64,000 bases of DNA from Actinomycetes bacterium (GTDB lineage Bacteria > Actinomycetota > CALGFH01), in NCBI GenBank assembly GCA_035263405.1, contig DATFRI010000095.1, forward strand, positions 27,614 through 91,613, in the 5' to 3' direction. Below are positions 1 to 64,000 of this stretch, piece after piece (positions within the stretch are counted from its first letter, which is position 1; each line of letters opens with the position of its first letter). A program made the position numbers and the translations under genes. Below the pieces are notes generated by a model. It did no database searches and was not told where the DNA came from. It saw nothing but the letters and a program-made list of their open reading frames with translations.

Positions 1-8755: not shown

Positions 8756-9300
8756 TGACCACCACCCACGAGCCCGCCCCCACGACGCTGGAGGAGCTGG
8801 AGTCGGTCGCACCGCTGTACCGGGCGCGTCCGGGCACGGCCAGGGCGAGCTGGCGCAGCCGCGTCGGCGTGAGCGCCTACCGGCCGGACCGGCGCCAGCT
8901 GCTCAGAGCGGCCGCCACCATGGGGACCGTGGCCGGCCTCGGCGCGCTCGGCCTGTTCCCCAAGGCCAAGGAGGCCGCCGCGGCGTGCATCAGCCGGCTG
9001 GAGAACCAGATCGGCGGCGGCTGCCCGGTGCAGGTGGGCAACTGCTCGCCCGCGTGCGGCCCGAGCACGGTGTACGCCGACGTCTGCGGTTCCAACGGCT
9101 ACCACAAGTACACCGGCGACTATCGCAACCGCCCCGACCAGTGCAACACCGGCGAGAACGACGGCTGGATCTGGTTCGGCGCGGGCTGCTGCTCGGCCCA
9201 GTGCGGCCGCAGGTACCGCTGCCACGACGGCTGCAAGCGGGTCAACGGCGCGTGGAGGAACTCGATCTGCCGCGTCACCCTGTCCGGGTGCCTGTGCTGA
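8755..9300 (+). CDS. Tat-leader, cysteine-rich (14 Cys) small secreted protein
   Basis: ATGA overlap with the upstream stop; GGGAGG RBS at 8742-8747. About 75-aa leader with an unusually long n-region, twin-arginine motif DRRQLLRAAATMGTVAGLGALGLF, and AxA site (KEAAAA|C). Mature region is about 105 aa, Gly/Asn/Tyr/Trp-rich, with 14 Cys (GGGC, GNC, PAC, DVC, DQC, GCC, AQC, YRC, DGC, SIC, SGCLC). Confidence 0.6.
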   Translation: MTTTHEPAPTTLEELESVAPLYRARPGTARASWRSRVGVSAYRPDRRQLLRAAATMGTVAGLGALGLFPKAKEAAAACISRLENQIGGGCPVQVGNCSPACGPSTVYADVCGSNGYHKYTGDYRNRPDQCNTGENDGWIWFGAGCCSAQCGRRYRCHDGCKRVNGAWRNSICRVTLSGCLC

Positions 9301-9467
9301 TGGGCGCGACCGCGGCCACGGCGGGCCGGCGGCTGGCGACCGACCCGATCACCCCCGCGCTCGCCTTCGGCGGCGCCGCGCTGCTGGCGGTGGCCGCCCG
9401 TTCGCAGCCGCTCGCCTGGGCGAGCCTCGCCGGGCTGGCCGGGTACAGCCTCTCGGGCTCGGTCTGA
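9300..9467 (+). CDS. small hydrophobic ORF (55 aa), translationally coupled (TGATG)
   Basis: ATG 9300-9302 overlaps the TGA of the Cys-rich gene; encodes MGATAATAGRRLATDPITPALAFGGAALLAVAARSQPLAWASLAGLAGYSLSGSV (one TM-like stretch). Weak evidence only. Confidence 0.25.
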   Translation: MGATAATAGRRLATDPITPALAFGGAALLAVAARSQPLAWASLAGLAGYSLSGSV

Positions 9468-9500
9468 AGCCACAACAGCGCGGACGCGCTGCGGACGCCC

Positions 9501-10046
9501 GTGTGGCGCCACCAGGGAAGGTTCGAAGGCGTGCTGGGCCTGTTCATGGCCGGGCTCGCGCTCGGCGGGGTGCTCTCGGCGAGCGTCGCCTGGCTGCTCG
9601 GCGGGCTGCTCCAGCCGCTGCCGCGGGGCGTCCGGGTGGTGGCGCTGCTGGCCGCCGCCGTCGTCGTCGGACTGCACGAGCTGGGGGTGCTGCACCTGCG
9701 GCTGCCCTCGACCCACCGCCAGGTCCCCCGGGAGGTCTTCGACCGCGGACCGTACGCCTCGGCGCTGCAGTTCGGCGTGGAGCTGGGCACCGGGGTCAGG
9801 ACCTACCTGCCCTCGGCGGTCCCGTACGTGCTGCTGGCCGCGCTGCTGCTGCTGCAGCCCTCGCTCGCCGCCGCGCTGCTCGCGGGCGCGTCCTTCGGCG
9901 GCCTCGGCCGCGCGGCGATGGCCCTGTCGCGGACCGCCAGCGCGGACCCCGAGGACTGGGACGCGCTGCTGCGCCGCCGCCTCGCCCTGGTCCGGCCCGC
10001 CGCCGCGGCCACCGCCGCCCTCCTCTGCCTTACGCTCGCAACCTGA
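9501..10046 (+). CDS. polytopic membrane protein (about 4 TM), function unknown; last gene of the operon
   Basis: ORF-track protein has 4 hydrophobic helices. Start is ambiguous among GTG 9501, GTG 9539 and ATG 9546. Confidence 0.45.
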   Translation: MWRHQGRFEGVLGLFMAGLALGGVLSASVAWLLGGLLQPLPRGVRVVALLAAAVVVGLHELGVLHLRLPSTHRQVPREVFDRGPYASALQFGVELGTGVRTYLPSAVPYVLLAALLLLQPSLAAALLAGASFGGLGRAAMALSRTASADPEDWDALLRRRLALVRPAAAATAALLCLTLAT

Positions 10047-10281
10047 TCGCGCCGGCGACGAGCACGAGGAAGCGCCGGCACGCACGCGCTGACGCGCGGG
10101 CGGCGGTTGCTCCACGACGGGGTGAAGGTGATCCGCCGGGCCGCCTCGCGCGAATCTGTTGTGGCGGAGTCTGCGGCGACCGGCGGCCGACCGATCGGAG
10201 CGAAGTTCGCAAGGTACCTGACCGGCTACAATGCCGGTGACCGTCGGCCGTCGCCGCGACCGGCCGCCGTGGGAGCGGGGC

Positions 10282-11409
10282 ATGGACGACATCAGCGGGG
10301 ATCACAGCAGCAGGGGCCGGGGCGAGGGCCGGATCGGCGGCGAGGCCGCCGGGGACCGGGCCGCGGGGATCCCCGGCGAGGAGCACGAACGCATCCGCGA
10401 GGCGCTCGGCGCCTACGCCGCCGACGGCTGCGACGGCGACGAGCTGCGCGCGGTCGAGGCGCACCTGGCCGGCTGCCGGCCGTGCGCCGAGGAGGCCGGC
10501 CGGCTGCGCCGGGCCGCCGGCTGGCTCGCCGCCGACCAGCTCACGCCGCCGCCCGCCCGGCTGCGCGAGTCGGTCCTCGCGGCGGCGTTCGCCCGCCGCC
10601 GGCCGGCCGCACCCGCCGCCTCCGCTTCCAAGGATTCCGCTTCTGACGATTCCGCTTCCGCCGCCCCCGCACGACCGCCGACCGCGGCCGAGGTCTACGC
10701 CACCCAGGTGCGCGAGCTGGACGCCCTGCTGGCCGAGCTGAGCGCCGAGGAGTGGCAGGCGCGGGTCGTGGACGGCTGGACGGTCGAGGACCTGATGGCC
10801 CACCTCACCGCCTCCGACCGGGCACTGGCGATCGAGCTGGGGCTGCGCGGCACCGCGGGCGCGGTCGGCGACCTGCCGCCGGCGTCGGCCCGGACCGCCT
10901 GGCGGGAGCAGGCGCAGGCGGTCCTGGAGCACGTCACCGGCCGCGGCCCCGACGCGCTCGACCGCCCCGTCCACGTCGCCGACCCGCGGCACCCCCGCCA
11001 GCCGGTCCGGGTCGCGCTCGCCCAGCGCGCGTTCGAGGCCTGGATCCACACCGCCGACATCCGCTCGGCGCTCGGCCGGCCGGCGCAACCGCCCCCCGCC
11101 GGCATGGTCCGCGGCATCGTCGACCTGGGCGTGCGGCTGCTGCCGTCCGCGCTGCACCTGGCCGGCGCCGAACACCCCGGCCGCACCGCCCAGCTCGTGC
11201 TCGACGGCGACGAGGGTGGTCGCTGGACGGTCCCGCTTGGCCCCGGGACGGCGCCGGCCGCCCCGGCGGTGACCGTCGCCGCGGACGCGGTGGAGTTCTG
11301 CTTCCTGATGGGCAACCGCCGCCCGGCCGCCGTGGCGCGCACCGTCGGCGGGGACCCCGCGCTCGCCGACGACCTGCTGCGCGTCACCGCGACGCTCGGG
11401 TGCGACTGA
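10282..11409 (+). CDS. ZAS-type zinc-finger (HxxxCxxC) protein fused to a mycothiol-dependent maleylpyruvate isomerase-like (MDMPI_N/DinB_2) domain; putative anti-sigma factor
   Basis: Motif AVEAHLAGCRPCAEEAG (H-X3-C-X2-C) near the N-terminus; WTVEDLMAHLTASDRA is typical of the TIGR03083 family. Preferred start ATG 10282 (RBS GGGAGCGGGG); the track start at 10231 overlaps a TACAAT -10-like hexamer. Confidence 0.7.
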   Translation: MDDISGDHSSRGRGEGRIGGEAAGDRAAGIPGEEHERIREALGAYAADGCDGDELRAVEAHLAGCRPCAEEAGRLRRAAGWLAADQLTPPPARLRESVLAAAFARRRPAAPAASASKDSASDDSASAAPARPPTAAEVYATQVRELDALLAELSAEEWQARVVDGWTVEDLMAHLTASDRALAIELGLRGTAGAVGDLPPASARTAWREQAQAVLEHVTGRGPDALDRPVHVADPRHPRQPVRVALAQRAFEAWIHTADIRSALGRPAQPPPAGMVRGIVDLGVRLLPSALHLAGAEHPGRTAQLVLDGDEGGRWTVPLGPGTAPAAPAVTVAADAVEFCFLMGNRRPAAVARTVGGDPALADDLLRVTATLGCD

Positions 11410-11492
11410 AGGTGGCCGCGATGCCCTGCTTCCGGGCGGACACCTCTGGTCAGCAGGCATCGCGGACACCCTCACCGAGGCCGCGCAGGTGA
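11407..11492 (+). promoter_or_regulatory. conserved leader element copy 1: SD AAGGTG + ATG 11421 enclosed in a 10-bp helix (11416-11425 with 11456-11465); 23-codon uORF ending in GTGA overlap with the sigma ORF
   Basis: About 85% nt identity over ~70 nt with 32476-32545. CCGCGATGCC is the exact reverse complement of GGCATCGCGG 30 nt downstream. uORF is MPCFRADTSGQQASRTPSPRPRR with stop TGA 11490-11492. Confidence 0.5.
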
Positions 11493-12238
11493 CCCGGAGA
11501 CCGCCCGAGCCGGAGGCCCGCGTGCCGTGGCGCCGCCGGCGCGCCCGCCGGCCCGCACCCGCCGGGCCGCGGCTCACGGGACGGGTGACGCGGGACGCCG
11601 CGGATGATTCGATGCACCTCCCGACCGTCGCGGACCGGTCCATCGAGCAAGGAGGCGTCACGGTGGCGCAGCCGCCGGCATCCTGGCCACAGGACGAGCA
11701 CACGCTGCATCAGCGCCTCCTCGCCGGCGAGGAGGCGGCGCTGGCCGCGCTCTACGACCGGTTCGCGTCGCTGGTCCACGGGCTGGCCCTCCGGGTCACC
11801 CACGACCGGGCGGCCGCCGAGGACCTCACCCAGGACGTGTTCGTGTGGATCTGGGAGCACCCCGAGGCGTTCGACCCGGCGCGCGGCCGCCTGCGCGCGT
11901 GGATCGCGATGCTCACCCACCGCCGGGCGGTCGACTGGGTCCGCCACGGCGAGGTCCGCCGCCGCTACGCGATGGTCGAGGCCGAGCCGCCGCCGCCCGT
12001 GCCGGGCGTGGAGGAGGAGGCGGTTGCCGCCGCCACCGCCAAGTGCGTGCGCGCCGCGCTCGAGGACCTCCCCGAGGCGCAACAGGCCGTGATCCGGCTC
12101 ACCTACTTCGACGGCCTGACCTGCCGCGCGGCCGCCGAGGCGCTGGGCATCCCCGAGGGCACCGCCAAGTCCCGGCTCCGGCTCGGGCTGCGCCGGCTCG
12201 CCGACCAGCTCGAGGCCGCGGGGATCCTGGACGCGTAG
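11489..12238 (+). CDS. ECF sigma-70 family sigma factor (possible alternative start ATG 11612)
   Basis: Region 2 (DLTQDVFVWIWEHPEAFDP...AWIAMLTHRRAVDWVR) and region 4 (LPEAQQAVIRLTYFDGLTCRAAAEALGIPEGTAKSRLRLGLRRL). The long form starts at GTG 11489 with an Arg-rich 41-aa extension. Confidence 0.75.
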   Translation: MTRRPPEPEARVPWRRRRARRPAPAGPRLTGRVTRDAADDSMHLPTVADRSIEQGGVTVAQPPASWPQDEHTLHQRLLAGEEAALAALYDRFASLVHGLALRVTHDRAAAEDLTQDVFVWIWEHPEAFDPARGRLRAWIAMLTHRRAVDWVRHGEVRRRYAMVEAEPPPPVPGVEEEAVAAATAKCVRAALEDLPEAQQAVIRLTYFDGLTCRAAAEALGIPEGTAKSRLRLGLRRLADQLEAAGILDA

Positions 12239-12310
12239 CGGCCGGCGAGCCCCGACGCCCGCAGCGGCCGGCGGTGCAGGGGCGCTGGCCACGCCCGTCC
12301 CCGGAGGCGC

Positions 12311-13543
12311 TCAGGGCAGCTCGCCGAGCACCTGGCAGAGGGCCTGCAGGCTGGCCAGGTTGTGGCCGGACAGGAACACGTCGACGTGCGGGAGCGCGGC
12401 GGTCATGCCGCGCGCGAGCGGCCGGTAGCGCGGGTCGCCCTTGAGCGGGTTGACCCACACGACCCGGTGGGCGAGCCGCCCCAGCCGCGCCATCTGCCGG
12501 GCCAGCACCTCCGGGTCGCCGCGGTCCAGCCCGTCGGAGCAGAGCACCACCACGGCCCCACGCAGCGCGGCGTGCCCCCGCCAGCGGTCCAGCAGCTCCT
12601 TGACGCTGTCGCCGATGCGCGTCCCCCCGCCCCAGTCCTGCACCGCTACCGAGACCTCGGCGAGGGCGGCGTCCGGGTCGCGCGCGGCGAGCGCGCCGGT
12701 GACCCTGGTGAGCCGGGTGCCGAAGCAGAACACCTCCACGCGCCGGCCGGCCGACGCGGCCGCGAAGCCGAACTGCGCCAGCGCGCGCGAGTACGCGGCC
12801 ATCGAGCCGGACACGTCCAGCAGGAGCACCAGCGGCCGCTGCTCGACCTGCCGCTCCCGCCAGGCCCGGTACAGCGGCTCGCCGGCGGTGCGCAGCGACC
12901 GGCGCACGGTGCGCGGCAGGTCCATCCGCCGGCCGGCGCGGGCGGGCCGCAGCCGCCGGGTCCGTCGGCTCGGCAGGTGCACGCGCAGCCGGCGGATGAG
13001 CACCTCGGCCTGGCGCCGCTCGGCCTCGCTGAGGTCGTCGAAGTCCCTGGTCGCGAGCGCCTCGGCCGCGCTCGCGACGACCCCGGCCAGGCGGCGCCCG
13101 GCGTCGCCGGGCTCGTCCTCGCCGGCCTCCGGGGCCGGCGGGTCGGGGAGCCGCGACGCGAGGCGCTCGCGGGTCGCCTCGTCCAGCTCGAGCAGGACCC
13201 GGCTGCTGGCCGTGCGGGCCTCGGCCGGCCCGAACCAGTCCGCGAACGCCCGGTCGTAGTCGGCCGCGTGCTGCGGCCCGGTCGTGAGGGTGGCGCGGCC
13301 CGCCCAGTACAGGCGCTCGGCGTCGGGCGGCGCGAGCACCGCCACCGCCTGGCAGAAGGTCAGCACGCGCCCGGTCGTCGCCGGCAGCCCGCGCGACCGC
13401 AGCAGCCTGCCGAACCCGACCAGAGCCTCCAGGGCGGGCGCCGCCCTTCCCGGCGGCACCGACAGCCCCCCGCCGGGACCACGTGGCCCGCCGCCGGCTC
13501 CCGGCTCCCGACTCGCCGGGTCGCGCGCCCCGGGGCCGGTCAC
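12311..13543 (-). CDS. coxE: VWA-domain protein, CoxE-like
   Basis: GTG start at 13541-13543 overlaps the coxD stop (GTGA). MIDAS motif LLLDVSGSM, about 410 aa. The upstream part of the long track ORF (12311-14629) is wrong-frame. Confidence 0.75.
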   Translation of the reverse strand: MTGPGARDPASREPGAGGGPRGPGGGLSVPPGRAAPALEALVGFGRLLRSRGLPATTGRVLTFCQAVAVLAPPDAERLYWAGRATLTTGPQHAADYDRAFADWFGPAEARTASSRVLLELDEATRERLASRLPDPPAPEAGEDEPGDAGRRLAGVVASAAEALATRDFDDLSEAERRQAEVLIRRLRVHLPSRRTRRLRPARAGRRMDLPRTVRRSLRTAGEPLYRAWRERQVEQRPLVLLLDVSGSMAAYSRALAQFGFAAASAGRRVEVFCFGTRLTRVTGALAARDPDAALAEVSVAVQDWGGGTRIGDSVKELLDRWRGHAALRGAVVVLCSDGLDRGDPEVLARQMARLGRLAHRVVWVNPLKGDPRYRPLARGMTAALPHVDVFLSGHNLASLQALCQVLGELP

Positions 13544-14382
13544 GGACCGGGCTCCGCCTCGGCGGCGGCCTCGACGATCTCGTCCAGGTGCGCGCGGACC
13601 AGCTCGGCGTCCTCGTGGTCCTTGACGACCAGGCCCAGGGTGGCGTCCGCGAGCGCGCCGTCCAGGCGCCCGCCGAGCAGGGCCAGCGCGTTGGCCCAGT
13701 CGATCGCCTCGGCGACCCCCGGCCGCTTGGCGACGTCGAGCGCGCGCACCCGCCCGACCGCGGCGGCGACCTGCCTGGCGAGCCGTTCGGGCACGTCCGG
13801 GGCGCGCACCCGCACGATCTGCACCTCCCGCTCCAGCGTCGGGTGGTCGATCCAGTGGTACAGGCAGCGCCGCTTGAGCGCGTCGTGCAGCTCGCGCGTG
13901 CGGTTGGAGGTGATCACGACCGCCGGCGGGTGCTCGGCGGCGACCTGGCCGATCTCGGGGACGGTGACGGCGAACTCGGCGAGCACCTCCAGCAGGAACG
14001 CCTCGAACTCGTCGTCGGCGCGGTCCAGCTCGTCGATCAGCAGCACCGCGCGGTCGCCGGCGCGGATCGCCGCCAGCAGCGGGCGCTCGGACAGGAACTC
14101 CGGGGAGAACAGGTCCGCGGCCCGCACCGCCCCGGCCTCGGCCGCGCGCAGCGCGATCAGCTGCCGGGCGTAGTCCCACTCGTACAGCGCCTGGCTCGCG
14201 TCGATGCCCTCGAAGCACTGCAGCCGGATCAGCCGGCGGCGCAGCACGGCCGCCAGCACCTTGGCGACCTCGGTCTTGCCGACGCCGGCCTCGCCCTCCA
14301 GCAGCAGCGGGCGGCCGAGCGCGAGCGCCAGGTGGAGCGCGGTGGCGAGCCCGCTGTCGGCGAGGTAGGCCCCGCGCGCCAT
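13540..14382 (-). CDS. coxD: MoxR-type AAA+ ATPase, CoxD-like
   Basis: Walker A LLLEGEAGVGKTEVAK, Walker B VLLIDELDRAD. Start ATG 14382 (M127 of the track ORF) with GAGGAG RBS; about 280 aa. Confidence 0.8.
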   Translation of the reverse strand: MARGAYLADSGLATALHLALALGRPLLLEGEAGVGKTEVAKVLAAVLRRRLIRLQCFEGIDASQALYEWDYARQLIALRAAEAGAVRAADLFSPEFLSERPLLAAIRAGDRAVLLIDELDRADDEFEAFLLEVLAEFAVTVPEIGQVAAEHPPAVVITSNRTRELHDALKRRCLYHWIDHPTLEREVQIVRVRAPDVPERLARQVAAAVGRVRALDVAKRPGVAEAIDWANALALLGGRLDGALADATLGLVVKDHEDAELVRAHLDEIVEAAAEAEPGP

Positions 14383-14456
14383 CGCGGCCCGCAGCTCCTC
14401 GGGCGAGGCGAAGGGGAGGGCGCCGCCCGCGGCGCCCTCCCGGAGTGTCGGTCCGG

Positions 14457-15296
14457 TCAGCTCCGCAGCGCCTCCTCCAGCGCGCGGCGGACCAGCACCG
14501 GCGCCAGCGCGCGCCGGTACTCGGCGCTGCCGAGCGGGTCGCTGGGCGGGCTGGTGCCCTCCGCCGCCGCCCGGCTGGCCTCCGCCGGGTCCGCGCCGGA
14601 CGCGAGCGCCCGCTCGACGGCGGTGGCACGCAGCGGCGTCTCGCCCATGTTGGTGAGCGCGACCGCGGTCTCGCGGCGGCCGTCGTGCCCCCTCGCCACG
14701 GCGGCCGCCCCGACCACTGCCCAGTCCTGCGCCCGGGGGTTGAACTTCTGGTAGGACCATCCCCCGCCGTCGAGCTTCGGGACGCGGACCTCGGTGAGCA
14801 GCGACGACGGGCCGAGCGCGGTCGTGAACAGCCCGGTGAAGAAGTCGCCGACGCCGATGGTGCGCATCCCGCCCGGCTCCTGCACGACCATGGTCGCGCC
14901 GAGCGCCAGCAGCACGCTGGGCAGGTCCGCGGCCGGGTCGCCGTGCGCCACCGAGCCGCCGATCGTGCCCATGTGGCGCACCTGCGGGTCGCCGACCTCG
15001 CCCGCGGCGTGCGCGAGGATCGGGCAGTGCTGCCCGGCCAGCCGGTCGGACCTGAGCGTCTCGTGGCGGGTGAGGGCGCCGATCGCCAGCTCGCCGCCGT
15101 CCTCGCGCACGTACTCCAGGTCGGCCAGCCGGCCGATGTCGACCAGCAGCGCCGGGGTCGCCAGCCGCAGGCGCATCAGCGGCAGCAGCGACTGGCCGCC
15201 CGCCAGCAGCCTGGCGTCCTCGCCTCCCTCGGCGAGCAGCCGCAGCGCGTGTTCGGGCGAGTCGGCCAGCTCGTAGTCGAACGCGGCCGGGATCAC
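14457..15296 (-). CDS. coxM: molybdenum hydroxylase medium subunit (FAD-binding, CoxM/CutM-like)
   Basis: FAD-binding-5 domain signature (AGGQSLLPLMRLR...GGELAIGALTRHE...AHAAGEVGDPQVRHMGTIGGS). GTG 15294-15296 overlaps the coxL stop (GTGA); 279 aa. Confidence 0.8.
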   Translation of the reverse strand: MIPAAFDYELADSPEHALRLLAEGGEDARLLAGGQSLLPLMRLRLATPALLVDIGRLADLEYVREDGGELAIGALTRHETLRSDRLAGQHCPILAHAAGEVGDPQVRHMGTIGGSVAHGDPAADLPSVLLALGATMVVQEPGGMRTIGVGDFFTGLFTTALGPSSLLTEVRVPKLDGGGWSYQKFNPRAQDWAVVGAAAVARGHDGRRETAVALTNMGETPLRATAVERALASGADPAEASRAAAEGTSPPSDPLGSAEYRRALAPVLVRRALEEALRS

Positions 15297-17734
15297 TGGA
15301 CGCTCCCCTCCCCGGTGGGCCGGTCGCCGCCGGCGCTGCGGGCCGCCTGGATCGCGCGCCACACCCGCTCGGGGTTGACGGGCTTCTCGATGTGGGTCAC
15401 CCCGAGCGGGGCGAGCGCGTCGAGCACCCCGTTGACGACCGCGGCCGGCGCGGCGATCGTGCCGGCCTCGCCGATCCCCTTCACCCCGAGCGGGTTGGTG
15501 CTCGACCTGGTGACCAGGTGCTCCAGCTCGAACGAGGGCATCTCGCTGGCCGCCGGCACCCGGTAGGTCGCCATCGAGCCGGTGAGCAGCACCCCGTTCT
15601 CGTCGAACACGGCCTCCTCGAACTGGGCCTCGGCGATCCCCTGGCAGATGCCGCCGTGGAGCTGCCCCTGGACGATCACGGGGTTGATGATCGTGCCGCA
15701 GTCGTCCACCGCCACGTAGCGGCGGACGAACACCTGGCCGGTCTCGGTGTCCACCTCCACGGTGCACAGGTGCGCGCCGGCCGGGAAGGTGAAGTTCACC
15801 GGGTCCCAGGTGGCCTCGCCGTCCAGCACCGGCTCCAGCCCCGCCGGCAGGTCGTGCGCGCTCCATGCGCTGGCCGCGAGCTCGGGGATCGTACGGGCGC
15901 GGTCGGGCGCCCCGCGGACCTGGAAGCGGCCCTCGACCCACTCCAGGTCCTCCTCGGCGACCTCCAGCTCGTGCGCCGCGACCTTGGCCGCCTTGTCGCG
16001 CACCTTCCGGCAGGCCAGGTACAGCGCGGTCCCGCCCACCGACAGCGAGCGGCTGCCGTAGGTGTCCAGGCCCATCGGGGAGGACGCCGTGTCGCCGTGG
16101 AACACCTCCACGTCCTCGTAGCCGACGCCCAGCTCGTCGGCCACGATCTGCGCCCAGGTGGTGACGTGGCCCTGCCCGTGCGGGGAGGTGCCGCTGACCA
16201 CCTCGACCTTGCCGGTCGGCAGGCAGCGGACGACCGACTGCTCCCAGCCGCCGCCCGCGTAGTTGAGCGCGGACAGCACCTGGCTCGGCGCCAGCCCGCA
16301 CATCTCGATGTAGGTCGAGATCCCCACGCCCAGCAGGCGGCTGTCGCCGCGCCGGCGGCGCTCCGCCTGCTCGGCGCGGACGTCCTCGTAGCCGAGGATC
16401 TCCATGGCCCGGTCCAGCAGCGCCGGGTAATTCCCGGAGTCGAAGTTGAGCCCGCCGGCCGCGGGGGTCGCTTCGGTGAACGGCGGCATCATGTTCATCC
16501 GCCGCAGCTCCGCCGGGTCCTTGCCGAGGCGTCTGGCGAGCGTGTCCATGGCGCGCTCGATCGCGTAGGTGGCCTCCGGACGGCCGGCGCCGCGGTAGGC
16601 GTCGGTCGGCGGCAGGTTGGTGTACGCCGCGGTGCACCAGAAGTCGTACGCCCGCGCCTGGTACTGCCCGTGGTAGATGAACGCGCCGAGCAGCGGGATC
16701 CCGGGCGCGACGAGCTGGGCGTAGGCGCCCATGTCGGCGAGGATGCGCGCGCGCACGGCGAGCAGCTCGCCCTCCTGCGTCGCCGCCAGCTCGATCTCCT
16801 GGATCTGGCCGCGGCCCTGGATGGTCGACTGGTACGCCTCGCTGCGCTCCTCGACCCACTTGACCGGCCGGCCGAGCCGCCTGGCGGCCGTGAGCGCGAT
16901 CGCCTCCTCGGCGTAGACGTTCAGCTTGGAGCCGAACCCGCCGCCGACGGTCGGCGCGATCACGCGGATCTTCGGCTCCGACAGGCCGCACACCACGGCC
17001 ATGAACAGCCGCACGAAGTGCGGTACCTGGGTGGTCGTCCAGAGCGTGTACTCGCCCTGGTAGGGAGAGGGCTGGACGAGCACGGCGCGCGGCTCGATCG
17101 CGTTGGGGACCAGGCGCGGCTGCAGGTAACGCTCGCGGACCACGACCGGGGCGCTCGCGATGAGCTGCTCGGCGTCCTCCCCGTTGCTGTGCCGCCAGGT
17201 GTACAGCTCGTTGGTGCCGAGCGCCTCGTGGACCAGCGGGGCACCCCCGGCGAGCGCCTGCTCGACCCCGGTGACGACCGGCAGCTCCTCGTAGTCGACC
17301 ACGACCGCCTCGGCGGCGTCGACGGCCTGCTCGCGGGTCGCGGCGACCACGACGGCCACCGGGTCGCCCGCGAAGCGGGCCTTGTCGACCGCGACGGGCT
17401 TGTGGTCGCCGACGCGCGGCTCGGCGGTCGGCTCCGCCTTGCCCCAGTGGACCGAGGGGACCGGCCACGCGGTCGGCAGGCCGGCCGACCAGTCGCCCGC
17501 GAGGTCCCGGCCGGACCAGACCGCGACCACGCCGGGCATCGCGGCCGCCGCGGCGGTGTCCACGCCGGCGATGCGGGCGTGGGCGACCGTGCTGCGGACC
17601 ACGACCATGTGGGCCATGCCGGGCAGCTTGAGGTCGTCGACGTACACGGCCTCGCCGGTGATCAGCTCCGGGTCCTCCTTGCGGGGGACCCCGTTGCCGA
17701 CGAAGCGCTGGGGCGCCTCGGTGGTGGCGGTCAC
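15293..17734 (-). CDS. coxL: molybdopterin-binding large subunit of a form-II CO-dehydrogenase-like hydroxylase (active-site loop AYRGAGR)
   Basis: GTG 17732-17734 with GGAGGT RBS, overlapping the coxS stop. 813 aa. Aldehyde-oxidase/xanthine-dehydrogenase a/b hammerhead and MoCo-binding domains. Loop [12 protein letters not shown] matches form II, not the form I VAYRCSFR. Confidence 0.85.
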
Positions 17735-18282
17735 GACGTCACCTCCCCGGCGGGCGCCGGCGCCGGGACGGGCTGGCCGGGCGTGTGCCCGCCCACCGGC
17801 CCGGTGATGCCGCGCATCTCCGCGCCACCCTGCTGCACCGCCTTGACGATGTTCTGGTAGCCGGTGCAGCGGCACAGGTTGCCTTCGAGCCCGAGCCGGA
17901 TCGCGTGCTCCTCGAGGCTGCCGTTGTGCTCGACCAGGCTGACCGCGGCCATGATCATGCCCGGCGTGCAGAAGCCGCACTGCAGCCCGTGCTGGTCGTG
18001 GAAGGCGCGCTGCATCGGGTGCAGCTCGCCGCCGCTGCCGGCCAGGCCCTCGATCGTGGTGACCTCCTGCCCGTCGGCCTGGACCGCGAGCATCGTGCAG
18101 GACTTGACCGAGGCGCCGTTGACCAGCACCGTGCACGACCCGCAGGAGGACGTGTCGCAGCCGACGTTGGTGCCGGTCAGGCCGAGCCCCTCGCGCAGCA
18201 GGTAGACGAGCAGCAGGCGCGGCTCCACCTCCTGCTCGTAGCTGGTCCCGTTGACCGTCACGCTGATGCGTCTGGTGGCCAT
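17731..18282 (-). CDS. coxS: [2Fe-2S]-binding small subunit (CoxS/CutS-like)
   Basis: ATG 18282 with AAGGGAG RBS. Plant-type ferredoxin CxxxxCxxC...C ([12 protein letters not shown]) and second cluster CGFCTPG...CRCTGY; 183 aa. Confidence 0.85.
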
Positions 18283-18378
18283 CGCACTCCCTTCGTCGTC
18301 GAGGAGAGGTCTGCTGCCGGGGAGGACCGGTTCGGGCGGCACGCCGGGATGGGCCTGGGACGGTGTCAGCTCCGTCGC

Positions 18379-18420
18379 TTGACCAGGACAGTTTCGCAAT
18401 TTGCGGACAGGCTGGCCAGA
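18379..18420. promoter_or_regulatory. candidate operator in the cox/xdhC divergent promoter region: palindrome CGCAA-T-TTGCG (18395-18405) flanked by GGACAG direct repeats, plus a TTGACC -35-like hexamer
   Basis: Read directly; lies in the 370-bp spacer between the coxS start (18282) and the xdhC start (18652). Confidence 0.3.
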
Positions 18421-18651
18421 GGGTGATGGCCGAAGGCGGCCGCTTGTGGAGCCGTGGGCGAACATCCGCGGCGACCACACTGGGCGGCCCGGGGCGGCCC
18501 GGGCGCTCCGCGCGCGAGATCACCCTCCCACAAGGCAACCACGCGCCCGTACGATGGTGGGCCAGGCAGGGCCACCGCCGGCCCGATCAGCCCGCAGCCG
18601 CGGCGCACCGGCGCGTGGGAGCCCTGCGGGCGGTCAGGAGGCGGGATCACC

Positions 18652-18963
18652 ATGCAGGACGTGCTCGATACGGTGGAGCGCTGGCGGGCCGAGGGCCGCC
18701 GGGTCGCCATCGCGACGGTGACGGCGGTCAAGGGCTCGGCGCCCAGGGCGCCCGGCTCGAAGATGGCGGTCGCCGACGACGGGCGATGGGCGGGCAGCGT
18801 CTCCGGCGGCTGCGTGGAGGGCGCCGTGCTCGCGGAGGCGAACGAGGTGCTCGCGGGCGGTGGCCCGCGGCTGCGCACCTACGGGATCAGCCAGGGCAGG
18901 GCGTGGGAGTACGGGCTCGCCTGCGGCGGCGTGATCGACGTGTTCGTCGAGGAGCTGCGCTGA
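18652..18963 (+). CDS. xdhC: XdhC/CoxI-family molybdenum cofactor insertion chaperone, N-terminal domain only (split gene?)
   Basis: ATG 18652 with AGGAGG RBS; 103 aa: GSAPRAPGSKMAVADDGRWAGSVSGGCVEGAVLAEA...GLACGGVIDVFVEEL (PF02625-like). Confidence 0.6.
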   Translation: MQDVLDTVERWRAEGRRVAIATVTAVKGSAPRAPGSKMAVADDGRWAGSVSGGCVEGAVLAEANEVLAGGGPRLRTYGISQGRAWEYGLACGGVIDVFVEELR

Positions 18964-18977
18964 CCGGCACCGGCGCC

Positions 18978-19793
18978 GTGCCGCCCCCCGACGGCTCAGC
19001 GGCCGGTCCCGGCGGGGTCGGCTTCGAGGCCGTGCGGGACCTGCTCCGCTCCGGCCGCCGCGGTGCGGTGGTGACCGTCGTCGCGGGCGAGGGGCTCGGC
19101 GCCAAGCTGCTGGTCACCGCCGACCAGACGCTCGGGAGCCTCGGCGACCCGGAGCTGGACGGCAAGGCCGCTGTGGTCGCGCGCGAGCTGCTCGACGGGG
19201 AGGAGTCCGCCACCCGCGAGCTGGCCGGACGCACGCTCTTCTTCGACGTCGCCGCACCCCAGCCGCACCTGCTGATCCTCGGCGCGGTCGACTTCGCCGG
19301 CGCGCTGGCCAGGCTCGCCCGCTTCGCGGGCTTCCGGGTCACGGTCGTGGACGCGCGCCCGCACTTCGCCACGCGCGAGCGCATCCCCGACGCCGACGAG
19401 CTGGTGGTCGCCTGGCCGCAGGACCACCTCGCCGAGCACCCGCCCGACGACGCCACCTACGTCGCGATCCTCACCCACGAGCCGCGCTTCGACGACCCGG
19501 CGCTGCACGCCGTCCTCGCCAGCCCGGCGCCCTACATCGGCGCGATGGGCAGCCGGCGGGCGCACCGCGAGCGGATCGAACGGCTGCGCGAGGCGGGGCA
19601 CGGCGACGCGGCGATCGCGCGCATCTCCGGCCCGATCGGGCTGGACATCGGCGCGCTCACCACCGAGGAGACCGCCATCTCGATCCTCGCCGAGGTGATC
19701 GCCGCCCGTCACGGCCGCGCCGGCGGGCGCCTGTCGCTGCGGGAGGCGTCGGTGCACGCCCTGCGCGAGCGCGGGCAGCTCGACGAACCGTGA
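18978..19793 (+). CDS. xdhC: XdhC-family protein, second XdhC_CoxI-like segment plus Rossmann-like C-terminal domain (continues 18652-18963 in another frame)
   Basis: GTG 18978, in the -1 frame relative to the upstream ORF and 15 nt after its stop. HLLILGAVDFAGALARLARFAGFRVTVVDARP is typical of XdhC_C. Confidence 0.55.
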   Translation: MPPPDGSAAGPGGVGFEAVRDLLRSGRRGAVVTVVAGEGLGAKLLVTADQTLGSLGDPELDGKAAVVARELLDGEESATRELAGRTLFFDVAAPQPHLLILGAVDFAGALARLARFAGFRVTVVDARPHFATRERIPDADELVVAWPQDHLAEHPPDDATYVAILTHEPRFDDPALHAVLASPAPYIGAMGSRRAHRERIERLREAGHGDAAIARISGPIGLDIGALTTEETAISILAEVIAARHGRAGGRLSLREASVHALRERGQLDEP

Positions 19794-19803
19794 GCGGGGC
19801 GCT

Positions 19804-20562
19804 GTGAGCCGCGAAGCGCCACCCGCCGGGAGCGCCCGCGGCGACGCGGCCCCGGACGGGCCGGACGCACCTGGCCGGGCGCCCGGGCCGGGGCGGAGAG
19901 CCGGGCCGGACCAGAGGGTCGCGCCGCTCCTGGCCGCGCCGGGGCAGGTGGTCGGGCTGGTCCTGGCCGCGGGGCGGTCGCAGCGGATGGGCCGGCCCAA
20001 GCAGCTCGCGCAGCTCGGCGGGCGGCCGCTGCTGGAGCACGCGCTGCGGTCGCTGTCGGCCTCCGGGGTGGACGAGGTGGTGGTCGCGCTCGGCGCCCAC
20101 GCCGGCCTCGTCGAGCGCGGGGTCCGGCTGCAGGGCGCGGTGCCGCTGCGCGCGGGCCGCTGGCGCGAGGGCATGGGCGCGGTGCTCGCCGAGGCCTCGG
20201 CCGCGCTCGCCGGCTGCGGGGCGCTGGTGGTCGCGCTCGGCGACCAGCCGATGGTCGGCCCCGCGGTGGTCGAGCGGCTCGTGGCCGCGTGGCGGGCGGG
20301 CGCCGGACCGGTCGTGCGGGCCACCTACAGCGGGCGGCCCGGGCACCCGGTGCTGTTCGACGGCACGCTGCTCCCCGAGCTGGCCGCGCTCGGCGGGGAC
20401 GTGGGCGCCCGCGGGCTGCTGGCGCGCCGCCCGGGAGATGTGCACCTGGTCGAGGTCGGCGGGCTCGGCGATGATCTCGACGTGGACGACGAGGCGGGTC
20501 TGGAGGCCGCTCGGCGCCTGCTGGCCGGGCGGACCGAGGGAGCGGACGCCGGCCCGCGCTGA
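19804..20562 (+). CDS. mocA: MobA-like nucleotidyltransferase, probable molybdenum cofactor cytidylyltransferase
   Basis: VGLVLAAGRSQRMGRPKQL glycine-rich NTP-transferase motif. Alternative GTG start at 19948. Confidence 0.7.
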   Translation: MSREAPPAGSARGDAAPDGPDAPGRAPGPGRRAGPDQRVAPLLAAPGQVVGLVLAAGRSQRMGRPKQLAQLGGRPLLEHALRSLSASGVDEVVVALGAHAGLVERGVRLQGAVPLRAGRWREGMGAVLAEASAALAGCGALVVALGDQPMVGPAVVERLVAAWRAGAGPVVRATYSGRPGHPVLFDGTLLPELAALGGDVGARGLLARRPGDVHLVEVGGLGDDLDVDDEAGLEAARRLLAGRTEGADAGPR

Positions 20563-20647
20563 CGGGAGGCGGGCGGCCCCGGCGGGTACAGGTGGGCATG
20601 GAGGGGAGTGCCGGGACACCGGCCCGGTCCGACACGAGGAGAGCGGC

Positions 20648-21535
20648 ATGCGGATCGAGCAGACCGTCGAGGTGGACGCGCCGATCGGGCGTGTCTGGGC
20701 ACTGGTCAACGACGTGCCACGGGTGGCCCCCTGCATGCCGGGGGCGGCGCTCACCACGGTGGTGGACGAGCGCACCTACGAAGGCACGGTGCAGGTCAGG
20801 CTCGGCCCGATCCGCGTCGGCTACAAGGGCACGGTCGTCCTCGAGGAGGTCGACGAGGCCGCGCACAGCGCGCGGATGGCGGCCAAGGGCCGCGACACCA
20901 AGGGCGCCGGCACCGTGAACGCAACCGTGCAGACCAGCCTGGAGCCCGCGGGCGACGGGCGCACGCGCCTGCTCGTCACCGCCGACGTGCAGCTCACCGG
21001 CAAGGTCGCCGCGTTCGGACGCGGCATGATCAGCGACGTCGCCGCCAAGCTCTTCGGCCAGTTCGCCGAGTGCCTGGTCGAGTCGCTGCGCAACGAGGGC
21101 GAGGCGGCGCCGGCACCCGCCGCCACGGAGACGCCCGCGACCCCCGCGTCCTCCGAAGCACCCGCCGCGCCCGCGCCGCCCGCCGCAGGAGCGCCCGCGG
21201 CATCCGCCGCCTCCGAAGCACCCGCCGCGCCCGCCGCGCCCGCGCCGCCCGCCGCAGGAGCGCCCGCGGCATCCGCCGCCTCCGAAGCACCCGCCGCGCC
21301 CGCGCCGGGCCGGCCGCCGGCCACGGTGACCGAGGTGGCCGCGCCCGCGCCCGCTCCGGCGGGCGGAGGCGACGGGGAGCCCTCGCCCGCGCCGCCGCCA
21401 CCTTCGGCTCCTGCGGCTCCGGCGCAGGAGCCACGCGAGGACAGCTCGATCAGCGCGGCCGGCCTCGCCGGCACGGTGGTCGTCGGCCGGTTCAAGGCGC
21501 TCATGCGGCGGCTGCGGGGCCGTAGCGGGAGCTGA
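20648..21535 (+). CDS. coxG: CoxG-like SRPBCC protein with an unusual C-terminal Ala/Pro-rich repeat extension and basic tail
   Basis: ATG 20648 with GAGGAG RBS. MRIEQTVEVDAPIGRVWALVNDVPRVAPCMPGA matches the CoxG/polyketide-cyclase SRPBCC fold. The C-terminal ~110 aa are EAPAAPAPPAAGAPAASAAS repeats ending GRFKALMRRLRGRSGS. Confidence 0.75.
   Translation: MRIEQTVEVDAPIGRVWALVNDVPRVAPCMPGAALTTVVDERTYEGTVQVRLGPIRVGYKGTVVLEEVDEAAHSARMAAKGRDTKGAGTVNATVQTSLEPAGDGRTRLLVTADVQLTGKVAAFGRGMISDVAAKLFGQFAECLVESLRNEGEAAPAPAATETPATPASSEAPAAPAPPAAGAPAASAASEAPAAPAAPAPPAAGAPAASAASEAPAAPAPGRPPATVTEVAAPAPAPAGGGDGEPSPAPPPPSAPAAPAQEPREDSSISAAGLAGTVVVGRFKALMRRLRGRSGS
21151..21308 (+). repeat. tandem ~60-69-nt coding repeats (2.5 copies) inside the coxG 3' region
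   Basis: Unit CTCCGAAGCACCCGCCGCGCCCGCGCCGCCCGCCGCAGGAGCGCCCGCGGCATCCGCCGC repeated with a 9-nt insertion in copy 2. Confidence 0.6.
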
Positions 21536-21598
21536 GCGTCGGCCGAGGTCTCTGCAGTTGACGTTTCCAGGCGGGGGGCATTAGCGTCAGAGCAGCCG

Positions 21599-21656
21599 CT
21601 TCCCCCCAAAGTGGCACATATCAGCCACTTCCCCCCCAAAGTGGCACATATCAGCC
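21599..21656. repeat. 28/29-bp perfect tandem direct repeat CTTCCCCCC(C)AAAGTGGCACATATCAGCC x2, first copy forming the hairpin AAGTGGC-acatatca-GCCACTT, preceded by a G6 run
   Basis: Read directly in the 234-bp intergenic region between coxG and the next gene (21770). Confidence 0.5.
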
Positions 21657-21769
21657 GAGCCCCCCAGCGGGCTGAACAGGCATACGACCGAAGGTCCCTG
21701 TGAACGCGCGGGCGGCCCCGCAAACCAGGTGGCCGTCGTCGTGGCCTGCGCAAGAGAAAGGACGTCTTC

Positions 21770-22810
21770 ATGCCCCGAATCGAGCCTGGGCGGCGACCCA
21801 CCCGCCAGGGCAGACCCGGCTGGGCCGCCTTCTCCGCTCTGCCAGGCCGACCTGCTACGCGGTTGCTCGCAATCGCGCTGGTCCTCGGCGTGTTGTTCGC
21901 TGCCACCAACGGCTTGGTATTCGCCGACGAGGACGACGACGCTCCTCCACCCTCGACCGTCTGCCCGCCGGCCCCCGAGGCGGAGCAGCCACCACCTGAC
22001 GCCGACGAGCAGCCCCCGGCTGAGGAGCAGCCCCCGGCCCCGGACATCGACGCCCTCACCAAGGCCGTCACCGACGCCGAAGCCGCCCTCACCGAAGCCC
22101 AAGAAGCCCTCGAAGCACTCGAAGCCCAAGGCGCCGACGAGGACGAACTCCAAGCCGCCCAACAGACCATCGCCGACAAGGAAGCCGCCCTCACCGAAGC
22201 CAAGGAAGCCCTCGAAGCCGCCCAAGCCCAACCACCAGCCGACCAGCAGCCCCCACCAGGCGACGGCGACGACCAGCCACCAGCCGACCAGCAGCCCCCA
22301 CCAGGCGACGGCGACGACCAACCACCAGCCGACCAGCAGCCCTGCCCTCAGCCCGTGGTGGACGAGCAGCCGCCACCTGTGGACCCACCCGCGGACGAGC
22401 AGCCATGCCCACCCGTGGTGAATGAGCCCCCAGCCGTGGACGAGCAGCCCCCAGCAGGCGACGGCGACGACCAGCCACAACCGGTCGGCCTGCCGGCCCA
22501 AGCCCAGCCGGTGGCCGCCGCTGACCAACCACAGCCGGTCGGCGACGGCGACGACCAGCCACAGCCCGTCGACGGCGGCGGCCAGCCACCGTGCCCGGCA
22601 CCGCCGCCGCCCGTCTGCCCGCCGGTCGACCCGCCAGCGCAACCCCAGCCGATCGACGCCGACGACCAGCCGCCACCGGTCGGCGACGGCGACGAGCAGG
22701 TCTGCCCGCCTCCGCCGGTGGACGAGCAGCCCCCGCCGGTCGAGAAGCCGAGGCGGCCGCACCGGCATCACGGGGGGAACCGCAAGCCGATGGCAGCTCC
22801 CGTAGGCTGA
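21770..22810 (+). CDS. secreted, highly acidic Pro/Gln/Asp-rich repetitive protein with coiled-coil segment and multiple Cys-Pro motifs
   Basis: ATG with AAAGGA RBS; signal peptide LLAIALVLGVLFAATNGLVFADE. Repeats of DQQPPPGDGDDQPPA, with DNA highly repetitive from 22200 to 22720. Cysteines mostly in CPP/QPCP contexts. Confidence 0.5.
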   Translation: MPRIEPGRRPTRQGRPGWAAFSALPGRPATRLLAIALVLGVLFAATNGLVFADEDDDAPPPSTVCPPAPEAEQPPPDADEQPPAEEQPPAPDIDALTKAVTDAEAALTEAQEALEALEAQGADEDELQAAQQTIADKEAALTEAKEALEAAQAQPPADQQPPPGDGDDQPPADQQPPPGDGDDQPPADQQPCPQPVVDEQPPPVDPPADEQPCPPVVNEPPAVDEQPPAGDGDDQPQPVGLPAQAQPVAAADQPQPVGDGDDQPQPVDGGGQPPCPAPPPPVCPPVDPPAQPQPIDADDQPPPVGDGDEQVCPPPPVDEQPPPVEKPRRPHRHHGGNRKPMAAPVG

Positions 22811-22994
22811 CGGTTCGAGCCACGCAGTCCCCGCCTCACGCGGCAGCCGGGCGATGCCCGGCTGCCGCGTTCGTCTCTCGCCACCCGGGTCCGGGGAGGC
22901 GCTTGGTGGAGCCGGACGCCGGGGCCCCGTGCCCTGGGCACGGGCGAGGTCGCGGGCGTCCATCGCTCGCCCTTCAGGGCGTTGCGAGCCGCTG

Positions 22995-25900
22995 TCAGTC
23001 GCGGGCCAGCTCGGTGATCTGACGCTGCAGCGGGAGCATGCCGAGGCGCTCGGCGGTCGCGCCCGCCATCGTGAGCAGCTCCAGCGCTCGCTCGCGCTGG
23101 CCTGAGAGGCCCCCGGTCAGCAGCATGCGCGCGTACTCGACCTGCGTCCGGGCGACCAAGGGCGGCGCGGCGAGGCGGAGGTTGCGATCGAGCGCCCCTT
23201 GGAAGTGCTCGTCGGCCTCCTTCCACTCGCCGAGCACGGACTCGAGCTGGCCGAGGAAGTGCGCGGCGGAGCCCAGGCAGCCGAACCCGAAGGTGACCAC
23301 CACGTCGCGGTCGGCGTGCGGCAGCAGCAGCGCGCGCAGCTCCTCGGCCCGATCGGCGTCGCGCAGGAGGGCGCACAGCTCGGCGAGGGTCGCGACCGAG
23401 CCCAGCCAGGGCGCGCCGCCGCCGAGCCGGTCGAAACCGGCCGCCGCCAGCTCCTGGAAGATCTCCCAGCCCTCGTCCAGGCGCCCGGACAGCGCCGCGA
23501 GCAGCGCGAACCCTGCCCGCCAGGCGGGCAGGTGCGGGAAGTCGCTCACGAACGACAGCAGCGAGCGCTCGACGTCCTCCTGCGTGCCCGGGCCTTCCTC
23601 GCCGGGCAGCCGGCCCTGCTCCCGGCAGCGCAGCAGGAGCTGGACGGCGACGCCGTGCTGCACGTACCCGGGATCGCGGCTCTCCAGCCGGTTGCCGTAC
23701 GCCAGCGCCCGCAGCGTGGCCGCCTCCGCGCGCTCGAAGCGGCCCTCGGCCATCGCCAGGGTGGCCTGGTGGATCGCGGCCCAGTACAGGTGCCACGGCA
23801 GCCGCAGCCCCTCGGCGAGCTGGATGCAGGCGCGCAGGTCGGTGCGGGCCGCGGCCAGGTCTCCCAGCTCCATGGCGGCGACCAGCCGACCCCGCCGCCC
23901 CTCGAGGACCTGCTCCACCTCCCCGGCCCGCTCGGCGAGCGCGACCAGCTCGTCGCACAGCTCGCGGCGCTGCGCGGCGTTGTCCGGCTCCCAGGTCGCG
24001 TTGAACCGCGACACCAGGGCGCCGCAGAGCGCCCGGTCGTCGCCCAGCTCGCGCGCGATCGCGACCGCCTGGCCGCTGAGCGACTCACGGCGGGCGCGCG
24101 CCTGCGGCTGCTGCCCTGACGCCGACCAGACCAGCACGCGCGCCAGGCTCGCCAGCAGCCGCGACCGCAGCGCCGGGTCCCCGTCGCCGACCATCGCCAG
24201 CGCCTCGTCCAGCAGCAGGGCGCTGCGGTCCGGCCCGCCGGGAGCGGTCAGGCGGGAGTGGGCGTTGCCGAGACCGAGCGCCGCGCGGGCGAGCAGCCCG
24301 GCGTCGTCGATCCGCTTGGCCAGCGCGGCGGCCTCCAGCAGGCGCGCGGACGCGCGCGCCTGCTCCCCGGCCAGGTCGAGCGCCGCGCCGAGGTCCAGCA
24401 GCAGCCGGCAGCGGGCGTCGGGCGCGAGGTGGCCGGCCCCGGTGTCCCGCGCCAGCTCCAGCAGCCGCGCCGCCTCCTCCCAGGCGAGCATCGCCCGAGC
24501 CCGCCTGCCGGCGAGCAGCGCGCACTCGTGCGCCCGCCGCGTGGCCTCCTCGCCACCGGCCTGCGACCACAGGCGGGCGAGCTGCTCGGCGTGGTCGCCG
24601 AGCGCCCCGCGGTGCGCGCGCTCGATCGCGGCGGCGGCGCGACCGTGCAGCTCCGCCCGGCGGTCGTCGGGCAGCCCGCCGTCGAGGGCTTCGCGCACCA
24701 GCGGGTGGCTGAAGCGCAGCGTCCCGGGGCGATCCGGGTCGGGCTCGAGCAGCCGGGCGCCGGCGGCGGTGCGGATCTGCTCGTCCAGGTCCGCGTCGGG
24801 CAGGTCGGCGCCGCTGCGGAGCACCTCCAGCTCGGACTCGACGCCGAGCACGGCCGCGAGTGCGAGCAGCTCGCGGCAGGGCTCCGGGAGCCGTGCGGCG
24901 CGCACGCGCACCGCGTCGCGGACCAGCGGCGCGACCGCCGCCGGCCCGTCCACGACCGGCAGCCCGCCGCCCGCGAGCACCCTGGCCAGCTCGACCGTGA
25001 GCAGGGGGTTGCCGCGCCCCCGCCTCGCGATGTCCGAGACCTCGCCGGCCTCCACAGGCGCCACCGCCCGGGGGGCCCTGGCCAGCTCGGCCTCGATCAG
25101 CTCGGCGGCCTCGCGGGTCTCCAGGACGGGGAGCGGCAGGTCGTCGGTCCCGGGCAGCCGCCGCAGGCGCCGCAGGGTCGCCGGCCAGCCGGCGGTGCCG
25201 TCGGCATGGTCCTGGTACACGGCGAGCAGCAGCAGGCGGCTGCCGTGGAGGCGCCGCGCGACGTGCTCCAGCAGCCGCAGCGAGGGCGCGTCCGCCTCGT
25301 CGACGTCGTCGAGGACCAGCACGACCAGGCGGTCCGCGGCGGCCTCGCGCAGCGCCGCGGTCACCGTCTCGAACTGCTGCTCCCGGCCGGCGGGGGAGGC
25401 GGCGTCGCCGTCCTCCTCCCCGGCCGCGGCGGCGTCGCGCCAGCGGTCGAGCAGTGCGCGCGCGCCCGCGTCCTCCGGCGCCCCGGCCGCGGCCAGGATC
25501 ACGCCGAGCACCTGGGACCACGGCCGGAAGGCGCGCGGTCCCGCGGCCCGGAGAGGGGAGGCTGCCGCCACCAGCGCCCCGGCGGCGGCAGCCTCGGCGG
25601 CGAAGCGCGCGGCCAGGGTGCTCCTGCCGCTCCCCGGGTCCCCGTGCAGCAGCACCAGCAGGCCCCGCCGGGTGCGCGCGACCTGGAGGGCCGCTCGCAG
25701 GCGGCCGAGCGCGGGGCCGCGCCCGACGAACCCGCGCGGCGGCCGCCGGGCGCTCCCGGAGCGGTCGCCGCGGCCGACACGCCGCTCGAGCGCCTCCCGC
25801 GCCGGCCCGCCGTCCAGCGCCGGCTCCCCGCGCAGCTCGCGCAGCTCCTGGTAGGCGGCGAGCGCGTCGTCCCGCCGTCCCGCCTGGTACAACGCGCGCA

Positions 25901-26537
25901 CCTCCAGCTCGCGCAGCGACGCCCGCCCCGGGTGCTCGCGCACGGCGAGCCGCACGCGCTCGACCAGCTCCCCGGACCGCCCGAGCTCCAGCGCCGCCTG
26001 GAGGGATCCCTCCAGGGCGATCAGGCGCAGTGACCCGAACCACCGGCCCGCGGCGGCCACGAACCCGTACGCATCGGTCAGGTCGGCCAGCGGCTGATCG
26101 CGCCAGAGCGCCAGCGCCTGGTCGAACGCGTCGGCCGCGCGCTCGGGCGCGCCCTGGGCGAGCGCGCCCCGGCCCTGCTCGACCAGGCGCTCGAAGCGCG
26201 CAGCGTCGACCGACCCTGGGTCGACCTCCAGCCGGTACGCCCGGCCGCCCGGCCCGGCCACCAGCGCCGGCGGCGCGCCCGCCTCGTCGCGCAGGTCCAG
26301 TGCTGAGCGCAGGCTCGAGACGTCGCGCTCCAGGGTCGCGGCGGCGTCCTCGGGCGGGGCGCCGTTCCAGCACCGGGCGACGAGCGAGTCGCGCGGCACG
26401 AACCGGTTGGCGTCCAGCAGCAGCTGCGCCAGGAGCGCGCGCCGGCGCGCGCTGCCGACCTCCAGGACCTCGCCGCCGTGGCGAACCTCCAGCCGGCCGA
26501 GGACCCGGAACTCCAGTGCCGCCCGAGCGCCGGTCAT
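22995..26537 (-). CDS. AfsR/SARP-family transcriptional regulator (OmpR-type winged helix + BTAD + NB-ARC ATPase + TPR)
   Basis: LEFRVLGRLEVRH... winged-helix DNA-binding and BTAD N-terminus; P-loop LLVLLHGDPGSGRSTL; long C-terminal TPR-like helical region. Start ATG 26537 (M19 of the track ORF). Confidence 0.8.
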   Translation of the reverse strand: MTGARAALEFRVLGRLEVRHGGEVLEVGSARRRALLAQLLLDANRFVPRDSLVARCWNGAPPEDAAATLERDVSSLRSALDLRDEAGAPPALVAGPGGRAYRLEVDPGSVDAARFERLVEQGRGALAQGAPERAADAFDQALALWRDQPLADLTDAYGFVAAAGRWFGSLRLIALEGSLQAALELGRSGELVERVRLAVREHPGRASLRELEVRALYQAGRRDDALAAYQELRELRGEPALDGGPAREALERRVGRGDRSGSARRPPRGFVGRGPALGRLRAALQVARTRRGLLVLLHGDPGSGRSTLAARFAAEAAAAGALVAAASPLRAAGPRAFRPWSQVLGVILAAAGAPEDAGARALLDRWRDAAAAGEEDGDAASPAGREQQFETVTAALREAAADRLVVLVLDDVDEADAPSLRLLEHVARRLHGSRLLLLAVYQDHADGTAGWPATLRRLRRLPGTDDLPLPVLETREAAELIEAELARAPRAVAPVEAGEVSDIARRGRGNPLLTVELARVLAGGGLPVVDGPAAVAPLVRDAVRVRAARLPEPCRELLALAAVLGVESELEVLRSGADLPDADLDEQIRTAAGARLLEPDPDRPGTLRFSHPLVREALDGGLPDDRRAELHGRAAAAIERAHRGALGDHAEQLARLWSQAGGEEATRRAHECALLAGRRARAMLAWEEAARLLELARDTGAGHLAPDARCRLLLDLGAALDLAGEQARASARLLEAAALAKRIDDAGLLARAALGLGNAHSRLTAPGGPDRSALLLDEALAMVGDGDPALRSRLLASLARVLVWSASGQQPQARARRESLSGQAVAIARELGDDRALCGALVSRFNATWEPDNAAQRRELCDELVALAERAGEVEQVLEGRRGRLVAAMELGDLAAARTDLRACIQLAEGLRLPWHLYWAAIHQATLAMAEGRFERAEAATLRALAYGNRLESRDPGYVQHGVAVQLLLRCREQGRLPGEEGPGTQEDVERSLLSFVSDFPHLPAWRAGFALLAALSGRLDEGWEIFQELAAAGFDRLGGGAPWLGSVATLAELCALLRDADRAEELRALLLPHADRDVVVTFGFGCLGSAAHFLGQLESVLGEWKEADEHFQGALDRNLRLAAPPLVARTQVEYARMLLTGGLSGQRERALELLTMAGATAERLGMLPLQRQITELARD

Positions 26538-26667
26538 CGCGTCAAAACCCTGGCATATCAGGGCATCGGCGACAATGCTCTCCCGGCACAAAGACGGCCG
26601 GGCGGGCAGACGGTCGCGCCGGTGCCGCCGGTGGCCGGGGAGGACGCCACCGGCGGCCGGAGCGCGC

Positions 26668-27249
26668 TCACAACGCCGCGACCGTCCGCACCAGCGCGTG
26701 CTCCACGAGGTCGACCAGGGCGTTCTTCACCGAGTCGCGCTCGCGCGCGTCGCACATGATGATCGGCACCTCCGAGGGGATCGCCAGTGCCTCGCGGACG
26801 TCCTCGGCCTTGTGCCGAAGGACGCCGTCGAACAGGTTGATGGCGACCACGAACGGCACCTCGCGCTGCTCGAAGTAGTCGACCGCGCCGAAGCAGTCCT
26901 TCAGCCGGCGGCTGTCGACCAGCACCACCGCCCCGATCGCGCCGCGGATCAGCTCGTCCCACATGAACCAGAACCGGTCCTGCCCGGGGGTGCCGAACAG
27001 GTACAGGATCAGGTCCTCCTCCAGGGAGATCCGCCCGAAGTCCATCGCCACGGTCGTGGTCGCCTTGTTGGGCAGCTTGCTGAGGTCGTCGATCCCGACG
27101 CTCGCGGCGGTCATGACCGCCTCGGTGCTGAGCGGGGTGATCTCCGACACGGCGCCGACCAGGGTGGTCTTGCCGACGCCGAAGCCTCCGGCGACCACGA
27201 TCTTCACCGCCTTGGGCGCGACGGGCGGTTCAGAGCGCGCGGAGGCCAT
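26668..27249 (-). CDS. cvnD: conservon GTPase (CvnD-like Ras/MglA-type ATP/GTP-binding protein)
   Basis: P-loop VAGGFGVGKTTLV, DFGR, NLFD motifs; 193 aa; overlaps the upstream gene by 20 nt. Confidence 0.8.
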   Translation of the reverse strand: MASARSEPPVAPKAVKIVVAGGFGVGKTTLVGAVSEITPLSTEAVMTAASVGIDDLSKLPNKATTTVAMDFGRISLEEDLILYLFGTPGQDRFWFMWDELIRGAIGAVVLVDSRRLKDCFGAVDYFEQREVPFVVAINLFDGVLRHKAEDVREALAIPSEVPIIMCDARERDSVKNALVDLVEHALVRTVAAL

Positions 27250-27601
27250 AGAGCACCCTCTCCAGAAGCGCGATGTCAGAGCTGTTGTTCTGGCTGGCGG
27301 GCCGGTGGACCTGGACCAGCCCTTCCTCGGCCATGTCGCCGACCAGGACGCGCGCCACGCCGAGCGTGACGCTCAGGCGCGCGGAGACCTCCGCGACCGA
27401 CAGGATGTCCCGGCACAGCGCGGCGATCTCCCGGCGCTCCATGTTCAGCCGCGGCAGCTCGACCTGGCCGAGCGACGTCGTCGAGACGAGCGTCTCCAGC
27501 TCGAGCTCCTGCAGCGTCGTCCGGGTACGCCCACCCGTGATCGTGTAGGGCCGGACGATCGGGCCGTACGTGCGCTGGTGGCCGTCTTCGCCGCGCATCA
27601 C
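27230..27601 (-). CDS. cvnC: DUF742 protein (CvnC-like)
   Basis: IVRPYTITGGRTRT...ILSVAEVSARLSVTLGVARVLVGDMAEEGLVQV is the DUF742 signature. Start is GTG 27601 or ATG 27598, with AGGAGG RBS. Confidence 0.75.
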   Translation of the reverse strand: MMRGEDGHQRTYGPIVRPYTITGGRTRTTLQELELETLVSTTSLGQVELPRLNMERREIAALCRDILSVAEVSARLSVTLGVARVLVGDMAEEGLVQVHRPASQNNSSDIALLERVLYGLRAL

Positions 27602-27687
27602 CGTTCTCTCCTCCTGCTGGTCAGCTCGGCAGGAGGGCCATACGGTACCGGCCCCGCCCGTGGTCGCGGCTCAAGAAGAAAGGGTGC

Positions 27688-30288
27688 CTACCGCCTCGGC
27701 GCATCGTGGCTCCCGTCAGGCGGCAGATCGTCGTCGTCGGCCCAGATCCGGTCCATCGCGTCGGTCGCGGCGGTCCGCCCGCGGGTGAGGCCGCGGCGGT
27801 AGGTCGACAGCAGGTCGCGGACCTCGGCGGGCGATCTGGTCGAGTCGCCCAGCTCCGGCTCCTCGAGGTGTCCCTTGGGCGCCGCCAGGCCGTGGGTCAG
27901 CCCGGATGCGATGCCCTTGGCGGGCACGCGCCTGGGCAGCCCGACGCTGGTGGTCGGCGGCTCCTCGTCGTCGTCGCTGTAGTCGCTGTAAGCGGTCGGG
28001 TCCGGCGGTCGGGGCGCCTCGGCCGGTTCCGCCCTGGGCGCCGGTTTGGGCGCCGCGGGGGCCCGCAGCGGCGGCGCCGGCGCCATGGTCGACGCCCGGT
28101 CGGCTGCCTGCTCGGCCTCCCACTGCGCCGCCTCGGCGCTCGGACCCGGGTGGAACCAGTCGGACCGGGTGGACTCGAAGATGGGCAGGCGGGCCCGCTC
28201 GGCGCCGCCGCCGCCCGCGCTCTCGGGCGCGGTCAGCGCGGGCTGCACCTGCTGGACCTGCGCGGCGCGGCTCGTCGACGGCCAGTTCGGGTAGCCGCCC
28301 CCGCCGCCCTCGACGCCCGGGGCCCTGCCGTCCACCTGCTTGACCAGCAGCTTCTCGGGGATGAGGACGAGCGCGGTGACCCCGCCGTACCACGAGTGGC
28401 GCAGCTGCACCTTGATGCCGTGGCGGATGGCGAGGCGGCCGACCACGTTGAAGCCGAGCGTCTTGGACAGCGCGAAGTCCATCACCGGCGGGTTGGCCAG
28501 GCGCTCGTTGACCTCGAACAGCTCGGCGTCGGTCATGCCGATGCCCTTGTCCTCGATCTCGACGACGTGGCCGGCGATGATCGGCAGCCCGGTGATCCGC
28601 ACCTTGGTCTCCGGCGGCGAGAACGAGGTGGCGTTCTCGATCAGCTCGGCGAGCAGGTGCATGACGTCCCCGGCCACCTGGCCGCTGACGCCGACGTCCG
28701 GGGTCGGGAACAGCTCGACGCGGGTGTAGTCCTCGACCTCGCCGATGGCCGCGCGCACGGCGTCGTTGAGCGGCACCGGCGCCTGCCAGCGGCGCACCGC
28801 CTCGCTGCCGGACAGCACGATCAGGTTCTCCGCGTTGCGCCGCATGCGGGTCGCGAGGTGGTCGAGCTGGTAGAGGTCCTCGAGCGCGTCCGGGTCGGTC
28901 TCGCCGCGCTCCAGCTCGTCGATCTTCTCCAGCTGCCGCTCGGTGAGGACCTGGTTGCGGCGGGCGAGGTTCAGGAACATGTCGCCGATGCTCTTGCGCA
29001 GCCCGGCCTGCTCGCCCGCGATCGTGACCGCGACGCGGTGGACCGAGTTGAACGCCTCGGCGACCTGGCCGATCTCGTCCTTGGAGCGGATCCCGATGGT
29101 GCGCACCTCGCGCTGCAGGTCCACCGGTTCGCCCTCGTGCAGCCGCTCGACCAGGCCGGGCAGCCGCCGGTGGGCGACGTCGTTGGCGACGTCACGCAGC
29201 CGCACCAGCGGGTTGACCATCACCCTGGCGGCCAGCAGCGACAGCCCGACGGTGCCCCACAGGACCGCCGTCAGCACGACGCTGAGCCAGAACGCCCGCC
29301 GGTCGGCGCGCGCCTGCAGCGCGGTGCTGCTGGCGGCGACGTCCTCGGCGAGCCTGGTCTCGACCTGCCGCATGCGCTCGACCTTGCCGGTCATGACCGT
29401 CCACCACGAGCTCGGGCTGATCCCGAGCGTGCCGGCGGTCGCGCGCGTGCGGGCGATGTCCCGCAGCTGCTCGGAGCGCTCGACGTCCGGCCCGACGACG
29501 CTGGCGTCGGCCAGCTCCCGCTCCCGCGGGCTGGCGGCGGCCTGGAACCGCGCGGACCAGAAGTCCTGCGCGGACATCATGGAGACGAAGCGGTCGTAGT
29601 CGCCCTCGCCGAAGCGACCCAGGGAGAAAACGCGGTTCATGAACGCGCGCTCCTGGTCGGCGCTCTCCTTGGCGCGGGAGAACGCGTCCAGGGTGGCGAC
29701 GACGCCGAGCAGCCGCTCGTTGTCGCTGCCGCTCGCGATCGCCGCGTTGATGTCCAGCAGCGACCCGATCGTCTCGGTGTAGCCGTCCAGCGCCTGCGTC
29801 AGCACCGCGTCGATCCGTTGCTCGCCCGACGGGGCGTTCTCGCCCCCCTTGGGCTGAGACTGACCTGGAGCGTTGAGCGAACGGTTGTCGATCGTTTGGC
29901 GTTGGGCTGCGAACGTCCCGAGACGCTCCAAACCCGCGTCCAGCCGGTCCTGCAGGCGCTGGTCGAAGTCGGCGACGGGCAGCCCGCTCGCGGCGCGCCG
30001 CACGCCCGCGACCCGCGAGTCGACCACCCGCCGCTGCTCGATCAGCTCGGCCTCGCCGGTCCGGTACTGCGAGCCGACGTACCCGTTGGACAGCCCGCGC
30101 TCCAGCTGGACGGCGTGGACCAGCGGGATGAGCTTGGCGGCGAAGCCGGCCAGCTCGTTGACGCGGCTGGCCCGGGCGCTCTCGGAGATGTTCACCCCGA
30201 TGCCGACGGCGCTGAGGACGGTCAGGATCAGCAGCGGCCCGGTCAGGATGGTGATGAGCTTCGTACGGATCTGCAGGTTCTGGAACAT
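27688..30288 (-). CDS. cvnA: conservon sensor histidine-kinase-like protein (CvnA-like: nitrate/nitrite-sensing-type N-terminal domain, HAMP, HATPase)
   Basis: N-terminal TM, HAMP-like segment and HATPase_c motifs (DKGIGMTDAELFE, GFNVVGRLAIRHG); 866 aa with a long disordered C-terminus. ATG 30288 with AAGGG RBS. Confidence 0.8.
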   Translation of the reverse strand: MFQNLQIRTKLITILTGPLLILTVLSAVGIGVNISESARASRVNELAGFAAKLIPLVHAVQLERGLSNGYVGSQYRTGEAELIEQRRVVDSRVAGVRRAASGLPVADFDQRLQDRLDAGLERLGTFAAQRQTIDNRSLNAPGQSQPKGGENAPSGEQRIDAVLTQALDGYTETIGSLLDINAAIASGSDNERLLGVVATLDAFSRAKESADQERAFMNRVFSLGRFGEGDYDRFVSMMSAQDFWSARFQAAASPRERELADASVVGPDVERSEQLRDIARTRATAGTLGISPSSWWTVMTGKVERMRQVETRLAEDVAASSTALQARADRRAFWLSVVLTAVLWGTVGLSLLAARVMVNPLVRLRDVANDVAHRRLPGLVERLHEGEPVDLQREVRTIGIRSKDEIGQVAEAFNSVHRVAVTIAGEQAGLRKSIGDMFLNLARRNQVLTERQLEKIDELERGETDPDALEDLYQLDHLATRMRRNAENLIVLSGSEAVRRWQAPVPLNDAVRAAIGEVEDYTRVELFPTPDVGVSGQVAGDVMHLLAELIENATSFSPPETKVRITGLPIIAGHVVEIEDKGIGMTDAELFEVNERLANPPVMDFALSKTLGFNVVGRLAIRHGIKVQLRHSWYGGVTALVLIPEKLLVKQVDGRAPGVEGGGGGYPNWPSTSRAAQVQQVQPALTAPESAGGGGAERARLPIFESTRSDWFHPGPSAEAAQWEAEQAADRASTMAPAPPLRAPAAPKPAPRAEPAEAPRPPDPTAYSDYSDDDEEPPTTSVGLPRRVPAKGIASGLTHGLAAPKGHLEEPELGDSTRSPAEVRDLLSTYRRGLTRGRTAATDAMDRIWADDDDLPPDGSHDAPRR

Positions 30289-30378
30289 CAGGTGCCCTTC
30301 GTGTCACGCCGTGGCATCTCGAGGTGTCCGGGATGCGGCAAGGCCAGAACCGACCGGAGGATGAGCGATCGGCGGCGC

Positions 30379-31968
30379 CTAGAGTCCCGGCACCCGGAGC
30401 CGGTCTTCGAGGTCGGAGCGTTGGCCGGCCCCGTCGTCCTCGAGCGGCTCCTGGATGCCCGCCTCGTCCCGCTCCACGGACCACAGCTCGCTCTCGGCGC
30501 TCTCCGCCTCCGGCCGTCTGCGCATGCTCGCGGGCTCGAGCACCCGCATCAGCAGGTAGACGACGGCGCCGATGGCGACGGCCCCCAGGGCGTACCGCTG
30601 CGCGGGCCGGAACTCGGTGGGCCCGATGAGCACGACCAGCTCGTACGCGAGCCAGGCGAGCGCGCCGAACACCACCGGGGTCTCCCATGCGCCGAGCTGG
30701 AACGTCCCCGGCGGCGCGGGGCGGCGGTACAGCGTGAACAGGTACAGCACGACGGTGCCCGCGTACAGCGCCGCCGGCATCAGCGTCGCCGTGGCGAACA
30801 GCGTGAACAGCGCCTCGGTGTTGGTGCGCAGCACGATCACCACGCTCGCGCTGATGGCCGCGGCGAGCAGGGTGGCCACCGGTCCGCCGGTGGCGCGCGG
30901 GGTGCGGGCGAGGACCTGGTAGCCGGGGAAGCGCCGGTCACGGGCCATCGCCCAGATGAGCCGGCTGTTGGTGGTCATGATCACCATGCCGCAGGCGAAG
31001 ATCGAGATGCACATCCACACCAGCGGCAGCGCCTCGGCCTGGCCGAAGAACGTCTTGAGGATGGCCGCGACCGGTGAGGGGTCCTCGCTGATCGCGCCGA
31101 CGTCGTGGATGCCGAGGGTGAGCGCGATGAGGAACGCCATGCCCAGCGTCCCGGAGACCGCGACCGCCTGGACCATGGTCCTGGGGACCACCCTGCGCGC
31201 GCGCTGGGTCTCCTCGGCGAGGTTCGCGCACGACTCGAAGCCCACGATCGTGTACGCGCCCAGGAGCGTGGCCAGCATGAACGGGCCGAGCCAGCGGTAC
31301 CAGCCCTCCGCCGCCACCGCCCCGGTCGACCACAGGTTGCTCAGGTGCCCGGTGCGGGCGACCACGCCCGCGACGATCATGATGATGACCAGCTGCACGA
31401 CCCCGAGGATCTCGGTGGTCACCGCCGTGTTGTTCACCCGCGTCGTGGCCATCGTGGACCAGATGATCAGGCCGGCCTGGACCGTGATCACCCCGAGCGT
31501 GATGACCGCCGCGGTCGTCGGCGTGTACTCCAGGCCCAGCAGCGGCATGAAGGCGACCTGCGTGAACGCGTAGTCCACCGAGACGGTGACGATGCTGAGG
31601 AACGAGAACGACAGCCAGCCGAGCCACCAGCCCACGTTCGGCCCGGCCAGCCGCGAGGCCCACTGGTAGGAGTAGCCGGCGAGCGGGATCCGCGACGCCA
31701 GCGCCCCGTACACCAGGGCGACCAGGATCTGCCCGACGATCACGATCGGCCAGGTCCAGATGCCGCGCGGGCCGGCGTGGCTGAGCAGGAACCCGAACGT
31801 CGTGAAGATCCCGGTCGTGATCGAGATGAACGAGAAGCCGACCGCGAACGACTCGAAGTGGCGCAGCGTCCGCGCGAACCGTTGCCGGTACCCGAGGCGC
31901 TCCACCACGTCGGCCTCGACACGGGCCTCTGTGGCCTGCTGATCAGGGAAAAGGTTGGCGGTGCGCAT
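30379..31968 (-). CDS. APC-superfamily amino acid permease (12 TM)
   Basis: 529 aa, polytopic, with typical APC motifs. RBS AAAGGACGTAGGAGC. Confidence 0.8.
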   Translation of the reverse strand: MRTANLFPDQQATEARVEADVVERLGYRQRFARTLRHFESFAVGFSFISITTGIFTTFGFLLSHAGPRGIWTWPIVIVGQILVALVYGALASRIPLAGYSYQWASRLAGPNVGWWLGWLSFSFLSIVTVSVDYAFTQVAFMPLLGLEYTPTTAAVITLGVITVQAGLIIWSTMATTRVNNTAVTTEILGVVQLVIIMIVAGVVARTGHLSNLWSTGAVAAEGWYRWLGPFMLATLLGAYTIVGFESCANLAEETQRARRVVPRTMVQAVAVSGTLGMAFLIALTLGIHDVGAISEDPSPVAAILKTFFGQAEALPLVWMCISIFACGMVIMTTNSRLIWAMARDRRFPGYQVLARTPRATGGPVATLLAAAISASVVIVLRTNTEALFTLFATATLMPAALYAGTVVLYLFTLYRRPAPPGTFQLGAWETPVVFGALAWLAYELVVLIGPTEFRPAQRYALGAVAIGAVVYLLMRVLEPASMRRRPEAESAESELWSVERDEAGIQEPLEDDGAGQRSDLEDRLRVPGL

Positions 31969-32475
31969 CGGCGCTCCTACGTCCTTTCGCGACAGATGTC
32001 TCGGGCGGAGGCGGGGGTGCGCAACTCGTCATGGCAGGACACGGGGCAAGGCGGTCGACCCGGTACGGACCGGGCAAGCCTCGAGCGCTGCGGAAGCAGC
32101 CAGGGCATGCTCACGCACTCCGGGGCAGGGAGGTCGACGGATGTTCAAATCCGGCAGGGAACCCTAACTAAGCAATCCAGTCTTGTCGAACCGGCAAACA
32201 TGGACGCGCTTTCGCATTCGTCGCGCGGGCGAGCTGAGACGCACCTCGCGATCCGGGCGAACATCCCGCTGACCAGGGCGCTTGAATCCCCGATCCGGTT
32301 CGGCTAGCGTAGCGCGCTGTTCGTGCCCATCTAAGGGTGTTTGTCTGAAATATCTGACTTTTCGGAAGCCGTCCGCACGTCCCGACCCCCGGCGTGACGA
32401 CAGCCGGCGCCAGCCTCGGCGAAGCGCCGCAGCATCCGTCCCCGACGACGCACGGCAACCCCCGCCACGATCGAG

Positions 32476-32639
32476 TGAAGGTGTCCGCTATGCCCTTCTT
32501 CAGGGCGTCCACCTGTGGTCAGAAGGCATCGCGGACAGCTTCAGCGGGCCCCGCAGCGAGTCCTGCTCGGTCACCCCTGCGCACCGGTCCATTTCCTGTT
32601 CTTGCGCCCGGCCCCGACCACCCGGCGAGAGGAAGGTAG
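32476..32639 (+). promoter_or_regulatory. conserved leader element copy 2: SD AAGGTG + ATG 32490 inside the helix 32484-32494 / 32525-32535; 49-codon uORF ending TAG 32637-32639, 8 nt before the aminotransferase GTG
   Basis: About 85% identical over ~70 nt to 11407-11475. uORF MPFFRASTCGQKASRTAS... Its 3' end contains the SD (GGAAGGTAGGGAGAG) of the downstream gene. Confidence 0.5.
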
Positions 32640-32646
32640 GGAGAGC

Positions 32647-33861
32647 GTGGCAACCTCGCACGATCAGGCGGTACGAGCTCGTTCCCCCGGTCAGGACCCC
32701 GACGACCCGTACCCACCCGTCGCCACGCTCGCCCAGCGCATCCGGCCCGCCACGCACCTCGACTTCCAGGGGTACAGCACGCCCCGCGACGGCGCGCTGT
32801 CGACGGCCCCGGCGGACGCGCCCCTGCGCCGCCTGGACCTCAACGAGGGCCCGGCCGCCCCGCCGGAGCTGGTCGAGGAGTGGCTCGAGCGGCTCAAGGT
32901 CCGCGCGCTGCACGTCTACCCCGACGAGCACGCCTCGACGCTGCGGGCGGCCGTCGCCGGGCACGTCGGCGTCGAGCCCGACCAGGTCGCGGTCGGCGCC
33001 GGCAGCGTGCAGCTCTACCAGGCCGTCCCGCTCGCCTTCGCCGGCCCGGGCCGAACGGCGCTGGTGTTCACGCCCACCTACGGCGCGTACTTCCCCACCG
33101 TACGCAGCACCGGGACGCGGATCCTCGCCCGGCCGCTCGGCCGCAGCGCCAGGCGCTTCGACGCGATGCCGTGGCTGGCCGCCGAGACCGGTGCCGACCT
33201 GGTGATCTGCTGCTCGCCCAACAACCCCACGGGCGAGGTCATCCCCAACGACGTGATCGCCGACCTCTGTGCGGCGACCGACGGCATCGTCATGGTGGAC
33301 GAGGCCTACGGCGAGTTCGGCTCCTCCAACGCGACCGCGCTGCTGCCCCGCTTCCCCAACCTGATCGTGACCGGCAGCACCTCCAAGGCGTTCAGCCTGG
33401 CGTTCCTGCGGGCGGGCTGGGCGACCGCCAGGGCCGAGATCACCAGCGTCCTGGCGAAGGTCCAGACCCCCTGGCACATCTCCGGTCCCGCCGAGCTGGC
33501 CGCGACGCTCGCGCTGACCACCTACCGCGACGAGATCGCGGCGAACGTCAAGGACGTGATGCGCGAGCGCGACCGCCTGGCCGTCGAGCTGCCGCGGATC
33601 CACGGCGTCGAGGAGGTCCTGCCGTCCGAGGGCAACTTCGTCGCCTTCCGGACCTCCCGTCCCGCGACCGACACGTGGGCGGAGCTGCTCGCCATGGGGA
33701 TCCAGATCCGCAACCTCAGCCACATCATGGAGGATCCCAACTACCTGCGCGTCTCGGTGACCAACATCGCCGCGGACACCGACGCGTTCATGCGGGCGCT
33801 CGCGGAGGTCCTGGGCGGCGGGGCGCTGGGGGGTCCGCGGTCCCCACGGCCCTCCGGCTGA
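32647..33861 (+). CDS. class-I/II PLP-dependent aminotransferase (histidinol-phosphate aminotransferase family-like)
   Basis: GTG 32647 with GGGAGAG RBS. CSPNNPTG motif, plus typical RALHVYPD...AVGAGSVQLYQ...TGSTSKAF(S) regions including the putative PLP-lysine region; 404 aa. Confidence 0.75.
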   Translation: MATSHDQAVRARSPGQDPDDPYPPVATLAQRIRPATHLDFQGYSTPRDGALSTAPADAPLRRLDLNEGPAAPPELVEEWLERLKVRALHVYPDEHASTLRAAVAGHVGVEPDQVAVGAGSVQLYQAVPLAFAGPGRTALVFTPTYGAYFPTVRSTGTRILARPLGRSARRFDAMPWLAAETGADLVICCSPNNPTGEVIPNDVIADLCAATDGIVMVDEAYGEFGSSNATALLPRFPNLIVTGSTSKAFSLAFLRAGWATARAEITSVLAKVQTPWHISGPAELAATLALTTYRDEIAANVKDVMRERDRLAVELPRIHGVEEVLPSEGNFVAFRTSRPATDTWAELLAMGIQIRNLSHIMEDPNYLRVSVTNIAADTDAFMRALAEVLGGGALGGPRSPRPSG

Positions 33862-33884
33862 CGTCCGCCGGGGTGAGCGTGCTT

Positions 33885-33927
33885 CCCGGCGGGTGTGGCG
33901 AGCCGGCGGCCCGCCACACCCGCCGGG
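33885..33927. terminator. bidirectional intrinsic terminator hairpin (16-bp perfect stem CCCGGCGGGTGTGGCG / CGCCACACCCGCCGGG, 11-nt loop) between convergent genes
   Basis: Read directly; lies between the aminotransferase stop (33861) and the minus-strand gene stop (33932). Confidence 0.55.
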
Positions 33928-33931
33928 CGCG

Positions 33932-34855
33932 TCAGCGCCGGTCCACCAGCTCCACCGAGTACCCGGTGTCAGGGGCAGGGGTGACGGAGAAGCGGGCGTT
34001 GACCACGTACAGGCGCTCGTGGAAGGCCGCGATCGTGGTCGGGGTGTCGAAGTCGGGATCGGTGATCCGCTCGACGACCCGGCCGGCGGTCAGGTCACGG
34101 CGCAGCTCGACCTTGGCGACCTGGTTGGTCGAGCCCTCCACGGCGTACAGGGTGCGGCCGCGCAGCAGGAGGCCGTCACCCGCGACCTTCTCGCCGCCGA
34201 GGTCGATCTCGCCGGTCGCCCCCGACGTCGGGTCGACGGTGAAGAGCCGGCCGGTGTTGGACTGCACGATCACCAGCACCCGACCGCCGCGGGCGGACTC
34301 GATGCCGTTGGTGTTGAACCCGTCCTGGAACTTGATGTCCCCGGTCAGCGGCAGCGTGGTGACCTCGTCCTGGGCGGGCAGGCCGCCCGCCAGCGGCACC
34401 TGGTACAGCGCCTGCTTGAAGGAGTCGGTGAACCAGGCGGACCGCCCGGTCACCACGACGTCGTTGACGAAGGTCTCACCCGTGGCCAGCTCGTAGGAGG
34501 CCAGCAGCATGCCGCTACGGGCCGAGTAGACGAACGCGCGGCCCGTCGCGCCGCCGGCGACGAACAGCATGCCGTGCCAGACCTTGAGGCCGATCGCGGA
34601 GCGGCCCTCCGCGCCGGGCACCAGCACCTCGCCCTTGCCGGTGCGCACGTCGCCGCGGTACACCGCGCCGGTGGGGATCGAGCCGACGTAGAAGTTCCCG
34701 TGCTCGTCGATCGCGATGCCCTCGGGCTGGAAGCCGCCGGGCAGCGGGAGTGACGAGGGCAGCTTGCCGCCGGCCGAGGCGGCCGGGGCGGCGGCGCACA
34801 CGGCGAGCAGCGCCGTCATGACCGCGAGCAGGAGGAGGCGTCGAGTCCTTGCCAT
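33932..34855 (-). CDS. secreted SMP-30/gluconolactonase/LRE-like six-bladed beta-propeller protein
   Basis: Signal peptide MARTRRLLLLAVMTALLAVCAAAPAASA; blade-like repeats (GIAIDEHGNFYV, AIGLKVWHGMLFVAGG, ...). Start ATG 34855. Confidence 0.6.
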   Translation of the reverse strand: MARTRRLLLLAVMTALLAVCAAAPAASAGGKLPSSLPLPGGFQPEGIAIDEHGNFYVGSIPTGAVYRGDVRTGKGEVLVPGAEGRSAIGLKVWHGMLFVAGGATGRAFVYSARSGMLLASYELATGETFVNDVVVTGRSAWFTDSFKQALYQVPLAGGLPAQDEVTTLPLTGDIKFQDGFNTNGIESARGGRVLVIVQSNTGRLFTVDPTSGATGEIDLGGEKVAGDGLLLRGRTLYAVEGSTNQVAKVELRRDLTAGRVVERITDPDFDTPTTIAAFHERLYVVNARFSVTPAPDTGYSVELVDRR

Positions 34856-35882
34856 TGGGGGTCGCATCACCTTTCGTGGACGATGGCTGGCCGGAGCGGA
34901 CAGGTCTCGTGGGCGGACAGGTCTCGTAGCGGACGCTTGCAAGCTGCAAGCCTCGCGCAAGCAACCCGATCGGGCAACCCGAGCACGCGCCAGCCTCTCC
35001 GCAGGACACGGCGCCCTGTCGTGCGATCCCTCTTTTCGGAATTGACTCGTGGATCCTGATGAGGAAAGTTGAGCGGGCGGGGACCCCCATCCCCGCGGTC
35101 AGGTCCGATCACAATGTGGAGCTGTCTGTCGTGGGTGCTCGGCGGGTTCTCCAGCAAGTCCGTGGGCCGGCGAGGCTGACGCACGGAGACCGTCTCCGCT
35201 CCAGGCCTTCGTTCCCCCGGGTTTCGCCCCGGGTGTCCACCCCCACCCCGGCTGAAGCACGGAATTCGCCGATCCGGTGCGACCGGGTCCCAGCCACCTC
35301 CGAACAGGGTGAACCAGCCGCGAGGAGGTGATTCTCCGATGGCAATCTCCAGTGCCATTTCGTCTGCCCGATCACAGGGCCGGGCCAGGATTTCCGGTGC
35401 GTGGTCTCGACGAGCGACTTCACGGGTGGCCTGGACGACCGGGCCGGGCCGGCGGAGACCGAAAACGCCTGGGGAGGCAGTGTCAGCCCAGAGGGGACCC
35501 CTGGCAGGTGCCAGCGAAGGTGGGACGCGGCGGCTGGACCGCGGTCCCACCCCGAGACCGGTGGACGGCTCGGCCGCTTCCCCCGTGGGCCGGCAGAAGG
35601 AGCTCGGCCGGATCCCGTACCGGACGTTCTGAGGCCTGGCCCGCCCACGTCGTGCGCGCAACGCGCGGTGGAGTGCCGGATCCGCGGAATCCGGGGACTT
35701 CCTTTGTACAGAATGTTGAGGGCGGTCGGGACGCCGGATCGCGTACGGTACTTGGCGTGTGCTGCGCGGCACGTCGGTCGGCCGCTGGCGACGGTGTCCG
35801 TGCTGCCACCTGACTCGAGGTGAGCGGCTCCATCGGTGGGTGTCGCCGCACCTCCGGTGGGAAGGAGAGGCGCTGCGTCGTC

Positions 35883-36950
35883 ATGAGCGACCCGCGTGAG
35901 GACGTGGCGGTCCGTCTGCGTGGCATCTCCAAGCGCTTCGGCCCGGTCACCGCCGTCGACGGCGTCGACCTGGACGTCCGCGAGGGCGAGTTCATCACGC
36001 TGCTGGGGCCGTCCGGCTCGGGGAAGACGACCCTGCTGCGCATGATCGCCGGCTTCGAGCTGCCGACCGCGGGCACGATCGAGCTGGGCGGCGTGGACGT
36101 CACCGGCAAGCCTCCCTTCGACCGGGACGTCAACACTGTCTTCCAGGACTACGCGCTGTTTCCCCATATGAACGTGGCCGTGAACGTCGGGTACGGGCTG
36201 CGCGTGCGCAAGGTCGCGCGGGCGCGGCGGCGCGAGCGGGTCGAGCGGGCGCTGGCGCAGGTGCGGCTGGAGGGGTTCGGCGAGCGCCGGCCGCACGAGC
36301 TGTCCGGCGGGCAGCGCCAGCGCGTCGCGCTGGCGCGCGCGCTGGTGAACCGGCCGCGGGTGCTGCTGCTCGACGAGCCGCTCGGGGCGCTGGACCTCAA
36401 GCTGCGCCAGCAGATGCAGATCGAGCTGAAGGCCATCCAGTCCGAGGTCGGGATCACGTTCGTGTTCGTGACCCACGACCAGGAGGAGGCCCTGACGATG
36501 AGCGACCGCATCGCGGTCCTGCGCGGGGGGCGGATCGAGCAGCTCGGCACGCCGGCGGAGGTGTACGAGGGGCCGCTGACGCCGTTCGTGGCCGGGTTCG
36601 TCGGCACCTCGAACCTGCTGGAGGGCGAGGCCGCGCGCAAGCTGGTCGGCCAGGGCGGCCAGTTCACCGTCCGCCCGGAGAAGATCCACGTGACCGGGCC
36701 GGGCGCCCCGCCGCCGCCCGGCCACAGCTCCGCCGACGGCACGGTCCGCGACGTCGCCTACGTCGGCCCCGTGACCCGGCTGACCGTGCAGCTGGACGCC
36801 GGTCCGGACCTGGTGGTGCTCCAGCAGAACCTCGCCAGCAGCTCGTCGCAGGTCCAGGCGCTCGCCGGCACGCGGGTTCGGCTGGTGTGGCGCGCCGAGC
36901 ACAACTTCCGCCTCTCCCCGGCACCGGTGCCGGCTCCCGCAGGAGGATGA
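35883..36950 (+). CDS. ABC importer ATP-binding protein (PotA/spermidine-putrescine type)
   Basis: Walker [10 protein letters not shown], signature LSGGQRQRV, Walker [13 protein letters not shown]-terminal TOBE-like domain. Confidence 0.8.
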
Positions 36951-36952
36951 CC

Positions 36953-38155
36953 ATGAACAGGACGATCTGGCGCCCGGCCGTGCTGACCGTGCTCCTGGCG
37001 CTGGTGCTCGCCGCCTGCGGCGACTCCGGCGGCGGGGGCGGGCCGACCGGGGAGGGCTCCGGCTTCACGCCGCCGAGCGTGCCCACGCAGCAGTCGCTCG
37101 GGCCGGGTGAGGGCAGCGTCAACCTGGTCGCCTGGGCGGGCTACGTCGAGAACGGCTCGACCGACCCCAAGGTCGACTGGGTGACCCCGTTCACGCAGGC
37201 GACCAGCTGCAAGGTGAACGTCAAGGTCGCCGGCTCCTCCGACGAGATGGTCCAGCTCATGAAGTCCGGCGAGTACGACGGGGTGTCGGCCTCCGGGGAC
37301 GCGTCGCTGCGGCTGATCGCCGCCGGCGACGTCGCGCCGGTCAAGGTGGACCTGGTGCCCAACTACCAGGACGTGTTCGAGGGCCTGAAGCTCCAGCCCT
37401 GGAACTCGGTCAAGGGCGTCCCCTACGGCATCCCCCACGGCCGCGGCGCCAACCTGCTGATGTGGCGCACCGACAAGGTCGAGCCCGCGCCGGACTCGTG
37501 GGGGATCGTGTTCAACCCGTCGTCGCCCTTCAAGGGCAAGGTCACGGCCTACGACTCGCCGATCTACATCGCCGACGCGGCGCTGTACCTCAAGTCGACC
37601 CGGCCGGAGCTCGGCATCACCAACCCCTACGAGCTGGACGACAAGCAGTTCCAGGCGTCGGTGGACCTGCTCAAGCAGCAGGCCGGGATCATCGGCGAGT
37701 ACTGGAGCGACTACACCAAGGAGGTCCAGGCCTTCAAGTCCGGCTCCAGCGTCGTCGGCACCACCTGGCAGGTGATCGCCAACCTCGCCAAGGCCGACAA
37801 GGCGCCGGTCGAGGTCGTCCTGCCCAAGGAGGGCAGCACGGGCTGGTCGGACACGTGGATGATCTCCTCCAAGGCCAGGCACCCCAACTGCATGTACCGC
37901 TGGATGGACCACATCATCTCGCCCAAGGCGAACGCCCAGGTCGCCGAGTGGTTCGGCGAGGCGCCGTCGAACCGGCTGGCGTGCGGCCAGACCGCCGACA
38001 AGAACCACTGCACGACCTTCCACGCGACCGACGAGGCGTACTTCTCCAAGGTCGCCTACTGGTCCACGCCGATCGCCGACTGCGGCGACGACCGCGGTCA
38101 GGTCTGCAAGGACTACGCGGAGTGGACCCGGGCGTGGACCGAGATCAAGGGATGA
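36953..38155 (+). CDS. ABC importer substrate-binding lipoprotein (PotD/PotF-like)
   Basis: ATG 36953, 6 nt after GGAGGA, 2 nt after the upstream stop. Lipobox LAAC; about 400 aa periplasmic-binding fold. Confidence 0.8.
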   Translation: MNRTIWRPAVLTVLLALVLAACGDSGGGGGPTGEGSGFTPPSVPTQQSLGPGEGSVNLVAWAGYVENGSTDPKVDWVTPFTQATSCKVNVKVAGSSDEMVQLMKSGEYDGVSASGDASLRLIAAGDVAPVKVDLVPNYQDVFEGLKLQPWNSVKGVPYGIPHGRGANLLMWRTDKVEPAPDSWGIVFNPSSPFKGKVTAYDSPIYIADAALYLKSTRPELGITNPYELDDKQFQASVDLLKQQAGIIGEYWSDYTKEVQAFKSGSSVVGTTWQVIANLAKADKAPVEVVLPKEGSTGWSDTWMISSKARHPNCMYRWMDHIISPKANAQVAEWFGEAPSNRLACGQTADKNHCTTFHATDEAYFSKVAYWSTPIADCGDDRGQVCKDYAEWTRAWTEIKG

Positions 38156-38204
38156 CCGCCCCGGTGGGCCCGGAGGCCGCCCGGGCCCGGCGGGCTGCGC
38201 CCCG

Positions 38205-39107
38205 GTGAGCAGCGCGCCGGCGGTGGCGGGCGGGCGCGGCGGCTGGCTGCGCCCGCTGTCGCGCGTGCTCCACCGCCGGCCGCGCCTGCGGCTCGCGCTG
38301 CTGCTGACCGGACCGCTCGGGTGGCTGCTGGTCGCCTACATCGGCTCGCTGGCGGTGCTGCTGCTGTCGGCGCTGTGGAGCACCGACAGCTTCACGGGGG
38401 AGCTGGTGCGCGAGCCGACCACGGACAACTTCCGGACGCTGCTGTCCAGCGAGGTCTACCGGGCGATCACGCTGCGCACGCTCGGCGTGGCCGCCGGGGT
38501 CACCGTGGTGGACGTCCTGCTCGGCTTCCCGATCGCGTTCTACATGGCCAAGGTCGCCTCGCCGCGCTGGCGGCGGCTGCTGCTCGTGGCGGTGCTGACG
38601 CCGCTGTGGGCGAGCTACCTGGTCAAGGCGTACGCGTGGCGGGTGATGCTGGGCTCGGGCGGGGTGCTGGACTGGCTGCTCGGGCCGCTCGGGGTGCACA
38701 CGCCCGGGTACGGGCTCGCCGGGGTCTGGATCGTGCTCAGCTACCTGTGGCTGCCGTACATGATCCTGCCGATCTTCGCCGGGCTGGAGCGGCTGCCCGA
38801 CTCGCTGCTGGAGGCGTCCTCCGACCTCGGCGCGGGCGCCTGGCGCACGTTCCGCTCGGTGATCCTGCCGCTCGCCTTCCCCGCGGTCGTGGCCGGGTCG
38901 ATCTTCACCTTCTCCCTGTCGCTGGGCGACTACGTGGCGGTCAACATCGTCGGCGGCAAGACCCAGATGATCGGCAACGTCATCTACGCCAGCGTCGGCG
39001 CGGCCAACGACCTGCCGTTCGCCGCCGCCCTCGCGACCGTCCCGGTGGTGGTCATGCTGGCCTACCTGCTGCTGGCGCGGCGGGCCGGCGCGTTCGAGAG
39101 CCTCTGA
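38205..39107 (+). CDS. ABC importer permease (PotB-like)
   Basis: 6-TM permease with EAA-like loop (EASSDLGAGAWRTFRSVILPL). Confidence 0.8.
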   Translation: MSSAPAVAGGRGGWLRPLSRVLHRRPRLRLALLLTGPLGWLLVAYIGSLAVLLLSALWSTDSFTGELVREPTTDNFRTLLSSEVYRAITLRTLGVAAGVTVVDVLLGFPIAFYMAKVASPRWRRLLLVAVLTPLWASYLVKAYAWRVMLGSGGVLDWLLGPLGVHTPGYGLAGVWIVLSYLWLPYMILPIFAGLERLPDSLLEASSDLGAGAWRTFRSVILPLAFPAVVAGSIFTFSLSLGDYVAVNIVGGKTQMIGNVIYASVGAANDLPFAAALATVPVVVMLAYLLLARRAGAFESL

Positions 39108-39919
39108 TGCACCTGTCGCCCGCGGCCCGCCTGGCGCTGCGCCTGGTCACCGCCGCCGGCCTGGCGTTCGTGTACGTGCCCCTGCTGGTGGTGGTGATCA
39201 GCTCGTTCAACAGCGCCAGGATCTTCACCTGGCCGCCGGACGGCTTCACGCTCGAGTGGTGGGGACGGGCCTGGGACAACCCGGGGGCGCGCGCCGCGCT
39301 GTCGGCGTCGCTGCGCGCCGCGCTCGGCGCCACCGCGATCGCGCTGGTGCTGGGCACGCTGCTGTCCTTCGCGGTGCAGCGGCACCGGTTCTTCGGCCGC
39401 GAGGCGGTCAACCTCCTGGTGGTCCTGCCGATCGCCCTGCCCGGCATCGTCACCGGGATCGCGCTGCAGTCCAGCTTCCGGGTGCTCGGCGTGTCGCTGT
39501 CGCTGTGGACGATCGTGGTCGGCCACGCGACGTTCTGCGTCGTGGTGGTGTTCAACAACGTCGTGGCGCGCCTGCGGCGGGTCTCCCGCTCGCTGGAGGA
39601 GGCGTCGATGGACCTCGGCGCGGACGCCTTCGAGACCTTCCGGCTGGTGACGTTCCCGGCGCTGCGCTCGGCCCTGCTGGCCGGCGGGCTGCTGGCGTTC
39701 GCGCTGTCGTTCGACGAGATCATCGTGACGACCTTCACCGCCGGCCCCGGCGACCAGACGCTGCCGTTGTGGATCTTCACCAACCTGACCAGGCCCAACC
39801 AGGCCCCGGTCGTCAACGTGGTGGCGGTGCTGCTGATCGCCGTCTCGGTGGTGCCGATCTGGCTCGCCCAGCGCCTGTCCGAGGGCGCCCTGCGCGGCGG
39901 CGCAGCCGGCGCCCACTGA
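39107..39919 (+). CDS. ABC importer permease (PotC-like)
   Basis: ATGA overlap with the upstream stop; EAA loop EEASMDLGADAFETFRLVTFPAL. Confidence 0.8.
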   Translation: MHLSPAARLALRLVTAAGLAFVYVPLLVVVISSFNSARIFTWPPDGFTLEWWGRAWDNPGARAALSASLRAALGATAIALVLGTLLSFAVQRHRFFGREAVNLLVVLPIALPGIVTGIALQSSFRVLGVSLSLWTIVVGHATFCVVVVFNNVVARLRRVSRSLEEASMDLGADAFETFRLVTFPALRSALLAGGLLAFALSFDEIIVTTFTAGPGDQTLPLWIFTNLTRPNQAPVVNVVAVLLIAVSVVPIWLAQRLSEGALRGGAAGAH

Positions 39920-39974
39920 CGGCGCCGCAGCCGGGCAGCGCCCGCTTCTGCACCCGACCGGTTACGATGCCGGC

Positions 39975-40904
39975 GTGCCACTCATCGAGACCGAGCGCCT
40001 CACCAAGCGCTACCCCAGGGCGGTGACGGCGCTCGACGAGCTGAGCGTCAACGTCGAACCGGGCGTGATCGGCCTGGTCGGCGCCAACGGCGCGGGCAAG
40101 AGCACGCTGATCAAGATCCTGCTCGGACTGCTGGAGCCCACCTCGGGCGCGGCGCGGGTGCTGGACCTGGACGTACGGCGGGACGGGGAGCGGATCCGCG
40201 GCCTGGTCGGCTACATGCCCGAGCACGACTGCCTGCCGCCGGACGTGTCCGGCACCGAGTTCCTGATCCACATGGGGCGGATGTCGGGCCTGCCGGCGGC
40301 GGTCGCCCGCGAGCGGGCGGCGGACACGCTGCGCTACGTCGGGCTGCACGAGGAGCGTTACCGCCTGATCGGCGGCTACTCGACCGGCATGAAGCAGCGC
40401 GTCAAGCTCGCCCAGGCGCTCGTCCACGACCCTCGGCTGCTGCTGCTCGACGAGCCGACCAACGGCCTGGACCCTGCCGGGCGCGACGCGATGCTCCAGC
40501 TCGTGCGGCGCATCGGCACCGAGTTCGGCATCGCCGTGCTGGTGTCCTCCCACCTGCTCGGCGAGATCGAGCGCATCTGCGAGACGCTGGTCGCGATCGA
40601 CGCCGGCCGGCTGCTGCGGTTCGCGGCCATGACCTCGTTCACCGGGCGCAGGGAGCTGCTCGCCGTGGAGGTCGACGAGGGCCTGGAGGAGCTGACCGCC
40701 GCGCTCGCCGCGCGCGGGCTGGAGCCGGTGCCCGACGGCCGCGGCCTGGTCGTCCGCCTCACCGGCGAGGACGTGTACGACGTCATCCGCGACGCCGTCG
40801 CCGACCTGCGGCTGCCCCTCAACCGCCTGGAGCAGCGCCGCCACGGCGTCGAGGAGCTGTTCCGGGACGGGCACCCGTCCACGGAGGCCGTCGGTGCCGG
40901 CTGA
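39975..40904 (+). CDS. ABC-2-type exporter ATP-binding protein
   Basis: Walker A GANGAGKST, signature YSTGMKQRV, Walker B LLLLDEPTNGLD. Confidence 0.8.
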   Translation: MPLIETERLTKRYPRAVTALDELSVNVEPGVIGLVGANGAGKSTLIKILLGLLEPTSGAARVLDLDVRRDGERIRGLVGYMPEHDCLPPDVSGTEFLIHMGRMSGLPAAVARERAADTLRYVGLHEERYRLIGGYSTGMKQRVKLAQALVHDPRLLLLDEPTNGLDPAGRDAMLQLVRRIGTEFGIAVLVSSHLLGEIERICETLVAIDAGRLLRFAAMTSFTGRRELLAVEVDEGLEELTAALAARGLEPVPDGRGLVVRLTGEDVYDVIRDAVADLRLPLNRLEQRRHGVEELFRDGHPSTEAVGAG

Positions 40905-41906
40905 CGCGCAGGAACCGACGCCCGGATCGACCGGGGGACCCGCACCTGCTCAGGTCCCCCGGACCCCCGGATCGACCGGGGGACCCGCACCTGCTCAGGT
41001 CCCCCGGACCCCCGGATCGACCGGGGGACCCGCGGCGGGGACCGCCGGAGCACCCGCCGGGGTCATCTACGACCTGGGTTACCGCAGGTACGGCGGGGTG
41101 CGCCTGGGCCGCGGCCACATCGCCCGCTCGCTGTTCCTGCACAGCCTGCGCGGGTCCTACGGGATCGGCCGGGGCGCGAGAGCCAAGATCCTCCCGTTCG
41201 CGGTGCTGGCGATCATGTGCGCGCCGGCGGCGGTCGCCGTGGTGATCGCCTCGCAGACCGGCACCCAGGAGATCAGGTACGACGCCTACCCGTTCATGTT
41301 CCAGCTGCTGATCGTGATCTTCCTGGCCGCGCAGGCGCCGGAGATGCTCTCCCGCGACCTGCGCCACCACGTGCTGCCGCTGTACTTCTCGCGGCCGCTG
41401 CGGCGCGACGACTACGCCCTGGCCAAGCTCGGCGCGATGACCACCGCCCTGTTCGCCCTGATCGCGATCCCGCTGCTGGTCCTCTTCGCCGGCATCGCGT
41501 TCACGCTGGTCTCCAAGCCCGGGGAGCTGTGGACCGAGACCACCGAGCTGGTCCCCGGGCTGGCCAACGCCGGTGTCCACGCGCTGGTCCTCGCCGCTGC
41601 CGGGCTGGCGATCAGCTCGTTCGCCTCCAGGCGGGCGTACGCGACCGGCGCGGTCGCCGGGCTGTACGTCATCAGCCAGGTGGTGGCCGACATCGTCCGC
41701 AGCGCGCCGAGCCAGGCCGTGCGCGAGCGCAGCGGCCTGCTCACCCCGTTCGACCTGCTCGAAGGCTTCAAGCAGTGGGCGCTGCGCGGCACGGCCGTGG
41801 AGGAGATCGACATCGGCGGCGCCGGGTGGCTGTACGGGCTGGTGACCGTGGCGCTGCTGGTCGCCGCCGTGGCCGTGCTGCTGGCCCGCTACCGCAGGGT
41901 GGCCGC

Positions 41907-41910
<4 letters not shown>
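40894..41910 (+). CDS. ABC-2 family permease with N-terminal TPGSTGGPAPAQVPR x3 repeat
   Basis: Polytopic (about 6 TM) after a repeated, disordered N-terminus; overlaps the upstream ATPase by 11 nt. Confidence 0.65.
40921..41031 (+). repeat. tandem 44/45-nt direct repeat, 2.5 copies (CCCGGATCGACCGGGGGACCCGCACCTGCTCAGGTCCCCCGGAC)
   Basis: Read directly; encodes the N-terminal peptide repeats of the permease. Confidence 0.6.
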
Positions 41911-42818
<908 letters not shown>

Positions 42819-42846
42819 GCGCCCCTCGCCAGGGCGGGGGGGCGGG

Positions 42847-43596
42847 GTGATGGCGTCCGCGCGCGCGGGGTGGAGGCCCCTGAACCCCGTGATCGGGCGG
42901 ATCACCGCGCGGGCGTTGCTGGGCCGACGCCGCGCGCTGCTGCTGGCGCCGCTGCCGCTGCTGCTGATCGCGCTCGCGGCCGCCGGCCGCAGCATGGACG
43001 ACCCCGCCGGCTGGGCCAACCAGGTCGTCAACGGTCTCGGCGTGTCCGCGATCCTGCCCCTGGTCGCCCTGATCATCGGCACCAGCGTGCTCGGCTCGGA
43101 GATCGAGGACGGCAGCGCCGTCGCCCTGCTCGCCAAGCCGGTCGCGCGCCGCGACGTCGTGCTGACCAAGCTCGCCGTCGCCTTCGCGGTGACCGCGCTG
43201 CTCGCGGCCCTTCCGGTGTTCCTCGCCGGCCTGGCAGCGACCGGCGAGGCCGGCGGGCTCACCGCCGGCTACACCGTCGGCGCGCTCGCCGGCTCGGTGG
43301 TCTACTGCGCGCTGTTCCTCGCGCTCAGCCTGGTGACCCGCCGCGCGGTCGCGGTCGGCCTGCTGTACGTCCTGCTCTGGGAGGGCGTCCTGGGCAGCCT
43401 CGTCGCGGGCGCCAAGTACGTCAGCGTCCGCCAGTACCTGCTGGGGATGGCCCACTCGGTCGCCTCCTCGGACCTGATCGACGCCCACCTGTCCGCGGTC
43501 GTGGCGGTCGTCATGAGCATCCTGGTGACCGCCGCCGCCGCCGCCCTGGCGGTCAACCGCCTGCGCTCCTTCAGCCTCAAGGGCGAGAGCACCTGA
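42847..43596 (+). CDS. ABC-2 family permease (second pair)
   Basis: 249 aa, about 6 TM. Confidence 0.7.
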   Translation: MMASARAGWRPLNPVIGRITARALLGRRRALLLAPLPLLLIALAAAGRSMDDPAGWANQVVNGLGVSAILPLVALIIGTSVLGSEIEDGSAVALLAKPVARRDVVLTKLAVAFAVTALLAALPVFLAGLAATGEAGGLTAGYTVGALAGSVVYCALFLALSLVTRRAVAVGLLYVLLWEGVLGSLVAGAKYVSVRQYLLGMAHSVASSDLIDAHLSAVVAVVMSILVTAAAAALAVNRLRSFSLKGEST

Positions 43597-43671
43597 CCGC
43601 GGCCTCTCGAAGCCCGGCTCGGGCGGCAGGCACAACGCACCATGACGCCGCTGGCTCGCAGGCGAGATGGA

Positions 43672-45378
43672 TCAGCCGTACCCGCCGCCGCCGAGATCGG
43701 TCGCGACGGCATCGACGCTGAAGACGCTCCCGCTCCCGCCCCCGCCGTCGCTGACGGCGTCGGTGACGGCGTCGCCGCCGTCACCGACGGTCGCATCCGG
43801 CTCGCCGGGGTCGAGGGAGAAGGCGTCGGGCTCGAGAGACGCGCCGAGGAGGGCGCCGCCGGCACGCTCGGCGCCGGGCCGGCCGGCGTCGAGGACGGTG
43901 GCGTCGACCTCGCCGGCCGCGAGGCCGGCCGGGTCCTCCGGCGCCGTCCAGGCGTCCTCTGACACCAGGAACGCGTTGCCGGCGAAGGGGTCGGTGCCGG
44001 CCGTGACCGCGGGGCCGTGGCCGAGCGGGTCCTGCCGGTCGGCAAGCGGGGCGAGGGGGTCGGGGGCTTCGGCGGCGATGGTCGGGTCGTCGGCGGGCTC
44101 GACCGAGGACGAACGGCCGCGGCGTGAGCTGCCGCGCCCCTTCGACCCCGACCCGGTCTCCTTGGACGGCGCCGGAGCCTCGGCCGGGGCGACGGGTCCC
44201 TCGGCCGGGATCGGGGGAAGCTCGAAGAGCAGCTCCCCGCTGGGGCCGAACGCCTTACCGCCTTTGAACTGGCCGTCCTTCGGGTCCACCTTCCCGCCGA
44301 TGACGAAGCTGCCTGGCTGGATGACCCTGCCGTTTCCCATCGGCACGGGCTGGGTGAACTTCCACAGGCCACCGGGGTGGTCGGGGTAGTAGACGATGCC
44401 CTGCGCGTCCGGCTGCGGCTCCCGCTGCTCGTCGGGCGAGAGCGACAGCTCGGGGACGTACCGGCCCTGCGCGTCGTACACCCTGCCGTGGAGGACGACC
44501 CCCTTCTCGCCCTTCTCGCTCCCGATCCTGAACGGCTCGTTCGCCGGGATGATCCTCGTGCCGATGCGTTCCTCGGTCGGGAACGAGAAGGTGCCTGTCT
44601 CGGGGTCCTCGACGGCTCTGCGCATGACCTCCACAGCGGCCGCTCTCCGCTCCTGCTCGACCCGCCGCTCGGCCTGGTACCGCCCCAGCAGTTCCTGCTG
44701 CGCCGGCGTAGGCTCGGCCAGCTTGGGCCTGGCCTGCTGCGTCGCCTCCAGCGGCGGTGTCGGGGCCTTCGGGGGCTGCTTGCCGACGGCCTGGGCCAAC
44801 CGGGTGAAGGGCGCGGGCCAAGGCGTGGCGCCGGCCGCGTCGGACGTCGGCGCGGCGTCGGTCACCGTGCCGCCGTCGTCACCGCCGCCGCTGGTCGCGG
44901 GCCGCTGCCGGGACGCCACCTCCCTGATCCGTCTGGGGAGCGGGAAACGGGGATCCGGAGCGACCCCCGCCGGAGGCTCCTCACCAGACCGCTCCGGGTC
45001 CGCACCCAGGCTGGTGGCGCGGGCGGCCTCGAAGCCGCCGGCCGGGGCCTGGCCCGGCGGCGGAAGGCCGTCGAGGCCGCGCAGCAGGTGCTTCGCCTGG
45101 ACCTGGAGACGCTGATAGGCCGGGTCTGAGAGGCCGGGCGGCGGGAGCGACGAGGTGGCACTTCCACCGCCCGGCCGGGCCTCGGGCAGGGTGCCGGCGC
45201 GGGCCCGCTCGCCCGGGACGACTCCCTTCGCGAGCGCGGCCCCCTGGTAGCAGAGCGCCACCAGCAGCACCAGGCTGGCCATCAGTGCGACGGCGGTCAG
45301 GACGCGCAGCCACGCGCCCCTGGCGGTTGACGCGGTGCCGCGCGATCCTGAGCCGCCGTCGCACCGAGGAGCTGCCAT
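43672..45378 (-). CDS. signal-anchored Pro/Ala/Gly-rich protein with C-terminal GGGGYG tail (paralog of 56364-57932)
   Basis: ATG 45378 with AAGGAG RBS. TM/signal segment LRVLTAVALMASLVLLVALCY. N-terminal region is homologous to the 56364 gene (QRLQVQAKHLLRGLDGLPPP versus QQLQDRMAEARDLLVRLGGSPPP). Confidence 0.45.
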   Translation of the reverse strand: MAAPRCDGGSGSRGTASTARGAWLRVLTAVALMASLVLLVALCYQGAALAKGVVPGERARAGTLPEARPGGGSATSSLPPPGLSDPAYQRLQVQAKHLLRGLDGLPPPGQAPAGGFEAARATSLGADPERSGEEPPAGVAPDPRFPLPRRIREVASRQRPATSGGGDDGGTVTDAAPTSDAAGATPWPAPFTRLAQAVGKQPPKAPTPPLEATQQARPKLAEPTPAQQELLGRYQAERRVEQERRAAAVEVMRRAVEDPETGTFSFPTEERIGTRIIPANEPFRIGSEKGEKGVVLHGRVYDAQGRYVPELSLSPDEQREPQPDAQGIVYYPDHPGGLWKFTQPVPMGNGRVIQPGSFVIGGKVDPKDGQFKGGKAFGPSGELLFELPPIPAEGPVAPAEAPAPSKETGSGSKGRGSSRRGRSSSVEPADDPTIAAEAPDPLAPLADRQDPLGHGPAVTAGTDPFAGNAFLVSEDAWTAPEDPAGLAAGEVDATVLDAGRPGAERAGGALLGASLEPDAFSLDPGEPDATVGDGGDAVTDAVSDGGGGSGSVFSVDAVATDLGGGGYG

Positions 45379-45918
45379 CGCCTGCTCCTTGCGGAAGGCT
45401 GGAGGAGACCCGTTCCACCACAGCCTCCACCGAGGCGATTGCAGCAAGGACTCTGGGGCGTGTCGATGCGATAAAGGAGCAGCGACATTTCCACAGGAAT
45501 CCCGGACCAATGGCCCTGAGTCCCCCTTCAGTCCCCCTTCCGGATCGGGGAAACCGTAATACAGGCGAGGGTATGAGCGTCAATTGTAGCCCGTCATAAA
45601 GGCCGGGGTGGCCGCCTTCCGGCCTGCCGGGCACAGCCGGCCGTGGTCCAGGCGTCCGACCTGCCGTTCTCGGTGGATCGCAGGGTGCCGGGCCGCACCG
45701 GGAGCCACCCCGCGGCCGGCGCCACGACGCGGTCCGGCGCCGTACATTTGGGGAACGTTTCGGCAACGATTTGCACAGGCGGCGGGACCGGGAGCGCATG
45801 CGCCCGCGAGCCGCATGCCCGGCAGGTATTTGCACGCCGGCGCGGCCGGCGAGGACGCCGGGGCGGGCGGCGGCATGCGCGCCGCGCGGCCACGTGCCCG
45901 ACCGGACCGCAGCGCCGG

Positions 45919-46431
45919 TCAGAGCCGGCCGGCGATCTCGCGGGCGGCCTCGGCGGGCGTCAGGCGGGTGGTGTCCAGGATCTCGGCGACGCCGGGGAGC
46001 CATCCGAGCGCGGCCCGGTAGCCGGCGAGGTGCTCCAGCCGCCAGCGCTGCGTCTCCTGCGGGACGGTGCGGTCGTGCCAGATGCGGCGGATCAACTCGT
46101 CCTCGTCGGCGTGGACGACGAAGTGCCGGGTGGCGAGCTGCACGGCCGCCAGGCCCTCGAAGATCTGGCGCGCGTACTCGGGGCGGAGCAGGGCCGCCGG
46201 CGCGACCAGGATACCGCCGGTGTACCGGTGGACCTCGGCGGCGGTCTGCACGACCAGCGGCCGCCACGGCGGCCAGTCCTGGAAGTCGCCGACCGGATCG
46301 CTCAGGACGTGCCGCAGCATGGTCCCGACGACCGCCGGGTCGTAGATGCGAGCGCCGGGCAGGATCCGGACCAGCTCGTTCGCGGTGCTCGTCTTGCCCG
46401 CCCCGAAGGTCCCGTTCAGCCACACGATCAT
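45919..46431 (-). CDS. P-loop NTPase (TmrB/chloramphenicol-phosphotransferase-like AAA_33-type kinase fold)
   Basis: MIVWLNGTFGAGKTSTANEL Walker A near the N-terminus; 170 aa. Confidence 0.6.
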   Translation of the reverse strand: MIVWLNGTFGAGKTSTANELVRILPGARIYDPAVVGTMLRHVLSDPVGDFQDWPPWRPLVVQTAAEVHRYTGGILVAPAALLRPEYARQIFEGLAAVQLATRHFVVHADEDELIRRIWHDRTVPQETQRWRLEHLAGYRAALGWLPGVAEILDTTRLTPAEAAREIAGRL

Positions 46432-46633
46432 CGCCGGCCCCGCGCGCCGTGCCCGGCATCGAGCACACCTGCCTCCTCGAACCCTTGAAGACCGAAGGAC
46501 CCCGCACGGTAGCGGACCGCACCGACGCTCGCCGGTCCCGGCACGCCTCCGCGGGAACCCGCCGCCCACCTGGCGGCCCGTCCGGCGGTCCAGCCTGGCT
46601 GGCGCCGCTCCGGACGGTCGTGGGGTGCGCGGA

Positions 46634-48454
46634 TCACGGCGACGCCTGGAGTGGGCGGAAGACCGCGCCGGCGATCTCGGTCACGCGCGGCTTGCCGACG
46701 CAGCGGAACGCCCGCACGCCCTTGGCGAAGTCCTCCACGGTCGGCGGGAACGCCGTCGCCGACCAGCCGTCGGAGGGCAGGCTGCGGCGCGCTTCGGCGG
46801 TGCGTGAGGCCAGCATCACCTGCGTGGCGCACAGCTTGCGGACCTGCGGGTGTGCGGAGAGCGCCTTCTCGTCGGGCTTGGTGACGTCAGCCGGCATCGG
46901 CGCGACCGCGAACGTCTCCCAGACGTGGTCCTCCCCGCAGTCCCGCTGGTCCACGTTGATCCTCCCCACGATGAACACCGGCGCCGACCAGCACTCCGCG
47001 ACCCTGGTGCAGCGGGCCGACGCGGACACGGCAGCGGCGGGACACCCTTCGGCGACGGTCTGGATGCCGAGCGCCTCCACGGCGCTGCGCGCGGCCGGTG
47101 GGCGAGTCGCCGGCGGCGCCCCACCCGAACGCCCCCCACCCGCCGGCCGCGGGCCGCCGCTGATCAGCACCACCGCGACCACCACGACGACGGTGAGCAT
47201 GCAGGCCGCCGTCACGACCACCACGGCCGGACCCCGGCGCCGACGGCTGCGCCGCCCGAGCCGCTGCGCTCTGCTCCCCGGGACCGGCACCACCCCGTCC
47301 GCGGCCGCCTGCCCCGAGCCGACGGCGGGAGGCCCCAGGCCCGACGGCAGGGCGGCCGGCGGCGCAAGGCCGGAGCCGAAAGCCGCCGGCGCCTGCCCCG
47401 ACCGGGCGGCCGACGGCGCGAGCCCCGAGCCGAAAGCCGGCGGCGCCAGGCCGGACGGGGCCGCGGGCGGCGCTGCGCCCGATGCCTGGGCCGGCCCTTC
47501 CACGCCGATGGTCCGGCCTGGTGGGGGCCACAGCCCGGTCACGCGCGCCGCCTCGTCCGGCGTGTGCCAGGACACCACGCCCGGGTGACCCGGGGCGGCG
47601 GGGGGCGGCCCGGTTCCCGGGAGCGCCAGAGCGGCCAGCTCCTCGCGGAAGGCGGCGGCCGCGGGTCGCGCCGCCGGGTCGTCGGCCATCGCGTGGCGCA
47701 GGGCCCCGGTCAGCTCCCCCGGCACCCCCACCAGGTCGGGGATCGGCTCCCGGAGCAGCGCGATGATGGTCGCCAGGTCCGGCTCCCTGTCCGCCGGGAA
47801 CCGCGGCGGCCGGCCGGCCAGCAGCGCGTACAGCGTGGCGCCGAGCGAGTACACGTCGCCGGCCGGGACCGGCTCCACCAGGCGGAACGCCTCGGGCGGG
47901 GCGTACGCGGGGGTCAGCGACTCGCGCGTCGCCGACAGCTCCATCCCGGGACGCGGCATCGCGGCCAGCCCGAAGTCCGCGAGCGCCACGAACCCGTACC
48001 TGGTGACCAGGACGTTCTGCGGCTTGACGTCGCGGTGGAGCACACCGGCCGCGTGCGCGGCGGCGAGCGCGTCGGCGATCCGCACGCCGATGTCCCGCAC
48101 CTCCGCCGGCGCCAGCGGCCCCGCCGCGGCCACCCGGTCCCACAGCGACCCGTTCGGGCACAGCTCCAGGACCAGGTACGGCCGCCCGTCGGGCAGGACC
48201 CCGGCGTCGTACACGTCGACGACGTTCGGGTGGCCCGACAGGTGGCCGGCGGCGGTCACCTCGCGGACGAACCGCCGCTGGTCGCGCTCGCTGGCGAGCA
48301 TCCGCTGATCGACCTTGAGCGCCACCTCGCGGCCGACGGCGAGCTGGCGCGCGCGGTACACCGTGCCGAAGCCGCCCCGGCCGATGATCTCGAGCACCTG
48401 GTAGCCGGGGACGGCCGGTGGGGCGGCCCAGGGTGCGACGAGGGGGGCATCCAC
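46634..48454 (-). CDS. Ser/Thr protein kinase with TM segment and extracellular domain
   Basis: GRGGFGTVY...ALK glycine loop and Lys; HRDVKPQNVLV catalytic loop; DFG; APE. A Pro/Ala-rich linker and a TM (VVVVTAACMLTVVVVVAVVLI) precede the C-terminal domain. Confidence 0.8.
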   Translation of the reverse strand: MDAPLVAPWAAPPAVPGYQVLEIIGRGGFGTVYRARQLAVGREVALKVDQRMLASERDQRRFVREVTAAGHLSGHPNVVDVYDAGVLPDGRPYLVLELCPNGSLWDRVAAAGPLAPAEVRDIGVRIADALAAAHAAGVLHRDVKPQNVLVTRYGFVALADFGLAAMPRPGMELSATRESLTPAYAPPEAFRLVEPVPAGDVYSLGATLYALLAGRPPRFPADREPDLATIIALLREPIPDLVGVPGELTGALRHAMADDPAARPAAAAFREELAALALPGTGPPPAAPGHPGVVSWHTPDEAARVTGLWPPPGRTIGVEGPAQASGAAPPAAPSGLAPPAFGSGLAPSAARSGQAPAAFGSGLAPPAALPSGLGPPAVGSGQAAADGVVPVPGSRAQRLGRRSRRRRGPAVVVVTAACMLTVVVVVAVVLISGGPRPAGGGRSGGAPPATRPPAARSAVEALGIQTVAEGCPAAAVSASARCTRVAECWSAPVFIVGRINVDQRDCGEDHVWETFAVAPMPADVTKPDEKALSAHPQVRKLCATQVMLASRTAEARRSLPSDGWSATAFPPTVEDFAKGVRAFRCVGKPRVTEIAGAVFRPLQASP

Positions 48455-48549
48455 CCCGCTGTTCCTTCCATCGTGGTCGAGCTGGCGCTGGCGCAGGCGC
48501 CGGGGCCTGTGACCCTATGAACGCCTCCCCGGCAAGTCAACCAGGCACG

Positions 48550-48777
48550 TCAGCCCGCATGCCGCCGCGGCGTGCCGCGGACCTGGAGGCTGGCCAGCAG
48601 CTCCCGGGTGGCGGCCGCGACCGCCTCGACCGCTTGGTCGAACGCGGCGGCGTTGTGCGCGGCGGGCGCCCGGAACCCGGACACCTTGCGGACGTACTGG
48701 AGGGCGGCGGCGTGGACGTCGCCGTCGTCGGCGTCGACGGTGAAGGGAGGGCGGAGGGTCCTGATGCTTCTGCACAT
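48550..48777 (-). CDS. DUF2277-family small protein
   Basis: 75 aa starting MCRSIRTL, characteristic of the actinobacterial DUF2277 family. Confidence 0.5.
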   Translation of the reverse strand: MCRSIRTLRPPFTVDADDGDVHAAALQYVRKVSGFRAPAAHNAAAFDQAVEAVAAATRELLASLQVRGTPRRHAG

Positions 48778-48822
48778 GCTGACAGTATGCCCGCCGCCTG
48801 CGTCAGGCCGCGGCCGGGCCGG

Positions 48823-49806
48823 TCAGGCCGGGGTCGCCAGCGCGAGGGCGAAGCGGCCGCGGTCGTCGGTGTCCCAGCGCTCCAGGCGCAGGCCCGCCGC
48901 GGCCAGCTCGGCCTCGACCACCGGGCGGGTGAACTTGCAGGAGATCTCGGTGCGCAGCTCCTCCCCGGCGGCGAAGGGGACCTCCAGCTCCAGGGTCGGG
49001 AACCGCAGCATGACCGCCTCCGCGGCCCGCAGGCGCATCTCGATCCAGGCGTTGCGCTCGTCGTACAGGGCGACGTGCTCGAACGCCTCCACCGGGACCT
49101 CGGAGCGCAGCTCGCGGGCCAGCACCCGCAGCACGTTGCGGTTGAACTCGGCGGTGACCCCGGCCGCGTCGTCGTACGCCGCCTGCAGGACGGCCGGGTC
49201 CTTCACCAGGTCGGCGCCGAGCAGGAACCGGTCCCCCGGGCCGAGCGCGGCGGCCACGCTGGCCAGCAGCGCGGCCCGCTCCGCCGGCAGGTAGTTGCCG
49301 ATCGTGGAGCCGAGGAACGCGATCAGCCGGCGGCCGTGGTGGGGCACGTGCGGCAGGTCGGCGGTGAAGTCCCCCGCGTACCCGTCGAACCCCAGCCACG
49401 GGTAGGACTGCCACAGTGCCGCGGCCGCGCCAGCCAGCGCGTCCTCGCTGATGTCCAGCGGGGCGTAGCGCAGCCCGGTGTCGTGACGGTGCATCGCCTC
49501 CAGGAGCAGCCGGGTCTTGCGCGAGGAGCCGGAGCCCAGCTCGACCAGCTCCTCGGGCCGGACCAGCTCGACGAGCGGGTCGGCGACCGCGCTCAGGATC
49601 TCCGTCTCCGCCCTGGTCAGGTAGTACTCGGGCAGCCGCGTGATCTGCTCGAACAGCTCGGAGCCGCGCGCGTCGTAGAACCACTTCGGCGGCAGCCACC
49701 TGGGGGTGGCGGTCAGCCCGGCGGCGACGTCGGCGGCGAGCTGCTGGTGCCAGTCGGCCGGCGGTGCCAGCCGGGTGATCGACGCGAGGATTCGGACCGT
49801 GCTCAT
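48823..49806 (-). CDS. egtD: L-histidine N-alpha-methyltransferase (ergothioneine biosynthesis)
   Basis: 327 aa; YYLTRAE, LVELGSGSSRKTRLLL (SAM-binding) and the DUF2260/EgtD family signature throughout. The stop abuts the egtC start. Confidence 0.85.
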   Translation of the reverse strand: MSTVRILASITRLAPPADWHQQLAADVAAGLTATPRWLPPKWFYDARGSELFEQITRLPEYYLTRAETEILSAVADPLVELVRPEELVELGSGSSRKTRLLLEAMHRHDTGLRYAPLDISEDALAGAAAALWQSYPWLGFDGYAGDFTADLPHVPHHGRRLIAFLGSTIGNYLPAERAALLASVAAALGPGDRFLLGADLVKDPAVLQAAYDDAAGVTAEFNRNVLRVLARELRSEVPVEAFEHVALYDERNAWIEMRLRAAEAVMLRFPTLELEVPFAAGEELRTEISCKFTRPVVEAELAAAGLRLERWDTDDRGRFALALATPA

Positions 49807-50675
49807 CCGGCAGTCTCCAGGTTCGCGGTCGGGTGCTGGGCAGGCGCTCCGCCCGGGTTCGGGGAGGGGGCGGGGCGCGGGGAGGGCAGGGGGGTGAGCC
49901 TGGCCTGGCCGGGGGTCAGCTCGACCAGGTGGCGGTCCGGCAGCTCGGTCCAGTCGCCCACGTCGTCGAGCGGCTCGGAGGCGGCGAGCGCGGTGCCGTC
50001 CCGCCGGGTGGTGAACAGGGTCGCCGCGCGACGGGTGCCGCCCTGCCGCGAGCCGATCGCCGCGCGCACGCCGACGATGCGGGCGCCGTCGCAGGCCAGC
50101 ATGGTCAGCGTGGCGGCCCGCCCGGCGGCGACGCAGCGCCGCTCGACCTCGGACACCGTGGCGGCGACCGCTCCGCCGAGGCCGACCCCGGGATCCTCGC
50201 GGCGCCGGCGCGCGACCGTGAGCGCGAGCACCACCGAGTCGGTCAGCAGGCCGATCCGGCCGAGCAGGTCGTCGGGCAGCTCGGCCAGCAGCTCCCGGCC
50301 GACCGGGCCGGGGAACCCGTCGATCCGGCCGTTGTGCGCGACCGCCACGCCGTCGTTCAGGAAGGGCGCGGCCGCGGACGGGCCGTACGGCAGGCCGGGC
50401 GTGCCCGAGCGGACCGCGGCGAGCTGGGCCGTCGCCCGCAGCCTCGGCGCGAGGTGCGGCAGGTTGGGGTCCGACCACGGCGGCAGGTCGCTGGCGTAGC
50501 GCAGCGGCTCGGACTCCCCCGGCGGCCACCACACCACCCCGGTGCCGTCCACGTTGACGCTGCCCTGGTGCTGCATCCTCGGCCGGTAGGCCTGCTCGTA
50601 CAGCGCGTGCGGCAGGTCGCGCAGGAGCAGCGACAGCGGCGCCTCGGCCCCGGTCCGGGCGGCCATCCGGCACAT
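49803..50675 (-). CDS. egtC: class-II glutamine amidotransferase (ergothioneine biosynthesis EgtC)
   Basis: N-terminal Met-Cys (MCRMAART), the nucleophile position of class-II GATases; 290 aa; ATGA overlap with egtB. Confidence 0.8.
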   Translation of the reverse strand: MCRMAARTGAEAPLSLLLRDLPHALYEQAYRPRMQHQGSVNVDGTGVVWWPPGESEPLRYASDLPPWSDPNLPHLAPRLRATAQLAAVRSGTPGLPYGPSAAAPFLNDGVAVAHNGRIDGFPGPVGRELLAELPDDLLGRIGLLTDSVVLALTVARRRREDPGVGLGGAVAATVSEVERRCVAAGRAATLTMLACDGARIVGVRAAIGSRQGGTRRAATLFTTRRDGTALAASEPLDDVGDWTELPDRHLVELTPGQARLTPLPSPRPAPSPNPGGAPAQHPTANLETAG

Positions 50676-52012
50676 CAGCGGTCCCAGGCCAGCCGCAGGC
50701 CGGCGAAGATCTGGCGGCGCTGCGGGTAGTCCCAGTTGCGGAAGGTGGCGCGCGCCACCCAGCGCGAGGTCGCCCACGACGCGCCGCGCAGCACGCGGTG
50801 GTCGTCGCCGAAGAAGACCTCGCTGTACTCGGGGTAGGGGAAGCTCGAGTAGCCCGGGTAGCCGCGGAACGGCGAGGAGGTCCACTCGTACACGTCGCCG
50901 AGGAGCTGCTCCACGCCGTAGGCGGACGCGCCCGCGGGGTAGCTGCCGACCGGCGCCGGCCCCCAGCCGCTGTGGTCCAGGTTGGCGCGGGCGGGGCTGG
51001 GCGGCACGTCGCCCCACGGGTAGGGGCGGCTGCGCCCGGCGGCCGGGTCCCAGGCGCACGCCTTCTCCCACTCGGCCTCGGTCGGCAGCCGGCCGCCCGC
51101 CCAGCGGGCGAACGCCTCCGCCTCGTGCCAGCAGACGTGCTGCACCGGCTCGCGCGGGTCCAGCGGCAGCAGGTGGTCGAAGCGGCGCACCAGCCAGCCG
51201 CCCGCGCCGTCGGGCGTCCAACCCTGCGGGACGCGCTCGCCGCTCTCCTCGCGCCACGCCCAGCCCTGCGGGCTCCACAGCTCCGGGCGGTCGTAGCCGC
51301 CCGCGGCCACGAACTCCGCCCAGCGCCGGACGGTGACCGGGAAGCGGTCGATCGCGAACGCGCGCAGCTCGACCCGGTGGGCGGGGCGCTCGTTGTCGTA
51401 GGCCGCGGTGCGGTCGTCGGTGCCGAGCCGGAACGGCCCGGCGGGGATCGTGACCCGCTCGGTGTCGTCGACCGGCCGCGGGCTCGGCACCCGCCGGCCG
51501 GCGGCGGGCGGGTAGGGGTCCGCGGCGGCGCGCAGGTCCAGCGCCTGCAGCATCGTCTCCTGATGCTGGGCCTCGTGCTGGACGATCATGCGGTACACGT
51601 AGCCGCCGGCGACCAGCGGGCGGTCGGGGTCGAACGCCACCCGGCGGAGCACGCCGAGCGCGTCGGCGCGCACGTCGGCGAGGTACGCCAGCGCCTCGCG
51701 GCGGGGCAGGATCGGCAGGTCCGCGCGCGTCCAGCGCGGGTTCTCGAACGGGTTGTAGACGCGGTCCAGGTCCGGGTTGTCGGCCGGGCGGCCGTCCAGC
51801 TCGCGCAGCAGCCACAGCTCCTCGAAGTTGGCGACGTGACCCATGTCCCAGACCAGGGGGCTCATGATGCGGTCGAACTGCTGGTGGACGGCGTCGTCGC
51901 CGAGCGGGTCGGTGAGACCGAGCAGACGCCGGCGGACGGTGGCCAGCTCCCGCTCGAGGCGGTCGCGCAGCTGGTGGGTGGGCTCGGTCAGGTGGGCGGG
52001 GTCCATGCGCAC
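50675..52012 (-). CDS. egtB: hercynine/gamma-glutamylcysteine sulfoxide synthase (EgtB; DinB_2 + FGE-sulfatase domains)
   Basis: 445 aa; DinB-like N-terminal domain (HQQFDRIMSPLVWDMGHV), C-terminal FGE-type domain (RVLRGASWAT, GLRLA). Confidence 0.85.
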   Translation of the reverse strand: MRMDPAHLTEPTHQLRDRLERELATVRRRLLGLTDPLGDDAVHQQFDRIMSPLVWDMGHVANFEELWLLRELDGRPADNPDLDRVYNPFENPRWTRADLPILPRREALAYLADVRADALGVLRRVAFDPDRPLVAGGYVYRMIVQHEAQHQETMLQALDLRAAADPYPPAAGRRVPSPRPVDDTERVTIPAGPFRLGTDDRTAAYDNERPAHRVELRAFAIDRFPVTVRRWAEFVAAGGYDRPELWSPQGWAWREESGERVPQGWTPDGAGGWLVRRFDHLLPLDPREPVQHVCWHEAEAFARWAGGRLPTEAEWEKACAWDPAAGRSRPYPWGDVPPSPARANLDHSGWGPAPVGSYPAGASAYGVEQLLGDVYEWTSSPFRGYPGYSSFPYPEYSEVFFGDDHRVLRGASWATSRWVARATFRNWDYPQRRQIFAGLRLAWDR

Positions 52013-52013
52013 C

Positions 52014-53450
52014 TCACAGTCTGGTCCTGGTGGTGAGCGGCTGCGCCGCCCAGGCGAGCGCGTACGCTGCCCCGTCGGCGAGCGCGGCGCGCAGCTCGTC
52101 GGCGGGGCAGCGGCCGCGCAGCGTCAGCCGGTCGAGGAACGCCTCGGCCAGGGCGAGGCTCCCGGGCGGCAGGTGGCCGCGCGGCAGCCGGCTGGCGCCG
52201 TCCAGCGCGAACGACCACGCCTCGACGGCCAGCGCGCACAGCGCCGGGTCGCCGACGCCGGCGGTCGCCGCGCGCTGCCACAGCGCCGGCAGCCGGTCGC
52301 GGTAGGGCTCGAGCACGTGGCGCACCTGCGCCCGCGCGCGAGGGTCCTCGAGCGTGCCGGCGAGCAGCGTGACCGGGACCGCCCGCAGCGGCGCCGGCAG
52401 CGCGTCGACCGCGCGCAGCTCCATGAACCCGCGCGCGCGCACCTCGAGGAACAGGGTGGTCAGGTGGTAGCGGAGGTCGTCGTCGGTGGGCGCGCCGTGG
52501 TCGGGGTGCCCCTCGCGCAGCCAGTCGGCGAACGTCCAGCCGGGACGGCCCGCCGCCCAGCCGCCCACCCCCTCGCGGCGGACGAGCAGGACGTCGGCGC
52601 CGAGGGCGGCCAGGGTGAGCTGGTCCACGGGGTCGGCGGCGGAGCCGTCGACCAGCGCCCGCGGGAACCCGGTGCGGGTGGGGTCGACGCCCTGCCAGAT
52701 CAGGGCGCGGGCGGACACCGCGCCGGCCACCGGGCTGGCGGCGAAGGTCGCGCACGCCACCGGCGCGACCAGGTTGGCGACCAGCCAGCGCTCCTCGCGC
52801 TCGCCGGGTGGGCCGAGGTCGAGGTTGACCTGGAGCGCGCAGGTGTCGCGCATCATCATCGCCCCGTGCGGGCCGCGCCGGTCGAAGTAGGCGGCCATGG
52901 CGGGGTAGCGCGGGGCGGCGAGCTGCTGCGGGACCGGGCGGCGGGTCCACACGTCGGTCCCCGCCGAGGCGAGCACCACGCCGTGCGGCCCGAGCGCGTC
53001 GGCCAGCCGCGCGGCGCCCCCGTCCAGCTCGGCGAGCGCGCCCGACGGGCTCGGGTGCGGCGCCGTCGAGTGCTCGAGCTGGCCGCCGGGCTCGAAGGTG
53101 AGCCGGCCGCCGCCGAGCTGCCATTCGGGAGACGCCCCGGCGCCGCGGCGCACGCCGCCGGGGACGAGGGGGGTGTCGTGGATGGAGTCGTCGAGCAGGG
53201 GGGCCAGCTCGCTCAGCAGCACCCGCTCGACCGGGGAGCCGTCCGCGGCGACCCGGACCGGGAAGGTCTCCAGCTCGAGGCCGACGCGTCCAGGGCCCGC
53301 TGCCGCGGGCAGGGACGGGAAGCAGGTCTCCGCGACGATCTGGCGGACGTGATCGGGGTCGCGGACGGTCTGGGGTCGTCCGCCGTTCACGGAGCGTTGC
53401 GCTCGAGTTCCTCGATCAGCCGCTTCGGCCGTCCTTCGCGCATGTCGCAC
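52014..53450 (-). CDS. egtA: glutamate-cysteine ligase family 2 (EgtA)
   Basis: GCS2 family features; ATG 53450 with GGAAGGGG RBS; the stop is 2 nt from the egtB start. Confidence 0.8.
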   Translation of the reverse strand: MRHARRTAEAADRGTRAQRSVNGGRPQTVRDPDHVRQIVAETCFPSLPAAAGPGRVGLELETFPVRVAADGSPVERVLLSELAPLLDDSIHDTPLVPGGVRRGAGASPEWQLGGGRLTFEPGGQLEHSTAPHPSPSGALAELDGGAARLADALGPHGVVLASAGTDVWTRRPVPQQLAAPRYPAMAAYFDRRGPHGAMMMRDTCALQVNLDLGPPGEREERWLVANLVAPVACATFAASPVAGAVSARALIWQGVDPTRTGFPRALVDGSAADPVDQLTLAALGADVLLVRREGVGGWAAGRPGWTFADWLREGHPDHGAPTDDDLRYHLTTLFLEVRARGFMELRAVDALPAPLRAVPVTLLAGTLEDPRARAQVRHVLEPYRDRLPALWQRAATAGVGDPALCALAVEAWSFALDGASRLPRGHLPPGSLALAEAFLDRLTLRGRCPADELRAALADGAAYALAWAAQPLTTRTRL

Positions 53451-53537
53451 CCCTTCCGGTCCGGTGCTCGTCAGTGCTTGCTCAGCCCTTCTAGGGTAGG
53501 GGACCGGGCGGACAGCGCCAGCCGGAAGATCCCGCCC

Positions 53538-54860
53538 TCACTCCCGGGCCGGCCCGGCCCGGCGGGTCGTCGCCGCGGATCCGGCCGGTGCCGCCGGTGA
53601 CTCGCCCGCCTGGTCGGGGCCGCCGTCGGGCGCGGCCCGCGGCTCCGCGTCGCCGTCGGGGAGCCGGCTCCAGAGCAGCAGGTTGAGGGGGTAGATCAGG
53701 TAGCCGAGCCGGCCGGCCGGCGCCAGCAGGATCGCGGCGGCCAGCACGACGGCCCCCCGCCGCGCGGCCGCCTTCACGCTCCAGGGGCCCCGCCGCAGCA
53801 GCAGCGCGACCGCGATCGCGGCGACCACGCTCGCGAGCGCGGCGGCCAGGATGCCGCGCGCCTGCGGGAACGGCGCCGTGAGGAGCTGGCCGACGGTGGG
53901 GCCCCTGGCGATGGTCGGCGCCTCGGCCAGGCCGAGCGGGAACAGGACCACGCTGTCGGCCAGGGCGCGGGCGTCCCGGAGCGCGAACGGCGCCACGACC
54001 GGCACCACCACCGCCGCCGCCGCCGCGGCGAACCGGCCGGCCGCGCGCCGTCCGGTCCGGTCGCGCGCGGCGAGGGCGAGGAACGGCAGGGGCACCAGGG
54101 CGGTCTGCTTGATCGCGCCCGCCAGCCCGGCGACCAGGCCGGCGAGCACGGGCCGCCCGCGCCGCTCCAGCACCACCGCCAGCAGCAGCAGGGCGAGCAC
54201 GGCGACGTCGTCGCCGCCGCCGGTGAGATAGCGCGCCCCGGTGGGCAGGACCAGCAGGACGGTCAGTACCCGCAGGCGCTGCGCGCCGGACGCGCCGGAG
54301 CGCGCCAGCGCGAGCAGCGCCGCCGACACCGCCGCGAGCGCGAAGCCGACGCGGGCGTCGGTGGGCGGCCCGGGCCCGGCCAGCGCCCGCGGCAGGCCGA
54401 ACGCGAAGATGCCGGGCAGGTAGGGGATGTGCTGCCAGACCCCGGGCGGGTAGGTGCGCAGCACCCCGTACCCGTACGACCTGGCGTAGGGGTTGCCGCC
54501 GTCCAGCAGCACGCCCGCGCCCTGCTCGACCAGGAACACCTCGGACTGGATGTGGAACCGGTCGCCGTCGCGTGCCCGCCAGGCCACCTCCAGCGCCAGC
54601 GGGACCGCCAGCGCGCCCGCCAGGACCGCGAGCGCCACCGCCGTGCGCGCCACGAGGGGCGTCCGTGGCGGCCGCGCGCGCCAGCACGCCGCCAGCAGCA
54701 GAGCCGCCAGCGCGCCGGCCGCGTACGGGCCGACCGCCAGCCGACCCCACTGCCGTTGGAGGGGGATGTGGTCCCACCGGGCCGCGACGCCCGCGATCAG
54801 CGCCGAGGCGCCGTACAGCGCCGCGTCCCATCCCGCCGAGCGTGCGGCGTCAGCGCGCAC
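53538..54860 (-). CDS. polytopic membrane protein, glycosyltransferase family 87 / DUF2029-like (mannosyltransferase-like)
   Basis: 440 aa with about 10 TM segments and a composition typical of the GT87 family. The overlapping 53491-54831 ORF is Arg/Gly-rich and wrong-frame. Confidence 0.5.
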   Translation of the reverse strand: MRADAARSAGWDAALYGASALIAGVAARWDHIPLQRQWGRLAVGPYAAGALAALLLAACWRARPPRTPLVARTAVALAVLAGALAVPLALEVAWRARDGDRFHIQSEVFLVEQGAGVLLDGGNPYARSYGYGVLRTYPPGVWQHIPYLPGIFAFGLPRALAGPGPPTDARVGFALAAVSAALLALARSGASGAQRLRVLTVLLVLPTGARYLTGGGDDVAVLALLLLAVVLERRGRPVLAGLVAGLAGAIKQTALVPLPFLALAARDRTGRRAAGRFAAAAAAVVVPVVAPFALRDARALADSVVLFPLGLAEAPTIARGPTVGQLLTAPFPQARGILAAALASVVAAIAVALLLRRGPWSVKAAARRGAVVLAAAILLAPAGRLGYLIYPLNLLLWSRLPDGDAEPRAAPDGGPDQAGESPAAPAGSAATTRRAGPARE

Positions 54861-55148
54861 TCTGCGCGGGCACCTCGGCTCCGGGGACGTCGTCGTCGGC
54901 CGTCACGCCGGTCTGGCGGCACCGGTCGGTCCGGGCCGCGTACACCAGCCCTTCGTTGCTCGTGCGGTCGAGGTGGTCGCCCATGAGCGGACATCGGAGA
55001 TCGACGGGACGGGGGGTCATGCGCGCGTCGTCCGACCACGGGCCCGAGGTCCCCGGACCTGCTGGTCGAGAGGACATCGTAGTGGAGGTCGGGCCATTCG
55101 GGGGGACCGGGCCGGCGCGGCCGCCGCCCCGGTGGAGCCTGCCGGCGG

Positions 55149-56353
55149 CTAGGGGCGCAGCTCGGCGAGCCCGTCGAGCAGCCGGTCCACGTCGGTGCGG
55201 TCGTTGTAGTGGACCAGCCCCGCGCGCACGCGCCGCCGGCGTCGCGGATGCCGAGCGCGCCGGTCAGCTCCCACGCGTAGTTGTGGCCGTTCCAGACGTT
55301 CACCCCCCGGGCCGCGAGCTGCTCGGCGACGGCGCGGGGGGTCCGGCCGGCGACGGTGAAGTACGCGGTCGCGGTGCGCCGGGGCGCCCTCCCGAAGGTC
55401 CGCACGTGCTCCATCGCGTCCAGGCCGGCGAGGAGCTCGCCGAACAGCTCCTGCTCGTGGGCTTCGGCGGCGGTCGTCGAGGCGACCAGCCGCGCCCGCC
55501 GCGTGCCGCCGGCGCGGGGATCGAGCGCGGCGAGATGGTCCACCGCAGCGACCACGCCCGCGTAGTCGGCGAACGGCGGCGTGCCCAGCTCGAAGCGCTC
55601 GGGCACGGCGTCCGGGGAGGAGGCGAGCTTGTCCGGGTGCAGCCCGGAGAGCAGGCCCGGGTCCGCGGCGACCGCGCCGACGTGCGGGCCCGACCACTTG
55701 TAGGCGCTGGTCGCGAGGAAGTCCGCCCCGAGCGCCGCCAGGTCGACCGGCCCGTGCGCGGCCGCGTGGACGCCGTCGACGTAGGTGAGCGCGCCCGCGG
55801 CGTGCGCTCGCGCGGTGATCGCGGCCACGTCGGGCCGGGTCCCGAGGACGTTGCTCGCCGCGGTCACGGCGACCAGCCGGGCGCGGCCGGACAGCAGCGC
55901 GTCGTACTGGCCGGCGGGAAGCTCGCCCGTGGCGAGGTCGACCTCCGCCCAGCGGACCGTCGCGCCGGCCCGCGCCGCCGCCTGCACCCACGGCCGCACG
56001 TTCGCGTCGTGGTCGAGCCGGGAGACCACGACCTCGTCCCCGGGACCCCACGCCGCGGCGAGCGCGCCCGCCAGCCGGTAGGTGAGGGTGGTCATGTTGG
56101 GGCCGAGGACGACGCCGCCCGGGTCCCCGCCGACGAGGTCGGCGAACGCCCGGCGGCATTCGGCCACCAGGCGCCTGGAACGCTCGCTGCCGGGGAACGC
56201 GCCCCCGAGGTTGCCGATCCCCGCGCGCCAGGCGCCGGCGATCGCGTCCGCGACGGCGGCCGGCACCTGGGTGCCCGCCGCACCGTCGAGGTGGGCGTCC
56301 CCGTCGGCCAGGGCGGGGTAGGCCGCCCTGACCCGCGCGACGTCGAAGGCCAT
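55149..56353 (-). pseudogene. class-V aminotransferase-fold PLP-dependent cysteine-desulfurase/C-S lyase-like enzyme (EgtE-like), interrupted by an apparent 1-nt frameshift near 55230
   Basis: N-terminal 375 aa (MAFDVARVRAAYPAL...SAYKWSGPHVG...ELTGALGIRDAGG) are in the frame of track ORF 54797-56773. The conserved C-terminus VRAGLVHYNDRTDVDRLLDGLAELRP is in the frame of ORF 55149-56159. The junction lies between GGCGGC and GTG (55227-55235). Confidence 0.6.
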
Positions 56354-56363
56354 CGCCCGAACG

Positions 56364-57932
56364 CTAGCCGAAGAAGCCGCCACCGGCGAACAGGTCGCCG
56401 CCGGCTTCACCCGGCTCGCCCGCCTGGCCGCCCGAGCCGCCGTCCAGGATCCCGCCTGGGGACAGGCCGAGGCCGTTGTGGAACACGCTCGCCGCCGCCG
56501 GGTCGTGCCGCTCGCCGTCCGGCCCGGCGGCCGGGGCGGCGGGGGTGTTGTCGAACACGCTGGGCGCCGGCACCGCCCGGAGGGCGGCCGCGGCACCCGC
56601 GGCCCCGGCCGCCGCCGGCGCGCGGTCCTGCCGCGCCCGAGGCTCCGCGGCGGCCCGCGCGGCGAGGACCGTGGCCGGGGCAGGGCGGGGCGGCGCGGGC
56701 CGGGACGGGCCGGTCGGGGAGTCGCCGCCGTCGGGACGCTGCCACCTGCCGCCCGGGAATACCTTCCGGCCACTCGGCATGGTCAGCTCGGGCTCGTCGC
56801 CGGACGGTCCCGCCGCGGTCCCGGCTGCCGTAGCGCCCAGCGGCGGCGAGGCGGACGGGGGCGGCGCGGCGAGCGGCGCCGTGACCGGCCGCGAGGGCTC
56901 GTCGGGCTCGCGCGGGGCGTCGGGCGCGGCAGGCGCCGCCGGCAGGCGGATGCGCAGGACGGCGGCCGGGGCCGGCGGCGAGGGCATGCCGGAGGCGCCG
57001 GTGAACTTCCGCTGGCCCGGCCAGGCAGGGAGGGTCGCCGTCATGATCCGCGCCGGTCCCTGGCGGCCGTGGAGCGGGGCGTCCGGCGCGCTCGCCTTGA
57101 GCTGGCGCGCCGCTGCGGCGGCCGCCGGCCGCCGGGTGCCGGTCGTGCCCTTCTCAGCGGTGTCTCCCTCAGCGGTGTCTCCGGTCGTGCGGCCTTCGGC
57201 AGGATCGCGGTTCCTGTCACCCTCGGCGGGGTCGCCGGGCGCGGCCGCGCCGCCGCCCGTACGCTCGCGGGAGGGCGGCGGTACCCGGTGACGCTCCCGG
57301 TCGCCCGCCCGGTGACGCTCCCGCCGGTGCGCCGCCCGGTCGCCCGCCCGGTGACGCTCCCGGTCGCCCTCCGGGCCGCCGCCGGCGTCGGCGTCACCCT
57401 CTTCGAGCGGCTCCGCGAGCGCGACCCGCCGCCGCCAGGGGTCCCCCGCCTTTCCCACCTCCGGGACGTTCTCGGGGTTCCGTTGCGCGGGGAGCCAGGG
57501 GAGGCTGGCATCCGCGGCAGCCGCCAGCCCGCCGGCGGCCAGCAGCGGCGGGTCCCCGACCTCGGGCGGCGGGGACCCGCCGAGCCTGACGAGCAGGTCG
57601 CGCGCCTCCGCCATGCGGTCCTGGAGCTGCTGGACCGCGTCGGGATCGACCCGCCCCGCCGAAGGGTCGAGGACCAGCCCGCCGGCGCCCGCCACGCACT
57701 GGCCGACCAGGGCGGCGACCAGCAGCACGCTCGCCAGCAGCAGCAGCGCGGTCGTCGTGCGGACCATCCACCGCAGCGGCGTCCGGCGAGCCGTCGTGGC
57801 CGACGGGTCCGGCGGCGGCTCGCTGCCGGGCTCCGCGGGCACCGCGGCGAGGCTCCCCGCCTGCTCGGGCACGCCGTCACCGGGGTCGTCCTCGACCCCG
57901 GAAGCCTCGCGGAATGACTCGATCGTGTGCAC
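56364..57932 (-). CDS. secreted or signal-anchored Pro/Ala-rich repetitive protein with C-terminal GGGFFG tail (paralog of 43672-45378)
   Basis: GTG 57932, or more likely ATG 57767, giving signal peptide MVRTTTALLLLASVLLVAALVGQC. HRRERHRAGDRERHR repeats (DNA repeats 57280-57370). The stop is 11 nt upstream of the egtE-like start. An AT-richer promoter-like region lies at 57935-58010. Confidence 0.4.
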   Translation of the reverse strand: MHTIESFREASGVEDDPGDGVPEQAGSLAAVPAEPGSEPPPDPSATTARRTPLRWMVRTTTALLLLASVLLVAALVGQCVAGAGGLVLDPSAGRVDPDAVQQLQDRMAEARDLLVRLGGSPPPEVGDPPLLAAGGLAAAADASLPWLPAQRNPENVPEVGKAGDPWRRRVALAEPLEEGDADAGGGPEGDRERHRAGDRAAHRRERHRAGDRERHRVPPPSRERTGGGAAAPGDPAEGDRNRDPAEGRTTGDTAEGDTAEKGTTGTRRPAAAAAARQLKASAPDAPLHGRQGPARIMTATLPAWPGQRKFTGASGMPSPPAPAAVLRIRLPAAPAAPDAPREPDEPSRPVTAPLAAPPPSASPPLGATAAGTAAGPSGDEPELTMPSGRKVFPGGRWQRPDGGDSPTGPSRPAPPRPAPATVLAARAAAEPRARQDRAPAAAGAAGAAAALRAVPAPSVFDNTPAAPAAGPDGERHDPAAASVFHNGLGLSPGGILDGGSGGQAGEPGEAGGDLFAGGGFFG

Positions 57933-58054
57933 AGGTGCTCAGAGAGAGGACGAAATCGTATCAGCCGACAAACAAGACAAAGTGAGTCTAGTTCGACGGC
58001 GGCATGCACCTGGTCACGGATGGGCAACGAGTCGGGAACGATCGCGGGCCGCGC

Positions 58055-58483
58055 CTACAGGCCCTGCTGCAGCAGGTGGACGAACTGCTGGTTGTTGAGC
58101 GCGCCGGGTCGCCGCGACCGGACGGTGTCGATCGCCTCACGGGGGACCACGCCGTCGCGGATCAGGCTCGCCGCGGCCAGCAGTCCCGACCGGTTCATGC
58201 CGCCCGCGCAGTGGACCAGCACCTGCTTGCCGGCGCGGCGCAGGTCGCGGACGAGATCGGCGAGCGCGGCCAGCAGCGCGCGGTCGGGCGCGGGGCCGTC
58301 CTCGATCGGCCAGAGCACGTAGACGGCGACGCCATCCAGCGGCGGCGTACCGGTGTCCAGATCGATCACGGCGTCCCAGTGCCGCTCCGGCCGGGGGTGG
58401 CCGGACTGCCACAACCCCGGGATGATCTCGGTGGCCGGCCACGGCGGGGTCAGGTCGTCGTCGGTGAGCTGCGGATCCGTCAC
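58055..58483 (-). CDS. dual-specificity / tyrosine protein phosphatase
   Basis: CX5R P-loop VHCAGGMNRSG; 142 aa. Confidence 0.7.
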   Translation of the reverse strand: MTDPQLTDDDLTPPWPATEIIPGLWQSGHPRPERHWDAVIDLDTGTPPLDGVAVYVLWPIEDGPAPDRALLAALADLVRDLRRAGKQVLVHCAGGMNRSGLLAAASLIRDGVVPREAIDTVRSRRPGALNNQQFVHLLQQGL

Positions 58484-58681
58484 GTGGACCTCCCGGAGCT
58501 GGCGGGTTCATCCGGTCGACTCGTCCGGTTCGAGCGTACCCGCACCGCCCGCCCCGGCAACCCTGTGCCGCCGGCCGCCCCGCGCGAGGGCGCGGGCCGG
58601 CACGGGCCGCGAGGTGGCGGCGCGATCCCGGGCGGCCGAGGTCGTACCGCCGCTGGCCCTGGACCGGGACCTGCGCCGGCC

Positions 58682-59311
58682 TCAGGCGGGTTGCAGCAGC
58701 GGCATCAGCACGCCGTCGACCACCGACACGACGAAGGCGTCGGGGACCGGGGCGCCGTCGGCGAGGAACCGCTGGACCACCATGGCCGGTCCGACCTCCG
58801 CGACGAGCGGGTTGACCGCCTCGGGCCGCACCTCCCCCCGCTCCACCCCGCGCTCCAGCACCGCGAGGAACATACGCTTGCGCGGCAGCAGGACCCGCTC
58901 GTGGAGCAGGCGGGCGAAGGGATGGTCCTTGTCGATCTCCGCCATGAGGCTCTGCAGGGCGCAGCCGGTCGGGGAGTTGATCATCGCGGTCATCCGCCGC
59001 AGCAGGTCCAGGACGTCCTCGCGCACGCTGCCGTGGTCGGGCAGGTCGGTGCGGGACGGCAGCGCGTGGTCGAGGGCCTCGACGACGAGGTCCTCCTTGC
59101 AGGGCCAGCGCCGGTAGAGGGCCGCCTTGCCGGTGCGCGCGCCGGCGGCGACCCCCTCCATCGTCAGCCCGGCGTAGCCGACCGTCCGGAGCTGGTCGAG
59201 GACGGCCTCGCAGATGGCCCGCTTGAGGGCCTCCCCGCGGCGCCGGGTCGTGGCCGGGATGGCGGGAAGGCCGGGCTGCGCCGTGGCGGCAGGGTCCGCG
59301 GGAGGAACCAT
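58682..59311 (-). CDS. TetR-family transcriptional regulator
   Basis: N-terminal HTH (RAICEAVLDQLRTVGYAGLTMEGVAAGARTGKAALYRRW) and TetR_C-like helical domain. Confidence 0.8.
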   Translation of the reverse strand: MVPPADPAATAQPGLPAIPATTRRRGEALKRAICEAVLDQLRTVGYAGLTMEGVAAGARTGKAALYRRWPCKEDLVVEALDHALPSRTDLPDHGSVREDVLDLLRRMTAMINSPTGCALQSLMAEIDKDHPFARLLHERVLLPRKRMFLAVLERGVERGEVRPEAVNPLVAEVGPAMVVQRFLADGAPVPDAFVVSVVDGVLMPLLQPA

Positions 59312-59334
59312 CGGTGGACCTCCCCTGTCAGCGT

Positions 59335-59356
59335 TAGGGAACGCTTGCGTTCCCTA
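59335..59356. promoter_or_regulatory. perfect 22-bp palindrome TAGGGAACGC-TT-GCGTTCCCTA: probable TetR operator in the tetR/MFS divergent promoter
   Basis: Self-complementary 10-bp arms read directly; 24 nt from the tetR start and 76 nt from the MFS start. Confidence 0.6.
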
Positions 59357-59431
59357 CATCGGCTCGGTACCGTGGGCCGATAGTGAACGAGATCGTACAC
59401 TAGCCCCCTACCTGAAGGGTGGAACCATCTC

Positions 59432-61009
59432 ATGACGGTCACGCAGGAGGTGCGGCCGCGGCGAGCCCCGGGTGCGGCGGCGCGCGGCCACCACCCCGGC
59501 ATGGCGCTGGCGGTGATCGCGGCGTCGCAGCTCATGGTCGTGCTGGACGCCACGATCGTGAACATCGCCCTGCCGCACATCCAGGGAGCCCTGCACTTCT
59601 CCACCACCAGCCTGTCGTGGGTGCTCAACGCGTACACGCTCACGTTCGGCGGCCTGCTGCTGCTGGGCGGCCGCGCCGGCGACATCCTCGGCCGGCGCCG
59701 CGTCTTCGTCTTCGGGCTGCTGCTGTTCAGCTTCGCCTCGCTGCTGGGCGGCATGGCCACGTCGTCGGGCTGGCTGCTCGCGGCGCGCGCCCTGCAGGGC
59801 GTCGGCGCCGCGATCGCCGCGCCCACGGCGCTGGCGCTGATCACCACCAACTTCGCCGAAGGACCCGCGCGCAACCGGGCGTTCGGCGTGTTCGCCGCGG
59901 TCGCCGGCTCCGGCGCGGCGATCGGCCTGCTCGCAGGCGGCATGCTGACGTCCTGGCTGTCGTGGCGGTGGGTGCTGTTCGTCAACGTGCCGATCGGCAT
60001 CCTGCTCGCCACCGCCGCGCCGCTGTACCTCAGCGAGTCCGAGCGCCAGCCGGGCCGCTTCGACCTCGGCGGGGCGCTGACCTCCACGGCCGGGATGGCC
60101 GCGCTGGTGTACGGCTTCATCCGCGCCGCCCAGGACGGCTGGAGCGACACGCTGACGCTGACCTCCTTCGCCGCCGCCGCCGTCCTGCTCGCCACCTTCA
60201 TCGCCGTCGAGACCAGGACCCGGCAGCCGATCACCCCGCTGCACATGTTCGCCGACCGCAACCGGGCGGGCGCCTACGTCATCATGCTGACGCTCGCCGC
60301 CGCGCTGTTCGGCATGTTCTTCTTCCTCACCCTGTTCGTGCAGGACGTGCTCGGCTACAGCCCGCTGCGCGCCGGCTTCGCGTTCCTGCCCGTGAGCGCG
60401 GCGATCATCGTGAGCGCGCAGCTCACCTCGCGCCGGCTGGCCCAGGTCGGGCCCAAGCGCTTCATGGTGACCGGGGCGGCCCTGGCGGTCCTCGGCCTGT
60501 CGTGGCTGACGCAGATCGGCGTGGACAGCAACTACCTCGAGGGGATCCTCGGCCCGATGCTGCTGTTCGGCGTCGGCATGGGCCTGCTGTTCGTGCCGCT
60601 GACGATGGTCGCGGTCGCGGGCGTGGTGCCCCACGAGAGCGGCGCCGCCTCCAGCCTGCTGAACGTCATGCAGCAGGTCGGCGGCTCGCTCGGCCTGTCG
60701 ATCCTGGTCACCGTGTTCGGCACGGCGAGCAGGCACGCGGCCGGGGACCAGGTCGCGGACTTCATGGCCAACGCCACGCCGGAGCTCCGCGCGGCGTTCC
60801 AGCAGAGCGGCCAGCTGCCGCCGCCCTGGGCCGAGCGCATCCTCGCCCACGGCATCTCGACCTCGTTCCAGGCCGCGGTCGTCTTCGCGCTGATCGCGCT
60901 GGTGGCCTGCGTGGCCGTCGTCCGCGGCGGCACGGGGCAGCAGCCCGGGCCGGCAACCGAGGAGGCCGGCAGGGAGGGCGCCGGCGTCCCGAGGGTCGGC
61001 GCCTCCTGA
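59432..61009 (+). CDS. MFS transporter, DHA2 (14-TM EmrB/QacA-type drug:H+ antiporter)
   Basis: 525 aa; motifs GGRAGDILGRRRVF (motif A) and LQGVGAAIAAP (motif C); 14 hydrophobic segments. Confidence 0.85.
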   Translation: MTVTQEVRPRRAPGAAARGHHPGMALAVIAASQLMVVLDATIVNIALPHIQGALHFSTTSLSWVLNAYTLTFGGLLLLGGRAGDILGRRRVFVFGLLLFSFASLLGGMATSSGWLLAARALQGVGAAIAAPTALALITTNFAEGPARNRAFGVFAAVAGSGAAIGLLAGGMLTSWLSWRWVLFVNVPIGILLATAAPLYLSESERQPGRFDLGGALTSTAGMAALVYGFIRAAQDGWSDTLTLTSFAAAAVLLATFIAVETRTRQPITPLHMFADRNRAGAYVIMLTLAAALFGMFFFLTLFVQDVLGYSPLRAGFAFLPVSAAIIVSAQLTSRRLAQVGPKRFMVTGAALAVLGLSWLTQIGVDSNYLEGILGPMLLFGVGMGLLFVPLTMVAVAGVVPHESGAASSLLNVMQQVGGSLGLSILVTVFGTASRHAAGDQVADFMANATPELRAAFQQSGQLPPPWAERILAHGISTSFQAAVVFALIALVACVAVVRGGTGQQPGPATEEAGREGAGVPRVGAS

Positions 61010-61121
61010 CAGGCGCGTACGGAGGCGGGGACGCCGCCGCGCCGCGCCCGCTGCGCCGCCGGATCCTGCGTCGAGGGCTCGGCGCGCGGCGCGGCGGGGG
61101 TCGGGCGCGGCACGGCGGCGG

Positions 61122-61991
61122 TCAGGGGGTCGGCCGAGCACCGGGACGCCGCCGGGCGAGCCCGAGCAGCAACACCCCGGCCGCCAGCAGCAGGCCGAGC
61201 CCGGCCACGCGTCCGCGTGGCCGGGCCTCCGGGGCGGGAGCGGTGCCGCCCCCGCCGGTCGCCAGGCCTCCCGACGGCATCCGGGACACGCCCATGGCGT
61301 CCTGGATCTCGACCACCTCGCGCGGGCTGCCGGCGCCGCCGACCAGCGCCAGCGTGGTCACCGCCCCCGCGCGGGCGGTGAGGCCGCCGCGGGCGAGGAC
61401 CGCGCCGCCGGGCCGCCGGGCGACCACGCGGTAGCGGCCGGCCGGGACGTGCGCGTAGCCGCTCGGTGCGGCGAAGGCCGCCCGGGCGAACCGGGCCCGG
61501 GTGCCGGCGACGGCGACCTGGACCGGCCCGAGGCCGTCGGCGACGTTCAGCACGCGCACCCGCGCCGCGCCGGACGCGGCCCCGGTGGCGTGGTCGGGCA
61601 GGATCACCGCCCGCAGGCTCCCGCGCCGCCCCACCGAGGCGGCGGTGTAGACCCCGCCGGGCGCGAGCCGGCTCGTGGTGCTGACCAGCGGCGCCGAGGT
61701 GGTCGGCGCCCCGGCGGAGCGGACCTCGTAGGTGAAGCGCCCCGCCGGCAGGCGCACGTACCCGGAGACGTCCCGGTAGAAGACGTTGGGCATGAGCCGG
61801 GTGCGGTCCAGGCTGACCGCGTACACGTCCACGTAGGACAGGTCCGGCACGAAGTGGGCGATACGCACCAGGGCCGTCGCGGGCTCGGCGGCGGTCGCGG
61901 GGACGGGCGCCGCGACCATCGTGAGCAGGACGGGTAGGGCGAGGCCGGCAAGGCCTCGACGGACCACCGTCAGTCGGTCGCGCACCCGCAT
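61122..61991 (-). CDS. secreted DUF4397-domain protein with C-terminal TM anchor
   Basis: Signal peptide MRVRDRLTVVRRGLAGLALPVLLTMVAAPVPATAAEP; VRIAHFVPDLSYVDVYAV is the DUF4397 hallmark; C-terminal hydrophobic segment plus RRRPGARPTP tail. Confidence 0.6.
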   Translation of the reverse strand: MRVRDRLTVVRRGLAGLALPVLLTMVAAPVPATAAEPATALVRIAHFVPDLSYVDVYAVSLDRTRLMPNVFYRDVSGYVRLPAGRFTYEVRSAGAPTTSAPLVSTTSRLAPGGVYTAASVGRRGSLRAVILPDHATGAASGAARVRVLNVADGLGPVQVAVAGTRARFARAAFAAPSGYAHVPAGRYRVVARRPGGAVLARGGLTARAGAVTTLALVGGAGSPREVVEIQDAMGVSRMPSGGLATGGGGTAPAPEARPRGRVAGLGLLLAAGVLLLGLARRRPGARPTP

Positions 61992-62154
61992 CGCATCCCC
62001 CTTCAGGACTCGCGCTCGTCTGCCCCTGGATTCGTGCGCGGTCGCCGCCCGGTTTGGTCGCCGCGCCCGATCCGGCGGATCCCCCCGCCGACCGAACCGC
62101 GCGGGCCGCGGCCACGAACTCCGGTCGAGAGCACCACGACCGGTGGAGAACCCG

Positions 62155-63285
62155 ATGCCCGAGGCGACCAGCAGCGCGGACCGGACCTCGACCTGGCGTG
62201 GCCGTGCCCTCGGCGCCGCGCTGGCCGCGCTGCTCGCGGCCGGGCTGCTCGGGACGGCCCCGCCGGCGGCGGCCGAGCCGGCCGCCGACCTGGAGGCCAG
62301 GGCGCGCGCCACCGGCGCACGGCTCGACGCGCAGCACCAGCGCCTGGAGATCCTGGCCGAGCGGGTGAACGAGGCCACCGCGGACGGGACCGCGCTGCTG
62401 GCCAGGATCGCCGAGCTGGACCGGCGCCGCCGGCGGGTCGCCCGCGAGCAGGCGGCGGCGCAGGCGGCGCTGACCGCGCACGCCCACGGCGTCCCCGCGA
62501 CCGGTGAGCCCGGCCGGTGGGCGTCGTGGTCGCTGCTGACGATGGCGAACCCGGTCGAGCTGGCCGACCGGCTGCCCCGGGCCATGGCGGAGCTGCAGGA
62601 CGACCAGGCGCAGGTCACGCGGATGCGGGCGGCAACCGCCGAGCTGGAGCGACTCAACCGGGTCACCGCCGCCCGCGTGGTCGACCAGGCCCGGGTGGCC
62701 GAGCGGCTGCACCGCGAGCGCGGCGAGGCGGAGGCGCTCGCGGCCCGCCTCCAGGCCGAGATGGACGCCCTCGACGACCGCATCGCCGCCGCGATCGACC
62801 GGCAGAACGAGCGCGAGGAGGCCGCCCGGCGCGCCGCGTTCGACCGCGCCGCGGCCGCGGCGGGCGGGGCCGGATCGGCGGCCGGCGGCCCCTCGGCGGC
62901 CGCCCGGCGCGCCGTCCGGGTCGCGCTGGCGCAGCTCGGCGACCCGTACCTGTGGGGGGCCGAAGGTCCCGGGCGGTTCGACTGCTCCGGGCTGACCAGC
63001 TTCGCCTACGCGGCCGCCGGCGTGGCCATCCCGCGGACGTCCCGCGCCCAGTTCGCCGCGTACGCGCCGACCGCCCGCGTCCCGCTGCGCGACCTGCGCC
63101 CCGGCGACCTGGTCTTCTTCGCCACCGACCCGGCCGTGCCGAGCACGATCCACCACGTGGGCATGTACGTCGGCCGCGGCCTGATGGTCGAGGCGCCGCA
63201 CACCGGCGCGACCGTGCGCACCGCGTCGGTCATGCGGCGGGACTTCGCCGGCGCGGTCCGCCCCACCTCCGTGCGGGGCCGCTGA
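62155..63285 (+). CDS. secreted NlpC/P60-family peptidoglycan endopeptidase with N-terminal coiled-coil (RipA-like)
   Basis: Signal peptide; long coiled-coil region; C-terminal NlpC/P60 domain (DCSGLTSFAYAAAGVAIPRTSRAQ...GDLVFF...HHVGMYVG, Cys-His catalytic residues). Confidence 0.75.
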   Translation: MPEATSSADRTSTWRGRALGAALAALLAAGLLGTAPPAAAEPAADLEARARATGARLDAQHQRLEILAERVNEATADGTALLARIAELDRRRRRVAREQAAAQAALTAHAHGVPATGEPGRWASWSLLTMANPVELADRLPRAMAELQDDQAQVTRMRAATAELERLNRVTAARVVDQARVAERLHRERGEAEALAARLQAEMDALDDRIAAAIDRQNEREEAARRAAFDRAAAAAGGAGSAAGGPSAAARRAVRVALAQLGDPYLWGAEGPGRFDCSGLTSFAYAAAGVAIPRTSRAQFAAYAPTARVPLRDLRPGDLVFFATDPAVPSTIHHVGMYVGRGLMVEAPHTGATVRTASVMRRDFAGAVRPTSVRGR

Positions 63286-63379
63286 GCCCGAGGGTCGCGC
63301 AGGATCTCGCCGCGCGAGCACGCGGACCCGTCCTCACGCGCGCTGCTGCGCCGCCGGCGAGGAACCCCCGGATCCGGCC

Positions 63380-63949
63380 TCATCTGAAGACCAGGCCCCG
63401 CCCGGTGTACTGCCGCTCGAAGCTCTCCAGGAGCTGGATGTACTGCACCGGGCCGCTCGGGAAGCCGGGAGCGCGGATCGCCACGACCCGCTGCGGCGGC
63501 ACCCTGGCCAGCCACTGCCAGAAGGTTCTCGGCGCGGTGAAGATCCTGTCGACGACCACGAACTCGTCACCGATGCTGGCGCTCAGCGTGGACAGCAGGT
63601 CGGGGAACGGAGGAGGCCGCGACAGGTCCATCCAGACCTTGATGTGCACCACCGCCGGCCTGCCGCCGCGGGTGGCTTCCTCGAGATCCGCGATCGTCAG
63701 CCGGCGCTTGAGAGCGTCCGGACGGTAGTCGTAGGGATCCACGGGTTCCCCGGCTGTCAGTCTCCCCAGAGCGTCGTCGGTCAGCTCGAACGCCGGTCCC
63801 CGACGCACAGGGTCGATCAGGGTGGGAGGCGGCTCCGGGAAGCTCGGGCCGATGTGCTGCACCTCGATGTCCTGGGATTGGAGGTACAGCTCCAGCGTGC
63901 GCATCTGACGACCGTGGTCGGTGTTGATGCCACGGCGGCCCAGGTCCAC
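63380..63949 (-). CDS. hypothetical protein (may extend beyond the window end)
   Basis: Non-biased 189-aa ORF in a slightly lower-GC stretch; no domain recognised. Confidence 0.35.
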   Translation of the reverse strand: MDLGRRGINTDHGRQMRTLELYLQSQDIEVQHIGPSFPEPPPTLIDPVRRGPAFELTDDALGRLTAGEPVDPYDYRPDALKRRLTIADLEEATRGGRPAVVHIKVWMDLSRPPPFPDLLSTLSASIGDEFVVVDRIFTAPRTFWQWLARVPPQRVVAIRAPGFPSGPVQYIQLLESFERQYTGRGLVFR

Positions 63950-64000
63950 GTTCAGACCGCGAACGGTGCCTGGGGTGTTGTTGAGACGACCAGCGACCTC

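Follow-up and report, generated by a model that had tools for sequence, protein, structure and literature searches.

The two near-identical segments that precede an ECF sigma factor gene and an aminotransferase gene in the window (the whole stretch of DNA analyzed here, 64,000 nucleotides in length) are probably copies of a small non-autonomous mobile element of the MITE type, about 67 bp long and flanked by a 2-bp target duplication. The element family is previously uncatalogued, and its kind, that of the small palindromic mobile repeats, is already known. It is carried by an uncultured lineage of about 75% GC that is labelled "Actinomycetes bacterium"; the G+C content of the window is likewise about 75%. 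In the preliminary description of this DNA, the segments were taken either for a riboregulator with a translationally coupled upstream ORF (uORF) or for a novel dispersed repeat. The second of these proposals agrees with the distribution of the element, which is found in 13 copies on 8 contigs, whereas the first does not survive comparison with related loci. The relevant features of the window are as follows.

10231 to 11409, forward strand: gene for a zf-HC2 and MDMPI_N/DinB_2 protein (anti-sigma-like), the upstream neighbor of copy 1
11405 to 11406 (left) and 11474 to 11475 (right): putative 2-bp target duplication AC of copy 1, for which the reconstruction of the empty site is ambiguous
11407 to 11473, forward strand: copy 1 of the element (T-GAAGG...CCCTC, 67 nt), 84.9 bits with the covariance model
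11407 to 11425, forward strand: 5′ terminal inverted repeat of copy 1, which pairs with 11456 to 11474 and holds the SD-like GAAGGTG and an ATG
11663 to 12238, forward strand: ECF sigma factor gene, from its probable true start at GTG 11663, which is preceded by AAGGAGG
32474 to 32475 (left) and 32543 to 32544 (right): 2-bp target duplication AG of copy 2; the empty site in the orthologous locus L127 reads cgAGcg
32476 to 32542, forward strand: copy 2 of the element (67 nt), 88.8 bits with the covariance model
32647 to 33861, forward strand: gene for a class I/II aminotransferase, the downstream neighbor of copy 2
35790 to 35863, reverse strand: possible decayed third copy (E=0.013, 17.8 bits), a weak match that could be due to chance

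The near identity of the two segments, first put at about 85%, is recovered as 58 identical bases of 69 (84%) between 11407–11475 and 32476–32544. A 48-nt degenerate pattern has two sites in the window, which are copies 1 and 2, where none is expected (100 shuffles), and an HMM search of the window returns these copies as its sole matches. When a covariance model is run on the window with its filters off, the two copies stand well apart from the next unrelated match, which scores 26 bits. The remaining matches of this model are generic GC hairpins, such as the one at 43755–43792, a GC-rich, perfect-stem structure within coding sequence (the 3′ part of the gene at 43672–45510 on the reverse strand) that yields the score of 26 bits and is unrelated to the element family. 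The possible third copy, which retains about 64% identity to the consensus and has lost the hairpin, resides immediately 5′ to the SD and ATG (35883) of an ABC-transporter ATPase gene.

The helix of the preliminary description is present in both copies: in copy 1 it is exact, with CCGCGATGCC at 11416–11425 being the reverse complement of 11456–11465, and in copy 2 it contains one mismatch. This 10-bp helix is the core of a longer hairpin that extends across the whole element and has a predicted energy of −42.6 kcal/mol in copy 1 (z = −4.0) and −36.3 kcal/mol in copy 2 (z = −3.9). The opposite strands of both copies fold about equally well. Because the hairpin spans the entire element and the reverse strands fold in a similar manner, the element is a near-palindrome. 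Since the mismatches of copy 1 are not those of copy 2, a perfect inverted repeat, TGAAGGTGTCCGCGATGCC / GGCATCGCGGACACCTTCA, was predicted for their ancestor. The only palindrome internal to the arm TGAAGGTGTCCGCGATGCC is CGCG.

The same pairing accounts for an unusual pattern of substitutions. As had been described, ORFs of 23 and 49 codons open at the ATG enclosed in copies 1 and 2, respectively, and none of the substitutions that distinguish their first 16 codons is at a third position; the number of these substitutions is six, not seven. Third positions are spared because the hairpin pairs co-vary. For example, TGC>TTC in codon 3 (G>T) and CAG>AAG in codon 12 (C>A) are the two sides of one base pair, such that CUGCU/AGCAG in copy 1 becomes CUUCU/AGAAG in copy 2. 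The pattern, which had served as a hint of conservation at the RNA or DNA level, is explained by hairpin pairing, and the peptides encoded by the two ORFs are unrelated past codon 16.

Further copies, which the preliminary description had proposed to count together with their associated genes, number 11 and reside on seven metagenome contigs; the 13 copies known in total come from at least four samples. A metagenome scan with the pattern TGGTCAGNAGGCATCGCGG yields 17 loci, six of which carry full-length relatives; the contigs concerned are all GC-rich and belong to JGI Ga0126377. An HMM locates a second, more diverged copy in L004, and the orthologous locus L129 contains four copies in 20.7 kb. 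With two to three copies in the 64-kb window, this sampling suggests that their density is patchy. These numbers, together with the transposition-like mode of insertion described below, are at odds with the case in which only two copies exist and arose by local duplication.

When the 13 copies are aligned, each is 76–97% identical to the consensus. The latter displays 19-bp terminal inverted repeats, TGAAGGTGTCCGCGATGCC...GGCATCGCGGACACCTTCA, as predicted from copies 1 and 2, which bound a conserved center of about 30 nt; the ends of the element can be written as the inverted motif GAAGGTGTCCGYGAYGCC. The element is 67–69 bp in length, and its ORFs are incidental and lack conservation, as evidenced by the replacement of the ATG by ACG or GCG in five of the 13 copies. 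The consensus hairpin has a predicted energy of −49.6 kcal/mol. Over 28 pairs and 13 copies, pairing is maintained in 91% of cells, compared with 37–50% in slid controls, and both-sided changes occur at four pairs: CG>UA in three similar L129 copies, UA>CG in one of the L004 copies (L004b), and UA/GC alternatives in the inner stem.

Relatives with 74–85% EgtB identity provided about 57 kb of non-redundant DNA, in which no copy is present, nor is there one in L149 (aminotransferase identity of 75%), where the upstream region is not alignable. Copy 1 and the consensus have no match in a plasmid collection, and the 12 matches in viral contigs are all chance occurrences inside coding sequence. A scan of a genome collection with the permissive pattern GGCRTCGCGGACASCYTCA likewise gives only chance matches among the at least 108 matches listed. 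The Rfam check suggested earlier turns up no relevant family in the whole window at the gathering score; at E≤10, copy 1 has no match and copy 2 matches microRNA and sRNA families at chance level (E of at least 0.12). In the literature, whose coverage here is incomplete, no actinobacterial repeat of such kind was found.

The genomic settings of the 11 copies outside the window are varied.

L015: in the spacer that separates rplU from an rne-like gene
L016: flanked by the CIRCE operator and the SD within the groEL 5′ UTR, in antisense to groEL
L014: in reverse orientation, its end 24 nt short of an ATG
L005: in the gap where a BCCP-type gene and an enoyl-CoA hydratase gene converge with their 3′ ends
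L006: begins at a BioY-like gene's stop codon
L004a and L004b: reversed relative to an enoyl-CoA hydratase operon
L129a to L129d: in four different intergenic spacers

All 13 copies are intergenic and lie beside unrelated genes. Where the flanking genes are co-directional, three copies are in the sense and six in the antisense orientation. In L016 (870–1010), the CIRCE element reads TTAGCACTC-N9-GAGTGCTAG, and the copy situated between it and the SD, in reverse orientation, provides a natural test case for an effect on a heat-shock leader. In L005 (6936–6995), four tandem 15-nt units (GTCAGGCGTCGGGCA) follow immediately on the 3′ end of the copy, the first of them beginning in the duplicated AGT flank.

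Comparison of filled and empty sites provides the most direct view of insertion. L127, which contains the closest ortholog of the aminotransferase (82% amino acid identity), shares the permease/aminotransferase synteny and the conserved promoter block of the window and lacks the element. In silico removal of 69 nt from the window (copy 2 and one AG) gives ...gatcgAGcggg..., matching ...gaacgAGcgcg... in L127. L129, which carries the MDMPI-sigma ortholog (75% amino acid identity), retains the gene order of the window as far as the CoxE and molybdopterin dehydrogenase genes. It is empty at the position of copy 1 and has a copy elsewhere in the same MDMPI-sigma spacer, 66 nt past the stop codon and in the opposite orientation. 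In silico removal of 70 nt from this locus (the element and one TT) gives ggatgaTTcgatgcac, which is identical to the window. Excision of copy 1 itself leaves no clean ancestral site, as it deprives the upstream ORF of its stop codon; either this site has changed further or the insertion was not simple. Clean excision of 69–70 nt thus restores the junction of the other genome in two of three cases. On this comparative basis, the MDMPI-sigma spacer has received two independent insertions of one element family in two relatives, as fits mobile DNA and not a conserved regulator.

The flanks of the copies follow the pattern 5′-A N [Y-GAAGG...CCTTC] A N-3′, and the flanking dinucleotide is the same on both sides in nine of 13 copies (AC in four, AG in two, AT in two, and AA in one). 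A duplication of 2 bp is preferred over a 3-bp "ANT" duplication, a candidate that was rejected, because the third flanking base matches in only five of the 13 copies, which is about chance level. The target duplication is the weakest of the MITE features of this element, in that it comprises only 2 bp, has a first base that is nearly always A, and is not displayed by four of the 13 copies.

The aminotransferase locus also contains a truly conserved non-coding feature. Window positions 32283–32370 align with L127 3283–3370, forming a promoter-proximal block that is conserved along with the 82%-identical aminotransferase ortholog. The block contains TTGAAT-N17-TAGCGT (TAGGTT in place of the latter hexamer in L127), followed by about 45 nearly invariant nucleotides that include GCGCTGTTCGTGCCCATCT.A.GG..TTTGTCTGAA. 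For the permease/aminotransferase pair, it could serve as an operator or as a leader RNA.

Prokaryotic MITEs are defined as elements of 50–800 bp with terminal inverted repeats of at least 10–15 bp and target duplications of 2–10 bp (PMC11602168). The element described here falls within each of these bounds, being 67–69 bp long with incidental ORFs only, possessing 19-bp consensus repeats, and showing a 2-bp duplication that two filled/empty comparisons fit exactly, the third (that of copy 1) being ambiguous. Its dispersal and its insertion polymorphism, as seen in its absence from L127 and its displacement in L129, are also characteristic. Similar features are present in bacterial MITEs such as Correia/NEMIS of Neisseria, RUP of Streptococcus pneumoniae, and MITEAba12, which are small, non-coding elements with terminal inverted repeats (PMC11602168, PMC3184786), a short target duplication, many dispersed and mostly intergenic copies, and insertion polymorphism between relatives; here too, co-transcription would yield a long RNA hairpin. 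Unlike these named examples, the present element, at about 67 bp, approaches the minimum of the size range and consists almost wholly of hairpin, its duplication is a 2-bp "AN" rather than TA, and it resides in an uncultured actinomycete lineage of about 75% GC in which no cognate IS has been identified.

In the mechanism favored here, a transposase encoded elsewhere in the genome would move the element in trans, recognizing its inverted repeats and making a 2-bp staggered cut at the target. Insertions inside genes would be removed by selection, or else would be avoided through target preference. Given the complementarity of the arms, any transcript crossing a copy, in either orientation, would contain a very stable stem-loop (−36 to −50 kcal/mol). 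The short ORFs of the two window copies, together with their ATG and SD-like GAAGGTG, would have arisen incidentally from the inverted repeat and the sequence adjoining it. If the ECF sigma factor and aminotransferase genes are affected at all, this would be a by-product of placing a hairpin in a 5′ UTR or an intercistronic region, through processing, stability, or a roadblock, with no dedicated sensor. As for the source of the transposase, neither a transposase nor an autonomous element whose inverted repeats match was found in the available loci, and about 190 kb of DNA from the clade contains neither solo inverted repeats nor inverted repeats paired over long range. Insertion sequences of the IS5 family are candidate parents, in that the terminal GAAGGTG is similar to the beginning of the IS5 inverted repeat (GGAAGGTG...), a likeness that may be coincidental. 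Some IS5 subgroups make 2-3-bp duplications, according to ISfinder descriptions. No IS with the ends of this element was retrieved.

Selection for a hairpin, whether in single-stranded DNA or in RNA, would account for the compensatory changes of the arms at least as well as would recognition of double-stranded repeats by a DDE transposase. In an alternative reading, the single-stranded DNA hairpin is the substrate of a single-copy tyrosine transposase (HUH/Y1, RAYT-type) and the element persists vertically, rather than being the derivative of a decayed IS. Such an origin is unlikely, yet it has several points in its favor. The REPINs and REP sequences that are associated with RAYT in Pseudomonas and enterobacteria resemble the element in their length of about 70 nt, in their architecture (inverted conserved ends around a spacer, with compensatory changes that preserve a hairpin of the whole unit), and in their extragenic location (PMC3116915), which is strictly observed by the copies described here. 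Copies within one genome are fairly diverged (84–85% between copies 1 and 2), which suggests long persistence, and no parent IS is seen in the available loci. However, the ends of the element are not short palindromes: inspection of the sequence reveals no REP palindrome in either arm. The duplicated dinucleotide and the precise insertions of 69–70 nt are also unlike the products of IS200/IS605-type single-strand transposition. Nor does a RAYT gene occur in the loci at hand, which represent a small part of any genome.

A related and somewhat more doubtful proposal is that the element is a hairpin-dependent, vertically persisting replicator of the REPIN kind, served by a single-copy domesticated transposase, with some of its copies serving, after recruitment, as hairpins in the leader RNAs of stress genes (the ECF sigma factor gene and groEL). 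A system of this nature is not known to have been described in Actinomycetes.

Improbable too is the reading that the host has recruited the structure as an RNA or DNA hairpin that acts wherever it is inserted, for example as a stabilizer of mRNA 3′ ends, a factor-dependent terminator, or an RNase III site, with its mobile origin being secondary. Such recruitment is compatible with a MITE origin as a later step. Its appeal lies in the great stability of the hairpin on both strands and in the positions of several copies: that of L005 lies between convergent genes, those of groEL and rplU are tolerated in 5′ UTRs, and two copies begin exactly at an upstream stop codon. In one of these cases, the first three bases of copy 1 (TGA, 11407–11409) are the stop codon of the zf-HC2 and MDMPI_N/DinB_2 gene. 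The L129 ortholog of this protein ends at the same residue (...LGCD*); copy 1 is situated exactly at the stop, and the protein is not truncated. In the other case, in L006, the terminal TGA of the copy forms the upstream stop codon at 1751–1753. These points are offset by the fact that positions differ between relatives and by the lack of the T-run that follows the GC-rich stem in an intrinsic terminator: none is present after any of the 13 copies, and a scan in and beside the window copies reveals neither an intrinsic terminator nor a sigma-70 consensus. Under the preferred MITE reading, the hairpin could nonetheless influence processing or stability at copy 1 (intercistronic), at copy 2 (probable 5′ UTR), and at the groEL and rplU copies. 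By bringing such a stem, of about −40 kcal/mol, into a 5′ UTR, an insertion may alter the expression of a neighboring gene.

The anti-sigma-like zf-HC2/MDMPI_N gene is located upstream, not downstream, of the ECF sigma factor gene, an order that is kept in L129. The ORF at 9501–10046, which precedes it, has no Pfam match.

The riboregulator, in which a short uORF, translationally coupled to the gene that follows it, would have its SD and AUG sequestered by the helix, is very improbable and is already contradicted by the comparative sequence data. What suggested it is the resemblance of both window copies to SD-sequestering RNA thermometers and riboswitch leaders, with an SD-like GAAGGTG and an ATG inside a stable stem and short ORFs leading toward the downstream genes. 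The element differs from such leaders in several respects. Neither its orientation nor its position is fixed, given that at least six copies are reversed relative to genes and one lies between convergent genes. It is not conserved at orthologous sites, being absent from the aminotransferase leader of L127 and occupying another position in reverse orientation at the sigma locus of L129. Neither the uORF start codon, which is lost in five of 13 copies, nor the peptide, which in the window diverges beyond codon 16, is conserved, and the element belongs to no Rfam family.

Moreover, the genes that were proposed to be regulated start well downstream of the hairpin. The ECF sigma factor gene most likely begins at GTG 11663 rather than at 11489, since Sigma70_r2 begins only at residue 88 of the long ORF from GTG 11489, the base composition shifts between the two positions (GC2 of 0.69 and GC3 of 0.88 at 11489–11662, which is less coding-like, versus 0.51 and 0.97 downstream), and both AAGGAGG and GTG 11663 are kept in L129. 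The translation of 11489–11662 is a run of Arg, Pro, and Ala. This start is 188 nt downstream of copy 1, and the GTGA overlap of the uORF with the sigma factor ORF at 11489, from which coupling had been proposed, is probably an artefact of an open frame in GC-rich DNA. Copy 2 resides within a 680-nt divergent region between an amino-acid permease gene (reverse strand) and the aminotransferase gene, whose start, GTG 32647, is about 105 nt past the copy and has its own SD (GGAAGG/GGGAGAG). The start codons of both downstream genes are situated about 100–190 nt beyond the hairpin, and the real SDs and start codons of these genes are not sequestered.

Two further candidates were rejected: a tRNA- or att-site-bounded island with direct repeats 21 kb apart, for which there are no tRNAs and the repeats recur on many unrelated contigs, and coding in another frame, for which the downstream genes are in different frames and the third-position composition is not coding-like.

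For annotation, the present analysis removes a false lead, the riboregulator with its coupled uORF, and corrects the start of the ECF sigma factor gene. For biology, it documents a small mobile repeat, not catalogued before, from a lineage of soil actinomycetes that is very GC-rich and has been poorly sampled, and such elements can serve as strain markers.

Several other regions of the window merit mention. The ergothioneine genes egtA (GCS2) and egtB (DinB_2 and FGE-sulfatase) are located at 50675–53450 on the reverse strand; relatives display the order egtA-egtB-(egtC)-egtD, followed by DUF2277 and Ser/Thr kinase genes, as in the window. A large regulator of the BTAD/AAA_16 type (SARP/LuxR-like) is encoded at 22995–26591, also on the reverse strand. 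On the same strand, 27688–30288 is occupied by a NIT-HAMP-histidine-kinase gene of the conservon (cvnA) type, and in the orthologous locus L128 cvnA is followed by Roadblock, DUF742, and ATP_bind_1 genes.
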